Below, in pieces: positions 1 to 64,000 of a DNA stretch of 64,000 nt. This stretch comes from an uncultured Gammaproteobacteria bacterium. GTDB taxonomy: Bacteria > Patescibacteriota > Microgenomatia > Levybacterales > UBA12049. A program made the translations under genes and the position numbers. Position 1 is the stretch's first letter. Each line of letters begins with the position of its first letter. The stretch covers positions 6,450 through 70,449 of the forward strand of contig CAYQEE010000008.1 of the NCBI GenBank assembly GCA_964416445.1, read 5' to 3'. Under the pieces are notes generated by a model that was given only the letters and a program-made list of their open reading frames with translations, ran no database searches and was not told where the DNA came from.

Positions 1-1
1 T

Positions 2-868
2 AATGGAATTTGTGCTAATTGTTATGGATGGGATTTCAGCGTTAAAAGAAAAGTCAGACTTGGGGTACCTGTCGGCGTTATTGCTGCACAATCAATTGGA
101 GAACCAGGAACACAACTTACCATGCGGGTACGACATTTTGGAGGAGTTGTTATGAGTGACGTAACGCAAGGTTTACCTAGGGTAGAAGAATTATTTGAAA
201 TGAGAACACCAAAGAACCTTTCAGCAATTGCACAAATCACGGGAAAAGTCAAAGTTGAAACAACAGAAGAAGGATACAAAATTACCGTAAAGAATACGAA
301 AGTTACTCCAATGGAAGTGCAAGAATATTTTGTTCCTCTTGCTGCCGAGCTCGTTGTAAAAGATGGTGATGAAATTGTTGCAGGAACTCCATTTGCACGA
401 GGTTATTTGGATCCAAAGGAAATTCTTAAAGTGAATGGGCTGGAAGCGACACAACGATATGTTCTTGCTGAAGCACAAAAAGTATATGAATCTCAAGGAA
501 TTACGATTAACGATAAACATTTTGAAACAGTATTGCGAAAAATGTCTGATAAAGTTATCGTTGAAACCGTTGGTGATACTCCATTAATTCCTGGTGACTT
601 TATTACTAAAACTCGATTCGAAGATGTTAATGCTGAAACACTTTCTCAAGGTGGCGAACCTGCAACAGGAAGACAAGTAATGCTTGGAGTTACAAAAGCA
701 GCGTTATTCTCAGATTCATGGCTCTCAGCAGCATCATTTCAAGAAACAACGCGAGTACTTACAGAAGCAGCTTTGGAAGGCAGAATTGATAAACTTATTG
801 GTTTAAAAGAAAATGTTATTATCGGTCGGTTAATTCCTGTTGATGGAAAGGTTGAGGAACAAATTTAA
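2..868 (+). CDS. rpoC: DNA-directed RNA polymerase subunit beta' (C-terminal part; gene starts upstream of window)
   Basis: Translation in frame from nt 2 gives ...CANCYGWD...[18 protein letters not shown]..., the conserved beta' C-terminal region. Stop at 866-868. Directly precedes rpsL as in the str cluster. Confidence 0.9.
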
Positions 869-869
869 T

Positions 870-1313
870 ATGCCAACATTATCTCAATTAGTACGAAAAG
901 GTCGATCAAAAAGATTCAAAAAAGTAAAAGCAACTGCATTACGTCGTTCATTTAATGCAAAAGATCGATTATACAAAGCATATAATTCACCACAGAAACG
1001 TGGCGTTGTTACGTTAGTAAAAACAATGACGCCAAAAAAGCCAAATTCTGCTCTTCGAAAAGTTGCTCGGGTGAAACTTTCAAATAGAACGGAAGTTACC
1101 GCTTATATTCAAGGAGTTGGCCATAGCCTTTCAGAACACGGAATTGTCTTAGTTCGTGGAGGAAGAGTAAAAGATTTACCAGGAGTAAAATATCATATCG
1201 TTCGTGGTAAGTTTGATTTACAAGGGGTACAGGGAAGAATGACCTCTCGCAGTATTTATGGAGCTAAGAAACCATCAAGTGGAGGAGGTAAGGCAGCACC
1301 AAAAGCCGCATAA
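870..1313 (+). CDS. rpsL: 30S ribosomal protein S12
   Basis: [12 protein letters not shown]...KVARVKLSN...GVKYHIVRG, a typical S12. ATG at 870 (ORF-track start 840 is an upstream in-frame extension). Short Gly/Ala-rich C-terminal extension. Confidence 0.95.
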
Positions 1314-1328
1314 TAACTTCAGAAAGCT

Positions 1329-1802
1329 ATGAGACATAAAAAAGTACAAAAACGAGAAATTTACCCGGACAAATTATATAATAATGTTCTTGTAACAAAA
1401 TTAATTAATCGTATCATGCGAGATGGGAAAAAAACAGTTGCAGAACAACTTATTTATGCTACTTTTGAAGGACTTAAAGCGAAAAATTTTGATCCATTAG
1501 CAACATATTTAAAGGCAATTGCAACAGTATCTCCTAAAGTAGAAATTAAAGCACGTCGAGTAGGAGGAGCAAATTATCAGGTACCGATTGAAGTAAGAAA
1601 AGATCGACAGGAAGCTCTCGCAATTCGATGGATTATAGAGGCAGCACGAAATAGGTCAAATAAAGATTATCATTCTTTTGATTTAAAATTAATTGCTGAA
1701 CTCTTAGATGTAATTGAGAATAAAGGTGAGGCAATTAAGAAACGAGACAATATGCTTCGACAAGCAGAAGCAAATAAAGCTTTTGCACACTTCAGGTGGT
1801 AA
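1329..1802 (+). CDS. rpsG: 30S ribosomal protein S7
   Basis: 157 aa with conserved S7 motifs (IMRDGKK, ARRVGGANYQVP). Follows rpsL. Confidence 0.95.
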   Translation: MRHKKVQKREIYPDKLYNNVLVTKLINRIMRDGKKTVAEQLIYATFEGLKAKNFDPLATYLKAIATVSPKVEIKARRVGGANYQVPIEVRKDRQEALAIRWIIEAARNRSNKDYHSFDLKLIAELLDVIENKGEAIKKRDNMLRQAEANKAFAHFRW

Positions 1803-1850
1803 ATATCCTATAATATTGACTTTTTCGCATTTTTTCGATAACCTAGTGCT

Positions 1851-2834
1851 ATGGAACACTTTCAATTAGGAAGAGAACAAGGTATATCGTATCAAATGCA
1901 GAGTTGGATCAATCGAGGAAGAGGAGTACGACGAAGTCCTCAAGATACTCCTCAGATACGTGCGCTCCGTTTTCAAGATACATTACTTGCAAATAATCTG
2001 GAACGATTGCATATGTTACAAACCCGAGAGCAATTGTTCTCTCTTTATGAAGACATGGGGAATATTGCAGGGCCTTTAAATACTATGATTTACCCTGCAG
2101 GGAGTCATGATATCTTCCCAATACTTCTTGCTCAAAAATTAGTTATTCTTGACAGGGCACCCCTCCTTTCTTCCCAAAACCCAGTTTCTTACCGAATTGA
2201 TTCTGCATTATCCAAAAGTCCACTTTCCATAGGAGAAATGCTTGCTGAAACGTCGCCACTACATGTCGATATAGAAAATAAATTAATTGATGCACAAATT
2301 CTGGTCCCCTATCTCTTAACCGATCGAATTCCTGGAGGATTTGAAGGACGTGGAAAAAAGCCAAATTCTGCCGAGGATAATTTTAGTGATATGCTTGCTT
2401 CATTAATGATTCTCGGTGTTGATATGCAATCAGTACGTATGCAAAAAACGAGATCAAATTCGTATACTATTGCCTTCACTTTGGATGGTATAAAAAAGCA
2501 AATAGTCTATATTACGGAGATATTACCAGAAGAAAGTAGTCATTTGACAGATAAAGAAAAACAGAGAGTTGTCTACAATGCTTTGCGAGGAATGAAATTA
2601 CCGAGAAGAACAGGGTTACTCAGTAAAGCAGACCAAAATAGAGTAGCTGCGAGTTTTATGATAGTAAAACCAGATGTCCTTTTCCTTGATAAGGAAACCT
2701 CAATGTTACCAGAAGGGCGTAATTATACGTATGAAACTATTCTTCGTGAACAAAAATATGGTGGTTTAGCCTATGGTTATAACGATTATACTCATAGAGG
2801 GAATTTGGTTTTAATAGGGAAATTAACCCAGTAA
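1851..2834 (+). CDS. hypothetical protein inserted between rpsG and fusA
   Basis: 327 aa ORF with no recognisable motif. Coding-like composition, sits where rpsG normally abuts fusA. Confidence 0.5.
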   Translation: MEHFQLGREQGISYQMQSWINRGRGVRRSPQDTPQIRALRFQDTLLANNLERLHMLQTREQLFSLYEDMGNIAGPLNTMIYPAGSHDIFPILLAQKLVILDRAPLLSSQNPVSYRIDSALSKSPLSIGEMLAETSPLHVDIENKLIDAQILVPYLLTDRIPGGFEGRGKKPNSAEDNFSDMLASLMILGVDMQSVRMQKTRSNSYTIAFTLDGIKKQIVYITEILPEESSHLTDKEKQRVVYNALRGMKLPRRTGLLSKADQNRVAASFMIVKPDVLFLDKETSMLPEGRNYTYETILREQKYGGLAYGYNDYTHRGNLVLIGKLTQ

Positions 2835-2838
2835 ATAG

Positions 2839-3525
2839 TTAATAGAGAGTAATGGTATTCATTTTGTCACCAACCTGAATACTTTGGACCACATTCATTC
2901 CATTAGTAACTTTTCCAAAAATGGTGTAATTATGAGGGAGTTGATCATTATCTGCTAACATAATGAAGAATTGGCTCCCATTGGTATTTGGTCCACGATT
3001 TGCCATTGCTACTACTCCAGCCTTATATCCTGCTTGATAACTCGGGGTGTTTGGATTAAGTTCGTCTTCAAATGTTGGTCCAAAAATTGAGTATCCTCCT
3101 GTTCCATTTCCATTGGGATCTCCTCCTTGAATAACAAAACCGGGAACAACTCGATGAAATGTCAATCCGTTATAGTAACCAATATGGGCAAGAGTTGCGA
3201 AGTTCGTCACGGTTTTTGGCGCATCTTGCGGGTAAAGTTGAATATCAATTTCTCCTTTATTTGTCATGATAGATGCAGCAGTAGCGTTAGTGACCCACAT
3301 TGTTTGAGGTATCACGGAGGGAACAGGATTTGTTTGTTGTTGCTGTTGGAGTGGGCTACTTGGTGCTTGAAGTAATGAAGTTGGTGTTGGAGTAATTTGA
3401 GCTGTTGGTTGTGAAGCGGTATTTAGTCCTATATCTGTCGAGGGGCTTTTTGATTGTGTGAAGATGGTTACTATTCCTAAAATGATCGCAATGATAATAA
3501 TAGTGATGATATAAAATTTTCCCAT
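2839..3525 (-). CDS. membrane-anchored peptidyl-prolyl cis-trans isomerase, cyclophilin type
   Basis: N-terminal TM helix, Pro/Thr/Gln-rich linker, then a cyclophilin core (HRVVPGFVIQGGDPNGNGTGG, MANRGPNTNGSQFFI). Confidence 0.85.
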   Translation of the reverse strand: MGKFYIITIIIIAIILGIVTIFTQSKSPSTDIGLNTASQPTAQITPTPTSLLQAPSSPLQQQQQTNPVPSVIPQTMWVTNATAASIMTNKGEIDIQLYPQDAPKTVTNFATLAHIGYYNGLTFHRVVPGFVIQGGDPNGNGTGGYSIFGPTFEDELNPNTPSYQAGYKAGVVAMANRGPNTNGSQFFIMLADNDQLPHNYTIFGKVTNGMNVVQSIQVGDKMNTITLY

Positions 3526-3622
3526 GTCGTTTAGCAGAAATTATTATAGTATAAAAACAAAAAATGTGGTATACTTAAATTCATTCCCGCAGGGAAGTTT
3601 TTGTTTCTTATAACTAATAATT

Positions 3623-5734
3623 ATGGCTGATACAGCAACACAACGACATGCAGAGTTAGATAAAATTCGAAATATTGGCATTATTGCGCATATTGACGCT
3701 GGGAAAACAACCACGACTGAAAGAATCTTATTTTATACAGGAAAAACGTATAAAATTGGGGATATTGATGAAGGTAATACCCAAATGGATTGGATGGAAC
3801 AAGAAAAAGAACGAGGTATTACTATTGTTTCTGCTGCAACTACCGCATTTTGGAAAGGTTACCGTATTAATATTATTGATACTCCAGGGCACGTTGACTT
3901 TACTGCAGAAGTAGAACGATCACTTCGAGTTCTTGATGGTGGTATTACGGTTCTCGATGCAGAAGAAGGTGTGCAATCACAATCAGAGACCGTATGGCGA
4001 CAAGCTGATAAGTACAAGGTTCCTCGAGTTTGTTTCGTAAATAAAATGGATAAACTTGGTGCAGATTTCTTAGCTACGGTAAAAAGCATTGAAGATAGAT
4101 TAGGTGCAAATCCGGCAATTATGGTTCTTCCTATTGGTACTGAAAGTACCTATATTGGTAATGTCGATTTACTAACCAGAAAAGCATATAAATGGGGGCA
4201 AGATGAATTAGGAGCAAAGTTTGAAATAAGTGATGAAATACCGTCAGAAATGAAAGAACAGGTTGAAGAATACCGTCATAAACTTATTGAAAAAATTGCT
4301 GAAACTGATGATGCGATGCTTGAGAAGTATTTAGCAGGTGAAGAACCATCAGTTGAGGAACTTAAAAAAGCGTTACGAGCAGCTGTTATTGCATATAAAT
4401 TAGTTCCTATTTATGCTGGCTCATCACTTAGACATAAAGGAGTACAACCGTTACTTGATGCAGTGCTTGATTATTTACCTTCACCCGTTGACCTTGGTGC
4501 AGTAAAAGGTGAAAATCCAAAAACAAATATGGCTGAAGAAAGAAAACTTGTTCCTGAAGAAAAATTGTGTGGATTAGCTTTTAAAATTCAAATTGATCCT
4601 CACGTCGGAAAGTTAACCTACTTTCGAGTCTATTCAGGAAAAGTGCAATCTGGTTCATATATTTATAACAGCACTAAAAATACGACTGAACGTATTGGGC
4701 GAATCCTTTTAATGCATGCAAACAATCGAGAAGAAATTAAAGAAGCATTTGCTGGAGAAATCGTTGCGCTTGTTGGCTTAAAAGATACGATTACCGGAGA
4801 TACTTTATGCGATGAGAAAGCACCAATTGTTTTAGAAAAAATTACTTTTCCAGAACCAGTTATTTCTCTTGCTATCGAACCGAAAACAAAAATTGATCAA
4901 GAAAAACTTGGATTAGCATTGAAACGTTTAACTGAAGAGGATCCGACATTTCAAGTAAAAACGAATCATGAAACAGGGCAAACTATTATTTCTGGTATTG
5001 GCGAATTACAACTTGAAGTTATGGTAGACCGTATGAAAAGAGAATTTGGTGTTTTAGCAAATGTTGGCGCACCACAAGTAGCTTATAAGGAAACGGTTAA
5101 ATCAACAGCTGAAGCAGAAGGTAAATACATTCGTCAATCAGGAGGGCGTGGACAATATGGTCATTGTTATTTACGAATTGAACCAAAACCTCGCGGAGAA
5201 GGTTTCGAATTTGTTAACGCAATTAAAGGAGGAGCTATTCCTCAAGAGTTTATTATTTCTGTACAAAAAGGTGTCAAAGAATCAATCGAAAATGGAGTGC
5301 TCCTTGGATACCCTGTTGTTGATGTTCAAGTAACTTTATATGACGGATCCTATCATGATGTTGATTCTTCTGATGTAGCCTTTAAAATTGCTGCTTCAAT
5401 GGCGTTTCAAGCTGCTTCAAAAAAAGCAGACCTTACCTTGCTTGAACCAGTTATGTTAGTTGAAGTAACCACACCATCAGAATATATGGGAGATGTTATT
5501 GGAGATCTTTCAGCAAAACGAGCACAAATCATGGGTACCGAAGAACGATCTCGAGCAACCATTATTAAAGCAATGGTGCCATTAGCCGAATTGTCAGGGT
5601 ATGCAACAACACTTCGATCTATGTCAAAAGGTCGAGCTTCATATTATATGGAGCCATCTCACTATGAGGAAGTTCCAAATAATATTGTGCAACAAATGCT
5701 TGCAAAATCCACATTCACCGGAAGAGTTGAGTAA
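3623..5734 (+). CDS. fusA: elongation factor G
   Basis: 703 aa. [16 protein letters not shown]1 motif, DTPGHVDF, full EF-G domain order. Confidence 0.95.
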
Positions 5735-5803
5735 TTCTTTTTCAATACAAATTGTGAAATTTTTAGTTGAGTCTCGCTTGTCTATCAAGTATAATTAAGA
5801 ATA

Positions 5804-6982
5804 ATGGCAAGAAAAAAAATATCTGAATTTACTGCGAAGTCTCTCTTGTTTTCTCGTCTTGGTATACCATATACAGGAGTGTCTCTTATTGGTACTGATA
5901 CTGTTACTCCCTCAAACTTTGACAAAGATAAACTCTATGTTGTGAAAGTCGATGAAGGTGTTAAAGGAAGGATGAAAAAAGGATTAGTATCACTAAAGGT
6001 TCCTGCTACGGAGATACGAAATAAAATACAAGAATTGAGTGAAAAAGGATATCATCGATTTCTTGTCGAAGAATTTATTCCCCATGAAGCATTCCAAGAA
6101 AAATATTTTTCACTCGAAAGAACACGAGAAGGAATAACAATGTATTATTCTGATAAAGGAGGAATTGATATTGAATCTAACCAACAGACGGTTCAGAAGA
6201 CAATACTTGATAAAAGTACGACTGAATCAGTAACTTCTTTTTTAGGATTATCTCTTACTGCATTTCAAAAAATCATTACTGTTTTTAATGAACTCTATTT
6301 CTCTTTTCTTGAAGTTAATCCTCTTGTTATTACTGAAGACGCGATATATTTTTTAGATCTTGCTGTGGAGGTGGATAGTAGTGCGGAATTTTTTGTGAAA
6401 GATGGGTGGACAGCACTTGATTTTGTTGGGGATGAGCTTTTCGGCCAAAAAACAGAAGAAGAGAAAAATATTATTGCATTGAAAGCAAAAAGCCAAGCAG
6501 CATTTAAATTAGACATGCTTAATCCTCAAGGATCAATATGGATGTTATTATCAGGTGGAGGTGCAAGTATTGTCCTTGCTGATGAGGCATATAATCAAGG
6601 ACGAGGTACTGATGTTGCAAATTATGGAGAATATAGCGGTAATCCGAATCAAGAAGAAACATATATTTACACCAAAAATATTTTAAAGTTATTGCTAAAA
6701 TCACCGGCGCCAAAAAAAGTTTTAATTATTGGTGGCGGAGTTGCTAACTTTACTGATATTAAAACAACATTTGGAGGAGTCATCCGAGCTTTGGATGAAG
6801 TAAAAGATGATCTTGCAAAGCAACATGTCAAAGTATTTGTTCGTCGAGGAGGACCAAATCAGGAAGCAGGATTGCATGCAATGAAAATCTTTTTACAAAA
6901 TGCGCAAATTTTGGGAGGAGTATGGGATCCGTCACTCGTCTTGTCTGATGTTATAACAAAAGCGAAAGAGGAACTTTCGTAA
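5804..6982 (+). CDS. aclB: ATP-citrate lyase small (ATP-grasp) subunit
   Basis: 392 aa. N-terminus MARKKISEFTAKSLL matches the ACLY N-terminus (MSAKAISEQTGKELL). Segments KKVLIIGGGVANFTDIKTTFGGVIRAL and VFVRRGGPNQEAGL align to human ACLY residues in its N-terminal ATP-grasp part. Confidence 0.8.
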   Translation: MARKKISEFTAKSLLFSRLGIPYTGVSLIGTDTVTPSNFDKDKLYVVKVDEGVKGRMKKGLVSLKVPATEIRNKIQELSEKGYHRFLVEEFIPHEAFQEKYFSLERTREGITMYYSDKGGIDIESNQQTVQKTILDKSTTESVTSFLGLSLTAFQKIITVFNELYFSFLEVNPLVITEDAIYFLDLAVEVDSSAEFFVKDGWTALDFVGDELFGQKTEEEKNIIALKAKSQAAFKLDMLNPQGSIWMLLSGGGASIVLADEAYNQGRGTDVANYGEYSGNPNQEETYIYTKNILKLLLKSPAPKKVLIIGGGVANFTDIKTTFGGVIRALDEVKDDLAKQHVKVFVRRGGPNQEAGLHAMKIFLQNAQILGGVWDPSLVLSDVITKAKEELS

Positions 6983-6987
6983 TATAT

Positions 6988-8775
6988 ATGTTAGATATTG
7001 CATTATTAAGACAACAAAAAGAGTATCAGGTTATTGCAATTGGAAGCTATCCAACGGTAATTCAATCAGTTCTTGATTTTGATTATTTATCAGGAAAGGA
7101 AAAACCGAGTATTGTTGGAATCATTGCTGGAGGGAGAAAATCAGAGCGGTACTTTTTTGGTAAAAAGGAGATCCTCATTCCGGTATTTTCGGATGTTGCA
7201 GTAATTCCTGAAAAGTTTCGAAATGAAATAACGTTGTTTATTAACTTAACTTCCGGAAGACGAGTATTCGAAAGTTCTCTTAAAGCAATTGATACCTTTC
7301 CTCATCTGCTTGGAGGAACACTGTTTGCTGAAAATGTTCCAGAACTTCATAGTATCGAACTTTTTAAAAAAACAGAAGAAACAAATACCTTTATTGTGGG
7401 GCCTGCAAGTGTTGGACTCCTTCTTCCGAATGCTTTGAAACTTGGGGCAATTGGTGGTGTCGATATTCGACAGTTAGAGAGTGCCCATTTGTTTACGAAA
7501 GGAAATGTCGCAGTTTTTTCTTCCTCTGGAGGAATGACAAATGAGTTAATTAATATTGTGACGAGTTCCGGAAAACGAATATCTTTTGCGTTATCATTTG
7601 GTGGTGACCGGTTTCCCATTGTTAGTCCTATGGAAGCATTCTTGGCTGCTGAACGAGATCCGGAAACTGAACATATTATCTACTTTGGTGAATTAGGGGG
7701 ATATGATGAATACGAAATAGCACATGCACTAAAGGAAGGACGAATTACAAAACCAGTCATTTGTTATATCGCAGGGGTCATTTCAGATATGTTTCCCAAA
7801 CCTCCTCAATTTGGTCATGCCAAAGCAATGGCAGGGAAAAAAGAGGAAGGAGCAAAAGCAAAACGAAAAGCACTTTCCGATGCAGGAGCAATTGCTGCAG
7901 AATCTTTTGCTGCGTTTGTTGATACGATTGCTGCTTTGCAAGTGCCTCAGTTTGAAGAAAGAGACTTTCGTGGACAAATGCAAGAAATTGCAACGCGACA
8001 ACATGCGCTCATTGCATCAAGTATTTCGAAGGATGTTAGCGGAGAAGTACACATTTTAGGTGAAGAATTACTTTCTTTTACCAAAAATCATTCATTTGCA
8101 TCAAATGTTGCAGCCATGTTTCTTGGAAAGAATAACGTTACAAGCGAAACAGAAGCATTCATTGATTTTATTCTCCGACTATTAGTAGATCATGGACCAT
8201 ATGTATCAGGAGTAATGAATACTGTTGTTACTGCTCGTGCAGGAAAAGATCTTGTGGCATCCCTTGCGGCAGGATTACTAACCGTTGGTCCACGATTTGG
8301 TGGTGCAATAAATCAAGCAGCAGCAAATTGGTTGAAGGGAACTCAGGAAAAACAAGATGCATATGATTTTGTTGAAGCGTTTGCAAGTCGCAAACAATAT
8401 ATATCAGGTATTGGACATCGGAAATATCGCGTTGATTTTCCTGACCCTCGGGTCACCGAAATTCTTCAATTTAGTAATTCGTTGAAAAAAAAGCGGTTTA
8501 CTGATTTTGCTAAAGCTATTGAAAAAGTAACAGTTTCGAAAAAAGGTAATTTGATCTTGAATGTGGATGGAGCAATTGCAGCAGTATTGTTAGATATTCT
8601 TTCAGAAAAAGAAGAAATGGTTGATGCTCAGCTTCAACAACTTGTCGAAACCGAGTTCTTTAATGCATTATTTGTTTTATCTCGAAGCGTCGGATTTATT
8701 GCTCACTTTCTTGATCAAAAACGATTAGATGAAGGGCTTTTCCGTCTTACCGAAAACCAAGTTGCCGAAGCATAA
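6988..8775 (+). CDS. aclA: ATP-citrate lyase large subunit (CoA-binding / phosphohistidine domain fused to a citrate-synthase-like citryl-CoA lyase domain)
   Basis: 595 aa. PVICYIAGVISDMFPKPPQFGHAKAMAG matches the ACLY catalytic His loop. C-terminal LILNVDGAIAAVLLDIL and FVLSRSVGFIAHFLDQKRL match the citrate-synthase-like domain of ACLY. Gene order aclB-aclA as in Chlorobium. Confidence 0.8.
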   Translation: MLDIALLRQQKEYQVIAIGSYPTVIQSVLDFDYLSGKEKPSIVGIIAGGRKSERYFFGKKEILIPVFSDVAVIPEKFRNEITLFINLTSGRRVFESSLKAIDTFPHLLGGTLFAENVPELHSIELFKKTEETNTFIVGPASVGLLLPNALKLGAIGGVDIRQLESAHLFTKGNVAVFSSSGGMTNELINIVTSSGKRISFALSFGGDRFPIVSPMEAFLAAERDPETEHIIYFGELGGYDEYEIAHALKEGRITKPVICYIAGVISDMFPKPPQFGHAKAMAGKKEEGAKAKRKALSDAGAIAAESFAAFVDTIAALQVPQFEERDFRGQMQEIATRQHALIASSISKDVSGEVHILGEELLSFTKNHSFASNVAAMFLGKNNVTSETEAFIDFILRLLVDHGPYVSGVMNTVVTARAGKDLVASLAAGLLTVGPRFGGAINQAAANWLKGTQEKQDAYDFVEAFASRKQYISGIGHRKYRVDFPDPRVTEILQFSNSLKKKRFTDFAKAIEKVTVSKKGNLILNVDGAIAAVLLDILSEKEEMVDAQLQQLVETEFFNALFVLSRSVGFIAHFLDQKRLDEGLFRLTENQVAEA

Positions 8776-8937
8776 AATATCAGAAACTCCCCTTTTTATA
8801 CAGCAAATGGAAATATCTTTTTTCTGATAGCACAATATTCTCCTTAGAACACAAATATTCTTCTCTTTTTACAAAAAAGCCTAAGCAAAAAATATTGATT
8901 GAGCCTAATTTATACCCAAATTGGGGAATTTTTCCAT

Positions 8938-9840
8938 TTAATGGAGTTGCGCACTAATCATAATACGACCTTGTCGGGCACGGTGAGAAAATGATTTACC
9001 ATTCTGTGCAAGAACAACGTTATCTGAAGTATATGCTTCTATGTTTTTCCCTGGAATGTATATTGAGTTAATTTGGTCAAAAAGAAGACGTAAGTTATCT
9101 AAGTGATAAGGACCATTCTTAACATGTTGAATGATGTATGGTTCCCACATAGCGAAATTTTTCAATTCAGTCGTAATATGTTCGGGCTGAATAATATGAT
9201 TTTCAGGCCCAATCCCTTGGACGATCCCTATAGTGATCTGTAAAGGATCGCAGGCATAATAACTAATCAGGTGAGCAAGTGCATTTCGAGGAAGCTGAGC
9301 ATCTAACTCTCTTCTCCCGGCATGAATGAGACCGATGACATGGATACCTAATCGGTTAATAGCATGGACGGTCAAAGTGTGGCAGTCTCCAGAGGTCATA
9401 AGAATTGGAATTCGGGGAAGGGTTGTGAAAATAGCTCCTCCGGGCAAAAAAATACCTCTGTCAGTTTTTTCACTCATTGCTATAGTTGATGTGGACAAAT
9501 CGATAATTCGCGTATCTCCTGAAGCAGCTTGAAGGTACGTAGACTGCCGGATATCTTCCATACCTAACATCGCTAAGTGCTGTTCTATCCGTTGTTTCAC
9601 GCGGGCAATGGCCTCATTTTTGGTCGCTTCATCACTAAATCCAGGTTCCCATTTGTACGACATATTCTGAGACCCTTTTCCATAGGTAAAGCCATGCAAG
9701 AAAGGACTATTTTTGAACAGTTTAAATCCTGCGATATTTCGCTTTACTATATAAGCTTGGGTCCGTAACAACGGTGTGGAGGATGTAGGTAAGATTTTGA
9801 CTTTATTCATAATCCTCACCTCTTTAGGCAAGGGATGCAT
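8938..9840 (-). CDS. YfiH/PgeF (DUF152, laccase-domain) family protein
   Basis: 300 aa. SGDCHTL and HAGRREL resemble the conserved Cys and His-Ala-Gly-Trp-Arg motifs of YfiH family purine nucleoside-processing enzymes. Confidence 0.5.
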   Translation of the reverse strand: MHPLPKEVRIMNKVKILPTSSTPLLRTQAYIVKRNIAGFKLFKNSPFLHGFTYGKGSQNMSYKWEPGFSDEATKNEAIARVKQRIEQHLAMLGMEDIRQSTYLQAASGDTRIIDLSTSTIAMSEKTDRGIFLPGGAIFTTLPRIPILMTSGDCHTLTVHAINRLGIHVIGLIHAGRRELDAQLPRNALAHLISYYACDPLQITIGIVQGIGPENHIIQPEHITTELKNFAMWEPYIIQHVKNGPYHLDNLRLLFDQINSIYIPGKNIEAYTSDNVVLAQNGKSFSHRARQGRIMISAQLH

Positions 9841-9905
9841 TATAGCATGTTTTCTCGAATTGTTCTCTATTATACACTACTCTTGCAAGTGCCTCCTGAG
9901 AACGA

Positions 9906-10529
9906 TTATTGCAGGGTAATATGGATTCTCGCCTGATCTAAAATAGCAGGGTACTGCAATTGTGTCTTTAGCTGTACTTGGTATAACTTATTTCCTGAGT
10001 CAAGGGTGATTGGTGAGGAAATGAGAAGGAGTGGCTTGCCGCCAGAAAGGGTGACATCAGAAAACCATACAGGATGTTGGTCAGTGACATTGAAGAGCCG
10101 TACGCTTGCCCATTCATTGCCGGTAGGAATGTGGACTGAGGCTTCAAAAACTACCTGCTTCAGGGCAGGATATTGGGAGCTGTCAATATAGGTTTGTAAC
10201 CCGGTGACATTTGTCCAGTCTGCTGCATTACCTTCTCCAGACCCAAAAGGTACGAAGTATTCTTTTACTGCGGGAGGCTGATAATGGTATGTTATTTGAG
10301 AGGCTACGGTAGGTGTTGGTGAAGATGTTGATGGTATGATGCTGGTTGGAAGTGGGGATGGAAGGGCAAGGGGAGACGTAATAGTTTGCGACTGCTGACT
10401 TGCTGCTGCAATAGGCATTTGCGGAACATGCCCAAGAATAACAACGTCGAGTATAATTAAATTAATAACAAATGCTATTTCAATAAAAGAGAGTAAGGAT
10501 TGCCGAAACCAACGGTAACGAAAACGCAT
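9906..10529 (-). CDS. membrane-anchored secreted hypothetical protein
   Basis: N-terminal TM helix, Ser/Thr/Pro-rich linker, then a roughly 130 aa domain with no assignable family. Confidence 0.5.
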   Translation of the reverse strand: MRFRYRWFRQSLLSFIEIAFVINLIILDVVILGHVPQMPIAAASQQSQTITSPLALPSPLPTSIIPSTSSPTPTVASQITYHYQPPAVKEYFVPFGSGEGNAADWTNVTGLQTYIDSSQYPALKQVVFEASVHIPTGNEWASVRLFNVTDQHPVWFSDVTLSGGKPLLLISSPITLDSGNKLYQVQLKTQLQYPAILDQARIHITLQ

Positions 10530-10637
10530 ATACTATCAGCGTAAAAAAAAGTATCATCACTGTCAAGTTTTGGTATCATTTCCTTATCCGATAGTTGACA
10601 GTCGAACTTGTCGTATGTAATGCTTATATGACTGTCC

Positions 10638-12650
10638 ATGAAACGTCGAATCCTCTTTTCTTTTATTGCTCTTTGTGTGATAAGTGTCGGTTTTATTTTT
10701 TCAAGTAAATTACATGCGGAACAGCAAACAGAAAAAACAATACCACTTGATCCAACGCTCTATCCAGACTTGGTAACCGTCGATAGTTTGCATCATAAAG
10801 CATATATTACAGCGCATGGTGACGGTGGTTTGCCTCTTCCAGTAACAATTCTTGATACGATGCATGATACGATTTTAGGAATACTTCCTCTTAATACGGT
10901 TCGTGCATTAGCAATCAATACTCGAATCAATCGATTATATGCTATTGATGGTGTAACAAGGAAGCTTACTATCTTTGATACCGCCACGAATGCTCAAGTG
11001 AGTACCCCAAGTGCATTAGGAAATGATCCTTTTCTGCTTGCAGTGAATGAAACGACAAATAAGCTATATACCATTTCTCAAAGTGCTGCGACTGGAGGAG
11101 CAATAATGGTATTTGATGGCTCTACAGGCAGTCAGCTCTCAAAGAGTATTTCATTTAATGATATTCCTCAAGCTGTTGCAGTGAATCCATTAACAAATAA
11201 ACTTTATGTAGCAACGTCTGGTATTAATCCCCAACTGATTGTTTTTGATGGCACATCAAGTACTATTATGACAACCGTTCCTCTTGCAAATCCAGCAGCT
11301 GATATTGCGATCGATACAGTATTGAATAAAATCTATATCAGTAGTGATACGAGTACCGATGTGCAAGTAATTGATGGACAATCAAATTCATTACTTACTG
11401 CCCTGTCTATGACAAATATGGTACCTTGCGCACATACGTTAACTGTAGATTCACTGGCAAATAAGCTCTATGCTGCCTGTTTTAATGGAATATCAATAAT
11501 TGACACAAAAACAAATACCATCGTACAACAAATACCACTAATAGATGATTTACCGGTCAGTCACGCAATTACCTCTCAGTATTTCACCATGGATTCGTTG
11601 TTGAATAAGTTGTATGTTCCTCTTGAAGAGACCCATGAAATTGCGGTAGTTTCGTTATCTTCGCCTCCCAAATTAAATCCGTTGTCGACACGTACGACCA
11701 ATGAAGGCAGTGATCTTGCCATTCCTATCTCATTTACTGATACGGTTGGGACCTCATGGACAACACAAGTCGATTTTGGCGATTTTTCTCAAGATGATTC
11801 TGAAACAATTGCAAGTCCTCAAATAACCGTACATCATATCTATCAGGCACCAGGCTCATATACTTTCAAAATAACCGTTATGAATAATACAGGTGCATTA
11901 AGCTCAGAAACCATACCTATACAGGTACATAATGTTTCACCAACAGTGAGTACAATTTCGTTACCACAAGATCTTATTTTATTAGGTTCATCGATAAGTG
12001 CCTCTGTATTGTTTAGTGATCCCGGTTTAGAAGATAAACATACGGCTTTTTGGGATTGGGGAGATGGATCAACAAGCCAAGGAACAATTATGCAAAATTC
12101 AGTTAATGGAACTGCGACAGGTACGCATAGTTATAGGAAGTCTGGAATTTATACTGTTTCCGTAACAATTACTGATAATTATGGCGCGGCAACTACCAGT
12201 ACCTTCCATTATCTTGCAGTTTCTGATTCGAAAAATTCTGAAGTTGTCGCAGTTGGAACAGTACAATCTCCCCCAGGAGCGCTACAAACAAATCGGGCCT
12301 TGAGCGGTCCTCTTTCCTTTGGAGTTTTTGTTTCAATGGCACTACCAACAACGGGATCTTTAGAAATGAGCTTTCCTTTAGGGGATATGCAGTTTCAAGC
12401 AACAAGTATATCCATTAGTACTTTGCATGGAAATAGTGCAACGATTCAAGGTACGGGAGTTGTTAATCATATAGGAAATTATGGTTTTCTGCTGTCATTA
12501 TCTGGTAGCACTTCAATAAGCCAATCCAATATGATCAGTTTGAAAATTTGGGATATTACGAATAATGCGGTTCTTTACGATTCTCAGAATTTAGTGTTGA
12601 ACGCTTCTCTCATACCCGTACAAGAAGGTGTTTTTTCTTTTCATCCTTAA
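10638..12650 (+). CDS. secreted YVTD-repeat beta-propeller protein with two PKD domains
   Basis: Signal peptide, repeated NKLY(V/A/I) motif about every 40-45 aa (YVTD-type propeller blades), then PKD-like modules (FGDFSQDDSE...GSYTFKITVMN and WDWGDGSTSQG...GIYTVSVTITDNYG). Confidence 0.7.
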   Translation: MKRRILFSFIALCVISVGFIFSSKLHAEQQTEKTIPLDPTLYPDLVTVDSLHHKAYITAHGDGGLPLPVTILDTMHDTILGILPLNTVRALAINTRINRLYAIDGVTRKLTIFDTATNAQVSTPSALGNDPFLLAVNETTNKLYTISQSAATGGAIMVFDGSTGSQLSKSISFNDIPQAVAVNPLTNKLYVATSGINPQLIVFDGTSSTIMTTVPLANPAADIAIDTVLNKIYISSDTSTDVQVIDGQSNSLLTALSMTNMVPCAHTLTVDSLANKLYAACFNGISIIDTKTNTIVQQIPLIDDLPVSHAITSQYFTMDSLLNKLYVPLEETHEIAVVSLSSPPKLNPLSTRTTNEGSDLAIPISFTDTVGTSWTTQVDFGDFSQDDSETIASPQITVHHIYQAPGSYTFKITVMNNTGALSSETIPIQVHNVSPTVSTISLPQDLILLGSSISASVLFSDPGLEDKHTAFWDWGDGSTSQGTIMQNSVNGTATGTHSYRKSGIYTVSVTITDNYGAATTSTFHYLAVSDSKNSEVVAVGTVQSPPGALQTNRALSGPLSFGVFVSMALPTTGSLEMSFPLGDMQFQATSISISTLHGNSATIQGTGVVNHIGNYGFLLSLSGSTSISQSNMISLKIWDITNNAVLYDSQNLVLNASLIPVQEGVFSFHP

Positions 12651-12747
12651 GGAAATATTCTCTTGCATGATTCTTATGGTTCTTTAGTCTTTTTCTCAGT
12701 AGCGATCTTTACAATAAAACTATCATTAAAAAAAGGAGGTGAGAAGT

Positions 12748-13071
12748 ATGGCTACAAAACGAACATCACAAACGCAAAATCAAAAAAAATCTGAGACAGA
12801 GCAAAGGGGACGAAAAGGTGGACAAACAATGCCCGTAAGTCCGCTCATGGGCGCAGCTGCTGGGGCAATTGCAGGCGCTGCTCTTGGTGCAGCGGCAGCG
12901 GCAGCGTTAAGTCAACCAATTGTTAAACAGAAAGTCGGTGAAGTTGTTGATGTTATGACCGATAAAGCAACCGAAATAATGGATGATGTTGCAGATAATT
13001 TTCAACAAAATATGCAAAATCGATCACCACATCGATTAGTCGATAAAAGTATAGAAGCTATGAAAGAATAG
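12748..13071 (+). CDS. small membrane protein with glycine/alanine-zipper helix
   Basis: ATG at 12748 lies 6 nt after GGAGGTGA. GAAAGAIAGAALGAAAAAAL segment. 107 aa. Confidence 0.5.
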   Translation: MATKRTSQTQNQKKSETEQRGRKGGQTMPVSPLMGAAAGAIAGAALGAAAAAALSQPIVKQKVGEVVDVMTDKATEIMDDVADNFQQNMQNRSPHRLVDKSIEAMKE

Positions 13072-13172
13072 TTTTCTAGCGAAATTAGCAGACGAGATCA
13101 CTTATTTTCTCACGAGTTTCCTAATGGAGAAAATGAGTGATTTTCGTTTCTATTTGAAATGTGAGGAAATAA

Positions 13173-14438
13173 TTGCTACGATTTACCCTCTGTATGCATA
13201 AGATATTTTCGCCTTTTGTTATATTGAAAAATTCAAATTTTCGGTGGTTAAGTATTGGAATATTTATTTCATTTATTGGTTCCCAAATGCAAGTAGTTGC
13301 AATAAGTTGGCACTTATTTCAGTTAACAAAGTCTGCGTATTATTTAGGATTTATTGGACTTGCTGGTTTTATTCCCATGCTTTTACTATCAAGTTTCAGT
13401 GGTATGTTAGTTGATGCATTTGATAGAAAAAAAATTATCTTACTGGATCAACTTATGTTAACTATCATTAATGGAACATTTGCCCTGGTAACCTATTTCC
13501 ATCATGATACCCCATGGATCATTTTTACTGTAATAGTTCTTAATGCATGTGTAAATGTTATTGATTTACCTGCGCGTCAATCGATTATTCCATCTTTGGT
13601 TCCGAAGAGTTCGTTAATTGTCGCATTAAATGTAAATACGATCTTTCGACAAACAGCAACGATTATTGGCCCAGCCATAGCAGGGTATCTTATTGCTGCT
13701 TTTGGAGTTGGTGTTATTTATGGAATTAATGCGCTCACGTTTCTTGTCTGCTTTTTATTAGTCATTCCGATTGTCACGCAATCTGCCTACACCAAAAAAT
13801 CTGTCCGTTTTACGTTTATCTCTGCTTTTGAAGGAATTCGGTATATCAAAAGTTCTCCAATACTGTACTCAACTATTTTATTAGATTTTTTTGCAAATTT
13901 CTTTGCAGCATCGACAGTAATATTTCCTATATTTGCAATGCAAATATTACATATCAGTACAAAAGAAATTGGATTACTTTATGCTGCACCTTCTGTTGGA
14001 GCAGTGGTAACTGGCTTACTTATTGGTACTGTTAGTCATATTCGTCAGCAAGGAAAGCTCCTGTTAGGAGTTGTTGCATTATATGGCGCAGCAACCATTG
14101 GATTTGGCTTATCACATTGGTTTCTTTTATCACTTCTGTGTTTAGCTATTGTTGGAGGAGCAGATATGATAAGTATGGTTATTCGGGCTACGATTAGTCA
14201 GCTTGTAACGCCAGATCAGATACGAGGACGAATGAACGCTATTAATATGGTATTTTTACTTGGTGGACCATTCCTTGGTGAGGCAGAAGCAGGTTTCGCT
14301 GCAGGTTTACTTGGTGCACCACTTTCAGTTATTTTAGGAGGACTTGGTGCTATTTGTTCAGCTGGAGTTATTGCAAAATTTGTACCTGAATTAACGGAAT
14401 ATGTTTATAAAAACCGAGAATTTGATAAAATAGCATAG
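13173..14438 (+). CDS. MFS transporter
   Basis: 421 aa, about 12 TM helices. N-terminal NFRWLSIGIFISFIGSQMQVVAISW and a DRKKIILL loop typical of MFS. TTG start uncertain. Confidence 0.7.
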   Translation: MLRFTLCMHKIFSPFVILKNSNFRWLSIGIFISFIGSQMQVVAISWHLFQLTKSAYYLGFIGLAGFIPMLLLSSFSGMLVDAFDRKKIILLDQLMLTIINGTFALVTYFHHDTPWIIFTVIVLNACVNVIDLPARQSIIPSLVPKSSLIVALNVNTIFRQTATIIGPAIAGYLIAAFGVGVIYGINALTFLVCFLLVIPIVTQSAYTKKSVRFTFISAFEGIRYIKSSPILYSTILLDFFANFFAASTVIFPIFAMQILHISTKEIGLLYAAPSVGAVVTGLLIGTVSHIRQQGKLLLGVVALYGAATIGFGLSHWFLLSLLCLAIVGGADMISMVIRATISQLVTPDQIRGRMNAINMVFLLGGPFLGEAEAGFAAGLLGAPLSVILGGLGAICSAGVIAKFVPELTEYVYKNREFDKIA

Positions 14439-14449
14439 TATCATTAAAA

Positions 14450-15100
14450 ATGAAAACAATTGTTGGAATTTTTGCTCACCCCGATGATGAGACTTTTGGT
14501 CCAGGAGGGACAATTGCACAATTTGCAAAAGAAAATAACGTTTATTTAATTTGTGTAACAAATGGCGATTGGAATGTTGATCATCTTGATCCTGAGTTGG
14601 GAGTACTTCGAAAAAAAGAGTTACAAGCTGCAGCAAACAAACTCGGTGTAAAGGAAGTTATATTTTTAGAATTTCATGATGGTACTCTTTGTAATAATTG
14701 CTATCATACAGTGGCAAATAAAATAACTGAACAATTGGAAAAATTACATCCTGATCTTCTCATAACGTTAGAACCGCGAGGAGTTTCTGGGCATCTTGAT
14801 CATATTGCAGTCTCGATGATAACCTCGTATGTATTTATTCGATTATCTTTTATTCAAGAACTTTGGTATTTTTGTATTAGTGATGCGTTTGATCAATTTG
14901 TTCAAGATTATTTTATTTATTTTCCACCGGGGTATAATAAAACAGCAATTGATAAAGTAGTTTCAGTATCAGATGTGTGGAGTCAAAAGATTGCTGCAAT
15001 GCATGAACATCAATCGCAAAAGAAAGATATCGATACTATATCAAAAGCATTATCTCGTATTCCGAAAGAAGAATATTTCTTGATAAAAAAACGAAAATAA
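14450..15100 (+). CDS. LmbE/PIG-L family N-acetylglucosaminyl deacetylase/amidase
   Basis: AHPDDETFGPGG zinc-binding motif near the N-terminus and GHLDH motif downstream. Confidence 0.8.
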   Translation: MKTIVGIFAHPDDETFGPGGTIAQFAKENNVYLICVTNGDWNVDHLDPELGVLRKKELQAAANKLGVKEVIFLEFHDGTLCNNCYHTVANKITEQLEKLHPDLLITLEPRGVSGHLDHIAVSMITSYVFIRLSFIQELWYFCISDAFDQFVQDYFIYFPPGYNKTAIDKVVSVSDVWSQKIAAMHEHQSQKKDIDTISKALSRIPKEEYFLIKKRK

Positions 15101-15130
15101 ATCAGCAGGGTACTACTATGAAAGTGCGTA

Positions 15131-15159
15131 TTGACGAGTGAAAAGATTAATGATACAGT
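15131..15159 (+). promoter_or_regulatory. candidate promoter of the C-S lyase leader
   Basis: TTGACG, 17-nt spacer, TACAGT. Located upstream of the 15214-15258 alternative hairpins. Confidence 0.35.
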
Positions 15160-15236
15160 GAATTGAATGAAAAAAGAATTATCAATAATTTGTTGTTGCA
15201 GAATCTCTTGAGGGGAGGTTTTGTTCACGCAAATAA

Positions 15237-15258
15237 CCTCCTGCATGGAGGTTTTTTT
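15237..15258 (+). terminator. intrinsic terminator / attenuator hairpin in the leader of the C-S lyase gene
   Basis: CCTCC-TGCAT-GGAGG followed by a T7 run. The upstream GGAGGTT(15214-20)...AACCTCC stem is mutually exclusive with it. Confidence 0.5.
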
Positions 15259-15289
15259 ATGACTAAAAATAAACATAAATACTCTATCT

Positions 15290-16522
15290 ATGAAAAAAAA
15301 TAAAGGATTTTCAACAAAAGCATTACATAGTTTTTATAAACCAAATAAAGATGACGGTGCTATTATTCCACCGATTCATATGAGTACTACTTTTGCGTTT
15401 GGCAATAATGGTGGATACTATGATGGTTCTTTACCACGAGAAGTCTGGGAAGCAGAGAATGCTTTTAAATTTAATAATGATTATCATCATTATGATTACT
15501 CACGGACCGTTAATCCGACAAGAATTATTTTAGAAAATACTATGGCACAAATGGATAATAACAAATACGGGCTTGCTTATAGCTCAGGTTCAGCGGTATT
15601 AACAAATATTGTTGCTTTGCTTAAACCGCAAGAGGCTATTTTATTCTCTACAGATGCATATGGTGGAACGTATCGGTATATTGTTCGAGCTGCAGGAAGT
15701 CAAGGAATTCAGTATAAAATTGTTGACCTCACTGACCTCACCAAAACAGAAGAGGTGTTGAAAAATAGTAATATAAAAATTATTTGGCTTGAGACACCAA
15801 CAAATCCTTTATTAAAGGTGGTTGATATCGCTCGTTTATCGCAATTAGCAAAGAAATATAAGGCCTTATTAGTTGTTGATAATACTTTTGCGTCTCCAAT
15901 CATTCAGCAGCCATCAGAACTTGGAGCTGATATTGTCGTATATTCAACCACAAAATATATTAATGGTCATAGTGATGTTGTTGGTGGTGTGCTTACGACA
16001 AGTAGTACGGAATTATATCCACGTCTTAAATTTCTTCAGAATTCTTTAGGAGCAATTCTATCACCATTTGATTCTTGGTTAACACTTCGTGGATTACGAA
16101 CACTGGAATTACGTATGGAACGACATGTCGATAATGCAGAAAAAATTGCCAAATTTTTATCTAACCATACGAAAATAAAAAAGGTCTATTATCCAGGATT
16201 ATTTACTGGTGAGCAGGGAAAAATTGTTGCGAAACAAATGAAACGTCCTGGAGGAATGGTATCAATTGAAATGAAAGAAGCATATGATGTCCAACTGTTT
16301 TTGAATTCATTACACTATTTTCCTCTTGCTGAAAGTCTTGGTGGAGTAGAATCATTAATTGATCATCCTGCCTCTATGACTCACTCAGCAATACCAAAAG
16401 AAGAAAGAGAAAAAATAGGATTATCAGATGGTTTATTACGAATTTCAGTAGGTATTGAAAATAGTGAAGATCTTATTGCTGATTTAACACAAGCACTCGA
16501 AAAAACAAAAGAAAAATCATGA
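15290..16522 (+). CDS. PLP-dependent Cys/Met-metabolism enzyme (cystathionine gamma-synthase / beta-lyase / C-S lyase family)
   Basis: 410 aa. YSTTKYINGHSDVVGG (PLP-lysine region) and an N-terminus aligning with MetB/MetC. Confidence 0.85.
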   Translation: MKKNKGFSTKALHSFYKPNKDDGAIIPPIHMSTTFAFGNNGGYYDGSLPREVWEAENAFKFNNDYHHYDYSRTVNPTRIILENTMAQMDNNKYGLAYSSGSAVLTNIVALLKPQEAILFSTDAYGGTYRYIVRAAGSQGIQYKIVDLTDLTKTEEVLKNSNIKIIWLETPTNPLLKVVDIARLSQLAKKYKALLVVDNTFASPIIQQPSELGADIVVYSTTKYINGHSDVVGGVLTTSSTELYPRLKFLQNSLGAILSPFDSWLTLRGLRTLELRMERHVDNAEKIAKFLSNHTKIKKVYYPGLFTGEQGKIVAKQMKRPGGMVSIEMKEAYDVQLFLNSLHYFPLAESLGGVESLIDHPASMTHSAIPKEEREKIGLSDGLLRISVGIENSEDLIADLTQALEKTKEKS

Positions 16523-16588
16523 AATTTCAGGTTATCGTTTGTTGCCAAATGACTTCCTCATAGGGGGGTATTTGTACAATGTTTTCAT

Positions 16589-16612
16589 ACCTCCCTTTTG
16601 GGAGGTTTTTTT
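16589..16612 (+). terminator. intrinsic terminator after the C-S lyase gene, 10 nt upstream of the next start codon
   Basis: CCTCCC-TTTT-GGGAGG followed by a T8 run. An upstream GGGGGG (16562-67) could pair alternatively with CCTCCC. Confidence 0.6.
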
Positions 16613-16622
16613 TGTGGAAAAT

Positions 16623-17744
16623 ATGATTCGTTTTGAAAGAAGACAACAAGATTATTGTACGAACTTAACACTCTATGAGCAGCCAGTAACGGCATTATTG
16701 GACGATCAAGAATATTATCCGCAATATGGATTATCGGAAATTTTTACTGGAATGGAAACACTTCCGCTTCCCATGTTAGTACAAACATTAGTTGGTGATC
16801 GTCTCAAACCAACATCGATACTTCCTGAGGGATATTTCTATGAACAAATACAGGATGCACCTCGGAAAGCAGGTGCCCTGATAGAAATGTCAATAGATGC
16901 TCATATAAGTGATACGAATGACTTTGAAGGAGGAACACTGCAGTTGTTAAATAATGCGCTATGTACGACGGTTATTATTACAAAAGGAGAAAAAGGAGGA
17001 TTTGATGGGATGTCAGAGGAACAAACGATTGCTATTCGGATGAATGAAGCTTTATTAGCGCAACAAATTTTAGGAAATCAGCTGGCATATCTCTCTCCTT
17101 TAGATGGAGGCACTTTTATCGATGGAGCGCTTCTCTCTCAATTAACTATGCTGAAAGATGCAATAAAAAACGATGTGCGTGCAAGAAAACCAGATGTCGT
17201 AATAATTCATTCAGATCAGTTAGATCACCTTGATCACGTAGCAACGTACCACGCGACAGTACGTGCATTGCGGGAATTATTCCAAGAAGAGAACTTTAAG
17301 AAACCTGCTGTGTATATTCGAGAACCAGAATTTTTATTTCCCTCAGGAACTGCTGAACAATATGAGATGCTTTCGAATTCTTTACATAACTGGAGTTTAG
17401 GACGGAGAAGTAAATATGCACAGCAAAAGTATCGTGAAAGGCCAAAATTAGAGACTTCGGATTTTATTGTTGATATAACCTCAGTAAAACAAAAAAAAAT
17501 TGCTGCACTCCTCGCACATGAAACTCAAATGAAACGGCATCCCAATAGCGAGGAGTTAAAAGATTATGTGACAAGAATCCCTGCCAGAATGCTAGTTCAA
17601 GGAAGTCGTCTTGCGAAACATGGGGAAAAGAAATGGGCAGAAGGTTTTCGTCAATTACATATTCATGGCGTCACTTCATCGGAAAATAAGCTTGCCTTCT
17701 ATTTACCCAATGGGTCAATGTATCGATTGAGAAAAATAGGCTGA
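16623..17744 (+). CDS. divergent LmbE/PIG-L-like deacetylase paralogue with N-terminal extension
   Basis: AHISDTNDFEGG and HSDQLDHLDH parallel the AHPDDE and HLDH motifs of the 14450 gene. ATG chosen at 16623, after a terminator hairpin (ORF-track start 16539 runs through the hairpin). Confidence 0.45.
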   Translation: MIRFERRQQDYCTNLTLYEQPVTALLDDQEYYPQYGLSEIFTGMETLPLPMLVQTLVGDRLKPTSILPEGYFYEQIQDAPRKAGALIEMSIDAHISDTNDFEGGTLQLLNNALCTTVIITKGEKGGFDGMSEEQTIAIRMNEALLAQQILGNQLAYLSPLDGGTFIDGALLSQLTMLKDAIKNDVRARKPDVVIIHSDQLDHLDHVATYHATVRALRELFQEENFKKPAVYIREPEFLFPSGTAEQYEMLSNSLHNWSLGRRSKYAQQKYRERPKLETSDFIVDITSVKQKKIAALLAHETQMKRHPNSEELKDYVTRIPARMLVQGSRLAKHGEKKWAEGFRQLHIHGVTSSENKLAFYLPNGSMYRLRKIG

Positions 17745-17746
17745 AA

Positions 17747-18853
17747 TTACTCATAAACTTTTTTCCAGGTTTTGATGAATGTCTCAATACTTAATGATAA
17801 TGGCTTTGGGGTATTGTGCGTAGTTCTTTGTAATGCTTTCCAGAGATCTGGCGTTTGTCCAATATGCCAAAAACCTTCTGTATCAAGAGATGTCTTTGTT
17901 GTTACGTTTGTCGGGGGGATTCTTTGTAATGGTCCGTTTAAATCACTCCCAATTACTGTTCTCTCCGGTCCAATAAGTGTCGAGACTTCTCGATATTCTT
18001 TTGCAAAAAGCAAAAAAGCATCAGGGTTATTAAGCAGTAGCTCTCTACTGGGTAAGAGGCCAAGCATTCCTTGGCTGTTCTTAATTGCGTTAAGTTGCCA
18101 GCTGGTTAGACCTCGCTCCGAATGACAATACGAACGGATTCCAAGATGGGTATATAATAATGGTTGGTTTACTCTTTGTAAGAGTGGAATGATTTGCTTT
18201 TGGGTATTATCAGATGCATGAGATAAATCAATCCAGACCTTTTGTTTAAGAAGAAGAGTGAGAAGGTTCTTTCCTTTTTCCGTTAACCCTTTGGCATTGA
18301 TTTTTACTCCTTGCGCATACTCATTCATGAATTGGGAGGCTAGCCAAAATCGAGGAGAATGTATCATTTGCGTTCCGTGCAATAATGCAGCTCCTCCAAA
18401 ATCATTATTCGTAAGATGCATAAAGGTAACAATAGAAATACCTCTTTTTCTAATAAATACATCGACATCTTTTTCAGTTTCAAGGACACCTTTGATACCT
18501 TCGAGTGAAAAGATGAGTATTCGTTTTCCGTGATTGTATGCGTTTTCTGCGTCATTTGGTGTTCGAGCAAGAATCCATTGTGGATGTTTTTCAATAAATG
18601 CTTCAACAAGATCAATTTGTTGGTGGATTGCTTTTTTTCGATACAAGGTAAGCAAAGGATGTGCATAAAGTGCAACAACCAGTAATCCAATATTTGATTG
18701 TTCAAGTGTTTCTTCATTCACTTGGGAAGAAAATCTATTCTTCCAAGAGGTTGCTTGGAGTGGTGAATAAAAAGATCCATGAAATAGTCGCGGTATACCG
18801 GCTTCCATGAATAAATGAACATGTAAATCAACAGAAGTATTACTGTTTTTCAT
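17747..18853 (-). CDS. membrane dipeptidase, peptidase family M19 (renal dipeptidase-like)
   Basis: VDLHVHL near the N-terminus, SLEGIKGV, VTFMHLTNNDFGGAA and VWIDLSHASD parallel DPEP1 motifs (DGHND, GVEGGHSI, LTLTHSCNTPW, VLIDLAHVS). Confidence 0.65.
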   Translation of the reverse strand: MKNSNTSVDLHVHLFMEAGIPRLFHGSFYSPLQATSWKNRFSSQVNEETLEQSNIGLLVVALYAHPLLTLYRKKAIHQQIDLVEAFIEKHPQWILARTPNDAENAYNHGKRILIFSLEGIKGVLETEKDVDVFIRKRGISIVTFMHLTNNDFGGAALLHGTQMIHSPRFWLASQFMNEYAQGVKINAKGLTEKGKNLLTLLLKQKVWIDLSHASDNTQKQIIPLLQRVNQPLLYTHLGIRSYCHSERGLTSWQLNAIKNSQGMLGLLPSRELLLNNPDAFLLFAKEYREVSTLIGPERTVIGSDLNGPLQRIPPTNVTTKTSLDTEGFWHIGQTPDLWKALQRTTHNTPKPLSLSIETFIKTWKKVYE

Positions 18854-19418
18854 GGAGTGTTTGATGGATATATTTTTTTCGCATCATTTTCTGATATTCA
18901 TTCTCTGAAATGAGTGTTTGGTTTGTATCAACTCGATCGAGAAAAACAAGACCATGAATATGATCATATTCATGTTGGAAAATACGAGCAATGAATCCGT
19001 CTAGAGTCTTCTCGAATTTTTTTCCTGACCGAGAGGTATACCTAATTTGTAGCGAAGTAAAACGAGGTACCAGCCCTCGAATACCAGGTACGCTTAGACA
19101 TCCTTCCCACTCATAAACTTTTTTTTCAGATGAAGATTGTATATGTGGGTTAATCATTGCCAATGGTCTCATGAGGGGTGCGTGAGGATATCGAGGATTT
19201 GGTTTCGATGCAATAATGAATACTTGCAAAGAGCTGAATACTTGTGGTGCAGCAATCCCAACACCATCAACTTCTTGAACCGTGGCAATCATATCATCGA
19301 TGAGTTGTTGAACTTGTACATTTTTCACTTGAACGATTGGTTTTGTTTTTTCTCTCAGAATGGGATTGCCCAATTGAGCAATTTGTCGAAATACAATGCG
19401 CGGCATATAAACTGTCAC
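18840..19418 (-). CDS. def: peptide deformylase
   Basis: GIAAPQV, EGCLSVPG and QHEYDHIHG, the three PDF motifs. Confidence 0.9.
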   Translation of the reverse strand: MTVYMPRIVFRQIAQLGNPILREKTKPIVQVKNVQVQQLIDDMIATVQEVDGVGIAAPQVFSSLQVFIIASKPNPRYPHAPLMRPLAMINPHIQSSSEKKVYEWEGCLSVPGIRGLVPRFTSLQIRYTSRSGKKFEKTLDGFIARIFQHEYDHIHGLVFLDRVDTNQTLISENEYQKMMRKKYIHQTLHEKQ

Positions 19419-19464
19419 TTAGTGTACCCGTTTTCAAAAAATTGTCAATAAAAAGAAATCATTG

Positions 19465-20385
19465 TTAATTTTGAATCGTTACGCAAGCAGTACCAATATC
19501 TGATCCATTTGCGCTATTATCACCATCATGAACTGTATAAACTGCTAAGTAACTATGTCCGGTGGTTAACCCAAGATTGTTGACGCTGTAAACCACCTCT
19601 GAACCATAGTCACAAATATTACCTGAACAAACGACATTTCCTTCTGCAGGAAACTGATCTGCACCTGTTGGAAGTTGACTTTGATTTTTCGGCTGCGGAT
19701 CTCCTCCGATATTATAATCTTTCCATGTTCCGTAGACAGCGTCAGGGACATGGGGATTTCCTGCATGAACAGCATCAATTGGTTGTCCATTTGGATTAAG
19801 CGTTAAATCGAGTAAAAATAAGGAAGGGAATACATAAAAACCTGCTGGATCTTTAATAGTAGTATCTCCTACACCAACCCCTGGTTGTGATGGAAAAACA
19901 GAATCGACTGGGTGAGTCTTCATTTGAGGTGTTGTTGTTCCCGCTCCCAGTGTCATTGCGTGTTCATCATGATACCAAAATTCTATTTTCCCCCCAGCTG
20001 AAACAGATTGTCCCGAAGGAGGATAAACGGCAAAAACATTCTCAGTTTCTCGTTTTACTCCGAGTTGTTGCAAGAGAGTAGTTATACCAGTTCCACAATT
20101 GAAAGGAACAGTAGTAGGAGAAGGTGAAAGGCTAGATGTTGGCGTTGGAGGAATAGAAATAAATGAAAGCGTTTTTAATTGCAGTGTTGCATGCGAAGGA
20201 TCAGCGGTTGGTGTGACAAGTACATATTTTGTTCCATCATAGGGTGGATTTACTGAATTAATAAATCCTGTTGCTAAGAGAAAAGCAAAGAGTGCAATAC
20301 CTATCAGTACAAATGTTATATATCCCTTATTTGTTTCAATGGATTTTCTTTTTCGAGACATTTTTTTTGTTTTTTGTTTTCTCAT
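19465..20385 (-). CDS. membrane-anchored secreted hypothetical protein
   Basis: Lys/Arg-rich N-terminus then a TM helix (ITFVLIGIALFAFLLA). The rest is extracellular with S/T/P-rich segments. Start placed at an internal Met (ORF extends to 20508). Confidence 0.5.
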   Translation of the reverse strand: MRKQKTKKMSRKRKSIETNKGYITFVLIGIALFAFLLATGFINSVNPPYDGTKYVLVTPTADPSHATLQLKTLSFISIPPTPTSSLSPSPTTVPFNCGTGITTLLQQLGVKRETENVFAVYPPSGQSVSAGGKIEFWYHDEHAMTLGAGTTTPQMKTHPVDSVFPSQPGVGVGDTTIKDPAGFYVFPSLFLLDLTLNPNGQPIDAVHAGNPHVPDAVYGTWKDYNIGGDPQPKNQSQLPTGADQFPAEGNVVCSGNICDYGSEVVYSVNNLGLTTGHSYLAVYTVHDGDNSANGSDIGTACVTIQN

Positions 20386-20472
20386 TACTCTTATGGTAAA
20401 GAAAAGAAGACCTACTTGTAAAGAGGGCCGAATTACCATAAGATAAATATAAATAGCAATAGAAATTAGTCT

Positions 20473-20775
20473 ATGACGCCAACACCCTGCCCACCGAATT
20501 CGACACAAACGGATTTTGGCTGTATACCAAATGATCCGGGAGGTTTTACGTCCAAATTTTATGGTATTGGTTTGGGATTAGTTGCCGCTGCATCACTTCT
20601 TTTTATTCTTTATGGTGGTTATTTAATCATTACTTCACAAGGTAATCCAACACAATTTAATCGAGGGAAAGGGTATGTCTTTTATTCAATCATGGGCCTT
20701 CTTTTTGCTGTTCTTGCAGCTGTTTTTTTCCAATTAGTCGTTGTCGATTTTTTACATATCCCAGGATTTAAATAA
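20473..20775 (+). CDS. small two-helix membrane protein, VirB2/TrbC-pilin-like
   Basis: 100 aa. Cys-containing N-terminal segment, two hydrophobic helices (GLGLVAAASLLFILYGGYLII and MGLLFAVLAAVFFQLVVV) separated by a short polar loop. Stop is directly followed by the ATG of the next gene. Confidence 0.55.
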   Translation: MTPTPCPPNSTQTDFGCIPNDPGGFTSKFYGIGLGLVAAASLLFILYGGYLIITSQGNPTQFNRGKGYVFYSIMGLLFAVLAAVFFQLVVVDFLHIPGFK

Positions 20776-23700
20776 ATGAAAAGAATCTGCCTATTAGTTT
20801 TAATGGTTCTTCTGCTCTTCTTTGGAATATCATTGCATTTCTCTGTTCAGCATTCCTATGCTCAAACACCAACTCCAACAATGGATCCTAATATTGCTGA
20901 TGGTGATTGGTTGCCTGATGCAGATGTTACCTTTCAAGGAAAGACAGCTTCCCGTTCTGCATTGCTGTTAAATCTTGTTCTGAAAAATTATCAATGGGCA
21001 ACCATTGGAGGAGAACAATCATTAATTATTTTCTGGACAAATATTAGAAATGTCGTTTACGCGATTTTACTGCTCGTACTTCTTGCAGCAGCCTTTGCCA
21101 TTATTATTAGCGGAGGAAAAAGTCTTACTGCATGGACCTTCGCGCGAAGGTTTATCATCATGGTTATTTTAATATGGTTTTCGTTTGCGTTAACACGTTT
21201 TCTGTATGAAGTAATTGATATTATTATTGGTTTTTTCAACAGGAATCCTCAAGGAGTTATTATTACCTCAAAAGATCTCTTCAATATGTCGTTTAATTAC
21301 CAAGGGTTTATTGGTCTTCGAAGATTTGGACCCTCATATGACGAATCTGCATTCGTTTCTTTATTGCTTGTGCGACTTACCGCAATTACCTATTATGTTA
21401 TGTCCGGAATTTTACTTGTAAGAAAAATTATCTTATGGTTCTTTATCGCGGTATCACCTATTTATCCATTGCTCTTATTCCATTTTCCTATTCGTAATAC
21501 GGCAAAGATATGGATAGGTGAATTTTTTCGATGGTTACTCTATGCGCCATTATTCTTCATTTTTCTTTCATCCTTAGTTGTTGTATGGCAACATAATATT
21601 GATATTTTTCCATTTCAGTACATACAAAATCAAATTGTTTATCCCACTGCAATTAATATTCTCCTTGGTGGTCCTGGACAACAATTAACTGTTGATAATA
21701 GTGTAAATTACAATGATACCTTTGCCGAGTATGTCATTGCATTGATCATGTTATGGATTGTTATTTTTCTTCCATTTATTCTTCTGCGAATCTTTTTAGA
21801 TTATCTTTGGAGCTTAAATCTTGACAAAGATAATACGCTTGGTTATCTCCAAAATGTAGTGAAAAGAGTTCCCGGAAGTCAGTATATCTTTCCTAATTCA
21901 CCTCTGCCACCAGGAAAATATCCTCCTGGACCACCTCCAGGAACCCATCCCACAGGGATGGCAAAACCAATTTTGTATGGTACAACTGGTCTTGCTCGTG
22001 AATTACCAACTGCAGCAGCGTTAAGCGAACACAAATCTACCGTTAAGGAAATAGCAAAACCAACACAAACACATACTTCAGTAGTGAATAATGTGTATAA
22101 TAACGTGACGACACAAACTCCTGCCTTTAAGTCAGAAAAAACGAGTGTCGAAACAGCAAAATTGGTTAATTTCCCCATTCCTCGAATGCGAGATATTGCC
22201 CATCTTGAAACCAATCGGTCTAGTTCACAAATAACAAAACAGCAACAAATTAGTCGAATGCATGAAACCCTCGAAAAAATTGCAAATCCTCAAAGTATTA
22301 CCAATACAGTAGAGCGGCAACAATTTACTCAACTTCGAGATAAATTACTGCAACAAAGTCAAAAAGGTGAACCATTAGCGACTTCAATATTGAAAGCAGC
22401 AAATACAGTAACGAATCAATCAACCAAATCAGTTATTACGCAATCGACACATGAGACAGTTACCCAGATCCAGCAGATGATCCAAAAAATCAATAATCCT
22501 GAAATCGTAACCGATAATTCACAAAGACAGCAATTTACCGTATTGAAGAACAAACTCGCGCAAGCAAGTAAACAAGGAGACCAATATGCAACAACAGTCA
22601 TGAATATGAAGAGTGAGTCTCAAGTTCAACAAACAATTCAAAAGCTTTCAGCACCACAAACTATTACCAATGCAGTTGAACGTGAGCAATTTACAAAACT
22701 TAAAGCACAATTAATTGAAAAAAGTAAACAGGGAGATACTGTTGCGACGTCTCTTCTTGCTGCTTCAGAAACAGTTGCAAAAGCAAACGAGAGTACGCTT
22801 CCTCAAGCAAATCAAGTGCAAACGGTTAATCTTGAAGATTATGAAGAAGTGAAGAAGACTTGGTTGGAAAACTACAAGAAAATGGAAATTCCTAATACAG
22901 CGGAAAATAAAACAAGAAAAGATTGGATTCAAAAAGACTTACAAAAGATGACAGAAACGATTGACTTATTAAATTCACAAGATCAACAAAAAGTAAGTCA
23001 AGGAATGCAGGAAGTATCACAGTTATTACCATTCTTACTTATTGGTGGTTTCTCACAAACTGAAGTGGTTGCTTATTTACAAGCCAAGAAACATGCAGCA
23101 GAAGAAGCACTGACTCAAATAAAAGATTCTGATAACGAGGAAGACACTATGGTTGATGCAACAAAGAGAGAAGCACATGCAACAAAACATATGCAAGCAT
23201 CGGTAGTGAATACTGCAGATTTTTCGTCAAATAGTGACGATGAATCTGATGAAAATCCACTTTCTAATATTTTACAGGGCTATTCACAAAGAATTCAAAC
23301 AATAAAGAAAGAAGCGCCAAAATTAAAATCCGAACAAACGAGTCAAAAAACATTGAAGCTCCTCAATTTTTCAATACCAACCATTTCAGATATCGCTCGG
23401 TATGAAAGCGCTCCTATTACTGCACAACAAAATGTCCAACAAGAAATGACCCAAGTAAATGAAATGTTGAAGAATCTTGCTTTCCCTGAATCTATCCCTC
23501 AAGAAGATCAAAAACAACAGTTTATTCTCATGAAACAACAATTAGTTGAGTCTGCCCAGAAAGGTGATCCTCTTGCGAACGCAATATTATTTTCAGTCAA
23601 TACCATTTCTCAAACAAACATCATGGCTCAGTCGAATCAGCAATATACTCAGGCAATGAATTCTTTGTTACAAACAATTCAGAAGTTTATTAATCCAAAA

Positions 23701-24483
23701 ATAAGTGCGCAAGATGCTGAAGAAAAACAATTCATGCAAATGAAACAAACAATTACGAATGAAGCTGCGCAAGGAAATCCTTATGCCGCATTTGTTATCA
23801 ATATTGCGGATAAAGTTTCTCAAACGACTCCTGAAAACCAAGGTCAAGTTTCAAATACCGTGCAAGAGTTACTTCTTAATATCTCCAATCCTATGAATAA
23901 TACAAATACTGATCAACAACAATACTATACCCAAATTAAACAGGAATTAGAAAAAAGAAATGCAGCAGGGGATCCCGTAGCAAATGCAATAATGCTAGTC
24001 CTGCCACATATCATACCGACAAAATCAGTCTTACCTCAAACCAATGATGTTCAAACAGTCAATTTAGATGATTATGAAGCGGTACGGAGTATGTGGCATG
24101 ATATTTATAAATCGTCAGAAGTGCCTGCTATCTCTGCAAATCCAAAACCAACAAGACAAGAATGGATTCGAGAAGATATGAAGCACCTTTCAGAAACAAT
24201 GGCCATGTTAAAATCCGAAGACTCAGAAAAAATAGCATTAGGCATGCAACAAGTTGGTAGCTTATTACCATTCTTACTTATTGGTGGTTTCTCACAAAGT
24301 GAAATTGTTGCTTACTTGCAAGCAAAGCAACAAGCAGGAGCAGATGTCTTACAAGAATTATCAGAAAAAGAGGCAGAAGAAGATTCACAAGTAACACTGA
24401 CTGCAAAAAAGAATGAAACCGTATTGAGCCAAGCCCAATCAGAACAACTACCAGAGCAAGAAAGTGAAAAGCATGAGAACTAA
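20776..24483 (+). CDS. large polytopic membrane protein (signal peptide plus about 6 TM, VirB6/TrbL-like topology) with repeat-rich cytoplasmic C-terminal domain
   Basis: 1235 aa. Signal peptide, about six TM helices between aa 90 and 340, Pro-rich segment (PLPPGKYPPGPPPG), then two tandem copies of a roughly 360 aa unit built from about 50 aa repeats. Confidence 0.7.
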   Translation: MKRICLLVLMVLLLFFGISLHFSVQHSYAQTPTPTMDPNIADGDWLPDADVTFQGKTASRSALLLNLVLKNYQWATIGGEQSLIIFWTNIRNVVYAILLLVLLAAAFAIIISGGKSLTAWTFARRFIIMVILIWFSFALTRFLYEVIDIIIGFFNRNPQGVIITSKDLFNMSFNYQGFIGLRRFGPSYDESAFVSLLLVRLTAITYYVMSGILLVRKIILWFFIAVSPIYPLLLFHFPIRNTAKIWIGEFFRWLLYAPLFFIFLSSLVVVWQHNIDIFPFQYIQNQIVYPTAINILLGGPGQQLTVDNSVNYNDTFAEYVIALIMLWIVIFLPFILLRIFLDYLWSLNLDKDNTLGYLQNVVKRVPGSQYIFPNSPLPPGKYPPGPPPGTHPTGMAKPILYGTTGLARELPTAAALSEHKSTVKEIAKPTQTHTSVVNNVYNNVTTQTPAFKSEKTSVETAKLVNFPIPRMRDIAHLETNRSSSQITKQQQISRMHETLEKIANPQSITNTVERQQFTQLRDKLLQQSQKGEPLATSILKAANTVTNQSTKSVITQSTHETVTQIQQMIQKINNPEIVTDNSQRQQFTVLKNKLAQASKQGDQYATTVMNMKSESQVQQTIQKLSAPQTITNAVEREQFTKLKAQLIEKSKQGDTVATSLLAASETVAKANESTLPQANQVQTVNLEDYEEVKKTWLENYKKMEIPNTAENKTRKDWIQKDLQKMTETIDLLNSQDQQKVSQGMQEVSQLLPFLLIGGFSQTEVVAYLQAKKHAAEEALTQIKDSDNEEDTMVDATKREAHATKHMQASVVNTADFSSNSDDESDENPLSNILQGYSQRIQTIKKEAPKLKSEQTSQKTLKLLNFSIPTISDIARYESAPITAQQNVQQEMTQVNEMLKNLAFPESIPQEDQKQQFILMKQQLVESAQKGDPLANAILFSVNTISQTNIMAQSNQQYTQAMNSLLQTIQKFINPKISAQDAEEKQFMQMKQTITNEAAQGNPYAAFVINIADKVSQTTPENQGQVSNTVQELLLNISNPMNNTNTDQQQYYTQIKQELEKRNAAGDPVANAIMLVLPHIIPTKSVLPQTNDVQTVNLDDYEAVRSMWHDIYKSSEVPAISANPKPTRQEWIREDMKHLSETMAMLKSEDSEKIALGMQQVGSLLPFLLIGGFSQSEIVAYLQAKQQAGADVLQELSEKEAEEDSQVTLTAKKNETVLSQAQSEQLPEQESEKHEN
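22123..24393 (+). repeat. Protein-level tandem duplication inside the 20776-24483 CDS: two units, each with an intro segment, three roughly 50 aa repeats and a roughly 120 aa module
   Basis: Unit A about 22123-23175, unit B about 23317-24393. Intro segments TSVETAKLVNFPIPRMRDIAHLE and TSQKTLKLLNFSIPTISDIARYE. Six repeats of consensus L.K(I/L).NP..IT...E..QF..LK..L....KQGD..A...L. The 120 aa modules share QTVNL(E/D)DYE...LLPFLLIGGFSQ(T/S)E(V/I)VAYLQAK. Confidence 0.75.
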
Positions 24484-24504
24484 TATCTTTTCGGAAAGTA
24501 GTTC

Positions 24505-24534
24505 TTGACGTTATTGTTGCACTAAAGCGATAAT
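24505..24534 (+). promoter_or_regulatory. candidate promoter for the Clp-like ATPase gene
   Basis: TTGACG, 17-18 nt spacer, GATAAT, in the 68-nt gap after the membrane-protein gene. Confidence 0.35.
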
Positions 24535-24551
24535 GATATAATATAACTAAT

Positions 24552-27500
24552 ATGTTTAGCGGTTTTTTTAATAATAAAAGACATGAGGATCAGGATTATC
24601 AACAAGTTCCTGTTTATACTGGACAACCGCAACCTATTTCGCCAACAAATCAACCGCAACAACCACAAAGCTCTGGAATTGGATCAACAATGCAACCAGC
24701 AATGCGTGAAGAAGTTACGGCACTCTCTCACTTAGATCCTCGCGCTGTTGAAGTCCTCAATGTTGCGCAGCAAGAAACTTCTCGAATAAAGCAAGCATTT
24801 ATTGAACCAGACCAACTGCTCTTTGCATTACTCTTTGATAAAGATATTTTTAAATTACTTGAACAATTTAATTTAAAAGTTGCTGATGTCTCGAGAGAAA
24901 TTCAAGAGAAAGAGAAAATAGGTACTTTTTTAGGACAACCAACGCTTTCCCAAGATACCAAAAAAATATTTGGGCAGGCATATGGATTAGTAAAAACTCG
25001 AAGTGCTGAATTTATTACTCCAGAAGACTTGCTTATTTCTCTCATGGACGCGAATGTTCCCGCTTCAGCGATGTTGCAAGCGCAAGGACTTGGAAAAGAG
25101 AAAATAGAGGAAAAACTCAATAAATCAGGGAGTACCTATACTGTTGTTAAAAAATCATTTCTAGATAAATTTGGTATCGATTTGACCGAAGCAGCTCGAT
25201 CTGGTGCGCTTGATCCGGTGAGTGAACGAGATAAAGAAGTAGAACGAGTCATTCATATTCTTTTACGAAGAATTAAAAATAATCCGATAATTATTGGAGA
25301 AGCGGGAGTGGGTAAAACTGCTATTGTTGAGGGGCTTGCGCAAATGATCGTACAAGGAAGAGTTCCGGAAGATTTAAAAAACAAACGAATTATTCAAATT
25401 GATGTGGCCTCATTAGTTGCAGGAGCATCGCACCGAGGTGAATTTGAAGACCGTTTGCGAAGTGTTATTAAAGAAGCACAAGCATCTTCTGGTCAAGTCA
25501 TTATTTTTATTGATGAAATACATACCTTAATGGGAACCGGTGATTCAGATGGTGCTCTTGATGCTTCAAATATTATAAAACCATTTCTTGCTCGAGGTCA
25601 GTTGCAGATTATTGGAAGCACAACTACAATAGAGTATCGTCATTATTTTGAAAAAGATAAAGCATTTGCTCGACGGTTTCAAACAGTACTTTGCGAAGAA
25701 CCATCAGAAGAGTCTGCTATTAAAATGATTGATATTTTGAAAGCAAAATATGAAAGATTTCATAAGGTTACATTAACCTCAGAAGCAATTGCAGCAGCAG
25801 TTAAACTCTCGAAAAGGTATATCGGAGAACGGTATCTTCCCGATAAAGCAGTTGATGTTATTGATGAAGCAGCGGCTGATGTGAAGCTTCGTAATAATAC
25901 AGGCAATCAAAAAGGAAATGAAGTGCGAAAAGAAGACATTGATAAAGTTATTAGTAATTGGACTGGAATTCCCGTATCAAAATTGACTGAGAATGAAAGT
26001 GAAAAATTGCTTCATTTAGAGGATATTATTCACAAGCGAATGATAGATCAAGAAAGAGCCGTTAAGTCTGTTGCAGAAGCAGTACGAAGAGGAAGAATTG
26101 GTCTTGCAAATGTCATGAGACCAATTGCATCATTTATTTTCCTTGGACCATCGGGAACGGGAAAAACAGAACTCGCAAAGACTCTTGCTGAAATTCTTTT
26201 TGGTAAAGAGGATGCAATGATCCGTTTGGATATGAGTGAATATATGGAAAAGCATGAAGTGGCAAAATTAATTGGTGCACCTCCAGGATATGTTGGTTAC
26301 GAAGAAGGAGGACAGTTAACGGAAGCGGTACGTATGAAACCATATTCTGTCGTTCTCCTTGATGAAGTAGAAAAAGCTCATCCCGATGTCTTTAATATTT
26401 TATTACAGTTATTGGAAGACGGGAGACTTACGGATAATAAAGGGAATACGATCTCATTTAAAAATACCATTATTATTTGTACTTCAAATATTGGTAGTGC
26501 ATTAATTCAACAATATTTGCAATCTGATATCAGTGCGAAAACAGTTTCTCAAGATACGGCAAGTGATAGCGTAACAAAAAGAGAACAACAAGGTGATTCA
26601 AATGAAAAAAAGGCTCTTGATCCAAATCAAGCACAGAAACCTATCCAAGATAAAGAAGCAAAACAAAAAGAATTGCAGCAATTAGTAAGTGGTGAATTAC
26701 ATAAATTTTTTAGACCGGAGCTTATCAATCGTTTTGATGAGGTTATTATTTTTGAGCCGCTCGGAAGAGAAGTTATGGTAGATATAACAAAATTGCGTAT
26801 TCAGTCTACCCGAAAATTACTTCTTGAGCAAAATATTGATATAGAACTTACTCAGAAAGCGCTTGAAGAACTTGCACAAGAAGGCTATGATCCTGCGTAT
26901 GGAGCTCGGCCACTTCGTCGTTTGGTCCAATCAACTATCGAAACTCCGATTGCCAGTCTTATCTTAGGGAAAAAGTTTGTTGCAGGAGATACGATTGCAA
27001 TTGATTATGATGCAAAAGAGGAAAAATTTGTCTTTACTAAATCGAATAAACCTGCAGGATCGGTTGCTGGAGCACAAGCTCAAGAAGAATTTCCTGTGCT
27101 TCGGGCTGTTTTACGAAAACTTGCTAATCCAAATGTGATTACCGATATGACAGAACATGGTCAGTATTTAGCGTTACGTCAGACAATGGATCAAGCAAGC
27201 AAACAGGGAGATATGTATGCTACCTGGCTATTGAATATTGCGAGTTCTCTTGTACAGACTGAACAAACGAATCCTGCACAGGCAGTGTTAGATCTTAAAG
27301 GAGTGCTCCAAAAATTACTGAATCCTTCGAGCCTTCTTGACCCGAATGAATATCAACAATATGTTACCTATAAAGATCGGTTAACACAGGAAAAAGCAAA
27401 AGGTGATATGCTTGCGAGCGCAATGCTCGATAGTTTACTTTTGGTTGTTTCTCAGCAACCTGCACCGCAACCTATGCAACCGGTTTCGCAACAGCAGGTT

Positions 27501-27725
27501 CAACCCCCCGTCATGCCTGTACAGCCAGTACAAGCGAAAGCACAATATAATCCTCAAACAGAATCAATTGTTAGTCCATTAATTCCCATACAGCAGCCTG
27601 CTGCACCACAACAACCTTCTTCTCCAACACAAAGCTATGCAGATTTATTAGCACAATTTACTCGGAATACTATTCCGCAACCAACTCCTAATATAAATGG
27701 AAGCCAACCTGCACTTTCAAAGTAA
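24552..27725 (+). CDS. ClpA-like Hsp100 AAA+ ATPase with non-canonical C-terminal repeat tail
   Basis: 1057 aa. Q/P-rich leader, double Clp_N repeat, AAA1 ([27 protein letters not shown]), AAA2 ([24 protein letters not shown]). No M-domain between DEAAADV and WTGIPVSKL. No I/L-G-F/L ClpP loop. Roughly 225 aa C-terminal tail. Confidence 0.85.
27090..27449 (+). repeat. Two copies of the same roughly 50 aa repeat family found in the upstream membrane protein, inside the Clp-like CDS tail
   Basis: [52 protein letters not shown] and [48 protein letters not shown] align with repeats such as LEKIANPQSITNTVERQQFTQLRDKLLQQSQKGEPLATSILKAANTV. Confidence 0.75.
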
Positions 27726-27772
27726 TTGTATTTGTTAACTTAACCCTTTGCCTCGCGGTACTCTTTCTATTT

Positions 27773-27985
27773 TTAATAGCCTTGATTGCCAAGGTTTCTA
27801 ATAAGGAGATTATAATCAATACCATTGACAACACCGTCATCATTGATATCTGCAAAGAGTCCTTTTGTTTGATCTGAGAGATTGTGTGCTTTACATGAAG
27901 AACTTGTTGTTTTCATTCCGTAACAATCAACAAGGATATTATAATCAGCTAAATCAACACTGTTGTCATTATTGATATCACCCAT
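27773..27985 (-). other. dockerin domain coding segment (C-terminus of the GH79-like gene)
   Basis: Two 22-residue D.N.D..V...D..L repeats in the last roughly 70 aa. Confidence 0.6.
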
Positions 27986-30163
27986 CCGAAGATTTGTCGG
28001 ATTGACGTTAGTTTTACCGGTGAGTGCAATTGTTTGCCCTAAGCGAATCGATATGAGTTGAGAGGAGAGCAGTTCACGAAGGGAACCTTCCGGAGATTTG
28101 GCTAAGACATAATATGATCCTTGGGGAATTGATGAGAGATCAATAGCATTATTGACAAACGAACCATTCGGATCAGAGGGTGAAAATGAAGCGTTTATGG
28201 TGAGTGTTTGCGTAGGTTTCTGGGTAAAGTCTAGCGAGCGATAGAAAAACAATTGTACCATTCGTTGGGGATGATGAGGATTAGGATTATTTTGTGGATC
28301 AATGCCTTCAAAATGGACAGAGAGAGTACCGATTGCTGGACCAAGCGTTGATGTTCCTGTTGGAGAAGGATTTCCAGTTGTTGTTGGTCCTGTGGTTGGA
28401 CTTTGGGTAAGCGTTGCTGTTGGGGTATCTATTGGTGTGTTTGTTGGCACCGTACTAGGGGTAGTCGTAAGTGTTGGTGTTGCTCCTGTTGTTGGAGTTA
28501 TTCCTTGCGTAATTGCTGTTGTACAAAGTTGTGCATCAGGATCACAAATACCACATGATACGCCTGATTGGTCGCAATCGCTATTTGACGTACATGCTCG
28601 TCCACAGAAATTGCTATTGGTTGGTGATACTGGTTGTGTCGGACTATTCGTTGGTTGTGGAGTATTTGTTGCATGAGGTTGTGTTGGTTGTGGAGTATTC
28701 GATATTTTTTGAGTTGGAGAAGGAGTAATGGTTGTGGTACCGTTTGTATAGGTGACTATTGCCGCACTTGCTGCAGGAACAGTAATTGAAGAATTCGCCC
28801 CAGTTACACTGACTGGTTCTATGGTAGACGGGTTCCATGATCCATCACTTGCGACCGCAGATCCGCCTAACGTAATGCCTGTTGTTGCATTGACTGATGA
28901 TGCTTGTAGGCGAATATCACTTGCATGTCCAAACGATTGTGTTGTATTAATTTGAACCGAAGCAGATTGAGAAAGGTCTTTATTAATTAAAACTACTTGA
29001 AGGTTACCATTCGTATTTCTGATCCCGTAAGCGGTAATATTGACGCCTCCTGTGGAAATTTGAATAGGCAGCATCGTACCATCTGGTGCTGCATAATGAA
29101 ACGCTAACATTCCATAATAGTTAGGTCGAGGAGTATTATTAGAATAAAATATTGAGGTAGCATCACCCGACCATCCATGCACATTCATTCCCGAGGCGCC
29201 CATTTTTGCAAGAGACATAGCATAATCTAAAAGCCAAAGTGAAACACCAAATGCGTCTCCAATATTGGCAGGTGGTACATTTGCAACAGCATTGGTCTCT
29301 CCAAGTTGATACGGTAAATTTTTCGCATGAGTTAATTGCATTCTCGGTTGAAGAGATTGAATGGTTCCTTGCATAAGACTCGGACTTAATAATTGTTGAA
29401 AAGTAGTTGAATTTGCTGTGGGATAATAATGATCTGTTCCCATAACAATTTTTGAACTTTCAGCATTGATAAAAGGAGTATAAAAATCAGAGCAACAATC
29501 GGTTCCTGCTGGACCAACTATTGGAATATTTGTTCCAGCAGCTTGAATTGCAGCCGCTACTGCTTCCCATTTAGTTTGATATTGGCTGTAACTCCATCCA
29601 TATAAGTTTGGCTCATTTCCTATTTCAATACCAATAAGTGTAGATCCTGCTGATTTTGCAACATAGGCAGCATTAGCCGCATCATTTGATGGGTTTCCGT
29701 TTTTTAAATTAACTCCCCAAATAAAACGCCAACCAACTTTTTTAAGAAGAGTAACTGTTGCATCAACCATGGCAGGAGTTTGTACAGTTCCTGACCAGGA
29801 ACAAGAGCCATTCCCTGAAGTGCTCCATGAATCTCCTTCCACAGAATCTCCACCGAATCGAAACGTTGTTGGACCTAAATTTTTAAACATATTTTCTGCT
29901 AATGTGGGATTTTGATTATCTAATACCAATTGTTCACATGGACTATCAGCTGGTTCAGAACTGACTCCAATAAAACCAGTAGGTATAACTGACCCATTAC
30001 TTGCAGGATCTACTGTGACTTGGACATTTGTGCCTGCCGCTTGTTGGTGTAAATTTTGTATATGTTGTGAAAGATAAACCGCTAAACAAATGCCTAAAGT
30101 AATGAAGCAAACTATAGCAATTGTAAGGAACCGATGGTGAATGGGAACAACTAGCGATTTCAT
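27773..30163 (-). CDS. secreted glycoside hydrolase family 79-like (beta-glucuronidase/heparanase fold) with Thr/Pro linker, Cys-rich module and C-terminal dockerin
   Basis: GIEIGNEPNLYG (acid/base NEP), DHYYP, LGETNAV (nucleophile; compare heparanase LGETSSA). C-terminal DINNDNSVDLADYNIL and ADINDDGVVNGIDYNLL are dockerin type-I Ca-binding repeats. Confidence 0.7.
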   Translation of the reverse strand: MKSLVVPIHHRFLTIAIVCFITLGICLAVYLSQHIQNLHQQAAGTNVQVTVDPASNGSVIPTGFIGVSSEPADSPCEQLVLDNQNPTLAENMFKNLGPTTFRFGGDSVEGDSWSTSGNGSCSWSGTVQTPAMVDATVTLLKKVGWRFIWGVNLKNGNPSNDAANAAYVAKSAGSTLIGIEIGNEPNLYGWSYSQYQTKWEAVAAAIQAAGTNIPIVGPAGTDCCSDFYTPFINAESSKIVMGTDHYYPTANSTTFQQLLSPSLMQGTIQSLQPRMQLTHAKNLPYQLGETNAVANVPPANIGDAFGVSLWLLDYAMSLAKMGASGMNVHGWSGDATSIFYSNNTPRPNYYGMLAFHYAAPDGTMLPIQISTGGVNITAYGIRNTNGNLQVVLINKDLSQSASVQINTTQSFGHASDIRLQASSVNATTGITLGGSAVASDGSWNPSTIEPVSVTGANSSITVPAASAAIVTYTNGTTTITPSPTQKISNTPQPTQPHATNTPQPTNSPTQPVSPTNSNFCGRACTSNSDCDQSGVSCGICDPDAQLCTTAITQGITPTTGATPTLTTTPSTVPTNTPIDTPTATLTQSPTTGPTTTGNPSPTGTSTLGPAIGTLSVHFEGIDPQNNPNPHHPQRMVQLFFYRSLDFTQKPTQTLTINASFSPSDPNGSFVNNAIDLSSIPQGSYYVLAKSPEGSLRELLSSQLISIRLGQTIALTGKTNVNPTNLRMGDINNDNSVDLADYNILVDCYGMKTTSSSCKAHNLSDQTKGLFADINDDGVVNGIDYNLLIRNLGNQGY

Positions 30164-30243
30164 TATACTCTTCTTAGCATAGTAAAAACATTCGAGAGAA
30201 ACAAATGCAACAAAGCGAATTTTGCAGGTAAAATACGTTACCC

Positions 30244-31653
30244 TTATTCAAGGCAGGTGAACGGATGATCTTTATCTTGCTGGAACATTCCTGCCCATTC
30301 AACAGCGACAAATCCAGTTCGTTGAATTTTAGGCAGGATAGGGAGATCGATTGTTTGTGGGGTATTCACTGGTTGAAAATTTAAGGTGACGCGAAGAAGT
30401 GTATCAGGAGTTGGACTAATCGTTAAGGGAGAAATATCGTTCAATACTTGTTGAGGAACAAGAGAGATTATGTAGTAAGGTGAGTAAGGTAAGGCGGTTA
30501 ACCAATAGTCGCTAAATTGTTTTTGCTCATTTGCATTTAAACCAAGTTTTGGCAAGAGTGTCGAGAAGAAGTTCTTCAAATCTTTGTATGCTACATTATA
30601 CCCAGTATTTTCTTTTGGAATAAGCGAATTTGGAATTGCTGCTTCGTAGTAGAGATAATCATATTGGGTATGCTCATAGGTAATAGTTCCGTTAGGATTT
30701 CCGAGAATGTTCCATCCTGTTTGTGGATATACCGGAATTGTTGTATTCAGTTTTCCCTTTGGATTTATTTTTACATTGATTGGTTCGGAAACTTGCGGAT
30801 ATAAATAGAGAGCTGGTTTACAAAATGGCCTTGGAAATCCGACTGCTGCACCACCCTGCGTGAAATCAAAGGTATGTAATTGTAACGTCTCATGTGATGG
30901 AAAAGGAGTTATTTGTAAAATAGCATTTGATTCATTTCCTCTTTGTGGACCACCGGTTGGAGATAAATTTGGTGCTGGAGGTGTAATCGTTATGCCATTA
31001 GCTGCGAGACAATTTTTGATTGCATTGGGTACACCAGGTGTTGGATAATCTGGATCTCGAAAATAAATATCAAAACGAGAAGTGCTATTTCCATACACTT
31101 TTGCCGTAGGGTCACAGGAATTATCAGAAGGAGTATTGCCAAAAGGTTTCATACAATTGGCAACACAGACATAAATTAGCTCATCATCAGGGATTGGCAA
31201 GCATTGTTTTGTTCCACTGCTCCAATCTGCAAGTTGATCATATCCTGGTGTTCTACACTCTCCAGGACCACCAGCTAATTCTTGCGAAGTACTCATTATG
31301 ATGGGATGAGGCCCATCTGGATAAGTTGCGACTTGTCCACTATCAGCACTATGTTTAAAACATTGAAAAATAGAACTATTTGATTTCAACAAGTCATACT
31401 GAACTGGTACGTTTTTATATTGTGGATACGTTAATGAAGTAGGTGAACTAAAGGTAATTGTTTTAGTTTTAATTGGTGAACAATCTGCATTATCACAGCA
31501 AACAGCAAGAGGGTTGGGTAAAGGTGCTTTCATAAAAACATTCGTAAAGAATAGTCCACCAGCAATAAAAATACTAAAAATAACAACTGCTATAAGAATT
31601 AATCCTTCAATACTACTTGAACCTTGCTGATCAAATTGGTAAATTCTTTTCAT
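30244..31653 (-). CDS. secreted hypothetical protein, possible type IV pilin-like N-terminus
   Basis: Start placed at MKRIYQFDQQG/SSSIEGLILIAVVIFSIFIAGG (Gly then Glu at +5 then a hydrophobic helix). Remainder Cys- and Pro-rich and extracellular. The ORF extends to 31728 but that would abut the divergent gene. Confidence 0.45.
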   Translation of the reverse strand: MKRIYQFDQQGSSSIEGLILIAVVIFSIFIAGGLFFTNVFMKAPLPNPLAVCCDNADCSPIKTKTITFSSPTSLTYPQYKNVPVQYDLLKSNSSIFQCFKHSADSGQVATYPDGPHPIIMSTSQELAGGPGECRTPGYDQLADWSSGTKQCLPIPDDELIYVCVANCMKPFGNTPSDNSCDPTAKVYGNSTSRFDIYFRDPDYPTPGVPNAIKNCLAANGITITPPAPNLSPTGGPQRGNESNAILQITPFPSHETLQLHTFDFTQGGAAVGFPRPFCKPALYLYPQVSEPINVKINPKGKLNTTIPVYPQTGWNILGNPNGTITYEHTQYDYLYYEAAIPNSLIPKENTGYNVAYKDLKNFFSTLLPKLGLNANEQKQFSDYWLTALPYSPYYIISLVPQQVLNDISPLTISPTPDTLLRVTLNFQPVNTPQTIDLPILPKIQRTGFVAVEWAGMFQQDKDHPFTCLE

Positions 31654-31745
31654 AAAAATCATGAACATTTTGAAAATGTTCCTTCTTCCATAGTATCGAT
31701 CAGTTAGCAAAAATACAAGGGTATGCAATGATATACTATGGAGAC

Positions 31746-32831
31746 ATGAAAAAACTTTACTTTAGTTGGTGCGTACTTATTTTATGTATATTGGTGTATA
31801 GTATTTTGCACCATCTTCCTCGAAAAGTTTCCCCGCGCCTGGAGGCATCTCCAGTGGTTTTAGCAAGTCCGACAACGCAACCATTAGTGAGATCGAGAAC
31901 ACCAACAAGTTATTTATTTGTTCCCTATTGGTCTTTTGATGCAAAACCACTTACGGCGACATATTCAGGTTATGTATATTTTGGTATTATTCCTACTGCT
32001 GATGGTATTGATACAAAAGGTAGTTCGTATACGAAAATTGCGACTTTTACATCAGTAGTTCCACCACAGAAAGAAAAATTTCTTGCTATTCAAATGGTTG
32101 ATGCATCAATAAATGAACAGATGTTACATGATATGAATCTGCAAAAAAAAATAATCGATCAATCACTTGAGATAGCAACATCTAATGGATTTTCAGGAAT
32201 TGTTTTGGATTTCGAATATTCTGCACTTGCTTTTGATTCGGTGACAAAAACAACAACCCAATTAATGACAAACTTTGCACAAACAACTCATCTGAAGAAG
32301 AAAAAATTTTATGCGACAATATATGGTGATGTCTTTTATCGATTACGTCCCTATGATGTTGCGACCATAGGTAAACAGGCAGATGGTGTTTTTGTTATGG
32401 CATATGATTTTCATAAAGCATCAGGAGATCCAGGAGCAAATTTTCCTTTCCAAAAAGATTCAAATGATGATTACGATTTTATGCATATGGTAGCAGACTT
32501 TACGAAGCAAGTTTCAGTCCCTAAATTAACGGTAGTTTTTGGTATGTTTGGTTATGATTGGAAAGTGAATTCAAAAGGACAATCGATTACTACGGCAACT
32601 GCCCTGAGCATAAATCAAATTCAACAATCAATTCTCCCTGCATGTCTATCATTGCACTGTCAAATTCAACACAATAAAACGAGTCTTGAAACACAAGTGA
32701 GTTATATTGATAAACAGCAAATAAATCACATTCTATGGTATGAAGATATTCAATCTTCTCAAGCAAAACAAACATATCTCAGAACAAATGGAATTCAAAG
32801 TTACGCGTATTGGGCTAATGGATACTTTTAA
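31746..32831 (+). CDS. GH18-like (chitinase-fold) secreted protein
   Basis: Signal/anchor MKKLYFSWCVLILCILVYSIL. FSGIVLDFEY resembles the GH18 DG.D.DWE catalytic motif. Start at ATG 31746. Confidence 0.45.
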   Translation: MKKLYFSWCVLILCILVYSILHHLPRKVSPRLEASPVVLASPTTQPLVRSRTPTSYLFVPYWSFDAKPLTATYSGYVYFGIIPTADGIDTKGSSYTKIATFTSVVPPQKEKFLAIQMVDASINEQMLHDMNLQKKIIDQSLEIATSNGFSGIVLDFEYSALAFDSVTKTTTQLMTNFAQTTHLKKKKFYATIYGDVFYRLRPYDVATIGKQADGVFVMAYDFHKASGDPGANFPFQKDSNDDYDFMHMVADFTKQVSVPKLTVVFGMFGYDWKVNSKGQSITTATALSINQIQQSILPACLSLHCQIQHNKTSLETQVSYIDKQQINHILWYEDIQSSQAKQTYLRTNGIQSYAYWANGYF

Positions 32832-32848
32832 ATGATATAATTGCTTGT

Positions 32849-33436
32849 ATGAGTTATTTAATTCCTGGAAAAACGGTTTTTCGGTTTACAACAAAAGACC
32901 ATCAAGAAGCGGTAATTCGGTATCCTCGTTGGGAAGATCTTGACGCTTTACTTTCGTATATTAACGTACTTTCTGAAGAAGATATTTACCTTACTTTTTC
33001 AGGAGAGACAGTAACAAAAGAAGGAGAAATGTATTACCTTACGGAAACATTTAAATCAATCGAGCGAGGCGATATGGTAAATCTCTGTTGCTACATCAAT
33101 AATATCCTTGTTGGAACATGTACAATTTCTCGAGATGTACAATCAAGAAAAAGAAGTTATCATATCGGTATTTTTGGTATTACTGTTTCGAAACAGTTTC
33201 GTCGAAGTGGATTGGGCGAGCAACTTGCTCGGATTACAATCGCTGAAGCACAGCGCACTATTGTAGGACTGAAACTGCTTATTTTAAGTGTCTACAGTCC
33301 TAATATTGCTGCGCAAAGTTTATATAAAAAGCTGGGATTTAAAACTGCAGGAATCGTACCGAAAGGAGTATGGTATAAAGGTACTTATATAGATGAAATT
33401 AAAATGTATTTACCACTCCAAGAGTATATGTTATGA
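32849..33436 (+). CDS. GNAT family N-acetyltransferase
   Basis: FRRSGLGEQLARITIAEAQ acetyl-CoA binding motif A. 195 aa. Confidence 0.7.
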   Translation: MSYLIPGKTVFRFTTKDHQEAVIRYPRWEDLDALLSYINVLSEEDIYLTFSGETVTKEGEMYYLTETFKSIERGDMVNLCCYINNILVGTCTISRDVQSRKRSYHIGIFGITVSKQFRRSGLGEQLARITIAEAQRTIVGLKLLILSVYSPNIAAQSLYKKLGFKTAGIVPKGVWYKGTYIDEIKMYLPLQEYML

Positions 33437-34491
33437 ATACCAAACCTTCCTTATTTGAAACCTTAACTGCACATAAAGAAACAATTTTCCAATTTCTCAA
33501 ACAATATTTACATAAGGAAACAAACACATTCCGTCATGTGAATCATTGGAGTAATGATATTGAAACTCGACTTCTCACATTCCTGCAACAAGGGAAAATG
33601 ATTCGAGGTAGTCTTCTTTTCTATAGTACGCAGCTCTTTGGTGTAACTGACTCGGTAGAAAGTTTACCTGCTGCAGCAGCAATTGAACTTATTCACGCAT
33701 CATTACTGATTCATGATGATATTATGGATCGAGATTATCAACGTCGAGGAAAGCAAACTATTTTTGCACAGTATGAAACATTAGCAATGGAACAAAATTT
33801 ATCTGATTCGTTACATTTTGGAGAAAGCATGGGCATTTGTGTTGGGGATTATGCTATCTATCTTGCATATGGGTTACTTTCCCAAATGAACAAAAGTTCT
33901 CTAACACATCGAATTTCGCGTGAAATTGCTATGGTCGTACTCGCACAAATGCAAGATATAGTAAATGGATATGAGGTTATAGAACCGTCATCTGAAGCAA
34001 TCCTTCATCTCTACACATTTAAAACAGGACGGTATACGTTTGCTCTGCCATTACTTACTGCAGCATTACTTGCAGAAAAGCCGGAATTTGTGGAAGTATT
34101 GGAGAAAATTGGTGAATTACTCGGAAAAATATTCCAAATTAAAGATGACGAATTAAATTTATTTGGTGATGAACAGGTAACGGGAAAACCAACTGGTTCA
34201 GATCTTCGAGAGAATAAAAAAACATTCCATCGTCTCTTACTTCTTGAAAATGCAACCATACCTGAAAGGAAGGAAATTCTTAAGCGGCTAAATAGTAAAC
34301 AGATGAATGCGAATGATTTATCGTATCTTTACGACTTATTACATACCTATCAAATAAAAAAGGTAGTTCAAACAAAAATAGCACATATGACTCAAGAAGT
34401 GAAAACATTGATCAACGCATCCTTGCTTCCTCAATCAATAAAACAAATTCTTTTTGAACTCATTGTTTATAATGAAACGAGGGTAAAATAA
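33433..34491 (+). CDS. trans-polyprenyl diphosphate synthase (GGPP/FPP synthase family)
   Basis: First aspartate-rich motif LIHDDIMDRD and second KDDELN. 352 aa. Overlaps the upstream stop by 4 nt. Confidence 0.8.
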   Translation: MNTKPSLFETLTAHKETIFQFLKQYLHKETNTFRHVNHWSNDIETRLLTFLQQGKMIRGSLLFYSTQLFGVTDSVESLPAAAAIELIHASLLIHDDIMDRDYQRRGKQTIFAQYETLAMEQNLSDSLHFGESMGICVGDYAIYLAYGLLSQMNKSSLTHRISREIAMVVLAQMQDIVNGYEVIEPSSEAILHLYTFKTGRYTFALPLLTAALLAEKPEFVEVLEKIGELLGKIFQIKDDELNLFGDEQVTGKPTGSDLRENKKTFHRLLLLENATIPERKEILKRLNSKQMNANDLSYLYDLLHTYQIKKVVQTKIAHMTQEVKTLINASLLPQSIKQILFELIVYNETRVK

Positions 34492-35240
34492 TGATAAAAT
34501 CTACCGTTTTTGATAAATTTCCTCAGCTGAATAGTATTGCAAAAGAGAAATTTCCAAAACATATTCTTATTATTCCTGATGGAAATGGAAGATGGGCAAA
34601 AGCACAAAATAAATTTGTTACCGTAGGTCATAAAAAAGGCGCTGAAGTAGTAGAACAATTATTAGAAGATATTTCTGAAATTCATGAAATTTCAGCAGTA
34701 ACGGTATGGGGGTTTGCAGCGGATAATTGGAAACGGAGTAGTCAGGAAGTAAAAGGATTATTATTTCTTATTAATTCTGCTGTCAAAAGAACTCTCAGTA
34801 AATTACAAGCAAGAAACGGAAGATTTATTCATTTAGGGAGAAAAGATCGATTACCAAAAGAACTTTTGAAACTTTTTGAAAATGCAGAAGAAGAAACGAA
34901 AAATAACACAGGACAAATCTTGTGTCTTGCAATTGATTTTGGTGGAGAAGATCAAAATGTTCGTATGGTTGATAAAGCCCGTTTGTTACCATCTGATATT
35001 CAGACAACTACTGACTTATTGTGGGAATTGCGTGATGGAAACGGTATTGTGAAAGCAGCAGATTTAATCATACGGACTTCAGGAGAACGACGTACATCAG
35101 ATATAGGATGGTTAAATGGTTCTTCTTCTGAATTGTATTTTATAGATAAGTTATTTCCTGACATCACCACTGAAAATATTGTTGAAGCCCTTATTGATTT
35201 TTCGCAGAGAGAAAGACGATTCGGTGGGAGAAGCAAATAG
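34491..35240 (+). CDS. uppS: undecaprenyl diphosphate synthase (cis-prenyltransferase)
   Basis: HILIIPDGNGRWA signature and a cis-IPPS C-terminus (RERRFGG). Confidence 0.9.
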   Translation: MIKSTVFDKFPQLNSIAKEKFPKHILIIPDGNGRWAKAQNKFVTVGHKKGAEVVEQLLEDISEIHEISAVTVWGFAADNWKRSSQEVKGLLFLINSAVKRTLSKLQARNGRFIHLGRKDRLPKELLKLFENAEEETKNNTGQILCLAIDFGGEDQNVRMVDKARLLPSDIQTTTDLLWELRDGNGIVKAADLIIRTSGERRTSDIGWLNGSSSELYFIDKLFPDITTENIVEALIDFSQRERRFGGRSK

Positions 35241-35267
35241 CAACTCTTTCCATATTCATGGACATCG

Positions 35268-35585
35268 TTATTTTCTTCGAGATGCAACGAGAAAACTTCC
35301 AAGTAAATAAAAAAGTAATAGTTGCCAGAAAAGGATCGAAAGGAGGGTAGTACTCAGAAATATTGCGATGATTTCACGCTTAAATCCATACAGAGTGATA
35401 AGAACTGCAGCTAGTCTTCCAAAAACAAATAAAAGTAATAATCCAAGGAGTGGTGAAAAAATAACGGGAAAAAGAATCGGTTTTCTTGTTACTTCACGAA
35501 TTGAGGTGAATGGATGAAATGTTAGGCCAAGTAAGGTCTTTGTCCAAATATAGGCAATAAAAATAAAGAATGTTCGTTTTTTCAT
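35268..35585 (-). CDS. small membrane protein (possible anti-sigma component)
   Basis: 105 aa, three hydrophobic helices. Downstream of the ECF sigma factor gene on the same strand. Confidence 0.4.
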   Translation of the reverse strand: MKKRTFFIFIAYIWTKTLLGLTFHPFTSIREVTRKPILFPVIFSPLLGLLLLFVFGRLAAVLITLYGFKREIIAIFLSTTLLSILFWQLLLFYLLGSFLVASRRK

Positions 35586-35839
35586 TGGTACGTAAAGCGT
35601 AAAGGGAAAATTCCAAATCCACCAAAGATTCTGAGAATAATATCATCATAGCCCTTCCCAAAGGAAACATGGAAAATAATACTCAAAAGAAAGGCAAGCG
35701 GAATAAGGATACGCCATGGATGATTACCTAACCAGACACTTACCGTTGTAAAAACAGTAGGCATGACCATACCTTTCATGATTCGTTCCTGTTCAAAGGC
35801 CCGGTCTTGAAGCTTATGTAAGAATTCACGCTCGTTCAT
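35582..35839 (-). CDS. small membrane protein, anti-sigma-factor-like
   Basis: Start chosen at an internal Met so the overlap with the sigma gene is short. One TM helix. Immediately downstream of the sigma gene. Confidence 0.4.
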   Translation of the reverse strand: MNEREFLHKLQDRAFEQERIMKGMVMPTVFTTVSVWLGNHPWRILIPLAFLLSIIFHVSFGKGYDDIILRIFGGFGIFPLRFTYQ

Positions 35840-36359
35840 AGGCTTTTTTAAAAGATTGTCTTGCTCGAAAGAGCATACTTTCAGTTGCTTTAAAGGAAAG
35901 ATGAAAAATTGGAGCAAGATCTTTAACGGGAATTTTCTCTTCATAATGGAGCTGTAATATTCGACGATAATCAGTAGATATGCTTTTTAATGCAAGTTCA
36001 ATTCGATCTCTTACTTTATTTTTCTCATATTGGAATTCTGGTTGATGGATCTCATTTGCAACAATTTCTAAAAAAGGAGCTTGAGATAAAAGGATAGATT
36101 TGATTTTTTTCTTTCGATAAAAATCAACAACTTTATTATGAGCTATCGAATAGAGCCATGATCCAAGTTTTTGTTCTTTTTTTAAGAGAAGTAATGAGTC
36201 AACAGCCTCAAAAAATACCTCATTGAGGATATCTTCTGCATCTTCTTTTCGTGGCAACTTTTGCATGAGATATGTCATAATTTGAGGAGAATACTGATGG
36301 TAGAAGGTGATGACCGCTTGACGATCTCCTTGACAAATTTGTTCTATGAGTGACGTCAT
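35826..36359 (-). CDS. ECF-type sigma-70 family RNA polymerase sigma factor
   Basis: Region 2 (VVDFYRKKK) and region 4 (YRRILQLHYEEKIPVKDLAPIFHLSFKATESMLFRARQSFKK). 177 aa. Confidence 0.8.
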   Translation of the reverse strand: MTSLIEQICQGDRQAVITFYHQYSPQIMTYLMQKLPRKEDAEDILNEVFFEAVDSLLLLKKEQKLGSWLYSIAHNKVVDFYRKKKIKSILLSQAPFLEIVANEIHQPEFQYEKNKVRDRIELALKSISTDYRRILQLHYEEKIPVKDLAPIFHLSFKATESMLFRARQSFKKAYERA

Positions 36360-36456
36360 AAGGTTATTATATCAGTCATAGAACAAATTTGAAAATGAAA
36401 AATACGGTAAAACGAATGATTTTGAAGGAATTTACGACTATATAGTAAAGATTATT

Positions 36457-37623
36457 ATGGCAATTACGTTGCGTGACTACCATTTAGCCTCAAAAAGGAG
36501 AGGAGCTCTCGAAAAAGAACTCAATATTACCTTACCCCAAATTGGCAATTTTACTCTCGATGAGGATTATGCATCAACCCATAATTGTGAAAACATGATT
36601 GGAAGTATTCAAGTTCCTCTCGGTGTAGCAGGTCCGTTGAAAATAAAGGACAAAAACATGCAACAAGATTTCTTTTTGCCTTTAGCAACTACAGAAGGAG
36701 CACTCGTTGCATCAGTAGCAAGAGGTTGTAAAGCAATTACTGAAAGTGGTGGTACGCATGTAACAAGTAAACGGGTAGGAATAACTCGTGCACCTGTTTT
36801 TTCAGTCTCTGATATTGCACAGGCAACAGAATTTATAACATGGGTGAAAAGCCACACACAAATCATGAAAGAAATTGCTGAACAAACATCGCACCATCTT
36901 ACTTTGCTTTCCGTTCGCCCTTGGCATATAGGACAGAATGTTTTTTTACGTTTTCAATTTGATACGCATGATGCAATGGGAATGAACATGGCAACAATCG
37001 CGGTATCACGAGTGGTAACTTGGATTGAAGAGCAAACGCGAATTATGTGTAGTGCCCTGTCAGGTAATATGTGTGTTGATAAAAAACCAAATTTTCTTAA
37101 TTTTATTGAAGGACGCGGAATCCAAATATGGGCAGATGTCATCATTCCTGAATCTATTATCTCATCAGTTTTAAAAACAGATAAAAAAAGACTTGTAAAA
37201 ACGGCAAAACAAAAATTGCTCTTTGGATCAATTCTTTCTGGATCAATTGGAGCAAATGCACATGCTGCAAATGTTCTTGCAGCATTATTTCTTGCTACAG
37301 GACAAGATATAGCACACATAGCTGAATGTAGCATGGTTGTTACTGAACTCGAAGAAGTAGCTCAGGGAATGTATGCTTCCGTTTATCTTCCTGATTTAGT
37401 AATTGGAACTGTTGGTGGAGGAACAAATCTTTCGACACAAAAAGAAGCATTAACAATACTTGGTATTCACGGTGGAGATAGCGGAAAAAATGCGATACAA
37501 TTAGCTCAAGTGTTTGGTGCGGCAGTGCTTGCCGGTGAAATTTCATTACTCTCTGCTCTTGCAAGTAATCATTTAGCGTACGCACATCAACAACTTGGCC
37601 GAGGAGGGAAAACGAATACATAA
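36457..37623 (+). CDS. HMG-CoA reductase (class I-like)
   Basis: DAMGMNM motif and ENMIGSIQVPLGVAGPL (ENVIG-type) motif. 388 aa. Confidence 0.85.
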   Translation: MAITLRDYHLASKRRGALEKELNITLPQIGNFTLDEDYASTHNCENMIGSIQVPLGVAGPLKIKDKNMQQDFFLPLATTEGALVASVARGCKAITESGGTHVTSKRVGITRAPVFSVSDIAQATEFITWVKSHTQIMKEIAEQTSHHLTLLSVRPWHIGQNVFLRFQFDTHDAMGMNMATIAVSRVVTWIEEQTRIMCSALSGNMCVDKKPNFLNFIEGRGIQIWADVIIPESIISSVLKTDKKRLVKTAKQKLLFGSILSGSIGANAHAANVLAALFLATGQDIAHIAECSMVVTELEEVAQGMYASVYLPDLVIGTVGGGTNLSTQKEALTILGIHGGDSGKNAIQLAQVFGAAVLAGEISLLSALASNHLAYAHQQLGRGGKTNT

Positions 37624-37627
37624 TTTT

Positions 37628-38668
37628 ATGACTGGCATTGTTGGATATGGGGCATATATTCCCCGATATCGGTTATCGTTATCAGATATTGCGGATATCT
37701 GGCAAAAAGATCCAAATGAAGTAATTCATGGTCTTCATGTGAAGGAAAAAGCAGTTCCAGCTTCCGATGAGGATGCAGTAACATTAGGTATTGAAGCAGG
37801 AAAACGATCGTTTACTATGGCAGGTATTTCCCCTGAATCAGTAGGAAGTGTTTTTTTTGGATCAGAAAGTCATCCCTATGCTGTCAATCCCTCGTCGACT
37901 ATTGTCGCTGAGTTTTTAGGTATTGGTCATCATTATTTTGCGGCTGATCTTGAATTTGCCTGTAAGGCGGCAACAGCAGGCCTGCAAGTGACTGTAGGCT
38001 TATTGGATAGTAATAAAATTAACTACGGGCTTGTCATTGGAAGTGACACTGCTCAAGGAAAGCCACATGACGCATTAGAATATACCGCAGCAAGTGCAGC
38101 TGTTGCAATGCTTTTGAGTAATAAATCGGAAGAAGTTCTTGCAAAGATACTTGAAATGTCTTCATATACTTCTGACACGCCAGATTTTTGGAGAAGAGAT
38201 GGTGCACGATATCCTTCACATTTCGGGAGGTTTACTGGAGAGCCTGCGTATTTTACTCACGTCATTAATGAAGGAAGAAAGCTTTTAGAACAAAGTCAAT
38301 TGCAACCACAAGATTTTACCTATTGTGTTTTTCATATGCCAAATGGAAAATTTCCTCGTATAGCAGCCAAAAAGTTAGGTTTTACACCGGAACAATTAGC
38401 ACCATCACTTACCGTTGATAAAATTGGTAATCCTTATTCTGCTTCAGCGATGCTTGGATTGGCAGCAGTTCTTGATATTGCAAAACCAGGAGAAAAAATA
38501 TTCTTTGTTTCCTATGGATCAGGTGCCGGTTCAGATGGTTTTATTTTTCAGACTACCGAACATATTACGAAAAAACAAATAATTGGTACGAATGTGCAAC
38601 AACAAATTGAACAGAAACAATATATAACGTACGCGCAATATCTTAAATATACGCATACAATTGGATAA
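37628..38668 (+). CDS. HMG-CoA synthase, archaeal type
   Basis: MTGIVGYGAYIPRYRL N-terminus typical of archaeal HMGCS. Thiolase-fold Cys region. Immediately followed by thiolase and DUF35 genes. Confidence 0.8.
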   Translation: MTGIVGYGAYIPRYRLSLSDIADIWQKDPNEVIHGLHVKEKAVPASDEDAVTLGIEAGKRSFTMAGISPESVGSVFFGSESHPYAVNPSSTIVAEFLGIGHHYFAADLEFACKAATAGLQVTVGLLDSNKINYGLVIGSDTAQGKPHDALEYTAASAAVAMLLSNKSEEVLAKILEMSSYTSDTPDFWRRDGARYPSHFGRFTGEPAYFTHVINEGRKLLEQSQLQPQDFTYCVFHMPNGKFPRIAAKKLGFTPEQLAPSLTVDKIGNPYSASAMLGLAAVLDIAKPGEKIFFVSYGSGAGSDGFIFQTTEHITKKQIIGTNVQQQIEQKQYITYAQYLKYTHTIG

Positions 38669-38669
38669 T

Positions 38670-39824
38670 ATGATGAAAGTAGGAATCTTAGGCGGAGCAA
38701 CAACAAAATTCGGTGAATTATGGGGAATTTCTCCTCGTACGTTGGCACGAGAAGCGTTAACAAGCGCATTAGAGTCATCGCAATTGCAGGCAGAGGCAAT
38801 TGATGCCTTGTATGTGGGCAATATGTTAGGTGGCATTTTAGGCAACCAGACAAATCTTGGTTCGTTCTATGCTGAAGAATTAGGTGTCTATGTTCCGGCA
38901 TTTCGTTTGGAAGGAGCATGTGCTTCAGGTGGACTAGCATTACATGCAGCAGTGAACAGTATCCTTTCTGGACAAAATGAGGTCGTTATGGTATTAGGCA
39001 TAGAAAAAATGACTGATCATAACAGTGATGAAGTGACAAACGGATTGATGGCAGCAGGTTCTGATGAGGAACGGACTGCTGGGGCAACTTTTCCCGGACT
39101 CTATGCACTTATGGCCCAAGCATATATGCAACAATATGCGATTCGCGAAGAATCACTTGCCGCAGTATCTGTCAAAAATCATTTTCATGGTAGCTTGAAT
39201 CCGATAGCGCAGTTTCAATCTCCGATCACAATTGAATCGGTAATGCGGAGTGCAAAGATAGCAGATCCCATTAAATTGTTAGATAGTTCTCCTATTTCAG
39301 ATGGTGCGGCGGCGATTGTTCTTACGAGTGAAGACTATGCAAAAAAAAATTACCCAAAACCCGTTTTTATTACAGCGAGTGAAGTAGCAACGGATAGTCT
39401 TGGATTACAAGACAGAGAAACATTAGTCAGTTTATCAGCAGTAGTTCGTGCATCGCAAAAAGCATATAAAAGTGCTGGGGTGTCAGCAAAAGATATTGAT
39501 GTTGCTGAAATTCATGATTGTTTCTCGATCGCAGAAGCAATTGCGAACGAAGATCTTGGATTTTCAGAACGTGGCGCAGGAGCAACGGATACCGAAAAAG
39601 GAATGCGAACGTTATTTCAAGGAACCGTTATTACTAATCCTTCGGGTGGATTGAAAGCATGTGGTCATCCAGTAGGAGCAACAGGGATAAAACAAATTGT
39701 TGAAATAACAAAACAACTTCGAGGCGAAGCTGAGAAACGGCAAGTAGAAGGTGCGAAAATAGGATTAACTCACAATGTTGGAGGGAGTGGCGCAGTTGCG
39801 GCAATTCATATTTTACAAATTTAA
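38670..39824 (+). CDS. acetyl-CoA acetyltransferase (thiolase), archaeal type
   Basis: MMKVGILGGATTKFGELW N-terminus, GACASGG active-site region, C-terminal HNVGGSGA. Confidence 0.8.
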   Translation: MMKVGILGGATTKFGELWGISPRTLAREALTSALESSQLQAEAIDALYVGNMLGGILGNQTNLGSFYAEELGVYVPAFRLEGACASGGLALHAAVNSILSGQNEVVMVLGIEKMTDHNSDEVTNGLMAAGSDEERTAGATFPGLYALMAQAYMQQYAIREESLAAVSVKNHFHGSLNPIAQFQSPITIESVMRSAKIADPIKLLDSSPISDGAAAIVLTSEDYAKKNYPKPVFITASEVATDSLGLQDRETLVSLSAVVRASQKAYKSAGVSAKDIDVAEIHDCFSIAEAIANEDLGFSERGAGATDTEKGMRTLFQGTVITNPSGGLKACGHPVGATGIKQIVEITKQLRGEAEKRQVEGAKIGLTHNVGGSGAVAAIHILQI

Positions 39825-39827
39825 TTT

Positions 39828-40130
39828 ATGCATACATCACCAGTAAAATTGTGGAGAAGACAAAAGACGGTAGCGAACGTAATTGGTAAAAGAGGAAAAC
39901 TTTTGCATTGGACGATTATTCGAGTTCCTTCGAAATCATTCGCTCACCAAGCTCCTTATCCAGTGGTGATTGTAACATTTCCTGAAGGTACGAATATGAT
40001 TGGACAATTAGTTGATTGGCAAAAAGAAGACTTAGTAAAAGGAAGAGACGTTGTTGCTGTGCTTCGAAAGCACCAAGGTGATGATAAAGAAGGTGTTATC
40101 CCATATATCATTAAATTTAAACCTGCATGA
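39828..40130 (+). CDS. DUF35 OB-fold protein (scaffold of the thiolase/HMG-CoA synthase complex)
   Basis: 100 aa, immediately downstream of the thiolase. This size and position match the archaeal thiolase-HMGCS-DUF35 arrangement. Confidence 0.6.
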   Translation: MHTSPVKLWRRQKTVANVIGKRGKLLHWTIIRVPSKSFAHQAPYPVVIVTFPEGTNMIGQLVDWQKEDLVKGRDVVAVLRKHQGDDKEGVIPYIIKFKPA

Positions 40131-41191
40131 ACGCAATAACCGTTTCTGCACCAGGAAAATTACATCTCCTTGGCGAACATAGTGTTGTCTATGGAAAACC
40201 AGCAATTATCGCAGCGGTTAATAGACGATGCATCGCCTCTCTTTTACCTCATAAGTCAGCAACTATTGTTCTATCTGCCAATACGCAATTGCTCGGAACA
40301 ATATCGTACGAGGAGGTGCAACGAAAAACAAGACAAGCAAATCTTCAATGGAAACGGTTCTCGGAAACGAATAATCCCAAAATTCTCAATGATATTATTC
40401 AAAATCCTTGTGATTTCATGAGTCTCTGTATTGGGGAAACATTGAGCTTCTATCATCGAACGCTTCCATCAGGATTTGTGCTCTCGATTTCCTCGACTAT
40501 ACCGTTAGGTTCTGGAATGGGATCATCATCAGCTGTTGCTGTATCTATTGCCGGAGCAGTGAGCCTTTTTCTTAAAGAATCGTTGGATAAAGTGTGTATC
40601 AATAGCATTGCTTATGCAATTGAGGAAAAAAAACATGGTTTTCCCTCAGGAGGCGATAATACTGCGAGTTGTTATGGTGGCTGTATATGGTATCAAAAAA
40701 TGGCACCGAATAAAAAGAATATATCGCAACTTACTATTCGTTTCTCTGAAAAAATCGCGAAAAAGTTTATCATTATCCAAACAGGAATTCCTGAAGAATC
40801 TACCGGGGAAATGGTGAGTATGGTGAAAACAGCATATCAGCAAAATCCAAGTCGGATTGAAGCAATTTTCAATCATCAAGCAGAACTTGTTAAGCAATTG
40901 CCGAAAGCAATACACGAGAATAATGAAGAAGCCTTTATGCACATTATCAAGGAAGGTGAAAAAAATCTTACACAGTTGGGTGTCGTTTCTGAATCAACCC
41001 GAAAACTGATACAAAGAATAGAGGCAATACAGGGTGTTGCAAAAATATGTGGTGCAGGTGGATATAAACATGCCTCTGGAATTGTTCTTGCATTTCATTC
41101 CCAATTAGAAGTCCTGACAACGATGCTTAAGCAAAATAATATCGCATATTCACCAATTCATTTAGGAGAAGAAGGGCTACGTCAAGAGTAA
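40127..41191 (+). CDS. mevalonate kinase (GHMP kinase)
   Basis: SAPGKLHLLGEHSVVYG N-terminal MVK signature. GHMP ATP loop PLGSGMGSSSA. C-terminal CGAGGYKH. Confidence 0.75.
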   Translation: MNAITVSAPGKLHLLGEHSVVYGKPAIIAAVNRRCIASLLPHKSATIVLSANTQLLGTISYEEVQRKTRQANLQWKRFSETNNPKILNDIIQNPCDFMSLCIGETLSFYHRTLPSGFVLSISSTIPLGSGMGSSSAVAVSIAGAVSLFLKESLDKVCINSIAYAIEEKKHGFPSGGDNTASCYGGCIWYQKMAPNKKNISQLTIRFSEKIAKKFIIIQTGIPEESTGEMVSMVKTAYQQNPSRIEAIFNHQAELVKQLPKAIHENNEEAFMHIIKEGEKNLTQLGVVSESTRKLIQRIEAIQGVAKICGAGGYKHASGIVLAFHSQLEVLTTMLKQNNIAYSPIHLGEEGLRQE

Positions 41192-41251
41192 CTTCGCGAA
41201 AATACTAAATCTGGAAATGAAATGAGAGGAGATGTTTCGTACCTTTTAAAA

Positions 41252-43099
41252 TTACTGCGTAATGGGAAGTAAACTAAAGCGAATGTGTGAATTACCTTGT
41301 CCATAAGGAACCTCTGGCCACATGAGAGGAATGATATTATTAGAAACCATTAGTGGTAATTGAATCATAGAACCATCTGGAAAATTCCAGAAGCATCGAT
41401 TTGTTGGCGCTGTGGTGTATGGTGTCGTTACCCGGGCACGAATATAGTAGTAGCTTCCTGGAGCATTCGTTGTATCAAGTACAGTTTGTTGCCAATCAGA
41501 GGGAGGAGTAAACATGAGTCCATAACCATACGCTCGGTTACTTGTAAAATTAGGATTATATGAACTTTCTGGATTTGAGAGTGGTGCCCAAGCTGTTCCA
41601 TTCCAATATTCATAAACGACTGTTCCTCCCACACCTGCTGTTTGCATAATTCCGGTAATTGCTCGATATGGTTGTGTTCCTCCAAAGTAAATTACGTCAT
41701 TACTCTTTGACACTATAGGTGTTGTGATTGCACAAGTCAGTGCAGTCTGATCAACGTAAGCACTGGTACTCCCGGATTGTGTGTAGATTCTGTTAAATAA
41801 ACCATCTTCTGGGTTGACGAGCTTTGGGGAAGAAAAATTGTTAGCTGCAAATGGTGGTGTACCGATTCGATATGCGTATGTGCCAAGAGCAGTTGAACTG
41901 AATCCCATTCCTTGTACAGGAGGACAGTTACTGCCAAAACATATTTGGTGCGCATTTGCAGACACCGGTCTACTCCCATAAAATACATAGACATTAGTTC
42001 CATCAGTAGTAATGGATGGATAAGCATTTGCAAGAATTCCACCATCCATGTTTACTTGTGAACTCCAATTACTCGTTGACGAATTGTAATACATATATTG
42101 AATTTGAGATCCAGAACTTTCTCCTGTCAAACTAAAGACGAAATGGACATTTCCCGCATTATCTGCTACCGCTTGAAAATCAGGGTCAATATTTTGCGTC
42201 GTGGTAATTTGACTTTCGGAACTCCAAGTATTTGGATCATCAGTATCATTTCGGTATCTCCATACAAATGCTGGGGTAGATGTTGAATAAATTATCCCAA
42301 TTTTATTGCCAAAATGAACAATAACGGGAATACTTGCAAGAGAGCTCGTTGCAGGTTGTGAAGATAATGTCATACTATGCGTCCATGTCGGTGTGGAAGT
42401 GAGATCAGAAGCGTAGTATGCATCTGCAGTAATTGTATTATTAGTCTTATTTGTTGTTTGTACTGCCATCCAAAGTCTATTAGCACTATCAATTGAAAGT
42501 ACTGCTTGCGCATAACCTATTTGGCCTTGAATATAGGGAAGAGCAACTTGTTCTGGACCAATAGTCCATGTTGATCCTGTTTTTGTTAATTTTCTAAATG
42601 CTACTCCTGTAGCCTGATAGTTGAGGAGAGAATACACGAGGTAAATATTGTCGCTACTATCAATTACAGCTGAGGGAAACGTATATGCGCCTTGTAAAAG
42701 ACTTTGTATGTACCCACTACATTGCCAGGTTGTTCCATTATTTGTCGAAGTGAACCACATCAATCCATTCAGTTGCCCTTTTGGAGCTGCAGGACAATTA
42801 TTATTGACTGCATAGGTTTGAACGAAGGTATGTAATGTACCATCAGATGTTTGAATGAGATCTCGGTTATTGATTTGACCAATGCCCTGATGTCCTGCTG
42901 ATTGGGCAACGTTAATTAATGTATTTGAAGATGCTTGTACCGGTTTTGTTTTAATGATACTGAGAATAAGGCCGACAGCAATGATACTACAAATGCCAAT
43001 TGAAGTGAAAAGTACGATTAAATGTTTCTGAATTCCCCATGGTGATTTATTTCCTTTAATCTTCTTTACTTTTTTTGCTTTCCTCGCCATACACTCCAA
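41252..43099 (-). CDS. secreted BNR/Asp-box-like beta-propeller protein
   Basis: N-terminal basic region plus a TM anchor. Several S.(D/N).G.TW-like Asp-box motifs (STNNGTTWQ, TKTGSTWT). 615 aa. Confidence 0.45.
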   Translation of the reverse strand: MECMARKAKKVKKIKGNKSPWGIQKHLIVLFTSIGICSIIAVGLILSIIKTKPVQASSNTLINVAQSAGHQGIGQINNRDLIQTSDGTLHTFVQTYAVNNNCPAAPKGQLNGLMWFTSTNNGTTWQCSGYIQSLLQGAYTFPSAVIDSSDNIYLVYSLLNYQATGVAFRKLTKTGSTWTIGPEQVALPYIQGQIGYAQAVLSIDSANRLWMAVQTTNKTNNTITADAYYASDLTSTPTWTHSMTLSSQPATSSLASIPVIVHFGNKIGIIYSTSTPAFVWRYRNDTDDPNTWSSESQITTTQNIDPDFQAVADNAGNVHFVFSLTGESSGSQIQYMYYNSSTSNWSSQVNMDGGILANAYPSITTDGTNVYVFYGSRPVSANAHQICFGSNCPPVQGMGFSSTALGTYAYRIGTPPFAANNFSSPKLVNPEDGLFNRIYTQSGSTSAYVDQTALTCAITTPIVSKSNDVIYFGGTQPYRAITGIMQTAGVGGTVVYEYWNGTAWAPLSNPESSYNPNFTSNRAYGYGLMFTPPSDWQQTVLDTTNAPGSYYYIRARVTTPYTTAPTNRCFWNFPDGSMIQLPLMVSNNIIPLMWPEVPYGQGNSHIRFSLLPITQ

Positions 43100-43212
43100 A
43101 TATATAGGTTTTTATTGATTAAGTCAATAAATACTTTCACGAGAAGTACGCTTATACTATATATAGTATTGACAGAGAAACGACTTGTTTGAGAGAATGA
43201 GGAAAAGTTAAC

Positions 43213-44190
43213 ATGAAAGGTATTACCATTTCAGCTCCAGGGAAATTAATGTTGCTTGGAGAACATGCCGTTGTTTATGAACGGCCCTGTCTCGTTACTG
43301 CTGTCGATCAACGAATGTATGCAAAGGTTGAAATGATCGATACTCCAGAATTACAAATCGAAGCAAATGATGTCCACGTTTCAGGATATAGCAAATCATT
43401 CATTGAATTAGGTAAAGGAGATGTCCCAAAAGGAGCAAAGTTTATCGAATATGCTTTGAAAAATATGATTGATAAATATCAATTTAAAACAGGGTATAAA
43501 ATAACAACAAGATCAGAGTTTTCTTCACAATTTGGTTTTGGTTCATCTTCAGCTGCAACCGTTTGTACTATTTATGCAATTTCAGAATTACAGGAACTTC
43601 ACTTAACTCCTCGTGATGTTTTTGATATTGCCTATAAAACGGTGTTAGATGTACAAGGAAAAGGTTCAGGTTTTGATGTTGCTGCCGCTGTATATGGGGG
43701 AACACTTCATTTTGTCACTGGGGGAGAACTCATTGAACAACTTGGTATAAAAAATCTCCCTGTGATTGTTGGATATAGTGGTATAAAGGCAGACACCGTA
43801 ACGCTCATGAATCAAGTAAAAGCAAAAGCTGATAAATATCCCGAAGTGATTGAAGAAATTTATAATGATATTGAAGATATCGTTATGTTTGCAAAAGAAT
43901 CATTACTTGACAATACCTGGCAGTCGCTTGGTGAGCTTATGAATTTTAATCAAGGTTACTTAGAAGCATTAGGGGTGAGCACCAAAAAATTAGCTACTAT
44001 GATTTATGCAGCGCGTGATGCAGGGGCCTATGGAGCGAAACTTTCAGGAGCTGGTGGGGGAGATTGTATTATTGTTGTTGCACCTGAAGATAAAAAAGAA
44101 GCTGTGAGTACTGCCATCACTGAAGTAGGAGGAGAAGTTATTCCCGTAAAAACAAATGCTCAAGGCGTTAGAATAGAACCAAGTGAATAA
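43213..44190 (+). CDS. second mevalonate-kinase-like GHMP kinase (candidate phosphomevalonate kinase function)
   Basis: SAPGKLMLLGEHAVVYE, GFGSSSAATV, KLSGAGGGDCIIV, all MVK-like motifs. Confidence 0.7.
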   Translation: MKGITISAPGKLMLLGEHAVVYERPCLVTAVDQRMYAKVEMIDTPELQIEANDVHVSGYSKSFIELGKGDVPKGAKFIEYALKNMIDKYQFKTGYKITTRSEFSSQFGFGSSSAATVCTIYAISELQELHLTPRDVFDIAYKTVLDVQGKGSGFDVAAAVYGGTLHFVTGGELIEQLGIKNLPVIVGYSGIKADTVTLMNQVKAKADKYPEVIEEIYNDIEDIVMFAKESLLDNTWQSLGELMNFNQGYLEALGVSTKKLATMIYAARDAGAYGAKLSGAGGGDCIIVVAPEDKKEAVSTAITEVGGEVIPVKTNAQGVRIEPSE

Positions 44191-44238
44191 CAAGCAGTCT
44201 AGTTGTCTTAAGCTGCCTTCTAAGAAAGTTATCATTGT

Positions 44239-45216
44239 ATGAAATCAACAGCAATTGCCCCTTCTAATATAGCTTTTATAAAATACTGGGGAACAAAAAA
44301 TGATCTCTTACGACTTCCAAAAAACGGAAGTATTTCTATGAATTTAAGCAATCTCCTTACAACGACAACAGTAGAATTTAATACAACATTTCCCGAGGAT
44401 TCAATAACCCTTAATGGAATCAGAGAAGAACGTGAAGGCAATCGCGCCATAAAACATTTAGACAGAATAAGACAATTGGCTCAAATCAAGACGAAAGCAA
44501 AAATTGTAACCCAAAATAATTTTCCTATAGGTACGGGATTATCATCGTCAGCATCGGGATTTGCAGCATTAACTGTTGCGGGTGCAAAAGCTGCAGGTCT
44601 TTCTTTATCTGAAAAGGAATTATCAATTCTTGCCCGACAGGGATCTGGATCAGCTTGCCGATCAATACCTAACGGATTTGTTGAATGGCTTGATGGGGAT
44701 ACCAGCGATACTTCTTACGCTATTTCTTTATATCCTGCGGACTATTGGGATATCGTTGATGTTGTTGCTGTAGTCAGTAAGGATAAAAAAGAAGTTAGTA
44801 GTAGTGAAGGCCATAAACTTGCCATCTCCAGTTTATTTTATGAAAAACGTTTGGAAATCAATAAAGAAAAAATGGTATTAACCAAACAATATCTCCAAGA
44901 ACGGAATTTTCAAAAATTCGGAGAACTTATTGAAGCAGAAGCATTAGAACTGCATGCTATTTATATTACCTCGCAGCCATCCTTGCTTTATTTATTGCCT
45001 GGAACATTGCATGTTATGCATTTAGTAAAAAAATGGAGACAAGAAGGATTACCTGTCTATTTCACCTTAAATACTGGGCAAGATATTCATTTGATATGTG
45101 AAAAGAAATATGCACAAGAGGTCGCGAAAATAGCTCAAAATGTTTCCGAAGTGCAGAAAGTAATTATCAATACGACAAGTAATGGTGCACGATTAGTTAA
45201 CGAACATTTATTCTAA
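44239..45216 (+). CDS. mevalonate diphosphate decarboxylase family protein (substrate could be diphospho- or phosphomevalonate)
   Basis: IAFIKYWGTKND, GLSSSASGFAAL, GSGSACRS, the conserved MVD motifs. Confidence 0.8.
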   Translation: MKSTAIAPSNIAFIKYWGTKNDLLRLPKNGSISMNLSNLLTTTTVEFNTTFPEDSITLNGIREEREGNRAIKHLDRIRQLAQIKTKAKIVTQNNFPIGTGLSSSASGFAALTVAGAKAAGLSLSEKELSILARQGSGSACRSIPNGFVEWLDGDTSDTSYAISLYPADYWDIVDVVAVVSKDKKEVSSSEGHKLAISSLFYEKRLEINKEKMVLTKQYLQERNFQKFGELIEAEALELHAIYITSQPSLLYLLPGTLHVMHLVKKWRQEGLPVYFTLNTGQDIHLICEKKYAQEVAKIAQNVSEVQKVIINTTSNGARLVNEHLF

Positions 45217-46094
45217 CGAGTCCACCGTGCAAATATTCCCGTTGATAGGAGGCGATTTGCATGTTGTTCTTGTAAGGTAAGCTCTCCTACCGTTATGTTT
45301 CCTTTAAGATCAGAGAAGTAATCCTCGAACACATTTTGGAGCATTATTGCAGATGATGATATTGCGTACGCATTGACTAAAATAAAAAGTGGTTTTTCCG
45401 TGAGAATTTGCCGGCATATCTGAAGTAATTTTGGAAAATGCTCATTAAATTTCCATACTTTTCCATCTGGTCCATGTCCGAAGATCGGAGGGTCCATGAT
45501 TATTGCATCATATCTTACTCCACGATGTATTTCCCTTTGGGTGAATTTCATTGCATCATCAAGTATCCATCGAATAGGTTTATCAGAAAGATTACTCATT
45601 TCTTGGTTCTCTCGCGCCCATCCTATTGCAGGTCGTGAAGCATCGACGTGGGTAACTTTTGCTCCTGCTTGGGCTGCCACTAATGACGCTATTCCTGTAT
45701 AAGCAAAAAGATTTAATACATGGGGAATATCTGATTGATTTTGCGTAGCTTGTTGGAGAGTTTCAGAGATGAAATGCCATTGTTGCGATTGTTCTGGAAA
45801 AACACCGGTATGTTTAAAAGGAGTTAATTTTACTTGGAAGGAAAGATCGTGAAAATGCATTATCCAACTATTTGGTAGTTGATTGTTTTTTTTTATCCAG
45901 TTTCCCTTGTCATAGGTTGTTCGTTGATAAATACCATCTGCAGTTTCCCATATAGAATAGGGTTGTTTTCGTTTCCATATAATTTGTGGATCTGGTCTAC
46001 TTAAAATATAGTTGCCAAACTTTTCTAATCGATATCCATCACCACTATCTAATAAAGCATAATCATCCCATCCTTTTGTTATTTCTATCTGCAT
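45213..46094 (-). CDS. class I SAM-dependent methyltransferase (RlmI/RsmD-like rRNA methyltransferase fold)
   Basis: LNLFAYTGIASLVAAQAGAKVTHVDAS (SAM motif I) and IIMDPPIFGHG (DPP motif). Confidence 0.6.
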   Translation of the reverse strand: MQIEITKGWDDYALLDSGDGYRLEKFGNYILSRPDPQIIWKRKQPYSIWETADGIYQRTTYDKGNWIKKNNQLPNSWIMHFHDLSFQVKLTPFKHTGVFPEQSQQWHFISETLQQATQNQSDIPHVLNLFAYTGIASLVAAQAGAKVTHVDASRPAIGWARENQEMSNLSDKPIRWILDDAMKFTQREIHRGVRYDAIIMDPPIFGHGPDGKVWKFNEHFPKLLQICRQILTEKPLFILVNAYAISSSAIMLQNVFEDYFSDLKGNITVGELTLQEQHANRLLSTGIFARWTR

Positions 46095-46233
46095 ACGATA
46101 AATATATTCATTGATTTATATCTTTTTTCAAAAGAATGGAAAGTTAGCGAGACGATTTTCATATTGTTATTATAGTGTAATAATACATTTTTGTATAACT
46201 GAATAATATCTTGTTAAAATTGTATTTTGGGTA

Positions 46234-46262
46234 TTGACGACTTTTAAAAAGTATTGTATCAT
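46234..46262 (+). promoter_or_regulatory. candidate sigma-70 promoter for tuf
   Basis: TTGACG, 17-nt spacer, TATCAT. Followed by the hairpin GTCTCAATCAATTGAGAC (46270-87). Confidence 0.4.
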
Positions 46263-46308
46263 TCTTTTAGTCTCAATCAATTGAGACATTATTTTTTGAA
46301 ATATATAT

Positions 46309-47493
46309 ATGGCGGATACAAAATTTCATCGAAACAAACCACATTTAAATATTGGAACCATTGGTCATGTTGATCATGGTAAAACAACAACTACTGCAGC
46401 AATTGCAACAGTACTTGCAAAACAAGGATTAGCAACCGCAAAAAAATACGAAGATATAGATAATGCTCCCGAGGAAAGAGCTCGTGGAGTTACTATTAAT
46501 ATTTCCCACATTGAATACGAAACTGCAAAAAGACATTATGCACATATTGATGCTCCTGGTCATGCAGATTACATTAAGAACATGATTACCGGGGCAGCAC
46601 AAATGGATGGAGCGATTCTGGTAGTCTCAGCACCAGATGGACCAATGCCTCAAACACGGGAACATATTCTCTTAGCTCGACAAGTAGGAGTTCCTGCAAT
46701 TGTTGTCTATCTTAATAAATGTGATATGGTTCAAGATCCAGAGCTTCTTGATCTTGTCGAAATGGAAGTTCGAGAGTTGTTGACCAAATATCAATATCCA
46801 GGAAATGATGTACCCATAATTCGGGGATCTTCTCTGAAAGCACTTGAAGGTGATGCTGAATATGAAAAGAAGATTATTGAACTTATGGATGCTGTTGATA
46901 GTTATATTCCAACACCAGTTCGAGAAACAGATAAACCATTCTTAATGCCGGTAGAAGATGTTTTCTCAATTAAAGGACGAGGAACAGTAGTAACAGGAAG
47001 AATTGAAAGAGGAACAGTTAAAATTAACGAAGCGGTAGAAATCGTTGGAATGAAAGCAACTCAGCAAACAGTTGTTACGGGAGTTGAAATGTTCAGAAAA
47101 CAGCTCGATGAAGGTCAAGCAGGAGATAATGTTGGTCTTTTAGTTCGAGGTATTGAAAAAAGTCAAGTAGAACGAGGACAAGTTTTAGCTAAACCAGGTT
47201 CAATTACTCCACACACAGAGTTTGAAGCAGAAGTATACATTTTAGCAAAAGAAGAGGGTGGAAGACATACTCCATTCTTTACAGGTTATCGTCCGCAATT
47301 TTATATTCGAACAACTGATGTCACAGGTAACGTTACGCTTCCTCAAGGGGTAGAAATGGTTATGCCAGGTGACAATACAAAAATGAATGTAAAGCTTATC
47401 GTTCCCGTTGCTCTTGAAGATGGTCTTCGGTTTGCAATCAGAGAAGGTGGCAAGACAGTCGGAGCAGGAGTAATTACAAAAATTATTGCATAA
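46309..47493 (+). CDS. tuf: elongation factor Tu
   Basis: [21 protein letters not shown] and the full EF-Tu length (394 aa). Confidence 0.95.
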
Positions 47494-47513
47494 GCAATAA
47501 GGAAAAATAAAAA

Positions 47514-47538
47514 TATCCGCCTATATGGCGGTTTTTTT
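47514..47538 (+). terminator. intrinsic terminator after tuf
   Basis: CCGCC-TATAT-GGCGG hairpin followed by a T7 run, 21 nt after the tuf stop. Confidence 0.7.
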
Positions 47539-47584
47539 ATCTAGAGCACTTTAAATTTATCATTGGGAGTTATATAATAACATT

Positions 47585-47893
47585 ATGCCAAAAGGAAGAA
47601 TTCGAGTACGATTAAAAAGTTATGACGCACGAGTAATCGATACGTGCTGTCAGCAGATCCTTGACACTGCCATTAGAACGGGTGCTAAAGTTATTGGCCC
47701 AGTACCACTTCCAACTGATAGAAGCGTTTACACCGTGAATAAATCACCTTTTGTTGATAAAAACGCTCGAGATCACTTTGAAATTCGAATACATAAACGA
47801 TTAATTGATATTGTCAGTCCTACAGAAAAAACGATGGATAGTCTCTCTCATCTCGAACTTCCAGCCGGAGTTGATGTTGAAATCCGCATGTAA
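47585..47893 (+). CDS. rpsJ: 30S ribosomal protein S10
   Basis: IRVRLKSYD...LPTDRSVYTVNKSPFVDKNARDHFEIRIHKRLIDI, canonical S10. Confidence 0.95.
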   Translation: MPKGRIRVRLKSYDARVIDTCCQQILDTAIRTGAKVIGPVPLPTDRSVYTVNKSPFVDKNARDHFEIRIHKRLIDIVSPTEKTMDSLSHLELPAGVDVEIRM

Positions 47894-47940
47894 ACCTCAT
47901 AATTTCCAAGAGAATTGTACTCGTGTGATAAAATAGTCGC

Positions 47941-49119
47941 GTGCAAGGAGAACGTTTACGCTGGTATCAGCCTATAATTAGGGATTTGCAAGGTAATAGA
48001 GGGTTACAGTGGCAATACCAGTTGAAAATTCTTAAGGAGAATAAAACGGAACTAACTGCACCCAGAATAATTCAGTTTCGTAATTATGGCATCGAATCTC
48101 CCCTTATTGCCCGTTCGTTGATTGCGTTATCACAGTTGCACGTCTTGCCAATTGATAGCTTAGAAGTACGTCTCCAGCGTTATCAGAGTTTAAGACAAAG
48201 TCATCCGGAAATTTTATTAGAAGAACAGAACAAGCCGATTAGTACTTTTTTGCAGCATACCCAACCATATCAGGATCCAACGCTTATGAGCAGGTTTTCT
48301 GAATCTGCAAAGTTAACAGGCGAGACGTTAAGAACTCTTGGGATTGCAGCTTACCCTGACTATATAAGCTTTTTTGATACGTTAGCTTCGTTACCTGATC
48401 CTCGGCATATGCAACAAGCTTTGCAAACTATTGATTCATTCGTGTCTTTTTATACCATCTCTCGCCATGTTGTTCTCAACGTCTGTGAAGCAGTTACTAA
48501 AAAATTTGCTAAACGATTTCACAACCCATTTGTCTATACTGCTCGCCGGCGAGCACAGTTTAAAAAAGAGTTATCTCATAATGATGATCCTGAGGCGCAA
48601 TGGAGAAAGATAACATATGGTCAGGGAAAACTAGTGAGACGTGGATTTATGATCTATCTTGACTCAGTGGCACATTTTAAGCGTGATTATGAGTCACTTT
48701 TCAGTTTAGCAAACCCTCGTCGAAATCAACAGCAGAATCTGTCAAAAGAGCTACAAAAAGCACTCCATGCAATCTATATTGGTGAAATTTATAGTGGTAT
48801 TCAGTTTCTTTTTCAAGCAAATTTAGAAGGGCGTTTGCCTGCCCAAAATGATAGAGTACAAGAACGAAGCTATTCAACGTATAGAGAGGGAGAATCTGAG
48901 GAACAACCACTGATAGAGGAATGGGTACGTCGTGTACGTCAACAAGGTGGAAGGCAGCGAAACCTCAAAGCTGTAGAAGATGATGAAGCGCGAAGTGTTG
49001 TGTTCCCTACAGTTGCATTAGGAAATGACATGTCTACGCTTGGTATGTGTCCTTTTTTTGAGGTAGGATGGGAACATGAACCGTTTGGTAGTGGCGATAT
49101 TCCAAATTCTTTGGACTAA
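47941..49119 (+). CDS. hypothetical protein inserted between rpsJ and rplC
   Basis: 392 aa ORF, Arg/Gln-rich, no recognisable motif. Occupies the rpsJ-rplC junction, which is normally contiguous. Confidence 0.5.
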   Translation: MQGERLRWYQPIIRDLQGNRGLQWQYQLKILKENKTELTAPRIIQFRNYGIESPLIARSLIALSQLHVLPIDSLEVRLQRYQSLRQSHPEILLEEQNKPISTFLQHTQPYQDPTLMSRFSESAKLTGETLRTLGIAAYPDYISFFDTLASLPDPRHMQQALQTIDSFVSFYTISRHVVLNVCEAVTKKFAKRFHNPFVYTARRRAQFKKELSHNDDPEAQWRKITYGQGKLVRRGFMIYLDSVAHFKRDYESLFSLANPRRNQQQNLSKELQKALHAIYIGEIYSGIQFLFQANLEGRLPAQNDRVQERSYSTYREGESEEQPLIEEWVRRVRQQGGRQRNLKAVEDDEARSVVFPTVALGNDMSTLGMCPFFEVGWEHEPFGSGDIPNSLD

Positions 49120-49204
49120 ACCCTGTCCGAGAAAGGAAAATATAACCCGAAATGAGAAGATTAATTACTCCTTTTTGATTGAGAAGTTCACGTCTGCCTG
49201 CCTC

Positions 49205-49233
49205 TTGCGATCTTCTTACTACTTTGATACAAT
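49205..49233 (+). promoter_or_regulatory. candidate promoter for the rplC-led ribosomal operon
   Basis: TTGCGA, 17-nt spacer, TACAAT. About 85 nt upstream of the attenuator-like hairpin. Confidence 0.35.
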
Positions 49234-49318
49234 TATTTCCACGTACCATGATTCAAAAAATCAGGGGAGAAAGATTTAAAAAGTAAGCGAATCGGGACCA
49301 AATTTCTGTAATGAGAAG

Positions 49319-49341
49319 AGTGGCTCGACAGCCACTTTTTT
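49319..49341 (+). terminator. terminator/attenuator hairpin 13 nt upstream of the rplC start codon
   Basis: AGTGGCT-CGAC-AGCCACT followed by a T6 run. Confidence 0.55.
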
Positions 49342-49354
49342 GTTGTTAAATACT

Positions 49355-50077
49355 ATGATACATGCACTAGTTGGAAGAAAACAAACACAAACGCAAAAGT
49401 TTCTAACAGATGGAACTCGAATTCCTGTTACCTTTATTGAAGTACAGCAAAATCCCGTTCTTATGGTAAAAACCGCAGATAAACACGGGTATGTTGCTGT
49501 CCAAGTAGGGTATGGGAAACGAAAACACGGCAATAAAGCAGAATTAGGACATGCAAAAAAAGGAGCAAATTTAGAATATGCTCCTTATTTTTTGTCAGAA
49601 ATTCGAATGGCGAATGATGTCAAAGTAGATGAATTGCCAAAAATCGGAGAGACCATATCTGCACCAAGTGTTTTTGAACCAGGTGATCTTGTAAATGTAA
49701 CGGGAACTTCAAAAGGAAAAGGATTTGCAGGAGGAGTAAAACGGTATCATTTTAAAGGGGGACCGAGAACTCACGGTCAGTCAGATCGAGAAAGAGCTCC
49801 CGGTTCTATTGGTCAAACAACAACACCAGGAAGAGTATATAAAGGAAAACGAATGGCTGGTAAGATGGGATTTGAACAAGTCACGGTACAAAATCTTGAA
49901 GTTGTTGCCGTTTCAGATGCAGGTATTGAGCTGAAAGGCTTGGTTCCAGGATTTCCCGGATCATACATTATCATTAAAAAAGTTGGTAAAAACAAAAAGT
50001 TTATTCCACTTCTTATTGAAGAAAAAATAAAAACACCGAGTTCTGCAAATGAACCAGTAGCAGAAACAGCAGCATAA
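49355..50077 (+). CDS. rplC: 50S ribosomal protein L3
   Basis: MIHALVGRKQTQTQ...GKGFAGGVKRYHFKGGPRTHGQS. ATG at 49355 (ORF-track TTG at 49340 is just upstream). Confidence 0.9.
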   Translation: MIHALVGRKQTQTQKFLTDGTRIPVTFIEVQQNPVLMVKTADKHGYVAVQVGYGKRKHGNKAELGHAKKGANLEYAPYFLSEIRMANDVKVDELPKIGETISAPSVFEPGDLVNVTGTSKGKGFAGGVKRYHFKGGPRTHGQSDRERAPGSIGQTTTPGRVYKGKRMAGKMGFEQVTVQNLEVVAVSDAGIELKGLVPGFPGSYIIIKKVGKNKKFIPLLIEEKIKTPSSANEPVAETAA

Positions 50078-50087
50078 GGAGACTATT

Positions 50088-50879
50088 ATGGCAAATACAA
50101 AAAAAACAGAAACAATAAAACCGAAAGTGACAAAAACACCTAAAAAGGTAGTCAAAAAAGTAGACGAAGAGAAAAAAGTTAGTAACGTAGCAATTCCCCA
50201 GAAAACTGTTTCTCAACAATCAGTACAAGGTGGTTTGCATGTTAACCTGCTTGATACGACAGGAAATGTTGTTGGTACCATTTCGTTACCAGAGAAAATT
50301 TTTGGAGTCCAAGTAAATTCACAACTTATTGCCCAAGCTGTACGAGTGTTTTTAGTAAATCAAAGACAAGGTACTGCACGGACATTGACTCGTGGAGAAG
50401 TAGATGGTTCAACAAGAAAAATATATCGCCAAAAAGGTACAGGAAGAGCTCGACACGGAGGAATTCGTGCACCGCTTTTTGTTAAAGGAGGTATTGCCCA
50501 CGGACCAAAACTGAAAGATTATTCTTTAACAATGCCAAAAAAGATGAAGCGAGCAGCGCTTTTCTCAGCTTTATCAGCAAAAGTAAAAGATGGCGAAATT
50601 AAAGTAGTGACAGGGCTTGAAGCACTTGAAGTAAAAACAAAAGCATTTTCCCATGCATTTGATACGTGGGGTATAGCTCAAAAGAAACGAAATGTTTTAT
50701 TTGTCTTACCAAATGATATGGAAAATATCTATCGAGGGGTCCGAAATATGGCTGGTGTAACGATAACTACAGCACAACGATTAAATACCTATGAGGTATT
50801 AAAACATAATGCAATTATTATGGTTAAAGAATCTATTGATACGATCGATAAAGTTTTTGGAAAGAAAGAAGAAAAATAA
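50088..50879 (+). CDS. rplD: 50S ribosomal protein L4 with Lys-rich N-terminal extension
   Basis: L4 core (GTGRARHGGIRAPLFVKGG) preceded by a roughly 45 aa Lys-rich extension. Confidence 0.9.
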   Translation: MANTKKTETIKPKVTKTPKKVVKKVDEEKKVSNVAIPQKTVSQQSVQGGLHVNLLDTTGNVVGTISLPEKIFGVQVNSQLIAQAVRVFLVNQRQGTARTLTRGEVDGSTRKIYRQKGTGRARHGGIRAPLFVKGGIAHGPKLKDYSLTMPKKMKRAALFSALSAKVKDGEIKVVTGLEALEVKTKAFSHAFDTWGIAQKKRNVLFVLPNDMENIYRGVRNMAGVTITTAQRLNTYEVLKHNAIIMVKESIDTIDKVFGKKEEK

Positions 50880-50880
50880 T

Positions 50881-51165
50881 ATGAATGTCATTATTAAACC
50901 ACTCGTTACCGAAAAATCAATGAATATTGTAAGTAATAATAAATATACCTTTGTTGTTAGTCGGTACGCGAAGAAACAAGATATTAAAAATGCTGTTGAG
51001 AAGTTATTTAATGTGCATGTTACCGCAGTCACTACAAGTGTTGTGAAAGGGAAATCTTCTCGAACTGGTATGAAACGAGTAGAAAGAAAAATAAGTGCGG
51101 TAAAAAAAGCTATTGTAGCCTTGAAACAAGGTGAAAAAATTGGTCTCTTTGAAGCAAACCAATAA
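50881..51165 (+). CDS. rplW: 50S ribosomal protein L23
   Basis: MNVIIKPLVTEKS...YTFVV. ATG at 50881. Confidence 0.9.
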   Translation: MNVIIKPLVTEKSMNIVSNNKYTFVVSRYAKKQDIKNAVEKLFNVHVTAVTTSVVKGKSSRTGMKRVERKISAVKKAIVALKQGEKIGLFEANQ

Positions 51166-51176
51166 TCTGGTAAAAT

Positions 51177-51914
51177 ATGAAGCAATTAAAAGTTATTAAA
51201 AAAAAGAATTCGGGTCGAGATGCCAGCGGACAAGTAGCAGTTCGGCATCAAGGTGGAGAACATAAACGGTTTTTACGTCTTATCGATTTTCGACGAGATA
51301 AAAAGATCGGCGGGAAAGTTATCGCAATTGAATACGATCCAAATCGAAATTGTCACATTGCCCTTCTTCAATATGGAGATGGAGAGAAACGATATATTCT
51401 TTCTCCTGAAGGCTTACACGTTGGAGATACGGTTATTGCTGGTGAGAATGTTGATATTCGAGTTGGAAACGCAATGCCTATTGGTAATGTCCCCATGGGA
51501 ACGTTTGTTCATAATATTGAGCTAACACCCGGAAAAGGCGGACAAATTGCACGCGGAGCTGGAACAGGGATAATGGTTGCAGCGAAAGAAGGAAATTTTG
51601 TCCAAGTCAAGCTGCCTTCCGGAGAACTTCGTAAAATCGATGTTGCATGTTATGCTACTATTGGACAAGTAGGAAATGCTATCTGGAAAGATAAAGTGTG
51701 GGGAAAAGCAGGAAGAACTCGGAATAGAGGTATTAGACCATCAGTTCGAGGAGTTGCGATGAATCCTCGCTCACATCCTCACGGAGGAGGAGAAGGGCGA
51801 TCTGGTATTGGAATGGCAACACCAAAAACGTATGCAGGGAGACCAGCAGTTGGTAATACACGAAGGCCAAAGAAATATTCAAATGCCTATATTATTCAAA
51901 GGAGAAAGAAATAA
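51177..51914 (+). CDS. rplB: 50S ribosomal protein L2
   Basis: [53 protein letters not shown]. Confidence 0.95.
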
Positions 51915-52198
51915 TGAGTAGAAGCGCAAAAAAAGGACCATTCATTGACGAGAAATTAATGAAGAAGGTTACAAAACAAAAACAGTCAGGTGATCGAGCT
52001 GTTATTAAAACATGGGCAAGAGCATGCCAGATTCCACCGGAATTTGTTGGCCATACGTTTGGCGTTCATAATGGACGAATCTTTGTTAATTTAGTTGTTA
52101 CAGAATCAATGGTAGGTCATCGGTTAGGAGAATTTGCGCCAACAAGAATGTTTAGAGGTCATGGACGAGTTGTCTCTCGTGAAGTAACAAAGACATAA
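51914..52198 (+). CDS. rpsS: 30S ribosomal protein S19
   Basis: SAKKGPFID...[10 protein letters not shown]...[11 protein letters not shown]. Confidence 0.95.
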
Positions 52199-52202
52199 CT
52201 AT

Positions 52203-52553
52203 ATGACAATACAAGCAACAGCAAAATCAGTTAGAATTAGTACAAGAAAAGTCCGATTGGTAGCGGATTCAATACGTAATAAACCAGTTACTGAAGCGAT
52301 CACGTTATTAACATTAGTTCAAAAACGAGGTGCATCGGTGCTTTTAAAAACCATAAAAAGTGCAGTCGCAAATGCTGTAAATAATGGAAAACTTTCGGAA
52401 GATAACTTGATTATTGATAAACTTGAAGTTCAAGAAGGACCATTTCTAAAACGATTTAAGCCATCAACCAGAGGCCGAGTTCATCCATTCAAAAAGAGAA
52501 GTAGCCATATCACCGTAGTTTTGAAGGAGGTACAAAATGGGAAAGAAAGTTAA
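52203..52553 (+). CDS. rplV: 50S ribosomal protein L22
   Basis: 116 aa. ARISTRKVRLVAD...RGRVHPFKKRSSHITVVL. Confidence 0.9.
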   Translation: MTIQATAKSVRISTRKVRLVADSIRNKPVTEAITLLTLVQKRGASVLLKTIKSAVANAVNNGKLSEDNLIIDKLEVQEGPFLKRFKPSTRGRVHPFKKRSSHITVVLKEVQNGKES

Positions 52554-53199
52554 TCCAATCGCATTACGAATAGGTCCGATTTATAACTGGCAAAGTCGTT
52601 GGTTTAGTTCAAAGAAAAATTATAAAGAAATTGCCTTAGAAGATTATCGATTGCGAACTTCGTTGATGGATAAATTGCGAAATGCAGGAGTTGCTCGCGT
52701 GGAAATAGAACGATCGATTAATAGTTTAAAGGTACTCGTTTTTGTTTCTCGGCCAGGAATGGTTATTGGAAGAGCTGGAACTGGTTTGGAAGAAGTAAAG
52801 AAGTTTATTCTCGATGTGTTAGCAAAGAATGATCCGAAGAAAGTTGGAAAGAATATCCCAAAAGTTGATATTCGTGTTGAAGGGATTAAAGAACCAAATT
52901 TAGATGCATATCTTGTAGCAAAAAATGTTTCAGAACAGCTCGCAAAACGGTTGCCATTTAAACGAGTGTTAAATCAAAATGCAGAACGAGTTATGGGGGC
53001 TGGTGCTAAAGGAGTGAAAATTGCTTTAGCAGGGAGAATTGCTGGATCAGAAATTGGTAGGAAAGAGAAAATTCATATGGGAACCGTTCCTCTATCAACG
53101 ATACGAGAATATATACAGTACGCAAGTGTTCCATCGCTTACGAAAAAAGGATATATTGGGGTAAAAGTTTGGATAAATGTTGGAGAAAAAAACGCTTAA
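52537..53199 (+). CDS. rpsC: 30S ribosomal protein S3
   Basis: MGKKVNPIALRIG...KH domain...GAKGVKIALAGRIAGSEI. Confidence 0.95.
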   Translation: MGKKVNPIALRIGPIYNWQSRWFSSKKNYKEIALEDYRLRTSLMDKLRNAGVARVEIERSINSLKVLVFVSRPGMVIGRAGTGLEEVKKFILDVLAKNDPKKVGKNIPKVDIRVEGIKEPNLDAYLVAKNVSEQLAKRLPFKRVLNQNAERVMGAGAKGVKIALAGRIAGSEIGRKEKIHMGTVPLSTIREYIQYASVPSLTKKGYIGVKVWINVGEKNA

Positions 53200-53212
53200 G
53201 GAGTAAGTAATT

Positions 53213-53623
53213 ATGTTAGTGCCAAAACGAGTAAAATATAGAAAAGTACAACGGGGAATGATGAAAGGTACTGCACATGCAGGAACACGCATATCGTTCG
53301 GTGAATTTGGTTTAGTTGCTCAAGGGATGGCTCAGATTTCTAGTAGACAAATTGAAGCAGCAAGACGAGCCATTACGCATTATACAGCTCGGGGGGGGAG
53401 AATTTGGATTCGAATTTTTCCAGATAAACCAATAACGAGAAAACCACCTGAGACCCGGATGGGAAGTGGTAAAGGAGATGTCTTTGAATATGTTGCTCCG
53501 GTAAAAGCGGGACGAGTACTATTCGAAATGGGTGGAGTAACAAAAGAAACGGCTTTTGCGGCATTACGTCTTGCCGCATATAAATTACCGGTTAAAACAA
53601 GAATTGTTGAAAAGAAAGGATAA
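53213..53623 (+). CDS. rplP: 50S ribosomal protein L16
   Basis: [15 protein letters not shown]...[14 protein letters not shown]. Confidence 0.95.
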
Positions 53624-53624
53624 T

Positions 53625-53846
53625 ATGGCTAAGAAAAAAGAAACAAAAGAAAAAGTCGAAGAAAAAAAAGTAAATACGACAGTTGAATTGAAAAATCAAA
53701 TCAAAAAATTAAAAGAGGAATTGTTTCAATTGCAGTTAGATCATCAACAGCGAAAACTTAAAAATACGAGTTCATTAGGATTAAAAAGAAAGGAGATCGC
53801 AAGTTTACTCACAACATTGCGAGCTTTGGAATTAATACAACAATGA
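53625..53846 (+). CDS. rpmC: 50S ribosomal protein L29
   Basis: ATG at 53625. [10 protein letters not shown]...[21 protein letters not shown]. The ORF-track upstream extension overlaps rplP. Confidence 0.8.
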
Positions 53847-54073
53847 AAACATTTAGTGGAAAAATAGTACGGGTAAAACATGATAAAACAGCAATAGTGG
53901 AAGTGACGCGTAAAATATCGCATCCTTTATACAGAAAGTTGCTTACAAAAACAAAACGATATCAAGTGGATACAGCAGGATTTACTCCAAAACAAGAGGA
54001 TGAGGTAACGATTATTGAAACCCGGCAAATTGCAAAAAATAAATATTTTAAAATAAAGGAGATTAAAAAATAA
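53843..54073 (+). CDS. rpsQ: 30S ribosomal protein S17
   Basis: [27 protein letters not shown], 76 aa. Confidence 0.9.
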
Positions 54074-54447
54074 TGATACAATTACGGTCAATGCTCACTG
54101 CCGCAGATAATTCAGGAGCAAAAGTTTTACAAGTAATTCATATCTTTGGTGGTTCATCAAGAAGGTTTGGTTATATTGGTGATGTTCTTAATTGTGTGGT
54201 TAAAGATGCATCTCCAACAGGACAAGTAAAAATTGGTGAAATTGTCAAAGTGGTTTTGGTTCGGTCTCGAAAGGAAGTAAAACGAAAAGATAGTTCATAT
54301 ATTCGATTCTCTGATAACGCAGGTGTTGTTATTGATAATCCGAAAGATAAGAATCCAAGAGGAACACGTATTTTTGGACCAATAGCTCGAGAAGTTCGTG
54401 ATGCTGGCTTTGCAAAAATTGCGAGTATGGCGATTGAAGTAGTATAA
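54073..54447 (+). CDS. rplN: 50S ribosomal protein L14
   Basis: [17 protein letters not shown]...SMAIEVV. Confidence 0.95.
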
Positions 54448-54451
54448 TCAT

Positions 54452-54757
54452 ATGAAAATTCATAAAGGTGACGAAGTTATTATTACAATTGGTAAAGATA
54501 AAGGAAAATTAGGAAAGGTTGAGCGTGTCCTTGTAAAGCAAAGAAGTGTTTTCATTCCAGGAATTAATGAATTTAAAAGACATACTAAGGGAAGAATGCA
54601 AGGACAGAAATCTGAAATAGTAACGATTAATAAACCGGTAGCTATTTCTAAACTTGCAGTCATGTGTCCAAAATGTCACAAACAAACAAGAATTGGATAC
54701 AAAATGGATAAAGATAAAAAAGTACGATTTTGCAAGAAATGTGAGAGTACACTGTAA
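54452..54757 (+). CDS. rplX: 50S ribosomal protein L24
   Basis: MKIHKGDEVIITIGKDKGKLGKV (KOW motif). Confidence 0.9.
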   Translation: MKIHKGDEVIITIGKDKGKLGKVERVLVKQRSVFIPGINEFKRHTKGRMQGQKSEIVTINKPVAISKLAVMCPKCHKQTRIGYKMDKDKKVRFCKKCESTL

Positions 54758-54762
54758 ATTAT

Positions 54763-55302
54763 ATGGGAAATATAAAAAAAACATACCAAGAAGATATCGT
54801 CAAAAAGTTACAAGACGAATTAAAAGTTAGAAATATTATGGCAGTCCCTGCTTTAAAAAAGATTGTTGTTAATATTGGGGTAAGAAATGCAGAAGCAGAT
54901 AAAAAAAATATGGAAGTTGCAAGTCAAGTAATTGCCCAAATTACTGGACAAAAACCAAAAGTTACGGCGGCAAAGAAGTCAATTTCAGCATTTAAATTGC
55001 GTGAAGGAGATAAAATTGGCCTTGTTGTAACCTTGCGAGGAAAAAGGATGTATGATTTTTTCGAAAAAATTGTTACAATTGTACTTCCGCGTATCAAAGA
55101 TTTTCACGGAGTGAAAAATAATAGCTTTGATACTCGGGGTAATTTTAGTCTTGGTCTTTCTGAATATAGTGTTTTTCCTGAAGTAGATTTAGGAAAAGTC
55201 GAGCGAATTCAGGGGCTTGAAGTCACAATTGTAACAACGGCCAAAGATAAAAAAGGAGCTTTTGCTCTTTTGAAACATTTAGGAATGCCGTTTCAAAAAT
55301 AA
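54763..55302 (+). CDS. rplE: 50S ribosomal protein L5
   Basis: KIVVNIGVRNA...FDTRGNFSLGLSE...EVTIVTTA. Confidence 0.95.
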   Translation: MGNIKKTYQEDIVKKLQDELKVRNIMAVPALKKIVVNIGVRNAEADKKNMEVASQVIAQITGQKPKVTAAKKSISAFKLREGDKIGLVVTLRGKRMYDFFEKIVTIVLPRIKDFHGVKNNSFDTRGNFSLGLSEYSVFPEVDLGKVERIQGLEVTIVTTAKDKKGAFALLKHLGMPFQK

Positions 55303-55313
55303 AAAACAATATT

Positions 55314-55499
55314 ATGGCAAAAACATCAAACGTAGCACGAAATAAACAAAAATTACGATTTAAGTCACGATATCATAATCGTTGTAATTTATGTGGAAGA
55401 TCGCGCGCGTATATGCGTCGATTTGGTCTTTGCAGACTTTGTTTCCGAGCTCTTGCTCAGAGAGGAGAATTACCTGGGGTATTAAAAGCCAGTTGGTAA
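55314..55499 (+). CDS. rpsN: 30S ribosomal protein S14, zinc-binding short type (type Z)
   Basis: 61 aa. CNLCGRSRAYMRRFGLCRLCFR C4 zinc ribbon. Confidence 0.9.
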   Translation: MAKTSNVARNKQKLRFKSRYHNRCNLCGRSRAYMRRFGLCRLCFRALAQRGELPGVLKASW

Positions 55500-55507
55500 T
55501 GTAAACT

Positions 55508-55897
55508 ATGTATACAATAGGAGATTTGGCAATTCGAATTAAAAATGCTGTTTTAGCAAGAAGAAAGCAAGTTGTTTTGCCTTATGCCAAAGTTGCAAAA
55601 AATCTTGCTGATTTATTAGCAAAGGAACGATATTTACGAAATGTAAAAGTAGAAGAAGTAGAAGGAAAAAAAATAATTACTGCTGAAGTCTATTATGAAA
55701 AACGGATTCCATTCTTCACTGATGTGGAAATAATTTCAAAACCATCACTTCGAATATATGCATCAAGTGATGATATTGCAAAAAGACAAAAACGAAGTGT
55801 TGGAAGTTTAATCATCTCAACAAATGGAGGTCTGATGACAGGTAAAGATGCTATTAAAAAAGGAGTTGGAGGAGAAGTTCTCTTCGCTATTTGGTAA
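55508..55897 (+). CDS. rpsH: 30S ribosomal protein S8
   Basis: MYTIGDLAIRIKNA...ISTNGGLMTGKDAIKKGVGGEVL. Confidence 0.9.
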   Translation: MYTIGDLAIRIKNAVLARRKQVVLPYAKVAKNLADLLAKERYLRNVKVEEVEGKKIITAEVYYEKRIPFFTDVEIISKPSLRIYASSDDIAKRQKRSVGSLIISTNGGLMTGKDAIKKGVGGEVLFAIW

Positions 55898-55899
55898 TT

Positions 55900-56460
55900 A
55901 TGTCAAAAATAGGACGTCAACCAGTTATTATTCCAAATGGAGTTACCGTAACAATTACTGAAAAAAAAGTTGCCGTAACAGGTCCAAAAGGAAATAATGT
56001 GTATATTCTCCCCTCTGGCATTAATGCAAGTGTTACTGAGGGTAAAGTTGTCATCACGCAAGAAAAAGGGAAAGAAGAATTAACGAATGCATTATTTGGA
56101 TTGGCCCGTGCAGTTATTGCAAACAATATTAAAGGAGTTACTGCAGGTTTCGAAAAGAAATTAGAATTGTCAGGAGTAGGATATCGTGCTCAAGCAGGTG
56201 GCAATGATTTAACAATTTCAATCGGTTTCTCCCATCCGGTGAAGATGACTGCACCGACAGGAATTAAGTTTAGTGTTGCAGAAAATGTTATTACGATATC
56301 AGGGAGTGATCCAGTTATTGTTGGCAACATAGCAGCCAATATCCGAAAAATTCGACCACCAGAACCATATAAAGGGAAAGGGATTAAATATGTTGGCGAA
56401 GTTATTCGAAAGAAAGCTGGTAAAGCAGCAAAGGCTGTTGGAGGAGCAGGAGCAAAATAA
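55900..56460 (+). CDS. rplF: 50S ribosomal protein L6
   Basis: MSKIGRQPVIIPNGVTVT... ATG at 55900, after the S8 stop at 55895-97. Confidence 0.9.
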   Translation: MSKIGRQPVIIPNGVTVTITEKKVAVTGPKGNNVYILPSGINASVTEGKVVITQEKGKEELTNALFGLARAVIANNIKGVTAGFEKKLELSGVGYRAQAGGNDLTISIGFSHPVKMTAPTGIKFSVAENVITISGSDPVIVGNIAANIRKIRPPEPYKGKGIKYVGEVIRKKAGKAAKAVGGAGAK

Positions 56461-56461
56461 T

Positions 56462-56806
56462 ATGAAACAAAATAGTGCAAAAAATCAAAGAAAATCAAGA
56501 ATTACCTCTAATGTTCATGGTACCAATGAAAGACCAAGACTTTGTGTTTTTCGATCAAATCGGTCAATTTATGTTCAGTTAATTGACGATAGTAATGGTA
56601 AGACTTTGCTCGGTCTTTCAGAAAAACAGTTGGAAAAGCAAGCAGGCTCAAAAGTTGCTAAAGCAAAAGCGTTGGGTACTGCTTTAGCAGCAAAAGCAAT
56701 TGAAAAAAATTATAAGCAAGTAGTTTTTGATAAGGGAAGTTATCGATATCACGGAAGAGTAAAAGCTATTGCTGATGGAGCCAGGGAAGGAGGATTGCAA
56801 TTCTAA
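56462..56806 (+). CDS. rplR: 50S ribosomal protein L18
   Basis: ATG at 56462. RPRLCVFRSNRSIYVQLIDD...FDKGSYRYHGRVKAIADGAREGGLQF. Confidence 0.9.
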   Translation: MKQNSAKNQRKSRITSNVHGTNERPRLCVFRSNRSIYVQLIDDSNGKTLLGLSEKQLEKQAGSKVAKAKALGTALAAKAIEKNYKQVVFDKGSYRYHGRVKAIADGAREGGLQF

Positions 56807-56810
56807 TTAT

Positions 56811-57326
56811 ATGGGAAATAATAGAAAATTTGATTTACAAAGAGAACCCAGTGAATTTGCTGAAGATATTGTTCAGATTAATCGAGTTTCAAAGAAAACT
56901 AAGGGAGGAAACAAAATTGGTTTTGCTGTTCTCGCAGTTGTAGGAAATAAAAAAGGTAAAGTTGGTGTTGGCTTAGGGAAAGCGGCAGATGTAGCTTCTG
57001 CAATCCGAAAAGGGGTCTCAGTAGCAAAGAAGCATTTAATTGAAATACCAATTGTTAATGAAACTATTCCTTTCGGCGTAAGAATTAAACTTGGAGCAGC
57101 ACAAGTAATGTTAAAACCAGCACCAAAAGGAAGTGGAGTTATTGCTGGAGGTGCAGTTCGAAGTGTCGTCTCTGCTGCAGGAATCCAAAATATTTCATCA
57201 AAAGTTCTTGGTACTGATAATCAAGCAAGTAACGTATATGCAACAATAGAAGCATTAAAGAAAATTGCACAGATGCATAAAAAATTTACTATGACAAATG
57301 GAGTGAGGAAAGGAAAAAGAGCATAA
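56811..57326 (+). CDS. rpsE: 30S ribosomal protein S5
   Basis: ATG at 56811. INRVSKKTKGGNKIGFAVLAVVGNKKGKVGVGLGKA. Followed 4 nt later by rplO with no rpmD. Confidence 0.9.
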   Translation: MGNNRKFDLQREPSEFAEDIVQINRVSKKTKGGNKIGFAVLAVVGNKKGKVGVGLGKAADVASAIRKGVSVAKKHLIEIPIVNETIPFGVRIKLGAAQVMLKPAPKGSGVIAGGAVRSVVSAAGIQNISSKVLGTDNQASNVYATIEALKKIAQMHKKFTMTNGVRKGKRA

Positions 57327-57330
57327 TCGT

Positions 57331-57783
57331 ATGAATTTAAGTGAATTGCAAAAAATAACAACAAGAGGAAAAAAACGGTTAGGACAAGGACATGGTTCAG
57401 GGAGAGTAAAAACTTCTGGAAGAGGAACCAAAGGGCAAAAAGCACGACGGAATATTCCTCTTGATTTTGAAGGAGGAGCCTTACCTTTGATTAAACGCAT
57501 GCCTTTCTTGCGAGGTAAGGGACGAAATTTTTCGTATCAAGACAAACCAGAAGTGATTAATCTTAAACAATTAGAGAAACTTCCAAAAGATAGTATTGTT
57601 GATCTTACTGCTTTAATTAAACATGGATTAGTAAAAGAAAAAGATGCTAAAAAATATGGCGTTAAAATATTAGGAGATGGCAAATTAACAAATGCACTCG
57701 TTGTAAAGGTTCCTGTCTCACACAGTGCAAAAGAGAAGATAGAGAAAGCAGGGGGAAGTGTTGAAATTGGACTGAATGAATAA
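57331..57783 (+). CDS. rplO: 50S ribosomal protein L15
   Basis: [37 protein letters not shown]. Confidence 0.95.
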
Positions 57784-59062
57784 TATTCTTACAGTTTTTA
57801 AAAATAGTTGGGAATCACCCGAAATTAGAAAAAAGCTACTTTTTACTGGACTTATCTTTATTATTTTTCGACTCTTCGCGCATATACCGGTTGCCGGAGT
57901 GAATTTAGCAAGTCTTCGATCACTCTTTTCTACAAACCAATTCCTGGGGCTATTAGATATTTTTTCAGGAGGTACACTCGCTAATTTTTCTGTCATGGCA
58001 CTTGGTTTAAATCCCTATATTAATGCATCTATTATTTTACAGTTATTAACGTTAGTATTTCCTCGCTTAGAGGAACTTTCAAAAGAAGGTGAATCAGGAA
58101 GACAAAAAATTAATCAGTATACAAGAATGCTTACGGTACCTTTAGCAGCATTGCAAGCGTTTGGTATGTATACTCTTCTTCGTAGCCAGCACATTATTGC
58201 AAATTTAGATATTCTGCATCTTGTTACTTTTGTTCTCACTATGACAGCTGGAACAATGTTATTAGTTTGGCTTGGAGAACTCATCACAGAAAGAGGCGTG
58301 GGAAATGGAGTTTCCTTACTTATCTTTGCTGGTATTGTTGGACGTCTTCCTGTTGCATTTAGCCAGACAGCATCTACGGCTAATGGTCAAAACTCATTTA
58401 ATATTTTATTTTTCGCAATCCTTGGCATTGTTGTCATCGCTTCAATAGTAGTAATTAATGAGGCAACTCGACAAATTACGGTATATTATGCCAAGCGAGT
58501 GAAAGGAAATAAAATGCTTGGTGGAGAATCAACGCATTTACCATTACGTCTTAATCAAGCAGGTGTTATTCCTATTATTTTTGCGGTTTCCATAGTACTT
58601 GTTCCCTCTCTTTTATCCAATTATTTTTTGAATTCGAAAGTTCCTGCATTACATGCAATAGCAACAGTATTAGCAGCAAATTTTAGTCCAAACAGTATTT
58701 TATATAATGTTGTATATTTTGTTCTTGTTGTAGGATTTACCTATTTTTATACGGCAATTATTTTTAACCCAAAGAAAATTGCTGAGGAAATCCAAAAATA
58801 TGGTGGTTTTATTCCAGGGATTCGTCCAGGAAATCCTACAGCACATTATTTAAATTACGTATTAACGCGTATTACTCTTGCTGGTGCGTTATTCCTCGGT
58901 ATTATTGCTATCTTTCCTGTTATTGCTCAGGCTCTTACTGGGGTACAAACATTATTACTCGGTGGTACGAGTATTCTTATCGTTGTGAGTGTTGTTCTTG
59001 AAACAGTAAAATCGATTGAAGCACAATTAGTTATGCGTAATTACGAAGCATTTGCACAATGA
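57776..59062 (+). CDS. secY: preprotein translocase subunit SecY
   Basis: 428 aa, 10 TM helices. [16 protein letters not shown] and [15 protein letters not shown] motifs. Confidence 0.95.
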
Positions 59063-59604
59063 AAATAATACTTATTGGAATTCAAGGAGCCGGAAAATCA
59101 ACACAAGGGAATCTTCTTTCAAGAGAATTAGATATCCCGTATCTCTCTACTGGACATATTTTCCGGACTATCGCGCAAGAAAAATCGCCATTAGGAAGAT
59201 ATATTAAAGAAACAATGAATGCTGGTTACCTTATTCCTGATGAGAAAACACTTGAAATTGTGAGCGAATATCTTAATCGTCCTGAATATGCAAAAGGGTT
59301 TATTCTTGATGGATTTCCTCGTACTATTGCACAAGCAGATGCATTTCAAAATGGGATAGATAAAGTAATTTATTTAAACATTCCTGATAAGGAAGCGTTA
59401 TGGAGACTATCATTTCGAAATGAAAATCGAGCTGATGATACGTTAGGCGGCATTAGAAAACGAATAGAACTTTTCCATAAATTTACTGAACCAGTGATTG
59501 AATATTATCGAAAAAAAGGTCTGCTTGCAGAAATTAATGGCGAACAGTCGATTGAAGATATTCATAAAGAAATTATGAAAAATCTTCAGAAAACTCATGC
59601 ATAA
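59059..59604 (+). CDS. adk: adenylate kinase (short form, no zinc lid)
   Basis: [17 protein letters not shown]-loop, [14 protein letters not shown]. Confidence 0.9.
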
Positions 59605-60163
59605 CCAACCTCTTAATCAAAAACGAATCATAGCTTTTGTTGGCATGCCAGGAGCAGGGAAAAGTATTGCTGCTTCTTATTTGCGCGAAAAGCAATTTCC
59701 CATTGTTCGTTTTGGTGAGGTTACTGAAGCAAAATTACGAGAATTGCAGTTACCTATTACCCCGAAAAATGAAGAATTTGTACGGGAAGGCCTACGAAAA
59801 GAATTTGGTATGGCAGTTTACGCAATCCAATCAGTGGCTAAAATCAAGGAATTATTACAAGAAAACACGGCAGTTATTATTGATGGATTGTATTCATGGG
59901 AAGAATACCTTTATTTAAAGAAACAATTCCCTCACTTGCTTATTGTTCACATTTATACACAACCGGAAATACGGTATAAACGATTAGCAACCAGATCAGT
60001 CCGCGCATTTACCTATGAGGAAGCAACATTGCGAGATGTTCGAGAAATCGAGCATTTAAGTAAAGGTGGCCCAATTGCTATTGCAGATTATCTCATTGAT
60101 AATAACGGAAATATCACTGAATTACAGAAAAAAATTGATGAATTTTTAGAAAAATATCGTTAA
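59597..60163 (+). CDS. P-loop nucleotide/nucleoside kinase-like protein (AAA_17/18-type) inserted between adk and map
   Basis: 188 aa. IIAFVGMPGAGKSIAASYL Walker A. No close match to a named kinase family is recognisable by eye. Confidence 0.5.
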   Translation: MHNQPLNQKRIIAFVGMPGAGKSIAASYLREKQFPIVRFGEVTEAKLRELQLPITPKNEEFVREGLRKEFGMAVYAIQSVAKIKELLQENTAVIIDGLYSWEEYLYLKKQFPHLLIVHIYTQPEIRYKRLATRSVRAFTYEEATLRDVREIEHLSKGGPIAIADYLIDNNGNITELQKKIDEFLEKYR

Positions 60164-60166
60164 GAT

Positions 60167-60934
60167 ATGATACCAATTAAATCGCAAAAAGAAGTTGCAA
60201 TTATGAAAACAGCTGGTAAGATTTTAGCAGAGGTTCTTTTTGCTGTTCTTGACCAAGCAAAACCGGGCATTACGGAATTAGAGCTTGATTCACTCGCAGA
60301 AAAACTCATTATTGAAAAAGGAGGAGAACCAGGATTTAAAAAAGTACCAGGATATAAACATACCATTTGTGTTGCGACAAATGATATCGTTGTGCATGGC
60401 ATACCAACTCAACGGAAACTAAAAACGGGTGATATTATTGGGATAGATTGTGGCGTGTTTTTACATGGTTTTCACACTGATATGGCTGAAACGGTCTATG
60501 TTGGTGATACACAGTCCATGCCGAAGGAAATTGCTCGTTTCTTAGAGACCGGAAAACAAGGCATGCTTGATGGTATTGCTCAAGTAAAGCCAGGAAATCG
60601 AATCGGGCATATTTCTCGTGCGATTCAACAAAAAGTAGAAAAAATGGGAGGGTATGCAGTAACCAGAAGCTTAATCGGGCATGGAGTAGGTCGTAATTTA
60701 CATGAAGAACCTGAGGTTCCTGGCTATTTAGAAGGTCCTTTGGAAAAAACTCCTCTCTTGAAACCTGGCATGACAATCGCTGTTGAAGTCATTTATAACA
60801 TGGGGTCTGCCGATGTTATCTATTCAGGTACTGACGATTGGACTATTAAAACGGCCGATGGCAGTCTCGGTGGCCTATTTGAACGAACAGTTGAGGTTAC
60901 GGGAGATGGCCATACGATCATAACGAAGGTATAG
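60167..60934 (+). CDS. map: methionine aminopeptidase type I
   Basis: Pita-bread fold motifs. VHGIPT, DIIGIDCGV, HGVGRNLHEEP, EVIYNMG. Confidence 0.9.
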   Translation: MIPIKSQKEVAIMKTAGKILAEVLFAVLDQAKPGITELELDSLAEKLIIEKGGEPGFKKVPGYKHTICVATNDIVVHGIPTQRKLKTGDIIGIDCGVFLHGFHTDMAETVYVGDTQSMPKEIARFLETGKQGMLDGIAQVKPGNRIGHISRAIQQKVEKMGGYAVTRSLIGHGVGRNLHEEPEVPGYLEGPLEKTPLLKPGMTIAVEVIYNMGSADVIYSGTDDWTIKTADGSLGGLFERTVEVTGDGHTIITKV

Positions 60935-61043
60935 TTTTTATGTACAAAACGCTCATTTTTGATAAAAATGACGTTATTATTAGTAATTGCTCTTTGTATG
61001 GGTATTTGTTATAATAAATACTCAATCTTGTAAGATTATATAG

Positions 61044-61259
61044 ATGGCGCATCAAGGATCATTTGAGTTAGAAGGGGTAGTATTAGAATCACTGCCAAAT
61101 ACAATGTTTCGAGTACAATTACCCGATGGGTCAATTGTACTTTGTACGTTGTCTGGAAAGATGCGAATCAATTTTGTCAAAATTTTACCGGGAGATAGAG
61201 TTCGAATCGAAATGACTCCCTATGACAAGACAAGAGGGAGAATAACGTATAGGTTATAA
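61044..61259 (+). CDS. infA: translation initiation factor IF-1
   Basis: 71 aa S1/OB fold. [16 protein letters not shown]...[19 protein letters not shown]. Confidence 0.9.
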
Positions 61260-61263
61260 AAAT

Positions 61264-61377
61264 ATGAAAGTACAAAGTAGTGTCAAACCAAGATGCGCAA
61301 AATGCAAAATAATAAAACGAAAAGGTGTTGTTCGAGTTGTGTGTGAAAATCCACGACATAAACAACGACAAGGATAA
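61264..61377 (+). CDS. rpmJ: 50S ribosomal protein L36
   Basis: Not in the ORF track (37 aa). [37 protein letters not shown], the canonical bacterial L36 zinc ribbon. Confidence 0.85.
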
Positions 61378-61380
61378 ATT

Positions 61381-61797
61381 ATGAGAATTGTAGGAATCAA
61401 TATACCAGATGAAAAAAGAGTCGATATCTCATTAACGTATATTTATGGTATCGGAAGAAGTAACGTTCAAAATATTCTGAAAGTGGCAAATGTTGATTCG
61501 ACAAAACGAGTAAAAGATTTAAACGAAGAAGAGCAAAAAAGATTACTTGATGCAATTGCGCCATATAAAGTTGAAGGAGATCTTCGTGCAGAAATATCAT
61601 CAAATATTAAACGATTAAAAGATAATGGAAGTTATCGGGGTATGCGACATAGTAGAAACCTTCCTGCTCGTGGACAAAGAACTCGATCAAATGCTCGTAC
61701 GAAAAGAGGAAAGAGAATGACTATTGGAGCAATTAAGAAAGAAGTCGCAGCAAAAATGGGAATAACAGGGGATGCAAAACCAGCAGATAAAAAATAA
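61381..61797 (+). CDS. rpsM: 30S ribosomal protein S13
   Basis: MRIVGINIPDEKRVDISLTYIYGIG... Confidence 0.95.
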   Translation: MRIVGINIPDEKRVDISLTYIYGIGRSNVQNILKVANVDSTKRVKDLNEEEQKRLLDAIAPYKVEGDLRAEISSNIKRLKDNGSYRGMRHSRNLPARGQRTRSNARTKRGKRMTIGAIKKEVAAKMGITGDAKPADKK

Positions 61798-61802
61798 ATA
61801 CT

Positions 61803-62213
61803 ATGGCAGATAAAAAAACAACATCAGAAAAAACAGTAGTAAAAAAGAAAAAAGGTGGAGTTGTCGTCTCTCAAAAAGGAAAATTGTATATTACTGCAAC
61901 TTTTAATAATACATTAGTTACCATAACAAATGATAAAGGCGAAACGATTGCATGGAGTTCCTCAGGTTCTCGAGGATTTAAAGGGACAAGAAAATCAACT
62001 CCTTATGCAGGAGGCCTTGCTGTTGAAGATGCAGGAAAGAAGGCTTTTGAAAAAGGGTTACGAGTAGTAGATGTCTTTATTAAAGGCCCAGGATCAGGGA
62101 GAGATTCAGGATTACGAGCAGTTAAAACTGCAGGGCTTTCTATTTCATCAATTGCTGATATTACACCATTACCTCATAATGGACCACGGTCCAAGAAAAA
62201 GAGGAGAGTTTAA
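61803..62213 (+). CDS. rpsK: 30S ribosomal protein S11
   Basis: GKLYITATFNNTLVTITNDKGETIAWSSSG...TPLPHNGPRSKKKRRV. Confidence 0.95.
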   Translation: MADKKTTSEKTVVKKKKGGVVVSQKGKLYITATFNNTLVTITNDKGETIAWSSSGSRGFKGTRKSTPYAGGLAVEDAGKKAFEKGLRVVDVFIKGPGSGRDSGLRAVKTAGLSISSIADITPLPHNGPRSKKKRRV

Positions 62214-62220
62214 TTTTTAT

Positions 62221-62823
62221 ATGGCACGATATACTGGACCAAAACATAGAATTGCACGAAGAGAAGGAGTAAATATTCTCGATAAAACATCGACTTCATT
62301 ACAACGAAGGTTAAATACACCTCCCGGAGTTCATGGTGCAAAGCGAAAAAGAAAATTATCAGAATTTGGTGTGCAACTTCGTGAGAAACAAAAAGCAAAA
62401 GCTCTCTATGGTGTATTAGAAAAACAATTTAAAAATATGGTACAAATCGTTTCGAAACAAAAAGGGAATACGGGAGAATTACTTATTGCATCACTTGAGA
62501 GACGCCTTGATAATGTTGTTTATCGACTAGGATTTGCGCAATCAAGATATCATTCTCGTCAACTGGTAAGTCATGGCCACGTCTTAGTTAATGGAAAAAA
62601 ATTAAGTATCCCTTCTTATCTTGTTCAAGAAGGAGATATTATTTCGCTTGACGCTAAAATGCAAAGTAATGTTCATGTTACAAAACTATTGAGTGAAGAA
62701 AAAATTCTCTTACCATTTTTAGAGAAAAAAGGTACCGTTGGTAAGTTTATTCGGTTACCAAAACTTTCTGAAATTGAAACACCTTTTGATACGAGATTGA
62801 TTATTGAATATTATTCTAGGTAA
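62221..62823 (+). CDS. rpsD: 30S ribosomal protein S4
   Basis: ATG at 62221. MARYTGPKHRIARREG...S4 domain. The ORF-track upstream extension overlaps rpsK. Confidence 0.9.
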   Translation: MARYTGPKHRIARREGVNILDKTSTSLQRRLNTPPGVHGAKRKRKLSEFGVQLREKQKAKALYGVLEKQFKNMVQIVSKQKGNTGELLIASLERRLDNVVYRLGFAQSRYHSRQLVSHGHVLVNGKKLSIPSYLVQEGDIISLDAKMQSNVHVTKLLSEEKILLPFLEKKGTVGKFIRLPKLSEIETPFDTRLIIEYYSR

Positions 62824-62839
62824 TGATATAATACCTGTT

Positions 62840-63757
62840 ATGATTGATCCGATATTTACTGTTAAAGAAACAAAAACCACTGGCGTCTATGCACAATATA
62901 TTATTGGGCCTTTAGAGCCAGGTTATGGATATACACTTGGACACGCAATGCGTCGTATTCTTCTCACCTCAATTCCAGGTTCAGCGGTTACTTCAGTTCG
63001 GATTAACGGAGTTAAACATCGATTCTCACAATTACCAGGATTAAAAGAAAATATTGTTGATTTTCTTTTGAATCTAAAAGGATTATCCGTTCGACTTACT
63101 GGTAGTAAAAAATCAGCAACATTAAAACTTTCTGTAAAAGGACCAAAAGAGATCACTGCGGGCGATATTGAAGCAAGTGATGGTGTTGAAGTTATCAATA
63201 AAGACCATTATCTTGGTTATCTTTCAGATAAAAAGTTAGATATGGAAATGACTGTTGAAGAAGGTTTTGGTTATTCGTTAGCTGAAGAAAGAAACACGGA
63301 GGAAGTGGGTTCAATTCCTACAGATGCAATTTTTACACCAATTCAGCGGGTAAATTATACGGTGAGAGCTACCCGAGTTGGCCGAAGAACAAACTTCGAT
63401 GAATTAGTGTTAGAAATATGGACAAACGGTTCAATTACACCAAAAGAATCGCTTGATGAAACAGCAAAAATTCTAGCTGCATACTTTACACAAGTTTATC
63501 AGCCAAAAAGTACTGAACCAACAGAAAGTGTTGCTATTAGTCCATCAATTTCTGATGAACTCTTAAAAATGACAGTTGATGAATTAGATTTACCAACAAG
63601 AATTTATAACAGTCTTCGAAATGGGGGAATTGAAACTGTTGGTCAATTGCTCGGTACTCCAAGAAAAGATCTCGTTGCAATGCGAAATATGGGCACTAAG
63701 TCAATTGCAGTTATTGAAGAAAAACTTCGCGAAAAAGGTATTTCCTTATCAGTATAA
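62840..63757 (+). CDS. rpoA: DNA-directed RNA polymerase subunit alpha
   Basis: ATG at 62840. GPLEPGYGYTLGHAMRRILL matches the alpha NTD consensus. CTD LDLPTRIYNSLRNGGIETVGQL. Confidence 0.9.
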   Translation: MIDPIFTVKETKTTGVYAQYIIGPLEPGYGYTLGHAMRRILLTSIPGSAVTSVRINGVKHRFSQLPGLKENIVDFLLNLKGLSVRLTGSKKSATLKLSVKGPKEITAGDIEASDGVEVINKDHYLGYLSDKKLDMEMTVEEGFGYSLAEERNTEEVGSIPTDAIFTPIQRVNYTVRATRVGRRTNFDELVLEIWTNGSITPKESLDETAKILAAYFTQVYQPKSTEPTESVAISPSISDELLKMTVDELDLPTRIYNSLRNGGIETVGQLLGTPRKDLVAMRNMGTKSIAVIEEKLREKGISLSV

Positions 63758-63818
63758 GCGCAGTCTCGCACAATTACATCATTTCAATTAGGAGGTTGCG
63801 GGGTGGCGCTTTTCTATT

Positions 63819-64000
63819 ATGAAAAAACATGTTTTTGGTCGTAAATTACAGCGTGACAGTAATGAAAGAAAGGCTTTGTTTAAGAGTCTTATGTCCGCGT
63901 TAGTAATTCATGAACGTGTACAAACAACTGAAGCAAAAGCAAAATCTATAAAAGGATTAGTTGATAAGTTAATTACTAAAGCAAAAAAAGGTGGAGTTCC
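63819..64000 (+). CDS. rplQ: 50S ribosomal protein L17 (N-terminal part; continues beyond window)
   Basis: MKKHVFGRKLQRDSNERKALFKSLMSALVIHERVQTTEAKAK... Confidence 0.85.
   Translation, partial: MKKHVFGRKLQRDSNERKALFKSLMSALVIHERVQTTEAKAKSIKGLVDKLITKAKKGGV

Follow-up and report, generated by a model that had tools for sequence, protein, structure and literature searches.

A Microgenomates-type mevalonate and undecaprenyl-phosphate gene cluster with a DUF35 homologue lacking the zinc ribbon, a promoter-like motif beside an ECF sigma gene and a PMD-like decarboxylase

ECF sigma factors with envelope-stress regulons control the undecaprenyl-phosphate cycle, e.g., SigM and SigX of B. subtilis with bcrC, and in classical ECF autoregulation the promoter motif lies upstream of the sigma gene and in the same direction. 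A mevalonate (MVA) cluster of the CPR type has been known since the study of Hoshino & Gaucher (2018, PMC6107057), which found the CPR AACT and HMGS to be monophyletic and congruent with the CPR species tree, argued for vertical descent, and mentions neither DUF35 nor the sigma factor and motif that we describe. In Methanothermococcus thermolithotrophicus, thiolase, HMG-CoA synthase (HMGS) and a DUF35 protein form a complex (6ESQ, 6ET9; Vögeli et al. 2018); every DUF35 protein whose structure has been characterised is a zinc binder, and in this archaeal complex the zinc ribbon adjoins the cleft that contacts the thiolase (PMC6996347). Bacteria have homologous complexes, PhlABC/MucABC, that are likewise built of three subunits, an HMGS-like, a thiolase-like and a DUF35 protein (PDB 5M3K; PMC12960953), and a route that uses a PMD and an IPK has been described in Chloroflexi and haloarchaea (Dellas et al. 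2013; AthPMD, 6N0X).

We analyzed 64 kb of DNA (the whole stretch, here called the window) from a CPR/Microgenomates bacterium, whose nearest named HMGS homologues are from Candidatus Levybacteria, and observe that positions 33433-45216 very probably hold a lineage-typical mevalonate/undecaprenyl-phosphate cluster of the Microgenomates (CPR) type. Profile searches, in which scores exceed the curated cut-offs unless stated otherwise, confirmed all ten genes named in a first-pass annotation, with the right coordinates, and identified three that it had overlooked, i.e., two small membrane ORFs 3′ of the sigma gene and, on the minus strand, a gene for a 615-aa protein. HMGR, HMGS, thiolase, DUF35 and a kinase (K1) form an operon followed by a second kinase (K2) and a decarboxylase, polyprenyl synthase and uppS are a separate pair, and a divergent ECF sigma gene precedes the two small membrane-protein genes. 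The order HMGR-HMGS-ACAT-DUF35-K1-K2-MVD is kept in each of the first eight relatives examined and in at least 10 metagenome loci. Our locus shares with the Hoshino & Gaucher cluster its lineage, its gene set (archaeal-type AACT and HMGS, HMGR-I, two MVK-family kinases and a decarboxylase) and its synteny with a cis-prenyltransferase, and differs in that IDI genes are absent in or beside the cluster, that uppS has moved upstream, where it adjoins the trans-prenyl synthase gene, and that the 615-aa gene splits the kinases. We offer three new leads, namely a scaffold without a zinc ribbon, a promoter-like motif by the sigma gene and PMD-like residues in the decarboxylase, none of which we found in the literature searched.

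The first gene, on the plus strand at 33433-34491, encodes a short- or medium-chain trans-polyprenyl diphosphate synthase (PF00348, 165 bits) with a first aspartate-rich motif DDIMD at residues 95-99, for which no NCBIfam equivalog reaches its cut-off. It is followed on the same strand at 34491-35240 by uppS, encoding undecaprenyl (cis-polyprenyl) diphosphate synthase (TIGR00055, 157.5 bits against a cut-off of 109.6; PF01255, 172 bits). HMGR (36457-37623, plus strand) is a soluble class I, NADPH-type enzyme (PF00368, 390 bits), scoring 407 bits on TIGR00533, slightly below the 441.8 cut-off, and 47 bits on the degradative class II model. The locus had been called complete, a description that we do not uphold, since the window and about 8 kb past its right end contain no gene for IDI (Nudix) or IPK (amino-acid kinase), and a PMVK is not firmly identified. 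The proposed route from citrate to polyprenyl phosphate was likewise overstated for the lack of an IDI and of a firm PMVK; the ATP-citrate lyase genes are real (5804-8775, plus strand, with a beta-like gene at 5804-6982 and an alpha-like gene at 6988-8775; Citrate_bind 185, ATP-grasp 101 and Citrate_synt 95 bits, CoA-ligase domains, and an FGHA histidine motif), but they lie 28 kb from HMGR and are not visibly co-regulated with it.

Both GHMP kinases that had been proposed, an MVK and a second MVK-like gene, are present, with their roles swapped. K2 (43213-44190, plus strand; 325 aa) is the orthodox, archaeal-like mevalonate kinase, with 199.8 bits on TIGR00549, 258 bits on PRK03926, and full-length matches of 150 bits to the archaeal MVK structures 8TEB and 6MDE. 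K1 (40127-41191, plus strand; 354 aa) is a divergent MVK-like GHMP kinase (TIGR00549, 174.6 bits against a cut-off of 163); its family profile matches MVKs best (133 bits) and PMVKs at 94 and 40 bits, and an AF2 model (pLDDT 93.4) has MVKs as its top Foldseek matches. Judged by sequence, K1 is a mevalonate-kinase paralogue; the literature labels its CPR orthologues PMVK, a putative assignment. Between the two kinases, on the minus strand at 41252-43099, lies the gene for the 615-aa protein, which has an N-terminal membrane anchor and no Pfam match; K1 and K2 are adjacent in two relatives and separated by other genes in a third, and the 615-aa gene is an insertion specific to this lineage. The decarboxylase (44239-45216, plus strand; TIGR01240, 268 bits against a cut-off of 171) is of the mevalonate (di)phosphate decarboxylase family and has PMD-like specificity residues. 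Its best PDB match is the Anaerolinea PMD (AthPMD, 6N0X; 296 bits, with 207 bits to the E. faecalis MDD), and its signature is T19/R25/S189/H192, compared with K/I/R/M in MDDs and N/R/T/H in AthPMD, with which it shares Arg27, a residue other than Arg at 193, His196 and the lack of Lys21.

With a PMD-like decarboxylase and an MVK paralogue as K1, the end of the pathway can be read in two ways. HMGR would yield mevalonate, and K2 would phosphorylate it; then either K1 would be the phosphomevalonate kinase and the decarboxylase would use the diphosphate, or the decarboxylase would use mevalonate 5-phosphate and a kinase, i.e., an IPK encoded elsewhere or K1, would complete IPP. We judge the chances to be evenly balanced that the classical pathway, with K2 as MVK, K1 as PMVK and the decarboxylase acting on mevalonate diphosphate, as the CPR genes are labelled in the literature, is correct. 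Consistent with it are the three GHMP enzymes, as in bacteria and eukaryotes, the retention of Lys21 in 7 of 10 CPR orthologues of the decarboxylase, and a K1-decarboxylase fusion, and neither the window nor any MVA-type locus examined yielded an IPK, which also sets the locus apart from the Chloroflexi/haloarchaeal route. Against it, K1 is not near known PMVKs, so that it is pathway logic that argues for this assignment; Lys21 is missing from the decarboxylase in the window, and all the CPR orthologues resemble PMD and not MDD in carrying Arg27, Ser/Thr193 and His/Gln196. In addition, homologues in the family include fusions of the decarboxylase with IPK and with K2, the MVK, and the IPK gene of related genomes has the same promoter motif as the cluster described here. 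The route through mevalonate 5-phosphate would require an IP kinase, which was not found within the window, and the locus differs from Chloroflexi, which are without K1, in having this extra MVK-like kinase.

The origin of the cluster can also be read in more than one way, and the thiolase, HMGS and DUF35 trio is, under either origin, a lineage-wide trait and not one acquired by this genome alone. [quoted passage not shown]

The sigma gene (35826-36359, minus strand; TIGR02937, 80.6 bits against a cut-off of 42.9; Sigma70_r2 and r4_2) is of the ECF type and divergent from HMGR. Directly 3′ of it, with a 14-nt overlap, a gene at 35582-35839 (minus strand) encodes a single-pass membrane protein of about 85 aa, which has no Pfam match, is called on an identical contig, shows 48-56% identity in relatives, and is a putative anti-sigma factor. 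The last gene of this operon (35268-35585, minus strand) encodes a multi-pass membrane protein of 105 aa, also with no Pfam match, which is 58-67% identical in four relatives and occurs in many metagenome loci. Between the sigma gene and HMGR we identified a promoter-like motif, CGAATGATTT-N8-TTTACGACT (36413-36439, plus strand), whose last base lies 18 nt 5′ of the HMGR ATG, and a second perfect copy (34310-34336, plus strand) within the polyprenyl synthase gene, at its 3′ end and 155 nt 5′ of the uppS ATG. These are the only 2 matches in the 64 kb, even with 3 mismatches allowed, against 0.03 expected by chance, and the motif is invariant across five genomes in which the flanking proteins are merely 50-60% identical. 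Metagenome data gave 79 sites in 78 stretches, chosen by exact match to the motif, so that their invariance is not independent evidence; a divergent sigma homologue is the nearest upstream gene at 55 of the 79, typically 19-50 nt away, and the first downstream gene is HMGR at 31 sites, IPK at 3, IDI-1 followed by uppS at 2, dxr at 2 and a K1-like kinase at 1.

It is possible, though we consider it unlikely, that the motif is an operator for another transcription factor or an unusual housekeeping promoter, with the ECF sigma gene a mere conserved neighbour. The motif does point away from the sigma gene, and a TATAT-like stretch 3′ of CGACT is a possible -10; the consensus after CGACT is (A/T)A(T), so that a housekeeping-sigma promoter with a regulator site is conceivable. 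Against this, the pairing of sigma gene and motif is invariant, whereas the gene that follows may be HMGR, YjbQ-like, cupin-like or IPK, a sigma homologue lies within the motif-driven operon at two loci, and the GAAT-N17-CGAC spacing presumably suits ECF promoters such as those of B. subtilis SigX, SigW and SigM. Recognition by the ECF sigma factor, which we prefer, would make the locus comparable with the SigM/SigX regulons of B. subtilis, with which it shares an ECF sigma factor and a membrane anti-sigma candidate, targets in lipid-carrier supply, and a putative two-block promoter with a spacing of about 17 nt and a CGAC-type -10 element; it would differ in that the targets are IPP biosynthesis genes (the MVA operon, dxr, IPK and IDI) together with uppS, and in that the putative anti-sigma factor is tiny, without a recognisable anti-sigma domain.

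The trio itself is of archaeal type, as had been proposed, and the check that the first-pass annotation named as able to overturn this reading did not do so. HMGS (37628-38668, plus strand) scores 440 bits on TIGR00748 (cut-off 353) and 489 bits on PRK04262, compared with 142 bits on the bacterial-type TIGR01835 (cut-off 360), matches 6ESQ chain I at 382 bits and 51% identity, and has an intact E-C-H-N catalytic tetrad (E80, C112, H236 and N268). The SCP-x-like acetoacetyl-CoA thiolase (38673-39824, plus strand; PRK06064, 471 bits against a cut-off of 420) matches 6ESQ chain A at 304 bits and 44% identity, with the CxS, HDxF and GHx motifs intact (C83 in CAS, HDCF at 281-284 and GHP at 331-333). 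The DUF35 homologue (39828-40130, plus strand; 100 aa) matches PF01796 (42.5 bits, cut-off 27.1), and the best PDB match of all three proteins is the M. thermolithotrophicus complex 6ESQ/6ET9. The suggestion that this genome acquired the trio horizontally from archaea did not hold: a recent archaeal gift of the trio or the whole cluster, to which the archaeal-type scores and the identity to the Methanothermococcus HMGS might point, is very improbable, as the 120 top-scoring HMGS homologues show 70-77% identity, those with a name all being Candidatus Levybacteria or Patescibacteria (names that the K1 and DUF35 homologues carry too), the cluster and its lineage-specific zinc-less DUF35 are kept in all relatives examined, in the published trees the CPR sequences are monophyletic and agree with the species tree (PMC6107057), and codon usage (correlation of 0.96-0.98 between the cluster and the rest of the window) and GC3 (0.248 against 0.246) match those of ribosomal and other genes. 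Least probable of all, to the point of being negligible, is a repurposed C-acyltransferase like PhlABC/MucABC (a Friedel-Crafts acylase) that does not form HMG-CoA, since, although bacterial HMGS/ACAT/DUF35 homologues with such a function exist and PhlA is the second-best PDB match of HMGS (198 and 178 bits), in those enzymes the tetrad and the thiolase HDxF are gone and the zinc ribbon is kept (PMC12960953), the reverse of what we observe, and our trio genes are flanked by HMGR and mevalonate kinases.

The locus has gene adjacency, the catalytic tetrad and the thiolase motifs in common with the archaeal complex. Its DUF35 protein keeps the N-terminal helix and OB fold only, residues 6-25 and 19-99 aligning to 3-22 and 48-127 of 6ESQ chain E (130 aa), so that a deletion has removed the rubredoxin-like zinc ribbon, which spans about residues 23-47 in the archaeal protein, and the 100-aa protein contains no cysteine. 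All 8 relatives and all 120 of the best database homologues share this form; an AF2 model (pLDDT 52.6) was too poor for use. Since the ribbon adjoins the thiolase-contacting cleft in the archaeal complex, complex formation without it is conjectural.

We propose that the thiolase, HMGS and 100-aa OB-fold protein would assemble as in the archaeal complex, on a scaffold that appears to have lost its zinc ribbon, and that direct hand-over to HMGS would pull the endergonic formation of acetoacetyl-CoA. The cluster would lead from acetyl-CoA through isopentenyl units to undecaprenyl diphosphate, the carrier lipid used in making the cell wall, with an IPP isomerase that would have to come from a gene elsewhere in the genome. 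Both the HMGR operon and uppS would be transcribed from the conserved bipartite promoter, and the neighbouring ECF sigma factor, controlled by the candidate membrane anti-sigma factor, would probably recognise it. If this control is real, the supply of carrier lipid would be tied to the status of the envelope.

Using an ORF listing and profile scans, we confirm every gene that the first-pass annotation had named in the mevalonate locus. On the forward strand are a trans-polyprenyl synthase (33433-34491), UppS (34491-35240), a soluble class I HMG-CoA reductase (HMGR; 36457-37623), HMG-CoA synthase (HMGS; 37628-38668) and thiolase (38673-39824), together with an ECF sigma factor on the reverse strand (35826-36359). 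The forward strand further encodes a 100-aa OB-fold protein (DUF35; 39828-40130), two GHMP kinases, K1 (354 aa; 40127-41191) and K2 (325 aa; 43213-44190), and a mevalonate-(di)phosphate decarboxylase (44239-45216). Three reverse-strand genes had been overlooked: two small membrane ORFs (35268-35585 and 35582-35839) with no Pfam match but conserved in relatives, and a 615-aa gene with no family match (41252-43099) that separates K1 from K2. An N-terminal membrane anchor and a body rich in Ser, Thr and Asn make the 615-aa product a possible surface protein. The description of the locus as complete has to be withdrawn, since neither IDI (Nudix) nor isopentenyl phosphate kinase (IPK, an amino-acid kinase) was found in the window scans. 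Pfam detected no gene of either kind among the other window ORFs of at least 100 aa that were submitted, which comprised most of them, including part of those in the ribosomal region; neither gene is present in the approximately 8 kb past the window's right end, recovered from overlapping contigs; and a tblastn search with an IPK domain gave no match in the window or in the 15 loci L001-L015. Searches for tRNA genes and Rfam families in the window were also negative.

At 70-77% identity to the window protein, the best 120 homologues of HMGS come, where they are named, from Candidatus Levybacteria or Patescibacteria, as do the named homologues of K1 and DUF35, which places the window in a Microgenomates bacterium of the candidate phyla radiation (CPR). 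Scanning the genome collection with HMGS returned only 5 loci. The order HMGR-HMGS-thiolase-DUF35-K1-K2-decarboxylase was observed in eight related loci, with one (L005) lacking K1 and two ending early, and an identical order occurs in at least 10 metagenome loci, often followed by IDI-1 and then UppS. Three of the 5 loci from the genome collection (L004, L006 and L007) are in MAGs titled "uncultured Gammaproteobacteria" that nevertheless carry a CPR-type cluster with an HMGS 60-69% identical to that of the window, and these taxonomic labels are probably wrong. Hoshino and Gaucher (2018, PMC6107057) showed that CPR mevalonate genes cluster with a cis-prenyltransferase, and all of the syntenic members of their cluster (archaeal AACT and HMGS, HMGR-I, MVK, a second GHMP kinase, the decarboxylase and cis-IPPS) are present here. 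The locus thus belongs to a CPR type that is already known, and is ordinary for its lineage. It departs from the type in three respects: the type 1 IDI expected in or near the cluster, which relatives encode downstream of MVD or of the small membrane ORFs, is absent (the window has no Nudix/IDI gene), uppS is relocated, and the 615-aa gene is inserted.

The arrangement of these genes had been taken to suggest horizontal acquisition from archaea. A recent transfer into this genome can be rejected, since the composition of the locus matches that of the window and sequences from CPR bacteria group in a clade of their own that agrees with the species tree (PMC6107057). The proposed comparison with the ribosomal genes demonstrated that the GC content of the mevalonate genes matches that of the translation genes and of the remaining window genes (GC3 of 0.248 vs 0.246; codon-usage correlation 0.96-0.98). 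At most, the proposal survives as an ancient transfer at the base of the lineage, a question that is still debated (PMC11052028).

The window also contains the ATP-citrate lyase genes from which a route from citrate to polyprenyl phosphate had been drawn. Both subunits are encoded directly after fusA (5804-8775, forward strand), 28 kb away from HMGR, and the catalytic-histidine motif FGHA is present. The enzyme could plausibly supply acetyl-CoA; the link to the mevalonate genes consists of co-occurrence in one window, and IDI is missing from the route. The aclAB genes have been reported as enriched in another CPR group, Saccharimonadia (PMC12577380), and our literature search found no mention of them for Microgenomates. 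The str operon is split, with rpsL, rpsG and fusA at the left of the window (840-5734) and tuf and rpsJ 40 kb downstream (46309-47893), and the two parts are separated by numerous genes, among them those for ATP-citrate lyase and the mevalonate cluster. The gap between rpsG and fusA holds a 327-aa ORF without a family match and a cyclophilin gene. A 392-aa ORF without a Pfam match (47941-49119) lies between rpsJ (S10) and rplC (L3), a junction of the S10 operon that is expected to hold no gene, and the L3 gene matches only part of its Pfam model. Elsewhere, we observe a large 1235-aa ORF without a Pfam match (20776-24483) and, at 27773-30163, a protein of 796 aa that combines a GH79 C-terminal domain with a type I dockerin domain, which is unexpected in a small CPR genome.

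For all three early proteins, the best match among solved structures is the thiolase/HMGS/DUF35 complex of Methanothermococcus thermolithotrophicus (6ESQ/6ET9), with 382 bits and 51% identity for HMGS, 304 bits and 44% identity for thiolase, and 38 bits and 33% identity over the OB fold for DUF35. True HMG-CoA-forming complexes are distinguished from Friedel-Crafts acylases by the HMGS tetrad E82/C114/H238/N270 and by the thiolase motifs CxS, HDxF and GHx (PMC12960953, 2026). The window HMGS retains the tetrad as E80, C112, H236 and N268 (gap-free alignment, offset 2 from 6ESQ chain I), and the thiolase retains C83-A-S, H281-D-C-F and G331-H-P. A PhlABC-like acylase can therefore be rejected, since the tetrad and HDxF are lost in acylases. 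We infer that the trio works like the archaeal complex.

The trio shares the catalytic motifs of the archaeal complex, but one defining structural feature of that complex, the zinc ribbon of DUF35, is missing here. That the 100-aa protein is a DUF35 protein, as first proposed, is borne out by its match to PF01796 (42.5 bits; cut-off 27.1) and to 6ESQ chain E (E = 1.4e-8); its gene starts 4 nt past the thiolase stop. When aligned with the archaeal protein of 130 aa, residues 6-25 correspond to its N-terminal helix (3-22) and residues 19-99 to its OB fold (48-127). The rubredoxin-like stretch in between (archaeal residues 23-47) has no counterpart, and cysteine is lacking throughout. The absence of the ribbon is the rule in this lineage: in 8 of 8 related loci the protein has 97-101 aa and starts M..SPVK(L/I/V)WR, and among the best 120 database homologues 118 have 99-104 aa and two have 118 aa, PF01796 is the sole domain, and none contains CxxC. 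Every structurally characterized DUF35 protein binds zinc, and it is the cleft between its two domains that touches the thiolase in 6ET9 (PMC6996347). An AF2 monomer model of the 100-aa protein was too poor for use (pLDDT 52.6), and a literature search found no paper mentioning DUF35 together with Patescibacteria.

Of the two kinases, the first-pass annotation had taken the upstream one as mevalonate kinase (MVK) and the downstream one as MVK-like. Both do belong to the MVK family, with the roles reversed: K2 is the orthodox enzyme, scoring 150 bits across its full length against archaeal MVK structures, and K1 is the paralogue. K1, named as phosphomevalonate kinase (PMVK) in the literature, behaves as a mevalonate-kinase paralogue in three comparisons, all of which place it closer to MVKs than to characterized PMVKs. 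It scores 70 bits on the PMVK model TIGR01220, under the cut-off of 165.7; a profile of its 32-sequence family gives 133 bits on the M. jannaschii MVK 1VIS vs 94 and 40 bits on the PMVKs 3K17 and 1K47; and the top Foldseek matches of its AF2 model (pLDDT 93.4) are MVKs.

The decarboxylase passes the equivalog model for diphosphomevalonate decarboxylase (MDD), TIGR01240, but this model is not discriminating, because a protein in which an IPK domain is fused to the decarboxylase domain passes it too. Its best PDB match is 6N0X (296 bits, vs 207 for the E. faecalis MDD), the phosphomevalonate decarboxylase (PMD) of Anaerolinea thermophila, AthPMD (PMC9254496). We compared the specificity positions taken from Dellas et al. 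(2013, Table 4), from PMC11052028 and from the engineered double mutant 6N0Z (N-to-K and H-to-M relative to 6N0X), using the numbering of the S. epidermidis MDD. At positions 21, 27, 193 and 196, canonical MDDs carry K, I/N, R and M, and AthPMD carries N, R, T and H. The window enzyme has T, R, S and H, i.e., Thr, Ser and His in place of the residues that touch the terminal phosphate in classical MDDs, Lys21 and, from aligned MDD structures, Arg193 and Met196; a role for Arg193 is suggested by alignments only. Ten CPR orthologues have K (seven), L, V or R at 21, R (all ten) at 27, S or T (all ten) at 193, and H (six) or Q (four) at 196. In the enzyme's own numbering, the MDD lysine is replaced by T19, the PMD histidine is kept as H192, and R25 supplies Arg27, so that, judged by these residues, it conforms to the PMD rather than the MDD sequence criteria. 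A neighbor-joining tree of 150 representatives of the family is star-like with an unresolved base, and its CPR clade falls in neither the canonical MDD nor the AthPMD clade.

Two routes through the late steps appear about equally likely. In the classical one, K2 is followed by K1 acting as PMVK and then by decarboxylation of the diphosphate; in the other, K2 is followed by decarboxylation of the monophosphate and then by an isopentenyl phosphate kinase, either an IPK encoded elsewhere or K1 itself. The residues of the decarboxylase point to the second route. A PMD would be expected to pair with an IPK and to occur without PMVK; no IPK was found in the 64-kb window or its flanks, and an extra kinase, K1, is present. 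None of the MVA-type loci examined contains an IPK, which favors either the classical route or an isopentenyl phosphate kinase role for K1. The same 150 representatives include fusions of the decarboxylase with IPK (198 bits on the IPK model, above cut-off), with K2 (MVK) and with K1, which serve as Rosetta-stone evidence on the order of the late steps in different lineages. Individual homologues (P0242, P0255, P0264, P0316 and P0381) have the decarboxylase fused with a K2-type MVK, a K1-type kinase, an IPK or a C-terminal GHMP kinase.

Alignment of the intergenic region between the divergent sigma factor and HMGR genes from five genomes, in which the flanking proteins are 50-60% identical, revealed an invariant bipartite element, CGAATGATTT-N8-TTT(A/G)CGACT. 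The window site, CGAATGATTT-N8-TTTACGACT, is located at 36413-36439 (forward strand) and ends 18 nt before the HMGR ATG. A second perfect copy (34310-34336) is contained in the 3' end of the polyprenyl synthase gene and precedes uppS by 155 nt. In relatives uppS closes the HMGR operon; in this genome it has moved upstream, to a place where a motif copy of its own is present. The window contains no further match even with 3 mismatches (0.03 expected by chance), and more distant CPR loci contain the motif in degenerate form only. Scanning the metagenome collection for exact matches gave 79 sites in 78 stretches. Upstream of the site, a homologue of this ECF sigma factor on the opposite strand is the nearest gene in 55 of 79 cases, typically 19-50 nt away. 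The first gene downstream is HMGR at 31 sites, a YjbQ-like gene at 15, a cupin-like gene at 10, IPK at three (175 bits; cut-off 120), dxr at two (509 bits), IDI-1 followed by uppS at two (213 bits) and a K1-like kinase at one; where the locus is longer, IPK usually comes next after the YjbQ-like or cupin-like gene. These contexts show that the pairing of sigma factor and motif is constant, while the variable genes downstream mostly serve isoprenoid synthesis.

In twelve Microgenomates loci from metagenomes (L021, L025, L032, L044, L056, L062, L064-L066, L073, L080 and L091), the motif precedes a YjbQ-like gene (TIGR00149, 70.6 bits) or a cupin-like gene (approximately 175 aa), with IPK next, IDI, uppS and a prenyl synthase nearby, and no HMGR after the sigma-motif module, which suggests an MVA-independent making or salvage of isopentenyl phosphate. 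In two others (L027 and L030), the motif precedes dxr of the MEP pathway, followed by a distant ECF sigma homologue and then uppS, which puts the sigma gene within the operon that the motif would drive. The motif is thus common to MVA- and MEP-type CPR genomes.

With its GAAT-N17-CGAC spacing and its location shortly before start codons, the motif resembles an ECF-type promoter, as in the SigX, SigW and SigM promoters of B. subtilis. An A/T-rich stretch follows CGACT, and a housekeeping promoter together with a regulator site is therefore a possible alternative. The motif is conserved and sigma-linked. The sigma factor has both of its expected domains (group 4, regions 2 and 4), and the membrane ORFs that follow it are conserved but match no anti-sigma domain. 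On balance, we favor an ECF sigma factor that is held by the small membrane proteins and drives synthesis of carrier-lipid precursors. Considerably more tentative is a wider scheme, which we regard as possible but rather unlikely as a whole, that joins a Microgenomates-wide isoprenoid regulon (the sigma factor, its two membrane partners and the motif) to a non-classical pathway and a zinc-free minimal DUF35 scaffold. Depending on the genome, such a regulon would activate the MVA operon, IDI-uppS, IPK, dxr or the IPK-coupled YjbQ-like and cupin-like genes. The early complex would work with the zinc-free scaffold. Mevalonate 5-phosphate would be the substrate of the decarboxylase, and the kinase step that is then missing would fall to the MVK paralogue K1, perhaps in the role of a GHMP-type isopentenyl phosphate kinase.

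As a cluster, the locus only bears out published work on CPR bacteria. Three leads of modest novelty, all experimentally tractable, are the scaffold without zinc, the isoprenoid motif linked to the sigma factor and the ambiguity of the late pathway. If a natural 100-aa DUF35 protein can serve without a zinc ribbon, it would reveal the scaffold portion that the thiolase/HMGS channeling complex requires, and a minimal scaffold of this kind is of interest for engineering mevalonate flux. Whether CPR bacteria decarboxylate the diphosphate or the monophosphate bears on the debated evolutionary order of the mevalonate pathway variants, and on what LUCA or the bacterial ancestor possessed. To our knowledge, almost no cis-regulatory elements or regulons are known for CPR bacteria, and a 27-nt element connecting an ECF sigma factor with isoprenoid genes in dozens of genomes offers a direct experimental handle. 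If the proposal is correct, the isoprenoid regulon would count as the first regulatory circuit to be described in these bacteria.

What the first reader, a model, noticed from the sequence alone, without database searches (positions are those of the whole stretch)
47941..49354. Unknown 392-aa ORF plus attenuator-like leader inserted between rpsJ and rplC
rpsJ and rplC are almost universally adjacent. Here a 1.2-kb Arg/Gln-rich ORF with no recognisable motif separates them. It is followed by a 235-nt non-coding stretch containing a good promoter (TTGCGA-17-TACAAT at 49205-33). A terminator hairpin (49319-41) ends 13 nt before the rplC ATG. The arrangement resembles an L4-type attenuator leader now controlling rplC onward. 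The inserted ORF could be a new ribosome-associated factor or a selfish insertion.
Basis: seen in the sequence. Interest (0 to 1): 0.55.

Follow-up and report, generated by a model that had tools for sequence, protein, structure and literature searches.

The report
Conserved rplC attenuator leader, orphan gene upstream
In this candidate-phyla (Microgenomates/Levybacteria-type) bacterium, the rpsJ-rplC gap is a normal operon boundary: it holds a lineage-specific gene of unknown function, followed by an apparently undescribed regulatory leader (promoter, tiny ORF, switchable terminator) that precedes the main ribosomal-protein operon in most related genomes.

Summary

The framing as an insertion into an adjacent gene pair is wrong for this lineage. 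In all 29 Microgenomates loci compared, rpsJ and rplC lie 140-3458 nt apart. Thirteen of them carry other, unrelated genes in the gap: NUDIX, peptide deformylase, MGMT-like, FtsJ-like methyltransferase, acyltransferase and others.

The ORF is a real gene with native codon usage. It belongs to a tiny, very divergent, unannotated protein family. The other members sit in contexts unrelated to ribosomal genes, and none lies at this junction.

The leader is the more interesting part:
- A covariance model built from 23 other species finds window 49248-49341 as the only significant hit in 64 kb.
- The terminator stem covaries.
- A 6-12-codon mini-ORF starts 1-16 nt after the -10 box in 25 of 27 leaders.
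- The region around the mini-ORF stop is specifically complementary to that leader's own terminator, forming an antiterminator.
- No Rfam family matches.

Most likely it is a transcription attenuator for rplC onward. The sensor, mini-ORF translation or an r-protein, is unproven.

The parts
46309..47493 (+). tuf (EF-Tu), upstream neighbour
   Evidence: ORF of 394 aa. Pfam GTP_EFTU on the identical gene in L091.
47517..47538 (+). Intrinsic terminator after tuf (CCGCC-tatat-GGCGG followed by T7)
   Evidence: Terminator scan.
47550..47578 (+). rpsJ promoter, TTTAAA-17-TATAAT. The -10 box ends 6 nt before the rpsJ ATG, implying a leaderless mRNA (inference).
   Evidence: Promoter scan, 10/12 matches. 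A TATAAT 6-9 nt before the ATG is common in this window.
47585..47893 (+). rpsJ (S10), 102 aa
   Evidence: Pfam Ribosomal_S10 on the identical gene.
47941..49119 (+). ORFX: a 392-aa protein of unknown function. It belongs to a small divergent family, and at this position it occurs only in this species.
   Evidence: Native codon usage and a coding-frame signal. No family or fold match.
49205..49233 (+). Promoter of the rplC operon: -35 TTGCGA at 49205-49210, TG-extended -10 TACAAT at 49228-49233
   Evidence: The same TTGCxx-17-TAxAAT occurs at the same relative position in most related loci.
49248..49286 (+). Leader mini-ORF, MIQKIRGERFKK followed by a stop. Its ATG lies 14 nt after the -10 hexamer and there is no SD.
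   Evidence: 25 of 27 leaders have an ATG 1-16 nt after the -10 that opens a 4-12 codon ORF (4 codons only in L008; 11 or 12 codons in 15 of the 27 leaders).
49264..49269 (+). GGGGAG, a degenerate copy of the family's conserved GGAGG(U) motif
   Evidence: Alignments A2 and A4. The motif sits in all three frames relative to the mini-ORF.
49278..49300 (+). 5' strand of the predicted antiterminator; it overlaps the mini-ORF stop codon at 49284-49286
   Evidence: MFE folds. Cognate versus non-cognate complementarity test.
49303..49318 (+). Small central hairpin (UUUCU/AGAAG), kept in both alternative folds
   Evidence: Equivalent hairpins are read by eye in L003, L005 and L015.
49318..49341 (+). 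Terminator hairpin GAGUGGCU-cgac-AGCCACUU plus U-run. Positions 49321-49340 form the 3' strand of the alternative fold.
   Evidence: 93.7% of cells paired, 5 of 8 pairs with compensatory changes, 0 of 500 shuffles reaching the observed covariation score.
49355..50077 (+). rplC (L3), 240 aa. It is the first gene of the rplC-rplD-rplW-rplB-rpsS... cluster and has no SD.

Best explanation
In Microgenomates/Levybacteria-type CPR bacteria, the classical S10 gene cluster is split after rpsJ. rpsJ has its own promoter directly after the tuf terminator. rplC and the genes after it have a separate promoter followed by a conserved leader of about 95 nt.

The DNA between the end of rpsJ and that promoter is a variable slot that holds different accessory genes in different lineages. 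In this genome it holds ORFX. ORFX is a real, natively adapted, cytoplasmic-looking protein from a very small and fast-diverging family of unknown function. It is incidental cargo, not part of the ribosomal operon's machinery.

The leader (49234-49354) works as a transcription attenuator. Every rplC transcript must pass a hairpin plus U-run terminator, because no room for a promoter remains between the U-run and the ATG. That terminator competes with an alternative antiterminator fold of almost equal stability.

My preferred trigger, at about 0.4-0.45 probability, is translation of the near-leaderless mini-ORF. Its last codons and stop lie on the 5' strand of the antiterminator. A ribosome on the mini-ORF therefore blocks the antiterminator and lets the terminator form. 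When few ribosomes initiate, the antiterminator forms and the r-protein operon is read through, giving negative feedback on ribosome supply.

What is shown: the anatomy, its conservation, the covariation and the bistability. What is inferred: termination in vivo, translation of the mini-ORF, and the direction of control.
For: Operon split and variable slot:
- The S10-to-L3 gap is 140-3458 nt in 29 of 29 Microgenomates loci, against roughly 6-44 nt in most Dehalococcoidia.
- The gap contents differ between loci and are unrelated to each other: bPH_2, NUDIX (twice), AAA_28 plus MGMT DNA-binding domain, Pep_deformylase (twice), Acyltransferase, FtsJ, and several ORFs with no Pfam hit.
- No ORFX relative is found at any of these junctions.

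ORFX is a real gene:
- It is a 392-codon open frame in a sequence of about 39% GC.
- Its codon-usage L1 distance is 0.394, against 0.378 +/- 0.073 for the window's genes. Its in-frame log-likelihood advantage is 0.557, against a gene mean of 0.598.
- Seven full-length distant homologues share N- to C-terminal motifs: W[YH]xP, GITNP..A, D.F..FY, SGI, and G.CPFF..GW.

The leader is a conserved family:
- Model R1 was built from 23 other species with the window excluded. It hits window 49248-49341 at 35.7 bits (E = 2e-4) over the full model. The next best hit in the 64 kb, both strands, scores 19.4 bits.
- In 464 kb of loci, all 26 hits lie on the + strand upstream of rplC. Twenty-five end within about 45 nt of it; the L019 hit ends about 140 nt upstream. 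The hits include three loci not used in training: L019 (60 bits), L016 and L018.

Terminator:
- All 27 leaders have a GC-rich stem plus U-run, ending 3-40 nt before the rplC ATG.
- Compensatory changes occur in 5 of 6 pairs on A2 and 5 of 8 pairs on A4. On A4, 41 cells change on both sides, against 13 +/- 5 in shuffles.

Antiterminator:
- The segment around the mini-ORF stop pairs with its own terminator better than with other leaders' terminators: -13.95 versus -10.05 kcal/mol. None of 50,000 permutations reached the observed value (22 representatives).
- In one clade, 93% of cells are paired, against 40-63% when the partner columns are slid.
- In 16 of 27 leaders the MFE fold lacks the terminator. 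For nine leaders the two states were printed, and they lie within 0-3 kcal/mol of each other; in the window they are -20.0 and -18.1.

Mini-ORF:
- 25 of 27 leaders have one. It is 11 codons long in 11 divergent loci and 12 codons in the window, L003, L015 and L011, and the stop lies in or next to the antiterminator strand.
- Only 15 of 56 genes in the window have even a loose SD match. Several genes have a TATAAT 6-9 nt before the ATG, so SD-less or leaderless initiation looks normal here.

No Rfam 15 family matches the leader.
Against: - There are no transcript data, so the TSS, the terminated short RNA and read-through are all predicted only.
- The fold of the window's own leader is not significantly more stable than shuffles (z = -1.27).
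- The window's antiterminator complementarity is only moderate. Its cognate terminator ranks 5th of 22, and in the first test its z-score was -0.7.
- Within one clade the antiterminator shows only one compensatory pair. The evidence therefore rests mainly on comparison between clades, where relatedness inflates the statistics.
- A mini-ORF of about 12 codons is near the chance expectation for length in AT-rich sequence. It has no regulatory codon runs and little amino-acid conservation.
- L021 and L027 lack an ATG start (L027 has GTG), and L016 has only two codons. In L004 and L007 the first ATG lies only 1-3 nt after the -10 box.
- The start lies 10-16 nt after the -10 box rather than the 6-9 nt seen for genes that look leaderless in this genome.
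- The GGAGG(U) motif is conserved at the nucleotide level in all three frames. The mini-ORF model does not explain this, and it could instead be a protein- or 30S-binding site.
- ORFX function remains unknown. One homologue pair sits next to an ABC-F-type ATPase, so a link to translation is not excluded.
Confidence: 0.55

Rival explanations
1. The leader is an autogenous r-protein attenuator. A protein encoded in the operon binds the leader RNA and shifts the balance between terminator and antiterminator. L4 is the likeliest by analogy with E. coli; L3 is an alternative. The binding site could be the conserved GGAGG(U) region or the apical part of the terminator. On this reading the mini-ORF is incidental.
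For: The conserved promoter-leader-terminator anatomy and the bistable folds fit this model as well as they fit the preferred one. The GGAGG(U) motif is conserved as RNA rather than as codons. From my own knowledge, protein-binding leaders are the usual control for r-protein operons: the E. coli S10 leader with L4, and the B. subtilis L20 leader. An L4 r-leader candidate upstream of rplC is reported in Archaeoglobi (PMC7247131). The sister-like Chloroflexota carry a strongly covarying structured RNA at the same junction.
Against: Apart from GGAGG and the terminator, the leader has little conserved sequence or structured core, at 0.6 bits per position. No rRNA mimicry has been identified, and no Rfam r-leader matches. 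This model does not explain the positional conservation of the ATG or the fixed 11-12 codon length.
Confidence: 0.28
2. There is no regulation. The hairpin plus U-run is simply the leaky terminator of the upstream unit (rpsJ with or without cargo). Alternatively, the promoter-to-terminator unit is a small RNA or micro-peptide gene, and rplC is expressed by constitutive read-through.
For: No terminator is visible between ORFX and the leader, so the hairpin may also stop upstream transcripts. A promoter, about 100 nt of RNA and a terminator is also the anatomy of an sRNA gene.
Against: A promoter placed immediately upstream of a terminator that blocks the essential operon, conserved across about 26 loci, is hard to explain without conditional termination. 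So is a cognate-specific alternative pairing of equal energy. In most leaders too little sequence lies between the U-run and the rplC ATG for another promoter: 3-33 nt in 26 of the 27, 40 nt in L029. The untrained locus L019 has about 140 nt there.
Confidence: 0.1
3. ORFX is a new ribosome- or translation-associated factor, recruited next to rpsJ and co-expressed with it.
For: ORFX runs in the same direction as rpsJ, 47 nt downstream, with no terminator between them. It is Arg/Gln-rich. In L089, two tandem paralogues follow an ABC-F-type ATPase with two ABC_tran domains. Some cargo genes at this slot in other lineages are translation-related (def, FtsJ-like).
Against: ORFX is absent from 29 of 29 related junctions. 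The other six family loci have neighbours unrelated to translation, such as LysM, Colicin_V/CAP and cohesin. Only eight sequences of the family were found among 1.84 billion representatives. There is no RNA-binding or known fold.
Confidence: 0.1
4. ORFX is a selfish or mobile insertion (phage, transposon or defence cargo), or a decaying pseudogene.
For: It occurs only in this species and lies in a variable slot. Its GC3 is slightly raised, at 0.31 against 0.24 +/- 0.04 for the window's genes.
Against: No direct or inverted repeats flank it. There is no integrase or transposase nearby, and no PHROG, PADLOC or viral-contig match. GC content and codon usage are native. The frame is intact over 392 codons and aligns end to end with its homologues.
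Confidence: 0.04

Closest known systems
E. coli S10 operon leader (L4-mediated, NusA-dependent transcription attenuation)
   Same: Both are leaders carrying an intrinsic terminator hairpin that gates transcription of the gene cluster containing rplC, rplD, rplW, rplB and so on. Both presumably balance r-protein synthesis.
   Different: The E. coli leader lies upstream of rpsJ; this one lies downstream of rpsJ, after an operon split. Here there is a mini-ORF and an explicit antiterminator. No sequence or structure similarity was detected (no Rfam match). L4 involvement was not tested. According to PMC3616713 (abstract seen), most E. coli r-protein regulatory RNAs are confined to Gammaproteobacteria.
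Leader-peptide transcription attenuators (trp, his, pheA, pyrBI) and ribosome-mediated attenuators of antibiotic-resistance genes
   Same: All have a promoter-proximal short ORF whose 3' end overlaps the 5' strand of an antiterminator that competes with an intrinsic terminator. Ribosome position would decide the outcome.
   Different: This leader has no runs of regulatory codons and no SD, and its 5' UTR is very short. There is no anti-antiterminator (1:2) element. The regulated genes are ribosomal proteins. The proposed signal is initiation or ribosome availability rather than the charging of one tRNA.
L4 r-leader candidate of Archaeoglobi and other r-leaders (Eckert & Weinberg 2020, PMC7247131)
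   Same: It is a cis-regulatory RNA directly upstream of rplC-rplD-rplW-rplB in a lineage where S10 is not the first gene of that operon.
   Different: It comes from a different domain of life and is a different motif. No covariance-model match was found here. It is not reported to have a terminator or mini-ORF architecture.
Structured RNA between rpsJ and rplC in Anaerolineae/Chloroflexia (seen here, alignment A5)
   Same: It occupies the same junction and plays the same implied role as a leader of the rplC operon. It too is absent from Rfam.
   Different: It is a well-folded element of about 120 nt with two domains and 21 covarying pairs, followed by a normal SD. It has no U-run terminator and no mini-ORF, so it looks like a protein-binding translational operator.

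Membership tests
Intrinsic (Rho-independent) terminator | GC-rich stem-loop followed immediately by a U-tract | tested here: met
   The stem is 8 bp (GAGUGGCU/AGCCACUU) with loop CGAC, followed by U6 at 49336-49341. All 27 leaders have one. The stem covaries.
Intrinsic (Rho-independent) terminator | Produces 3' ends in vivo or in vitro | not testable with these tools
   No transcript data are available.
Leader-peptide transcription attenuator | Short ORF close to the transcription start | tested here: met
   The ATG lies 14 nt after the -10 box and the ORF is 12 codons long. 25 of 27 leaders have an equivalent ORF.
Leader-peptide transcription attenuator | Antiterminator mutually exclusive with the terminator, supported by comparison between species | tested here: met
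   Cognate pairing is -13.95 kcal/mol against -10.05 for non-cognate, and none of 50,000 permutations reached the observed value. 16 of 27 MFE folds lack the terminator. Within one clade only one pair shows a compensatory change.
Leader-peptide transcription attenuator | ORF overlaps the strand whose occupancy decides the fold | tested here: met
   The stop codon at 49284-49286 lies inside the antiterminator 5' strand at 49278-49300. In other clades the stop forms part of GCUACAUAG.
Leader-peptide transcription attenuator | Regulatory codons (runs of codons for the sensed amino acid) | tested here: not met
   No codon runs and no conserved peptide are seen. Examples are MIQKIRGERFKK, MIRQMEVIEAT and MSKLLMYFNNT.
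Leader-peptide transcription attenuator | The ORF is actually translated | not testable with these tools
   Support is indirect only: SD-less and leaderless starts are common in this genome.
E. coli-type S10 leader (L4 attenuator) | Located upstream of rpsJ as the leader of the whole S10 operon | tested here: not met
   This leader lies between rpsJ (plus ORFX) and rplC. rpsJ has its own promoter 6 nt upstream of its ATG.
E. coli-type S10 leader (L4 attenuator) | L4 binding and NusA-dependent pausing or termination | not testable with these tools
   This needs biochemistry.
Any Rfam 15 family (including described r-protein leaders) | Covariance-model match at or near the gathering score | tested here: not met
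   The best hit over the leader is STnc370 at 31.9 bits against a gathering score of 54, and it rests on the terminator alone. Nothing reaches gathering in the window or in five related loci.
Microgenomates rplC leader (family defined here, model R1) | Full-length match to a model built without the window, located immediately upstream of rplC | tested here: met
   Window 49248-49341 scores 35.7 bits (E = 2e-4) over model positions 1-94 and is the only significant hit in 64 kb.
Known protein families (Pfam, NCBIfam, PHROGs, PADLOC, PDB) for ORFX | Significant profile or fold match | tested here: not met
   Searches give nothing significant. The AF2 model has pLDDT 60, and the best Foldseek PDB match has E = 0.19 and TM below 0.2.
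Mobile-element insertion | Flanking direct or inverted repeats, a recombinase, or foreign composition | tested here: not met

The most novel reading that the evidence does not exclude
The Microgenomates rplC leader is a direct sensor of ribosome availability. Free ribosomes, or 30S subunits captured by the conserved GGAGG element, initiate on a near-leaderless mini-ORF and in doing so prevent the antiterminator from forming. Transcription of the main ribosomal-protein operon is therefore shut off when ribosomes are in excess and switched on when they are scarce or stalled. This would be a protein-independent homeostat for ribosome synthesis in reduced CPR genomes.
Probability: 0.3. Interest if true: 0.8.

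Novelty: new variant of a known kind. Interest (0 to 1): 0.55.

Why it matters
Almost nothing is known about how CPR/Patescibacteria, with their reduced genomes and unusual ribosomes, regulate ribosome synthesis. All described r-protein leaders come from other phyla.

This work adds three things:
- A conserved and apparently uncatalogued attenuator in front of rplC to rpsQ and beyond in Microgenomates.
- A second, strongly covarying RNA at the same junction in Chloroflexota.
- Evidence that the textbook S10 operon is split after rpsJ in these lineages. From my own knowledge, that arrangement resembles archaeal operon organisation.

If the mini-ORF is the sensor, this would be leader-peptide attenuation applied to ribosome homeostasis.

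The 392-aa ORF is cargo in a variable slot, not a disruption of an operon.

Tried and rejected
- **More ORFX relatives (word-index searches).** With ORFX alone the search returned only the query's own cluster. With the family profile it added only the partial P0009.
- **Fold search.** The afdb50 library was unavailable. Foldseek against PDB and a profile search against PDB gave only noise.
- **dN/dS for ORFX.** This was impossible. The only other contigs are the same strain, with 1 SNP in 9179 nt.
- **Spurious hits in the exhaustive search.** P0005 and P0007 are long repetitive proteins matched over short stretches, so I left them out of the family.
- **Mini-ORF as a copy of the L3 N-terminus.** L003 has MIHPVLGG and window L3 begins MIHALVGR, which suggested mimicry or duplication. 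The resemblance is confined to one or two loci, so I dropped the idea.
- **GGAGG as a displaced SD.** No start codon lies 5-10 nt downstream of the motif in any clade (checked by reading the sequences).
- **A promoter for rplC between the U-run and the ATG.** The scan gives TCGACA-18-AATACT at 49325-49354. Its -10 box abuts the ATG, and relatives have only 3-30 nt in that space. Rejected.
- **The leader elsewhere.** R1 found no second copy in the window, and no copy in the Chloroflexi or ORFX-homologue loci.
- **Literature.** Searches found no description of a CPR rplC leader or of the S10/L3 split.
Full report
**1. Observation**

Between rpsJ (47585-47893) and rplC (ATG at 49355) lie a 392-codon ORF (47941-49119, GTG start) and a 235-nt spacer. 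The protein contains 8.7% Arg and 8.4% Gln, against 3.7% and 5.1% in the other proteins of the window.

The promoter TTGCGA-17-TACAAT at 49205-49233 is confirmed, with TG before the -10 box. The hairpin GAGTGGCT-cgac-AGCCACTT (49318-49337) and its U-run to 49341 end 13 nt before the rplC ATG. A lone promoter match means little here: 18 sites were found in the 5 kb scanned, against 15 expected by chance. Its weight comes from conservation across species, described in section 4.

**2. Taxon and junction**

The closest L3 relatives in the species-representative genome set are Microgenomates/Levybacteria-type CPR MAGs, at no more than 64% identity. I located tuf, S10, L3 and L4 in 82 loci by tblastn.

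- In all 29 Microgenomates loci that contain both genes, the distance from the end of rpsJ to the start of rplC is 140-3458 nt.
- Thirteen of these loci have gaps of 640 nt or more that contain ORFs.
- Most Dehalococcoidia show the classical spacing of about 6-44 nt.
- Anaerolineae/Chloroflexia show spacings of 208-430 nt.

The gap ORFs are unrelated to one another and to ORFX:

| Locus | Gap content |
|---|---|
| L003 | bPH_2 |
| L015, L025 | NUDIX |
| L017 | AAA_28 plus MGMT DNA-binding domain |
| L019, L026 | Peptide deformylase |
| L027 | Acyltransferase |
| L031 | FtsJ-like methyltransferase |
| Several others | ORFs with no Pfam hit |

The premise that the two genes are almost universally adjacent therefore fails in this lineage. 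The junction is a variable slot.

In the window, tuf is followed by a terminator (47517-47538). rpsJ has its own promoter, TTTAAA-17-TATAAT, which ends 6 nt before its ATG.

**3. ORFX**

ORFX is a real gene.
- A 392-codon open frame at about 39% GC cannot arise by chance (my own estimate, roughly e^-25).
- Its codon usage is typical of the window. The L1 distance is 0.394, against 0.378 +/- 0.073 for the other genes.
- The annotated frame is strongly preferred, with a log-likelihood advantage of 0.557 against a gene mean of 0.598. GC3 is slightly high at 0.31.
- GC content shows no step at its borders.

No library recognises it.
- Pfam, NCBIfam, PHROGs and PADLOC give nothing significant.
- A word-index search of 5.8 billion proteins found only the same species. 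Three Logan contigs carry it at the same junction, and one of them differs by 1 SNP in 9179 nt.
- Exhaustive HMMER over 1.84 billion representatives found nine hits. Seven of them (P0003, P0004, P0006, P0008-P0011; 219-396 aa; E from 1e-11 to 6e-4) align end to end and share motifs from the N-terminal W[YH]xP to the C-terminal G.CPFF..GW. The other two are repeat-protein artefacts.

The homologues lie on short, low-GC metagenomic contigs. Their neighbours are unrelated to ribosomal genes: LysM, Colicin_V/CAP, cohesin and F420 ligase. One locus has two tandem paralogues after an ABC-F-like ATPase.

An AlphaFold model built from the 8-sequence alignment is mediocre, at pLDDT 60. It shows a small N-terminal beta unit, a helical body and a disordered tail. 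It has no PDB neighbour, the best match having E = 0.19.

There are no flanking repeats and no relatives among viral contigs.

My conclusion is that ORFX is a lineage-specific accessory gene of unknown function. The data do not support calling it a ribosome factor, and it shows none of the marks of a mobile element. A TG-extended -10 box (TGATAAAAT, 47926-47934) lies 6 nt before the GTG and may give ORFX its own leaderless transcript. That is an inference from the sequence.

**4. The leader is conserved**

The 150 nt upstream of rplC show the same layout in almost every Microgenomates locus:
- a promoter TTGC(A/G)x-17-TA(T/C)AAT;
- an ATG shortly after the -10 box;
- usually a GGAGG(U) motif;
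- a small central hairpin;
- a GC-rich hairpin plus U-run ending 3-40 nt before the rplC ATG.

I built a covariance model from 23 leaders, excluding the window (A3, R1).
- It finds window 49248-49341 over the full model length at 35.7 bits (E = 2e-4).
- The next best hit in 64 kb, both strands and with filters off, scores 19.4 bits.
- Across 49 loci (464 kb), all 26 hits are on the + strand upstream of rplC. All but L019, which lies about 140 nt upstream, end within about 45 nt of the gene.
- The hits include three loci that were not used in training.
- None falls in the Chloroflexi loci or in the ORFX-homologue loci.

The leader therefore predates ORFX and is independent of it. Relatives with gaps of only 140-300 nt have the leader and nothing else in the gap.

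No Rfam 15 family matches. The literature I could search lists only an Archaeoglobi L4 leader upstream of rplC and a Firmicutes S10 leader (PMC7247131). A CPR ribosome paper does not mention the split (PMC9297842).

**5. Structure of the leader**

*Terminator.* RNAalifold predicts the stem, with compensatory changes in 5 of 6 pairs. On the model-based alignment, 93.7% of cells are paired. Forty-one cells change on both sides, against 13.2 +/- 5.1 in shuffles (0 of 500 reached the observed value). Slid controls give 22-59% pairing.

*Alternative fold.* In each leader, the segment around the end of the mini-ORF is complementary to the apical part of that leader's own terminator.
- Examples are GCUACAUAG with UAUGUAGUC, CCUAAG with CUUAGG, CGAAGUC with GACUUCG, CAUCAG with CUGAUG, and, in the window, UCGGG with CUCGA.
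- Cognate duplexes average -13.95 kcal/mol, against -10.05 for non-cognate combinations. None of 50,000 permutations reached this value with 22 representatives. An earlier variant of the test gave the same result.
- Within one clade of ten sequences the 16-pair helix is 93% paired, against 40-63% in slid controls. It has only one compensatory pair because the sequences vary so little.
- In 16 of 27 leaders the MFE fold is the alternative one. For the nine leaders printed, the two states differ by 0-3 kcal/mol. In the window they are -20.0 and -18.1. That is what a switch should look like.
- On its own, the window's leader is not significantly more stable than shuffles (z = -1.27).

**6. The mini-ORF**

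In 25 of 27 leaders an ATG lies 1-16 nt after the -10 hexamer, mostly 10-16 nt.
- It opens an ORF of 4-12 codons.
- The ORF is 11 codons long in 11 divergent loci, and 12 codons in the window, L003, L015 and L011.
- The stop lies within or next to the antiterminator 5' strand.
- The untrained locus L019 has MIRQQEVIEAT, which matches L022's MIRQMEVIEAT.
- In the window the ORF is MIQKIRGERFKK (49248-49286), and its stop sits inside the antiterminator strand at 49278-49300.

The genome rarely uses SD sequences. Only 15 of 56 genes have even a loose match. Several genes have a TATAAT 6-9 nt before the ATG. SD-less and leaderless initiation is therefore plausible, and rplC itself has no SD.

There are four caveats:
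- The ORF length is close to the chance expectation in AT-rich sequence.
- The peptide is not conserved and has no codon runs.
- A few loci lack a proper ORF.
- GGAGG(U) is conserved in all three reading frames, so it acts as RNA. It could be a 30S or protein contact, or the base of the antiterminator helix.

**7. Mechanism**

The promoter is followed by a terminator, and in most leaders too little sequence remains before rplC for another promoter. Expression of rplC and the genes after it must therefore come from read-through. Conditional termination is the economical reading, and the cognate-specific antiterminator supports it.

I favour ribosome occupancy of the mini-ORF as the signal, at about 0.4-0.45. 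Translation would block the antiterminator and cause termination, giving negative feedback on ribosome supply. An operon-encoded r-protein binding the leader is the main rival, at about 0.28. Constitutive leaky termination or an sRNA gene is less likely, at about 0.1. None of these can be settled without transcript or biochemical data.

**8. Comparison with known systems and verdict**

Functionally the leader resembles the E. coli S10/L4 attenuator and leader-peptide attenuators. It is a member of neither.
- It lies in the wrong position for the S10 leader and has no homology to it.
- It has no regulatory codons.

I classify it as a new variant of a known kind: a transcription attenuator or r-protein leader. 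ORFX is an unremarkable orphan-family gene in a variable slot.

**9. Seen in passing**

Anaerolineae/Chloroflexia carry a structured RNA of about 120 nt at the same junction. It has 29 predicted pairs, 21 of them with compensatory changes, and it too is absent from Rfam.

Noticed in passing
L040, L043, L046, L050, L052-L054, L059-L064, L067, L068, L070, L072-L075, L077 (about 175 nt upstream of rplC; alignment A5): Anaerolineae/Chloroflexia have a 208-430 nt spacer between rpsJ and rplC. It contains a strongly conserved structured RNA of about 120 nt, with conserved GGCAGUnUAAGAGC...CUGACUG and the hairpin GGGAUGAUGCAGCC..GCCCAGGCUGACAGUCCC, followed by an AGGAGA SD. RNAalifold predicts 29 pairs, 21 with compensatory changes. 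No Rfam 15 family matches. It is probably an undescribed r-protein leader of Chloroflexota.
   Followed up: partly
window, whole (for example 47573-47587, 5790-5806, 24535-24554, 32832-32851, 62823-62842): Most genes lack an SD: only 15 of 56 have even a loose match. Several first genes have a TATAAT 6-9 nt upstream of the ATG, so leaderless mRNAs appear to be common in this genome. Clear SDs are mostly confined to internal genes of the r-protein cluster.
   Followed up: partly
L089:365-4097: Two tandem paralogues of the ORFX family (360 and 356 aa, 33% identical to each other) follow, in the same orientation, a 494-aa ABC-F-like ATPase with two ABC_tran domains. This is the only hint of a link between the family and translation.
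   Followed up: no
window 49555-49594 (inside rplC): A terminator-like hairpin that reads the same in both directions lies inside the rplC coding region: AAAAAAAGGAGCA-(12 nt)-TGCTCCTTATTTTTT. It gave weak matches to Plastid-psbA-2 on both strands. It could be an internal attenuator, an antisense terminator or chance.
   Followed up: no
L003:3865-4140 (-) and L006:5693-5990 (-): Two relatives carry, in the rpsJ-rplC slot and on the opposite strand, a homologous small basic protein of about 90 aa with a predicted membrane segment (…HHRI.FY.LGA.G.I..WRGVW…). It has no Pfam hit.
   Followed up: no
window 50088-50879 (rplD): L4 is 263 aa long and has a Lys-rich N-terminal extension of about 45 residues. 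tblastn matches to relatives begin at residues 31-63.
   Followed up: no
L019:5771-5859 versus rplC at about 6001: In this locus the leader (60 bits) lies about 140 nt upstream of rplC rather than within 3-40 nt of it, so extra sequence sits between the terminator and the gene.
   Followed up: no
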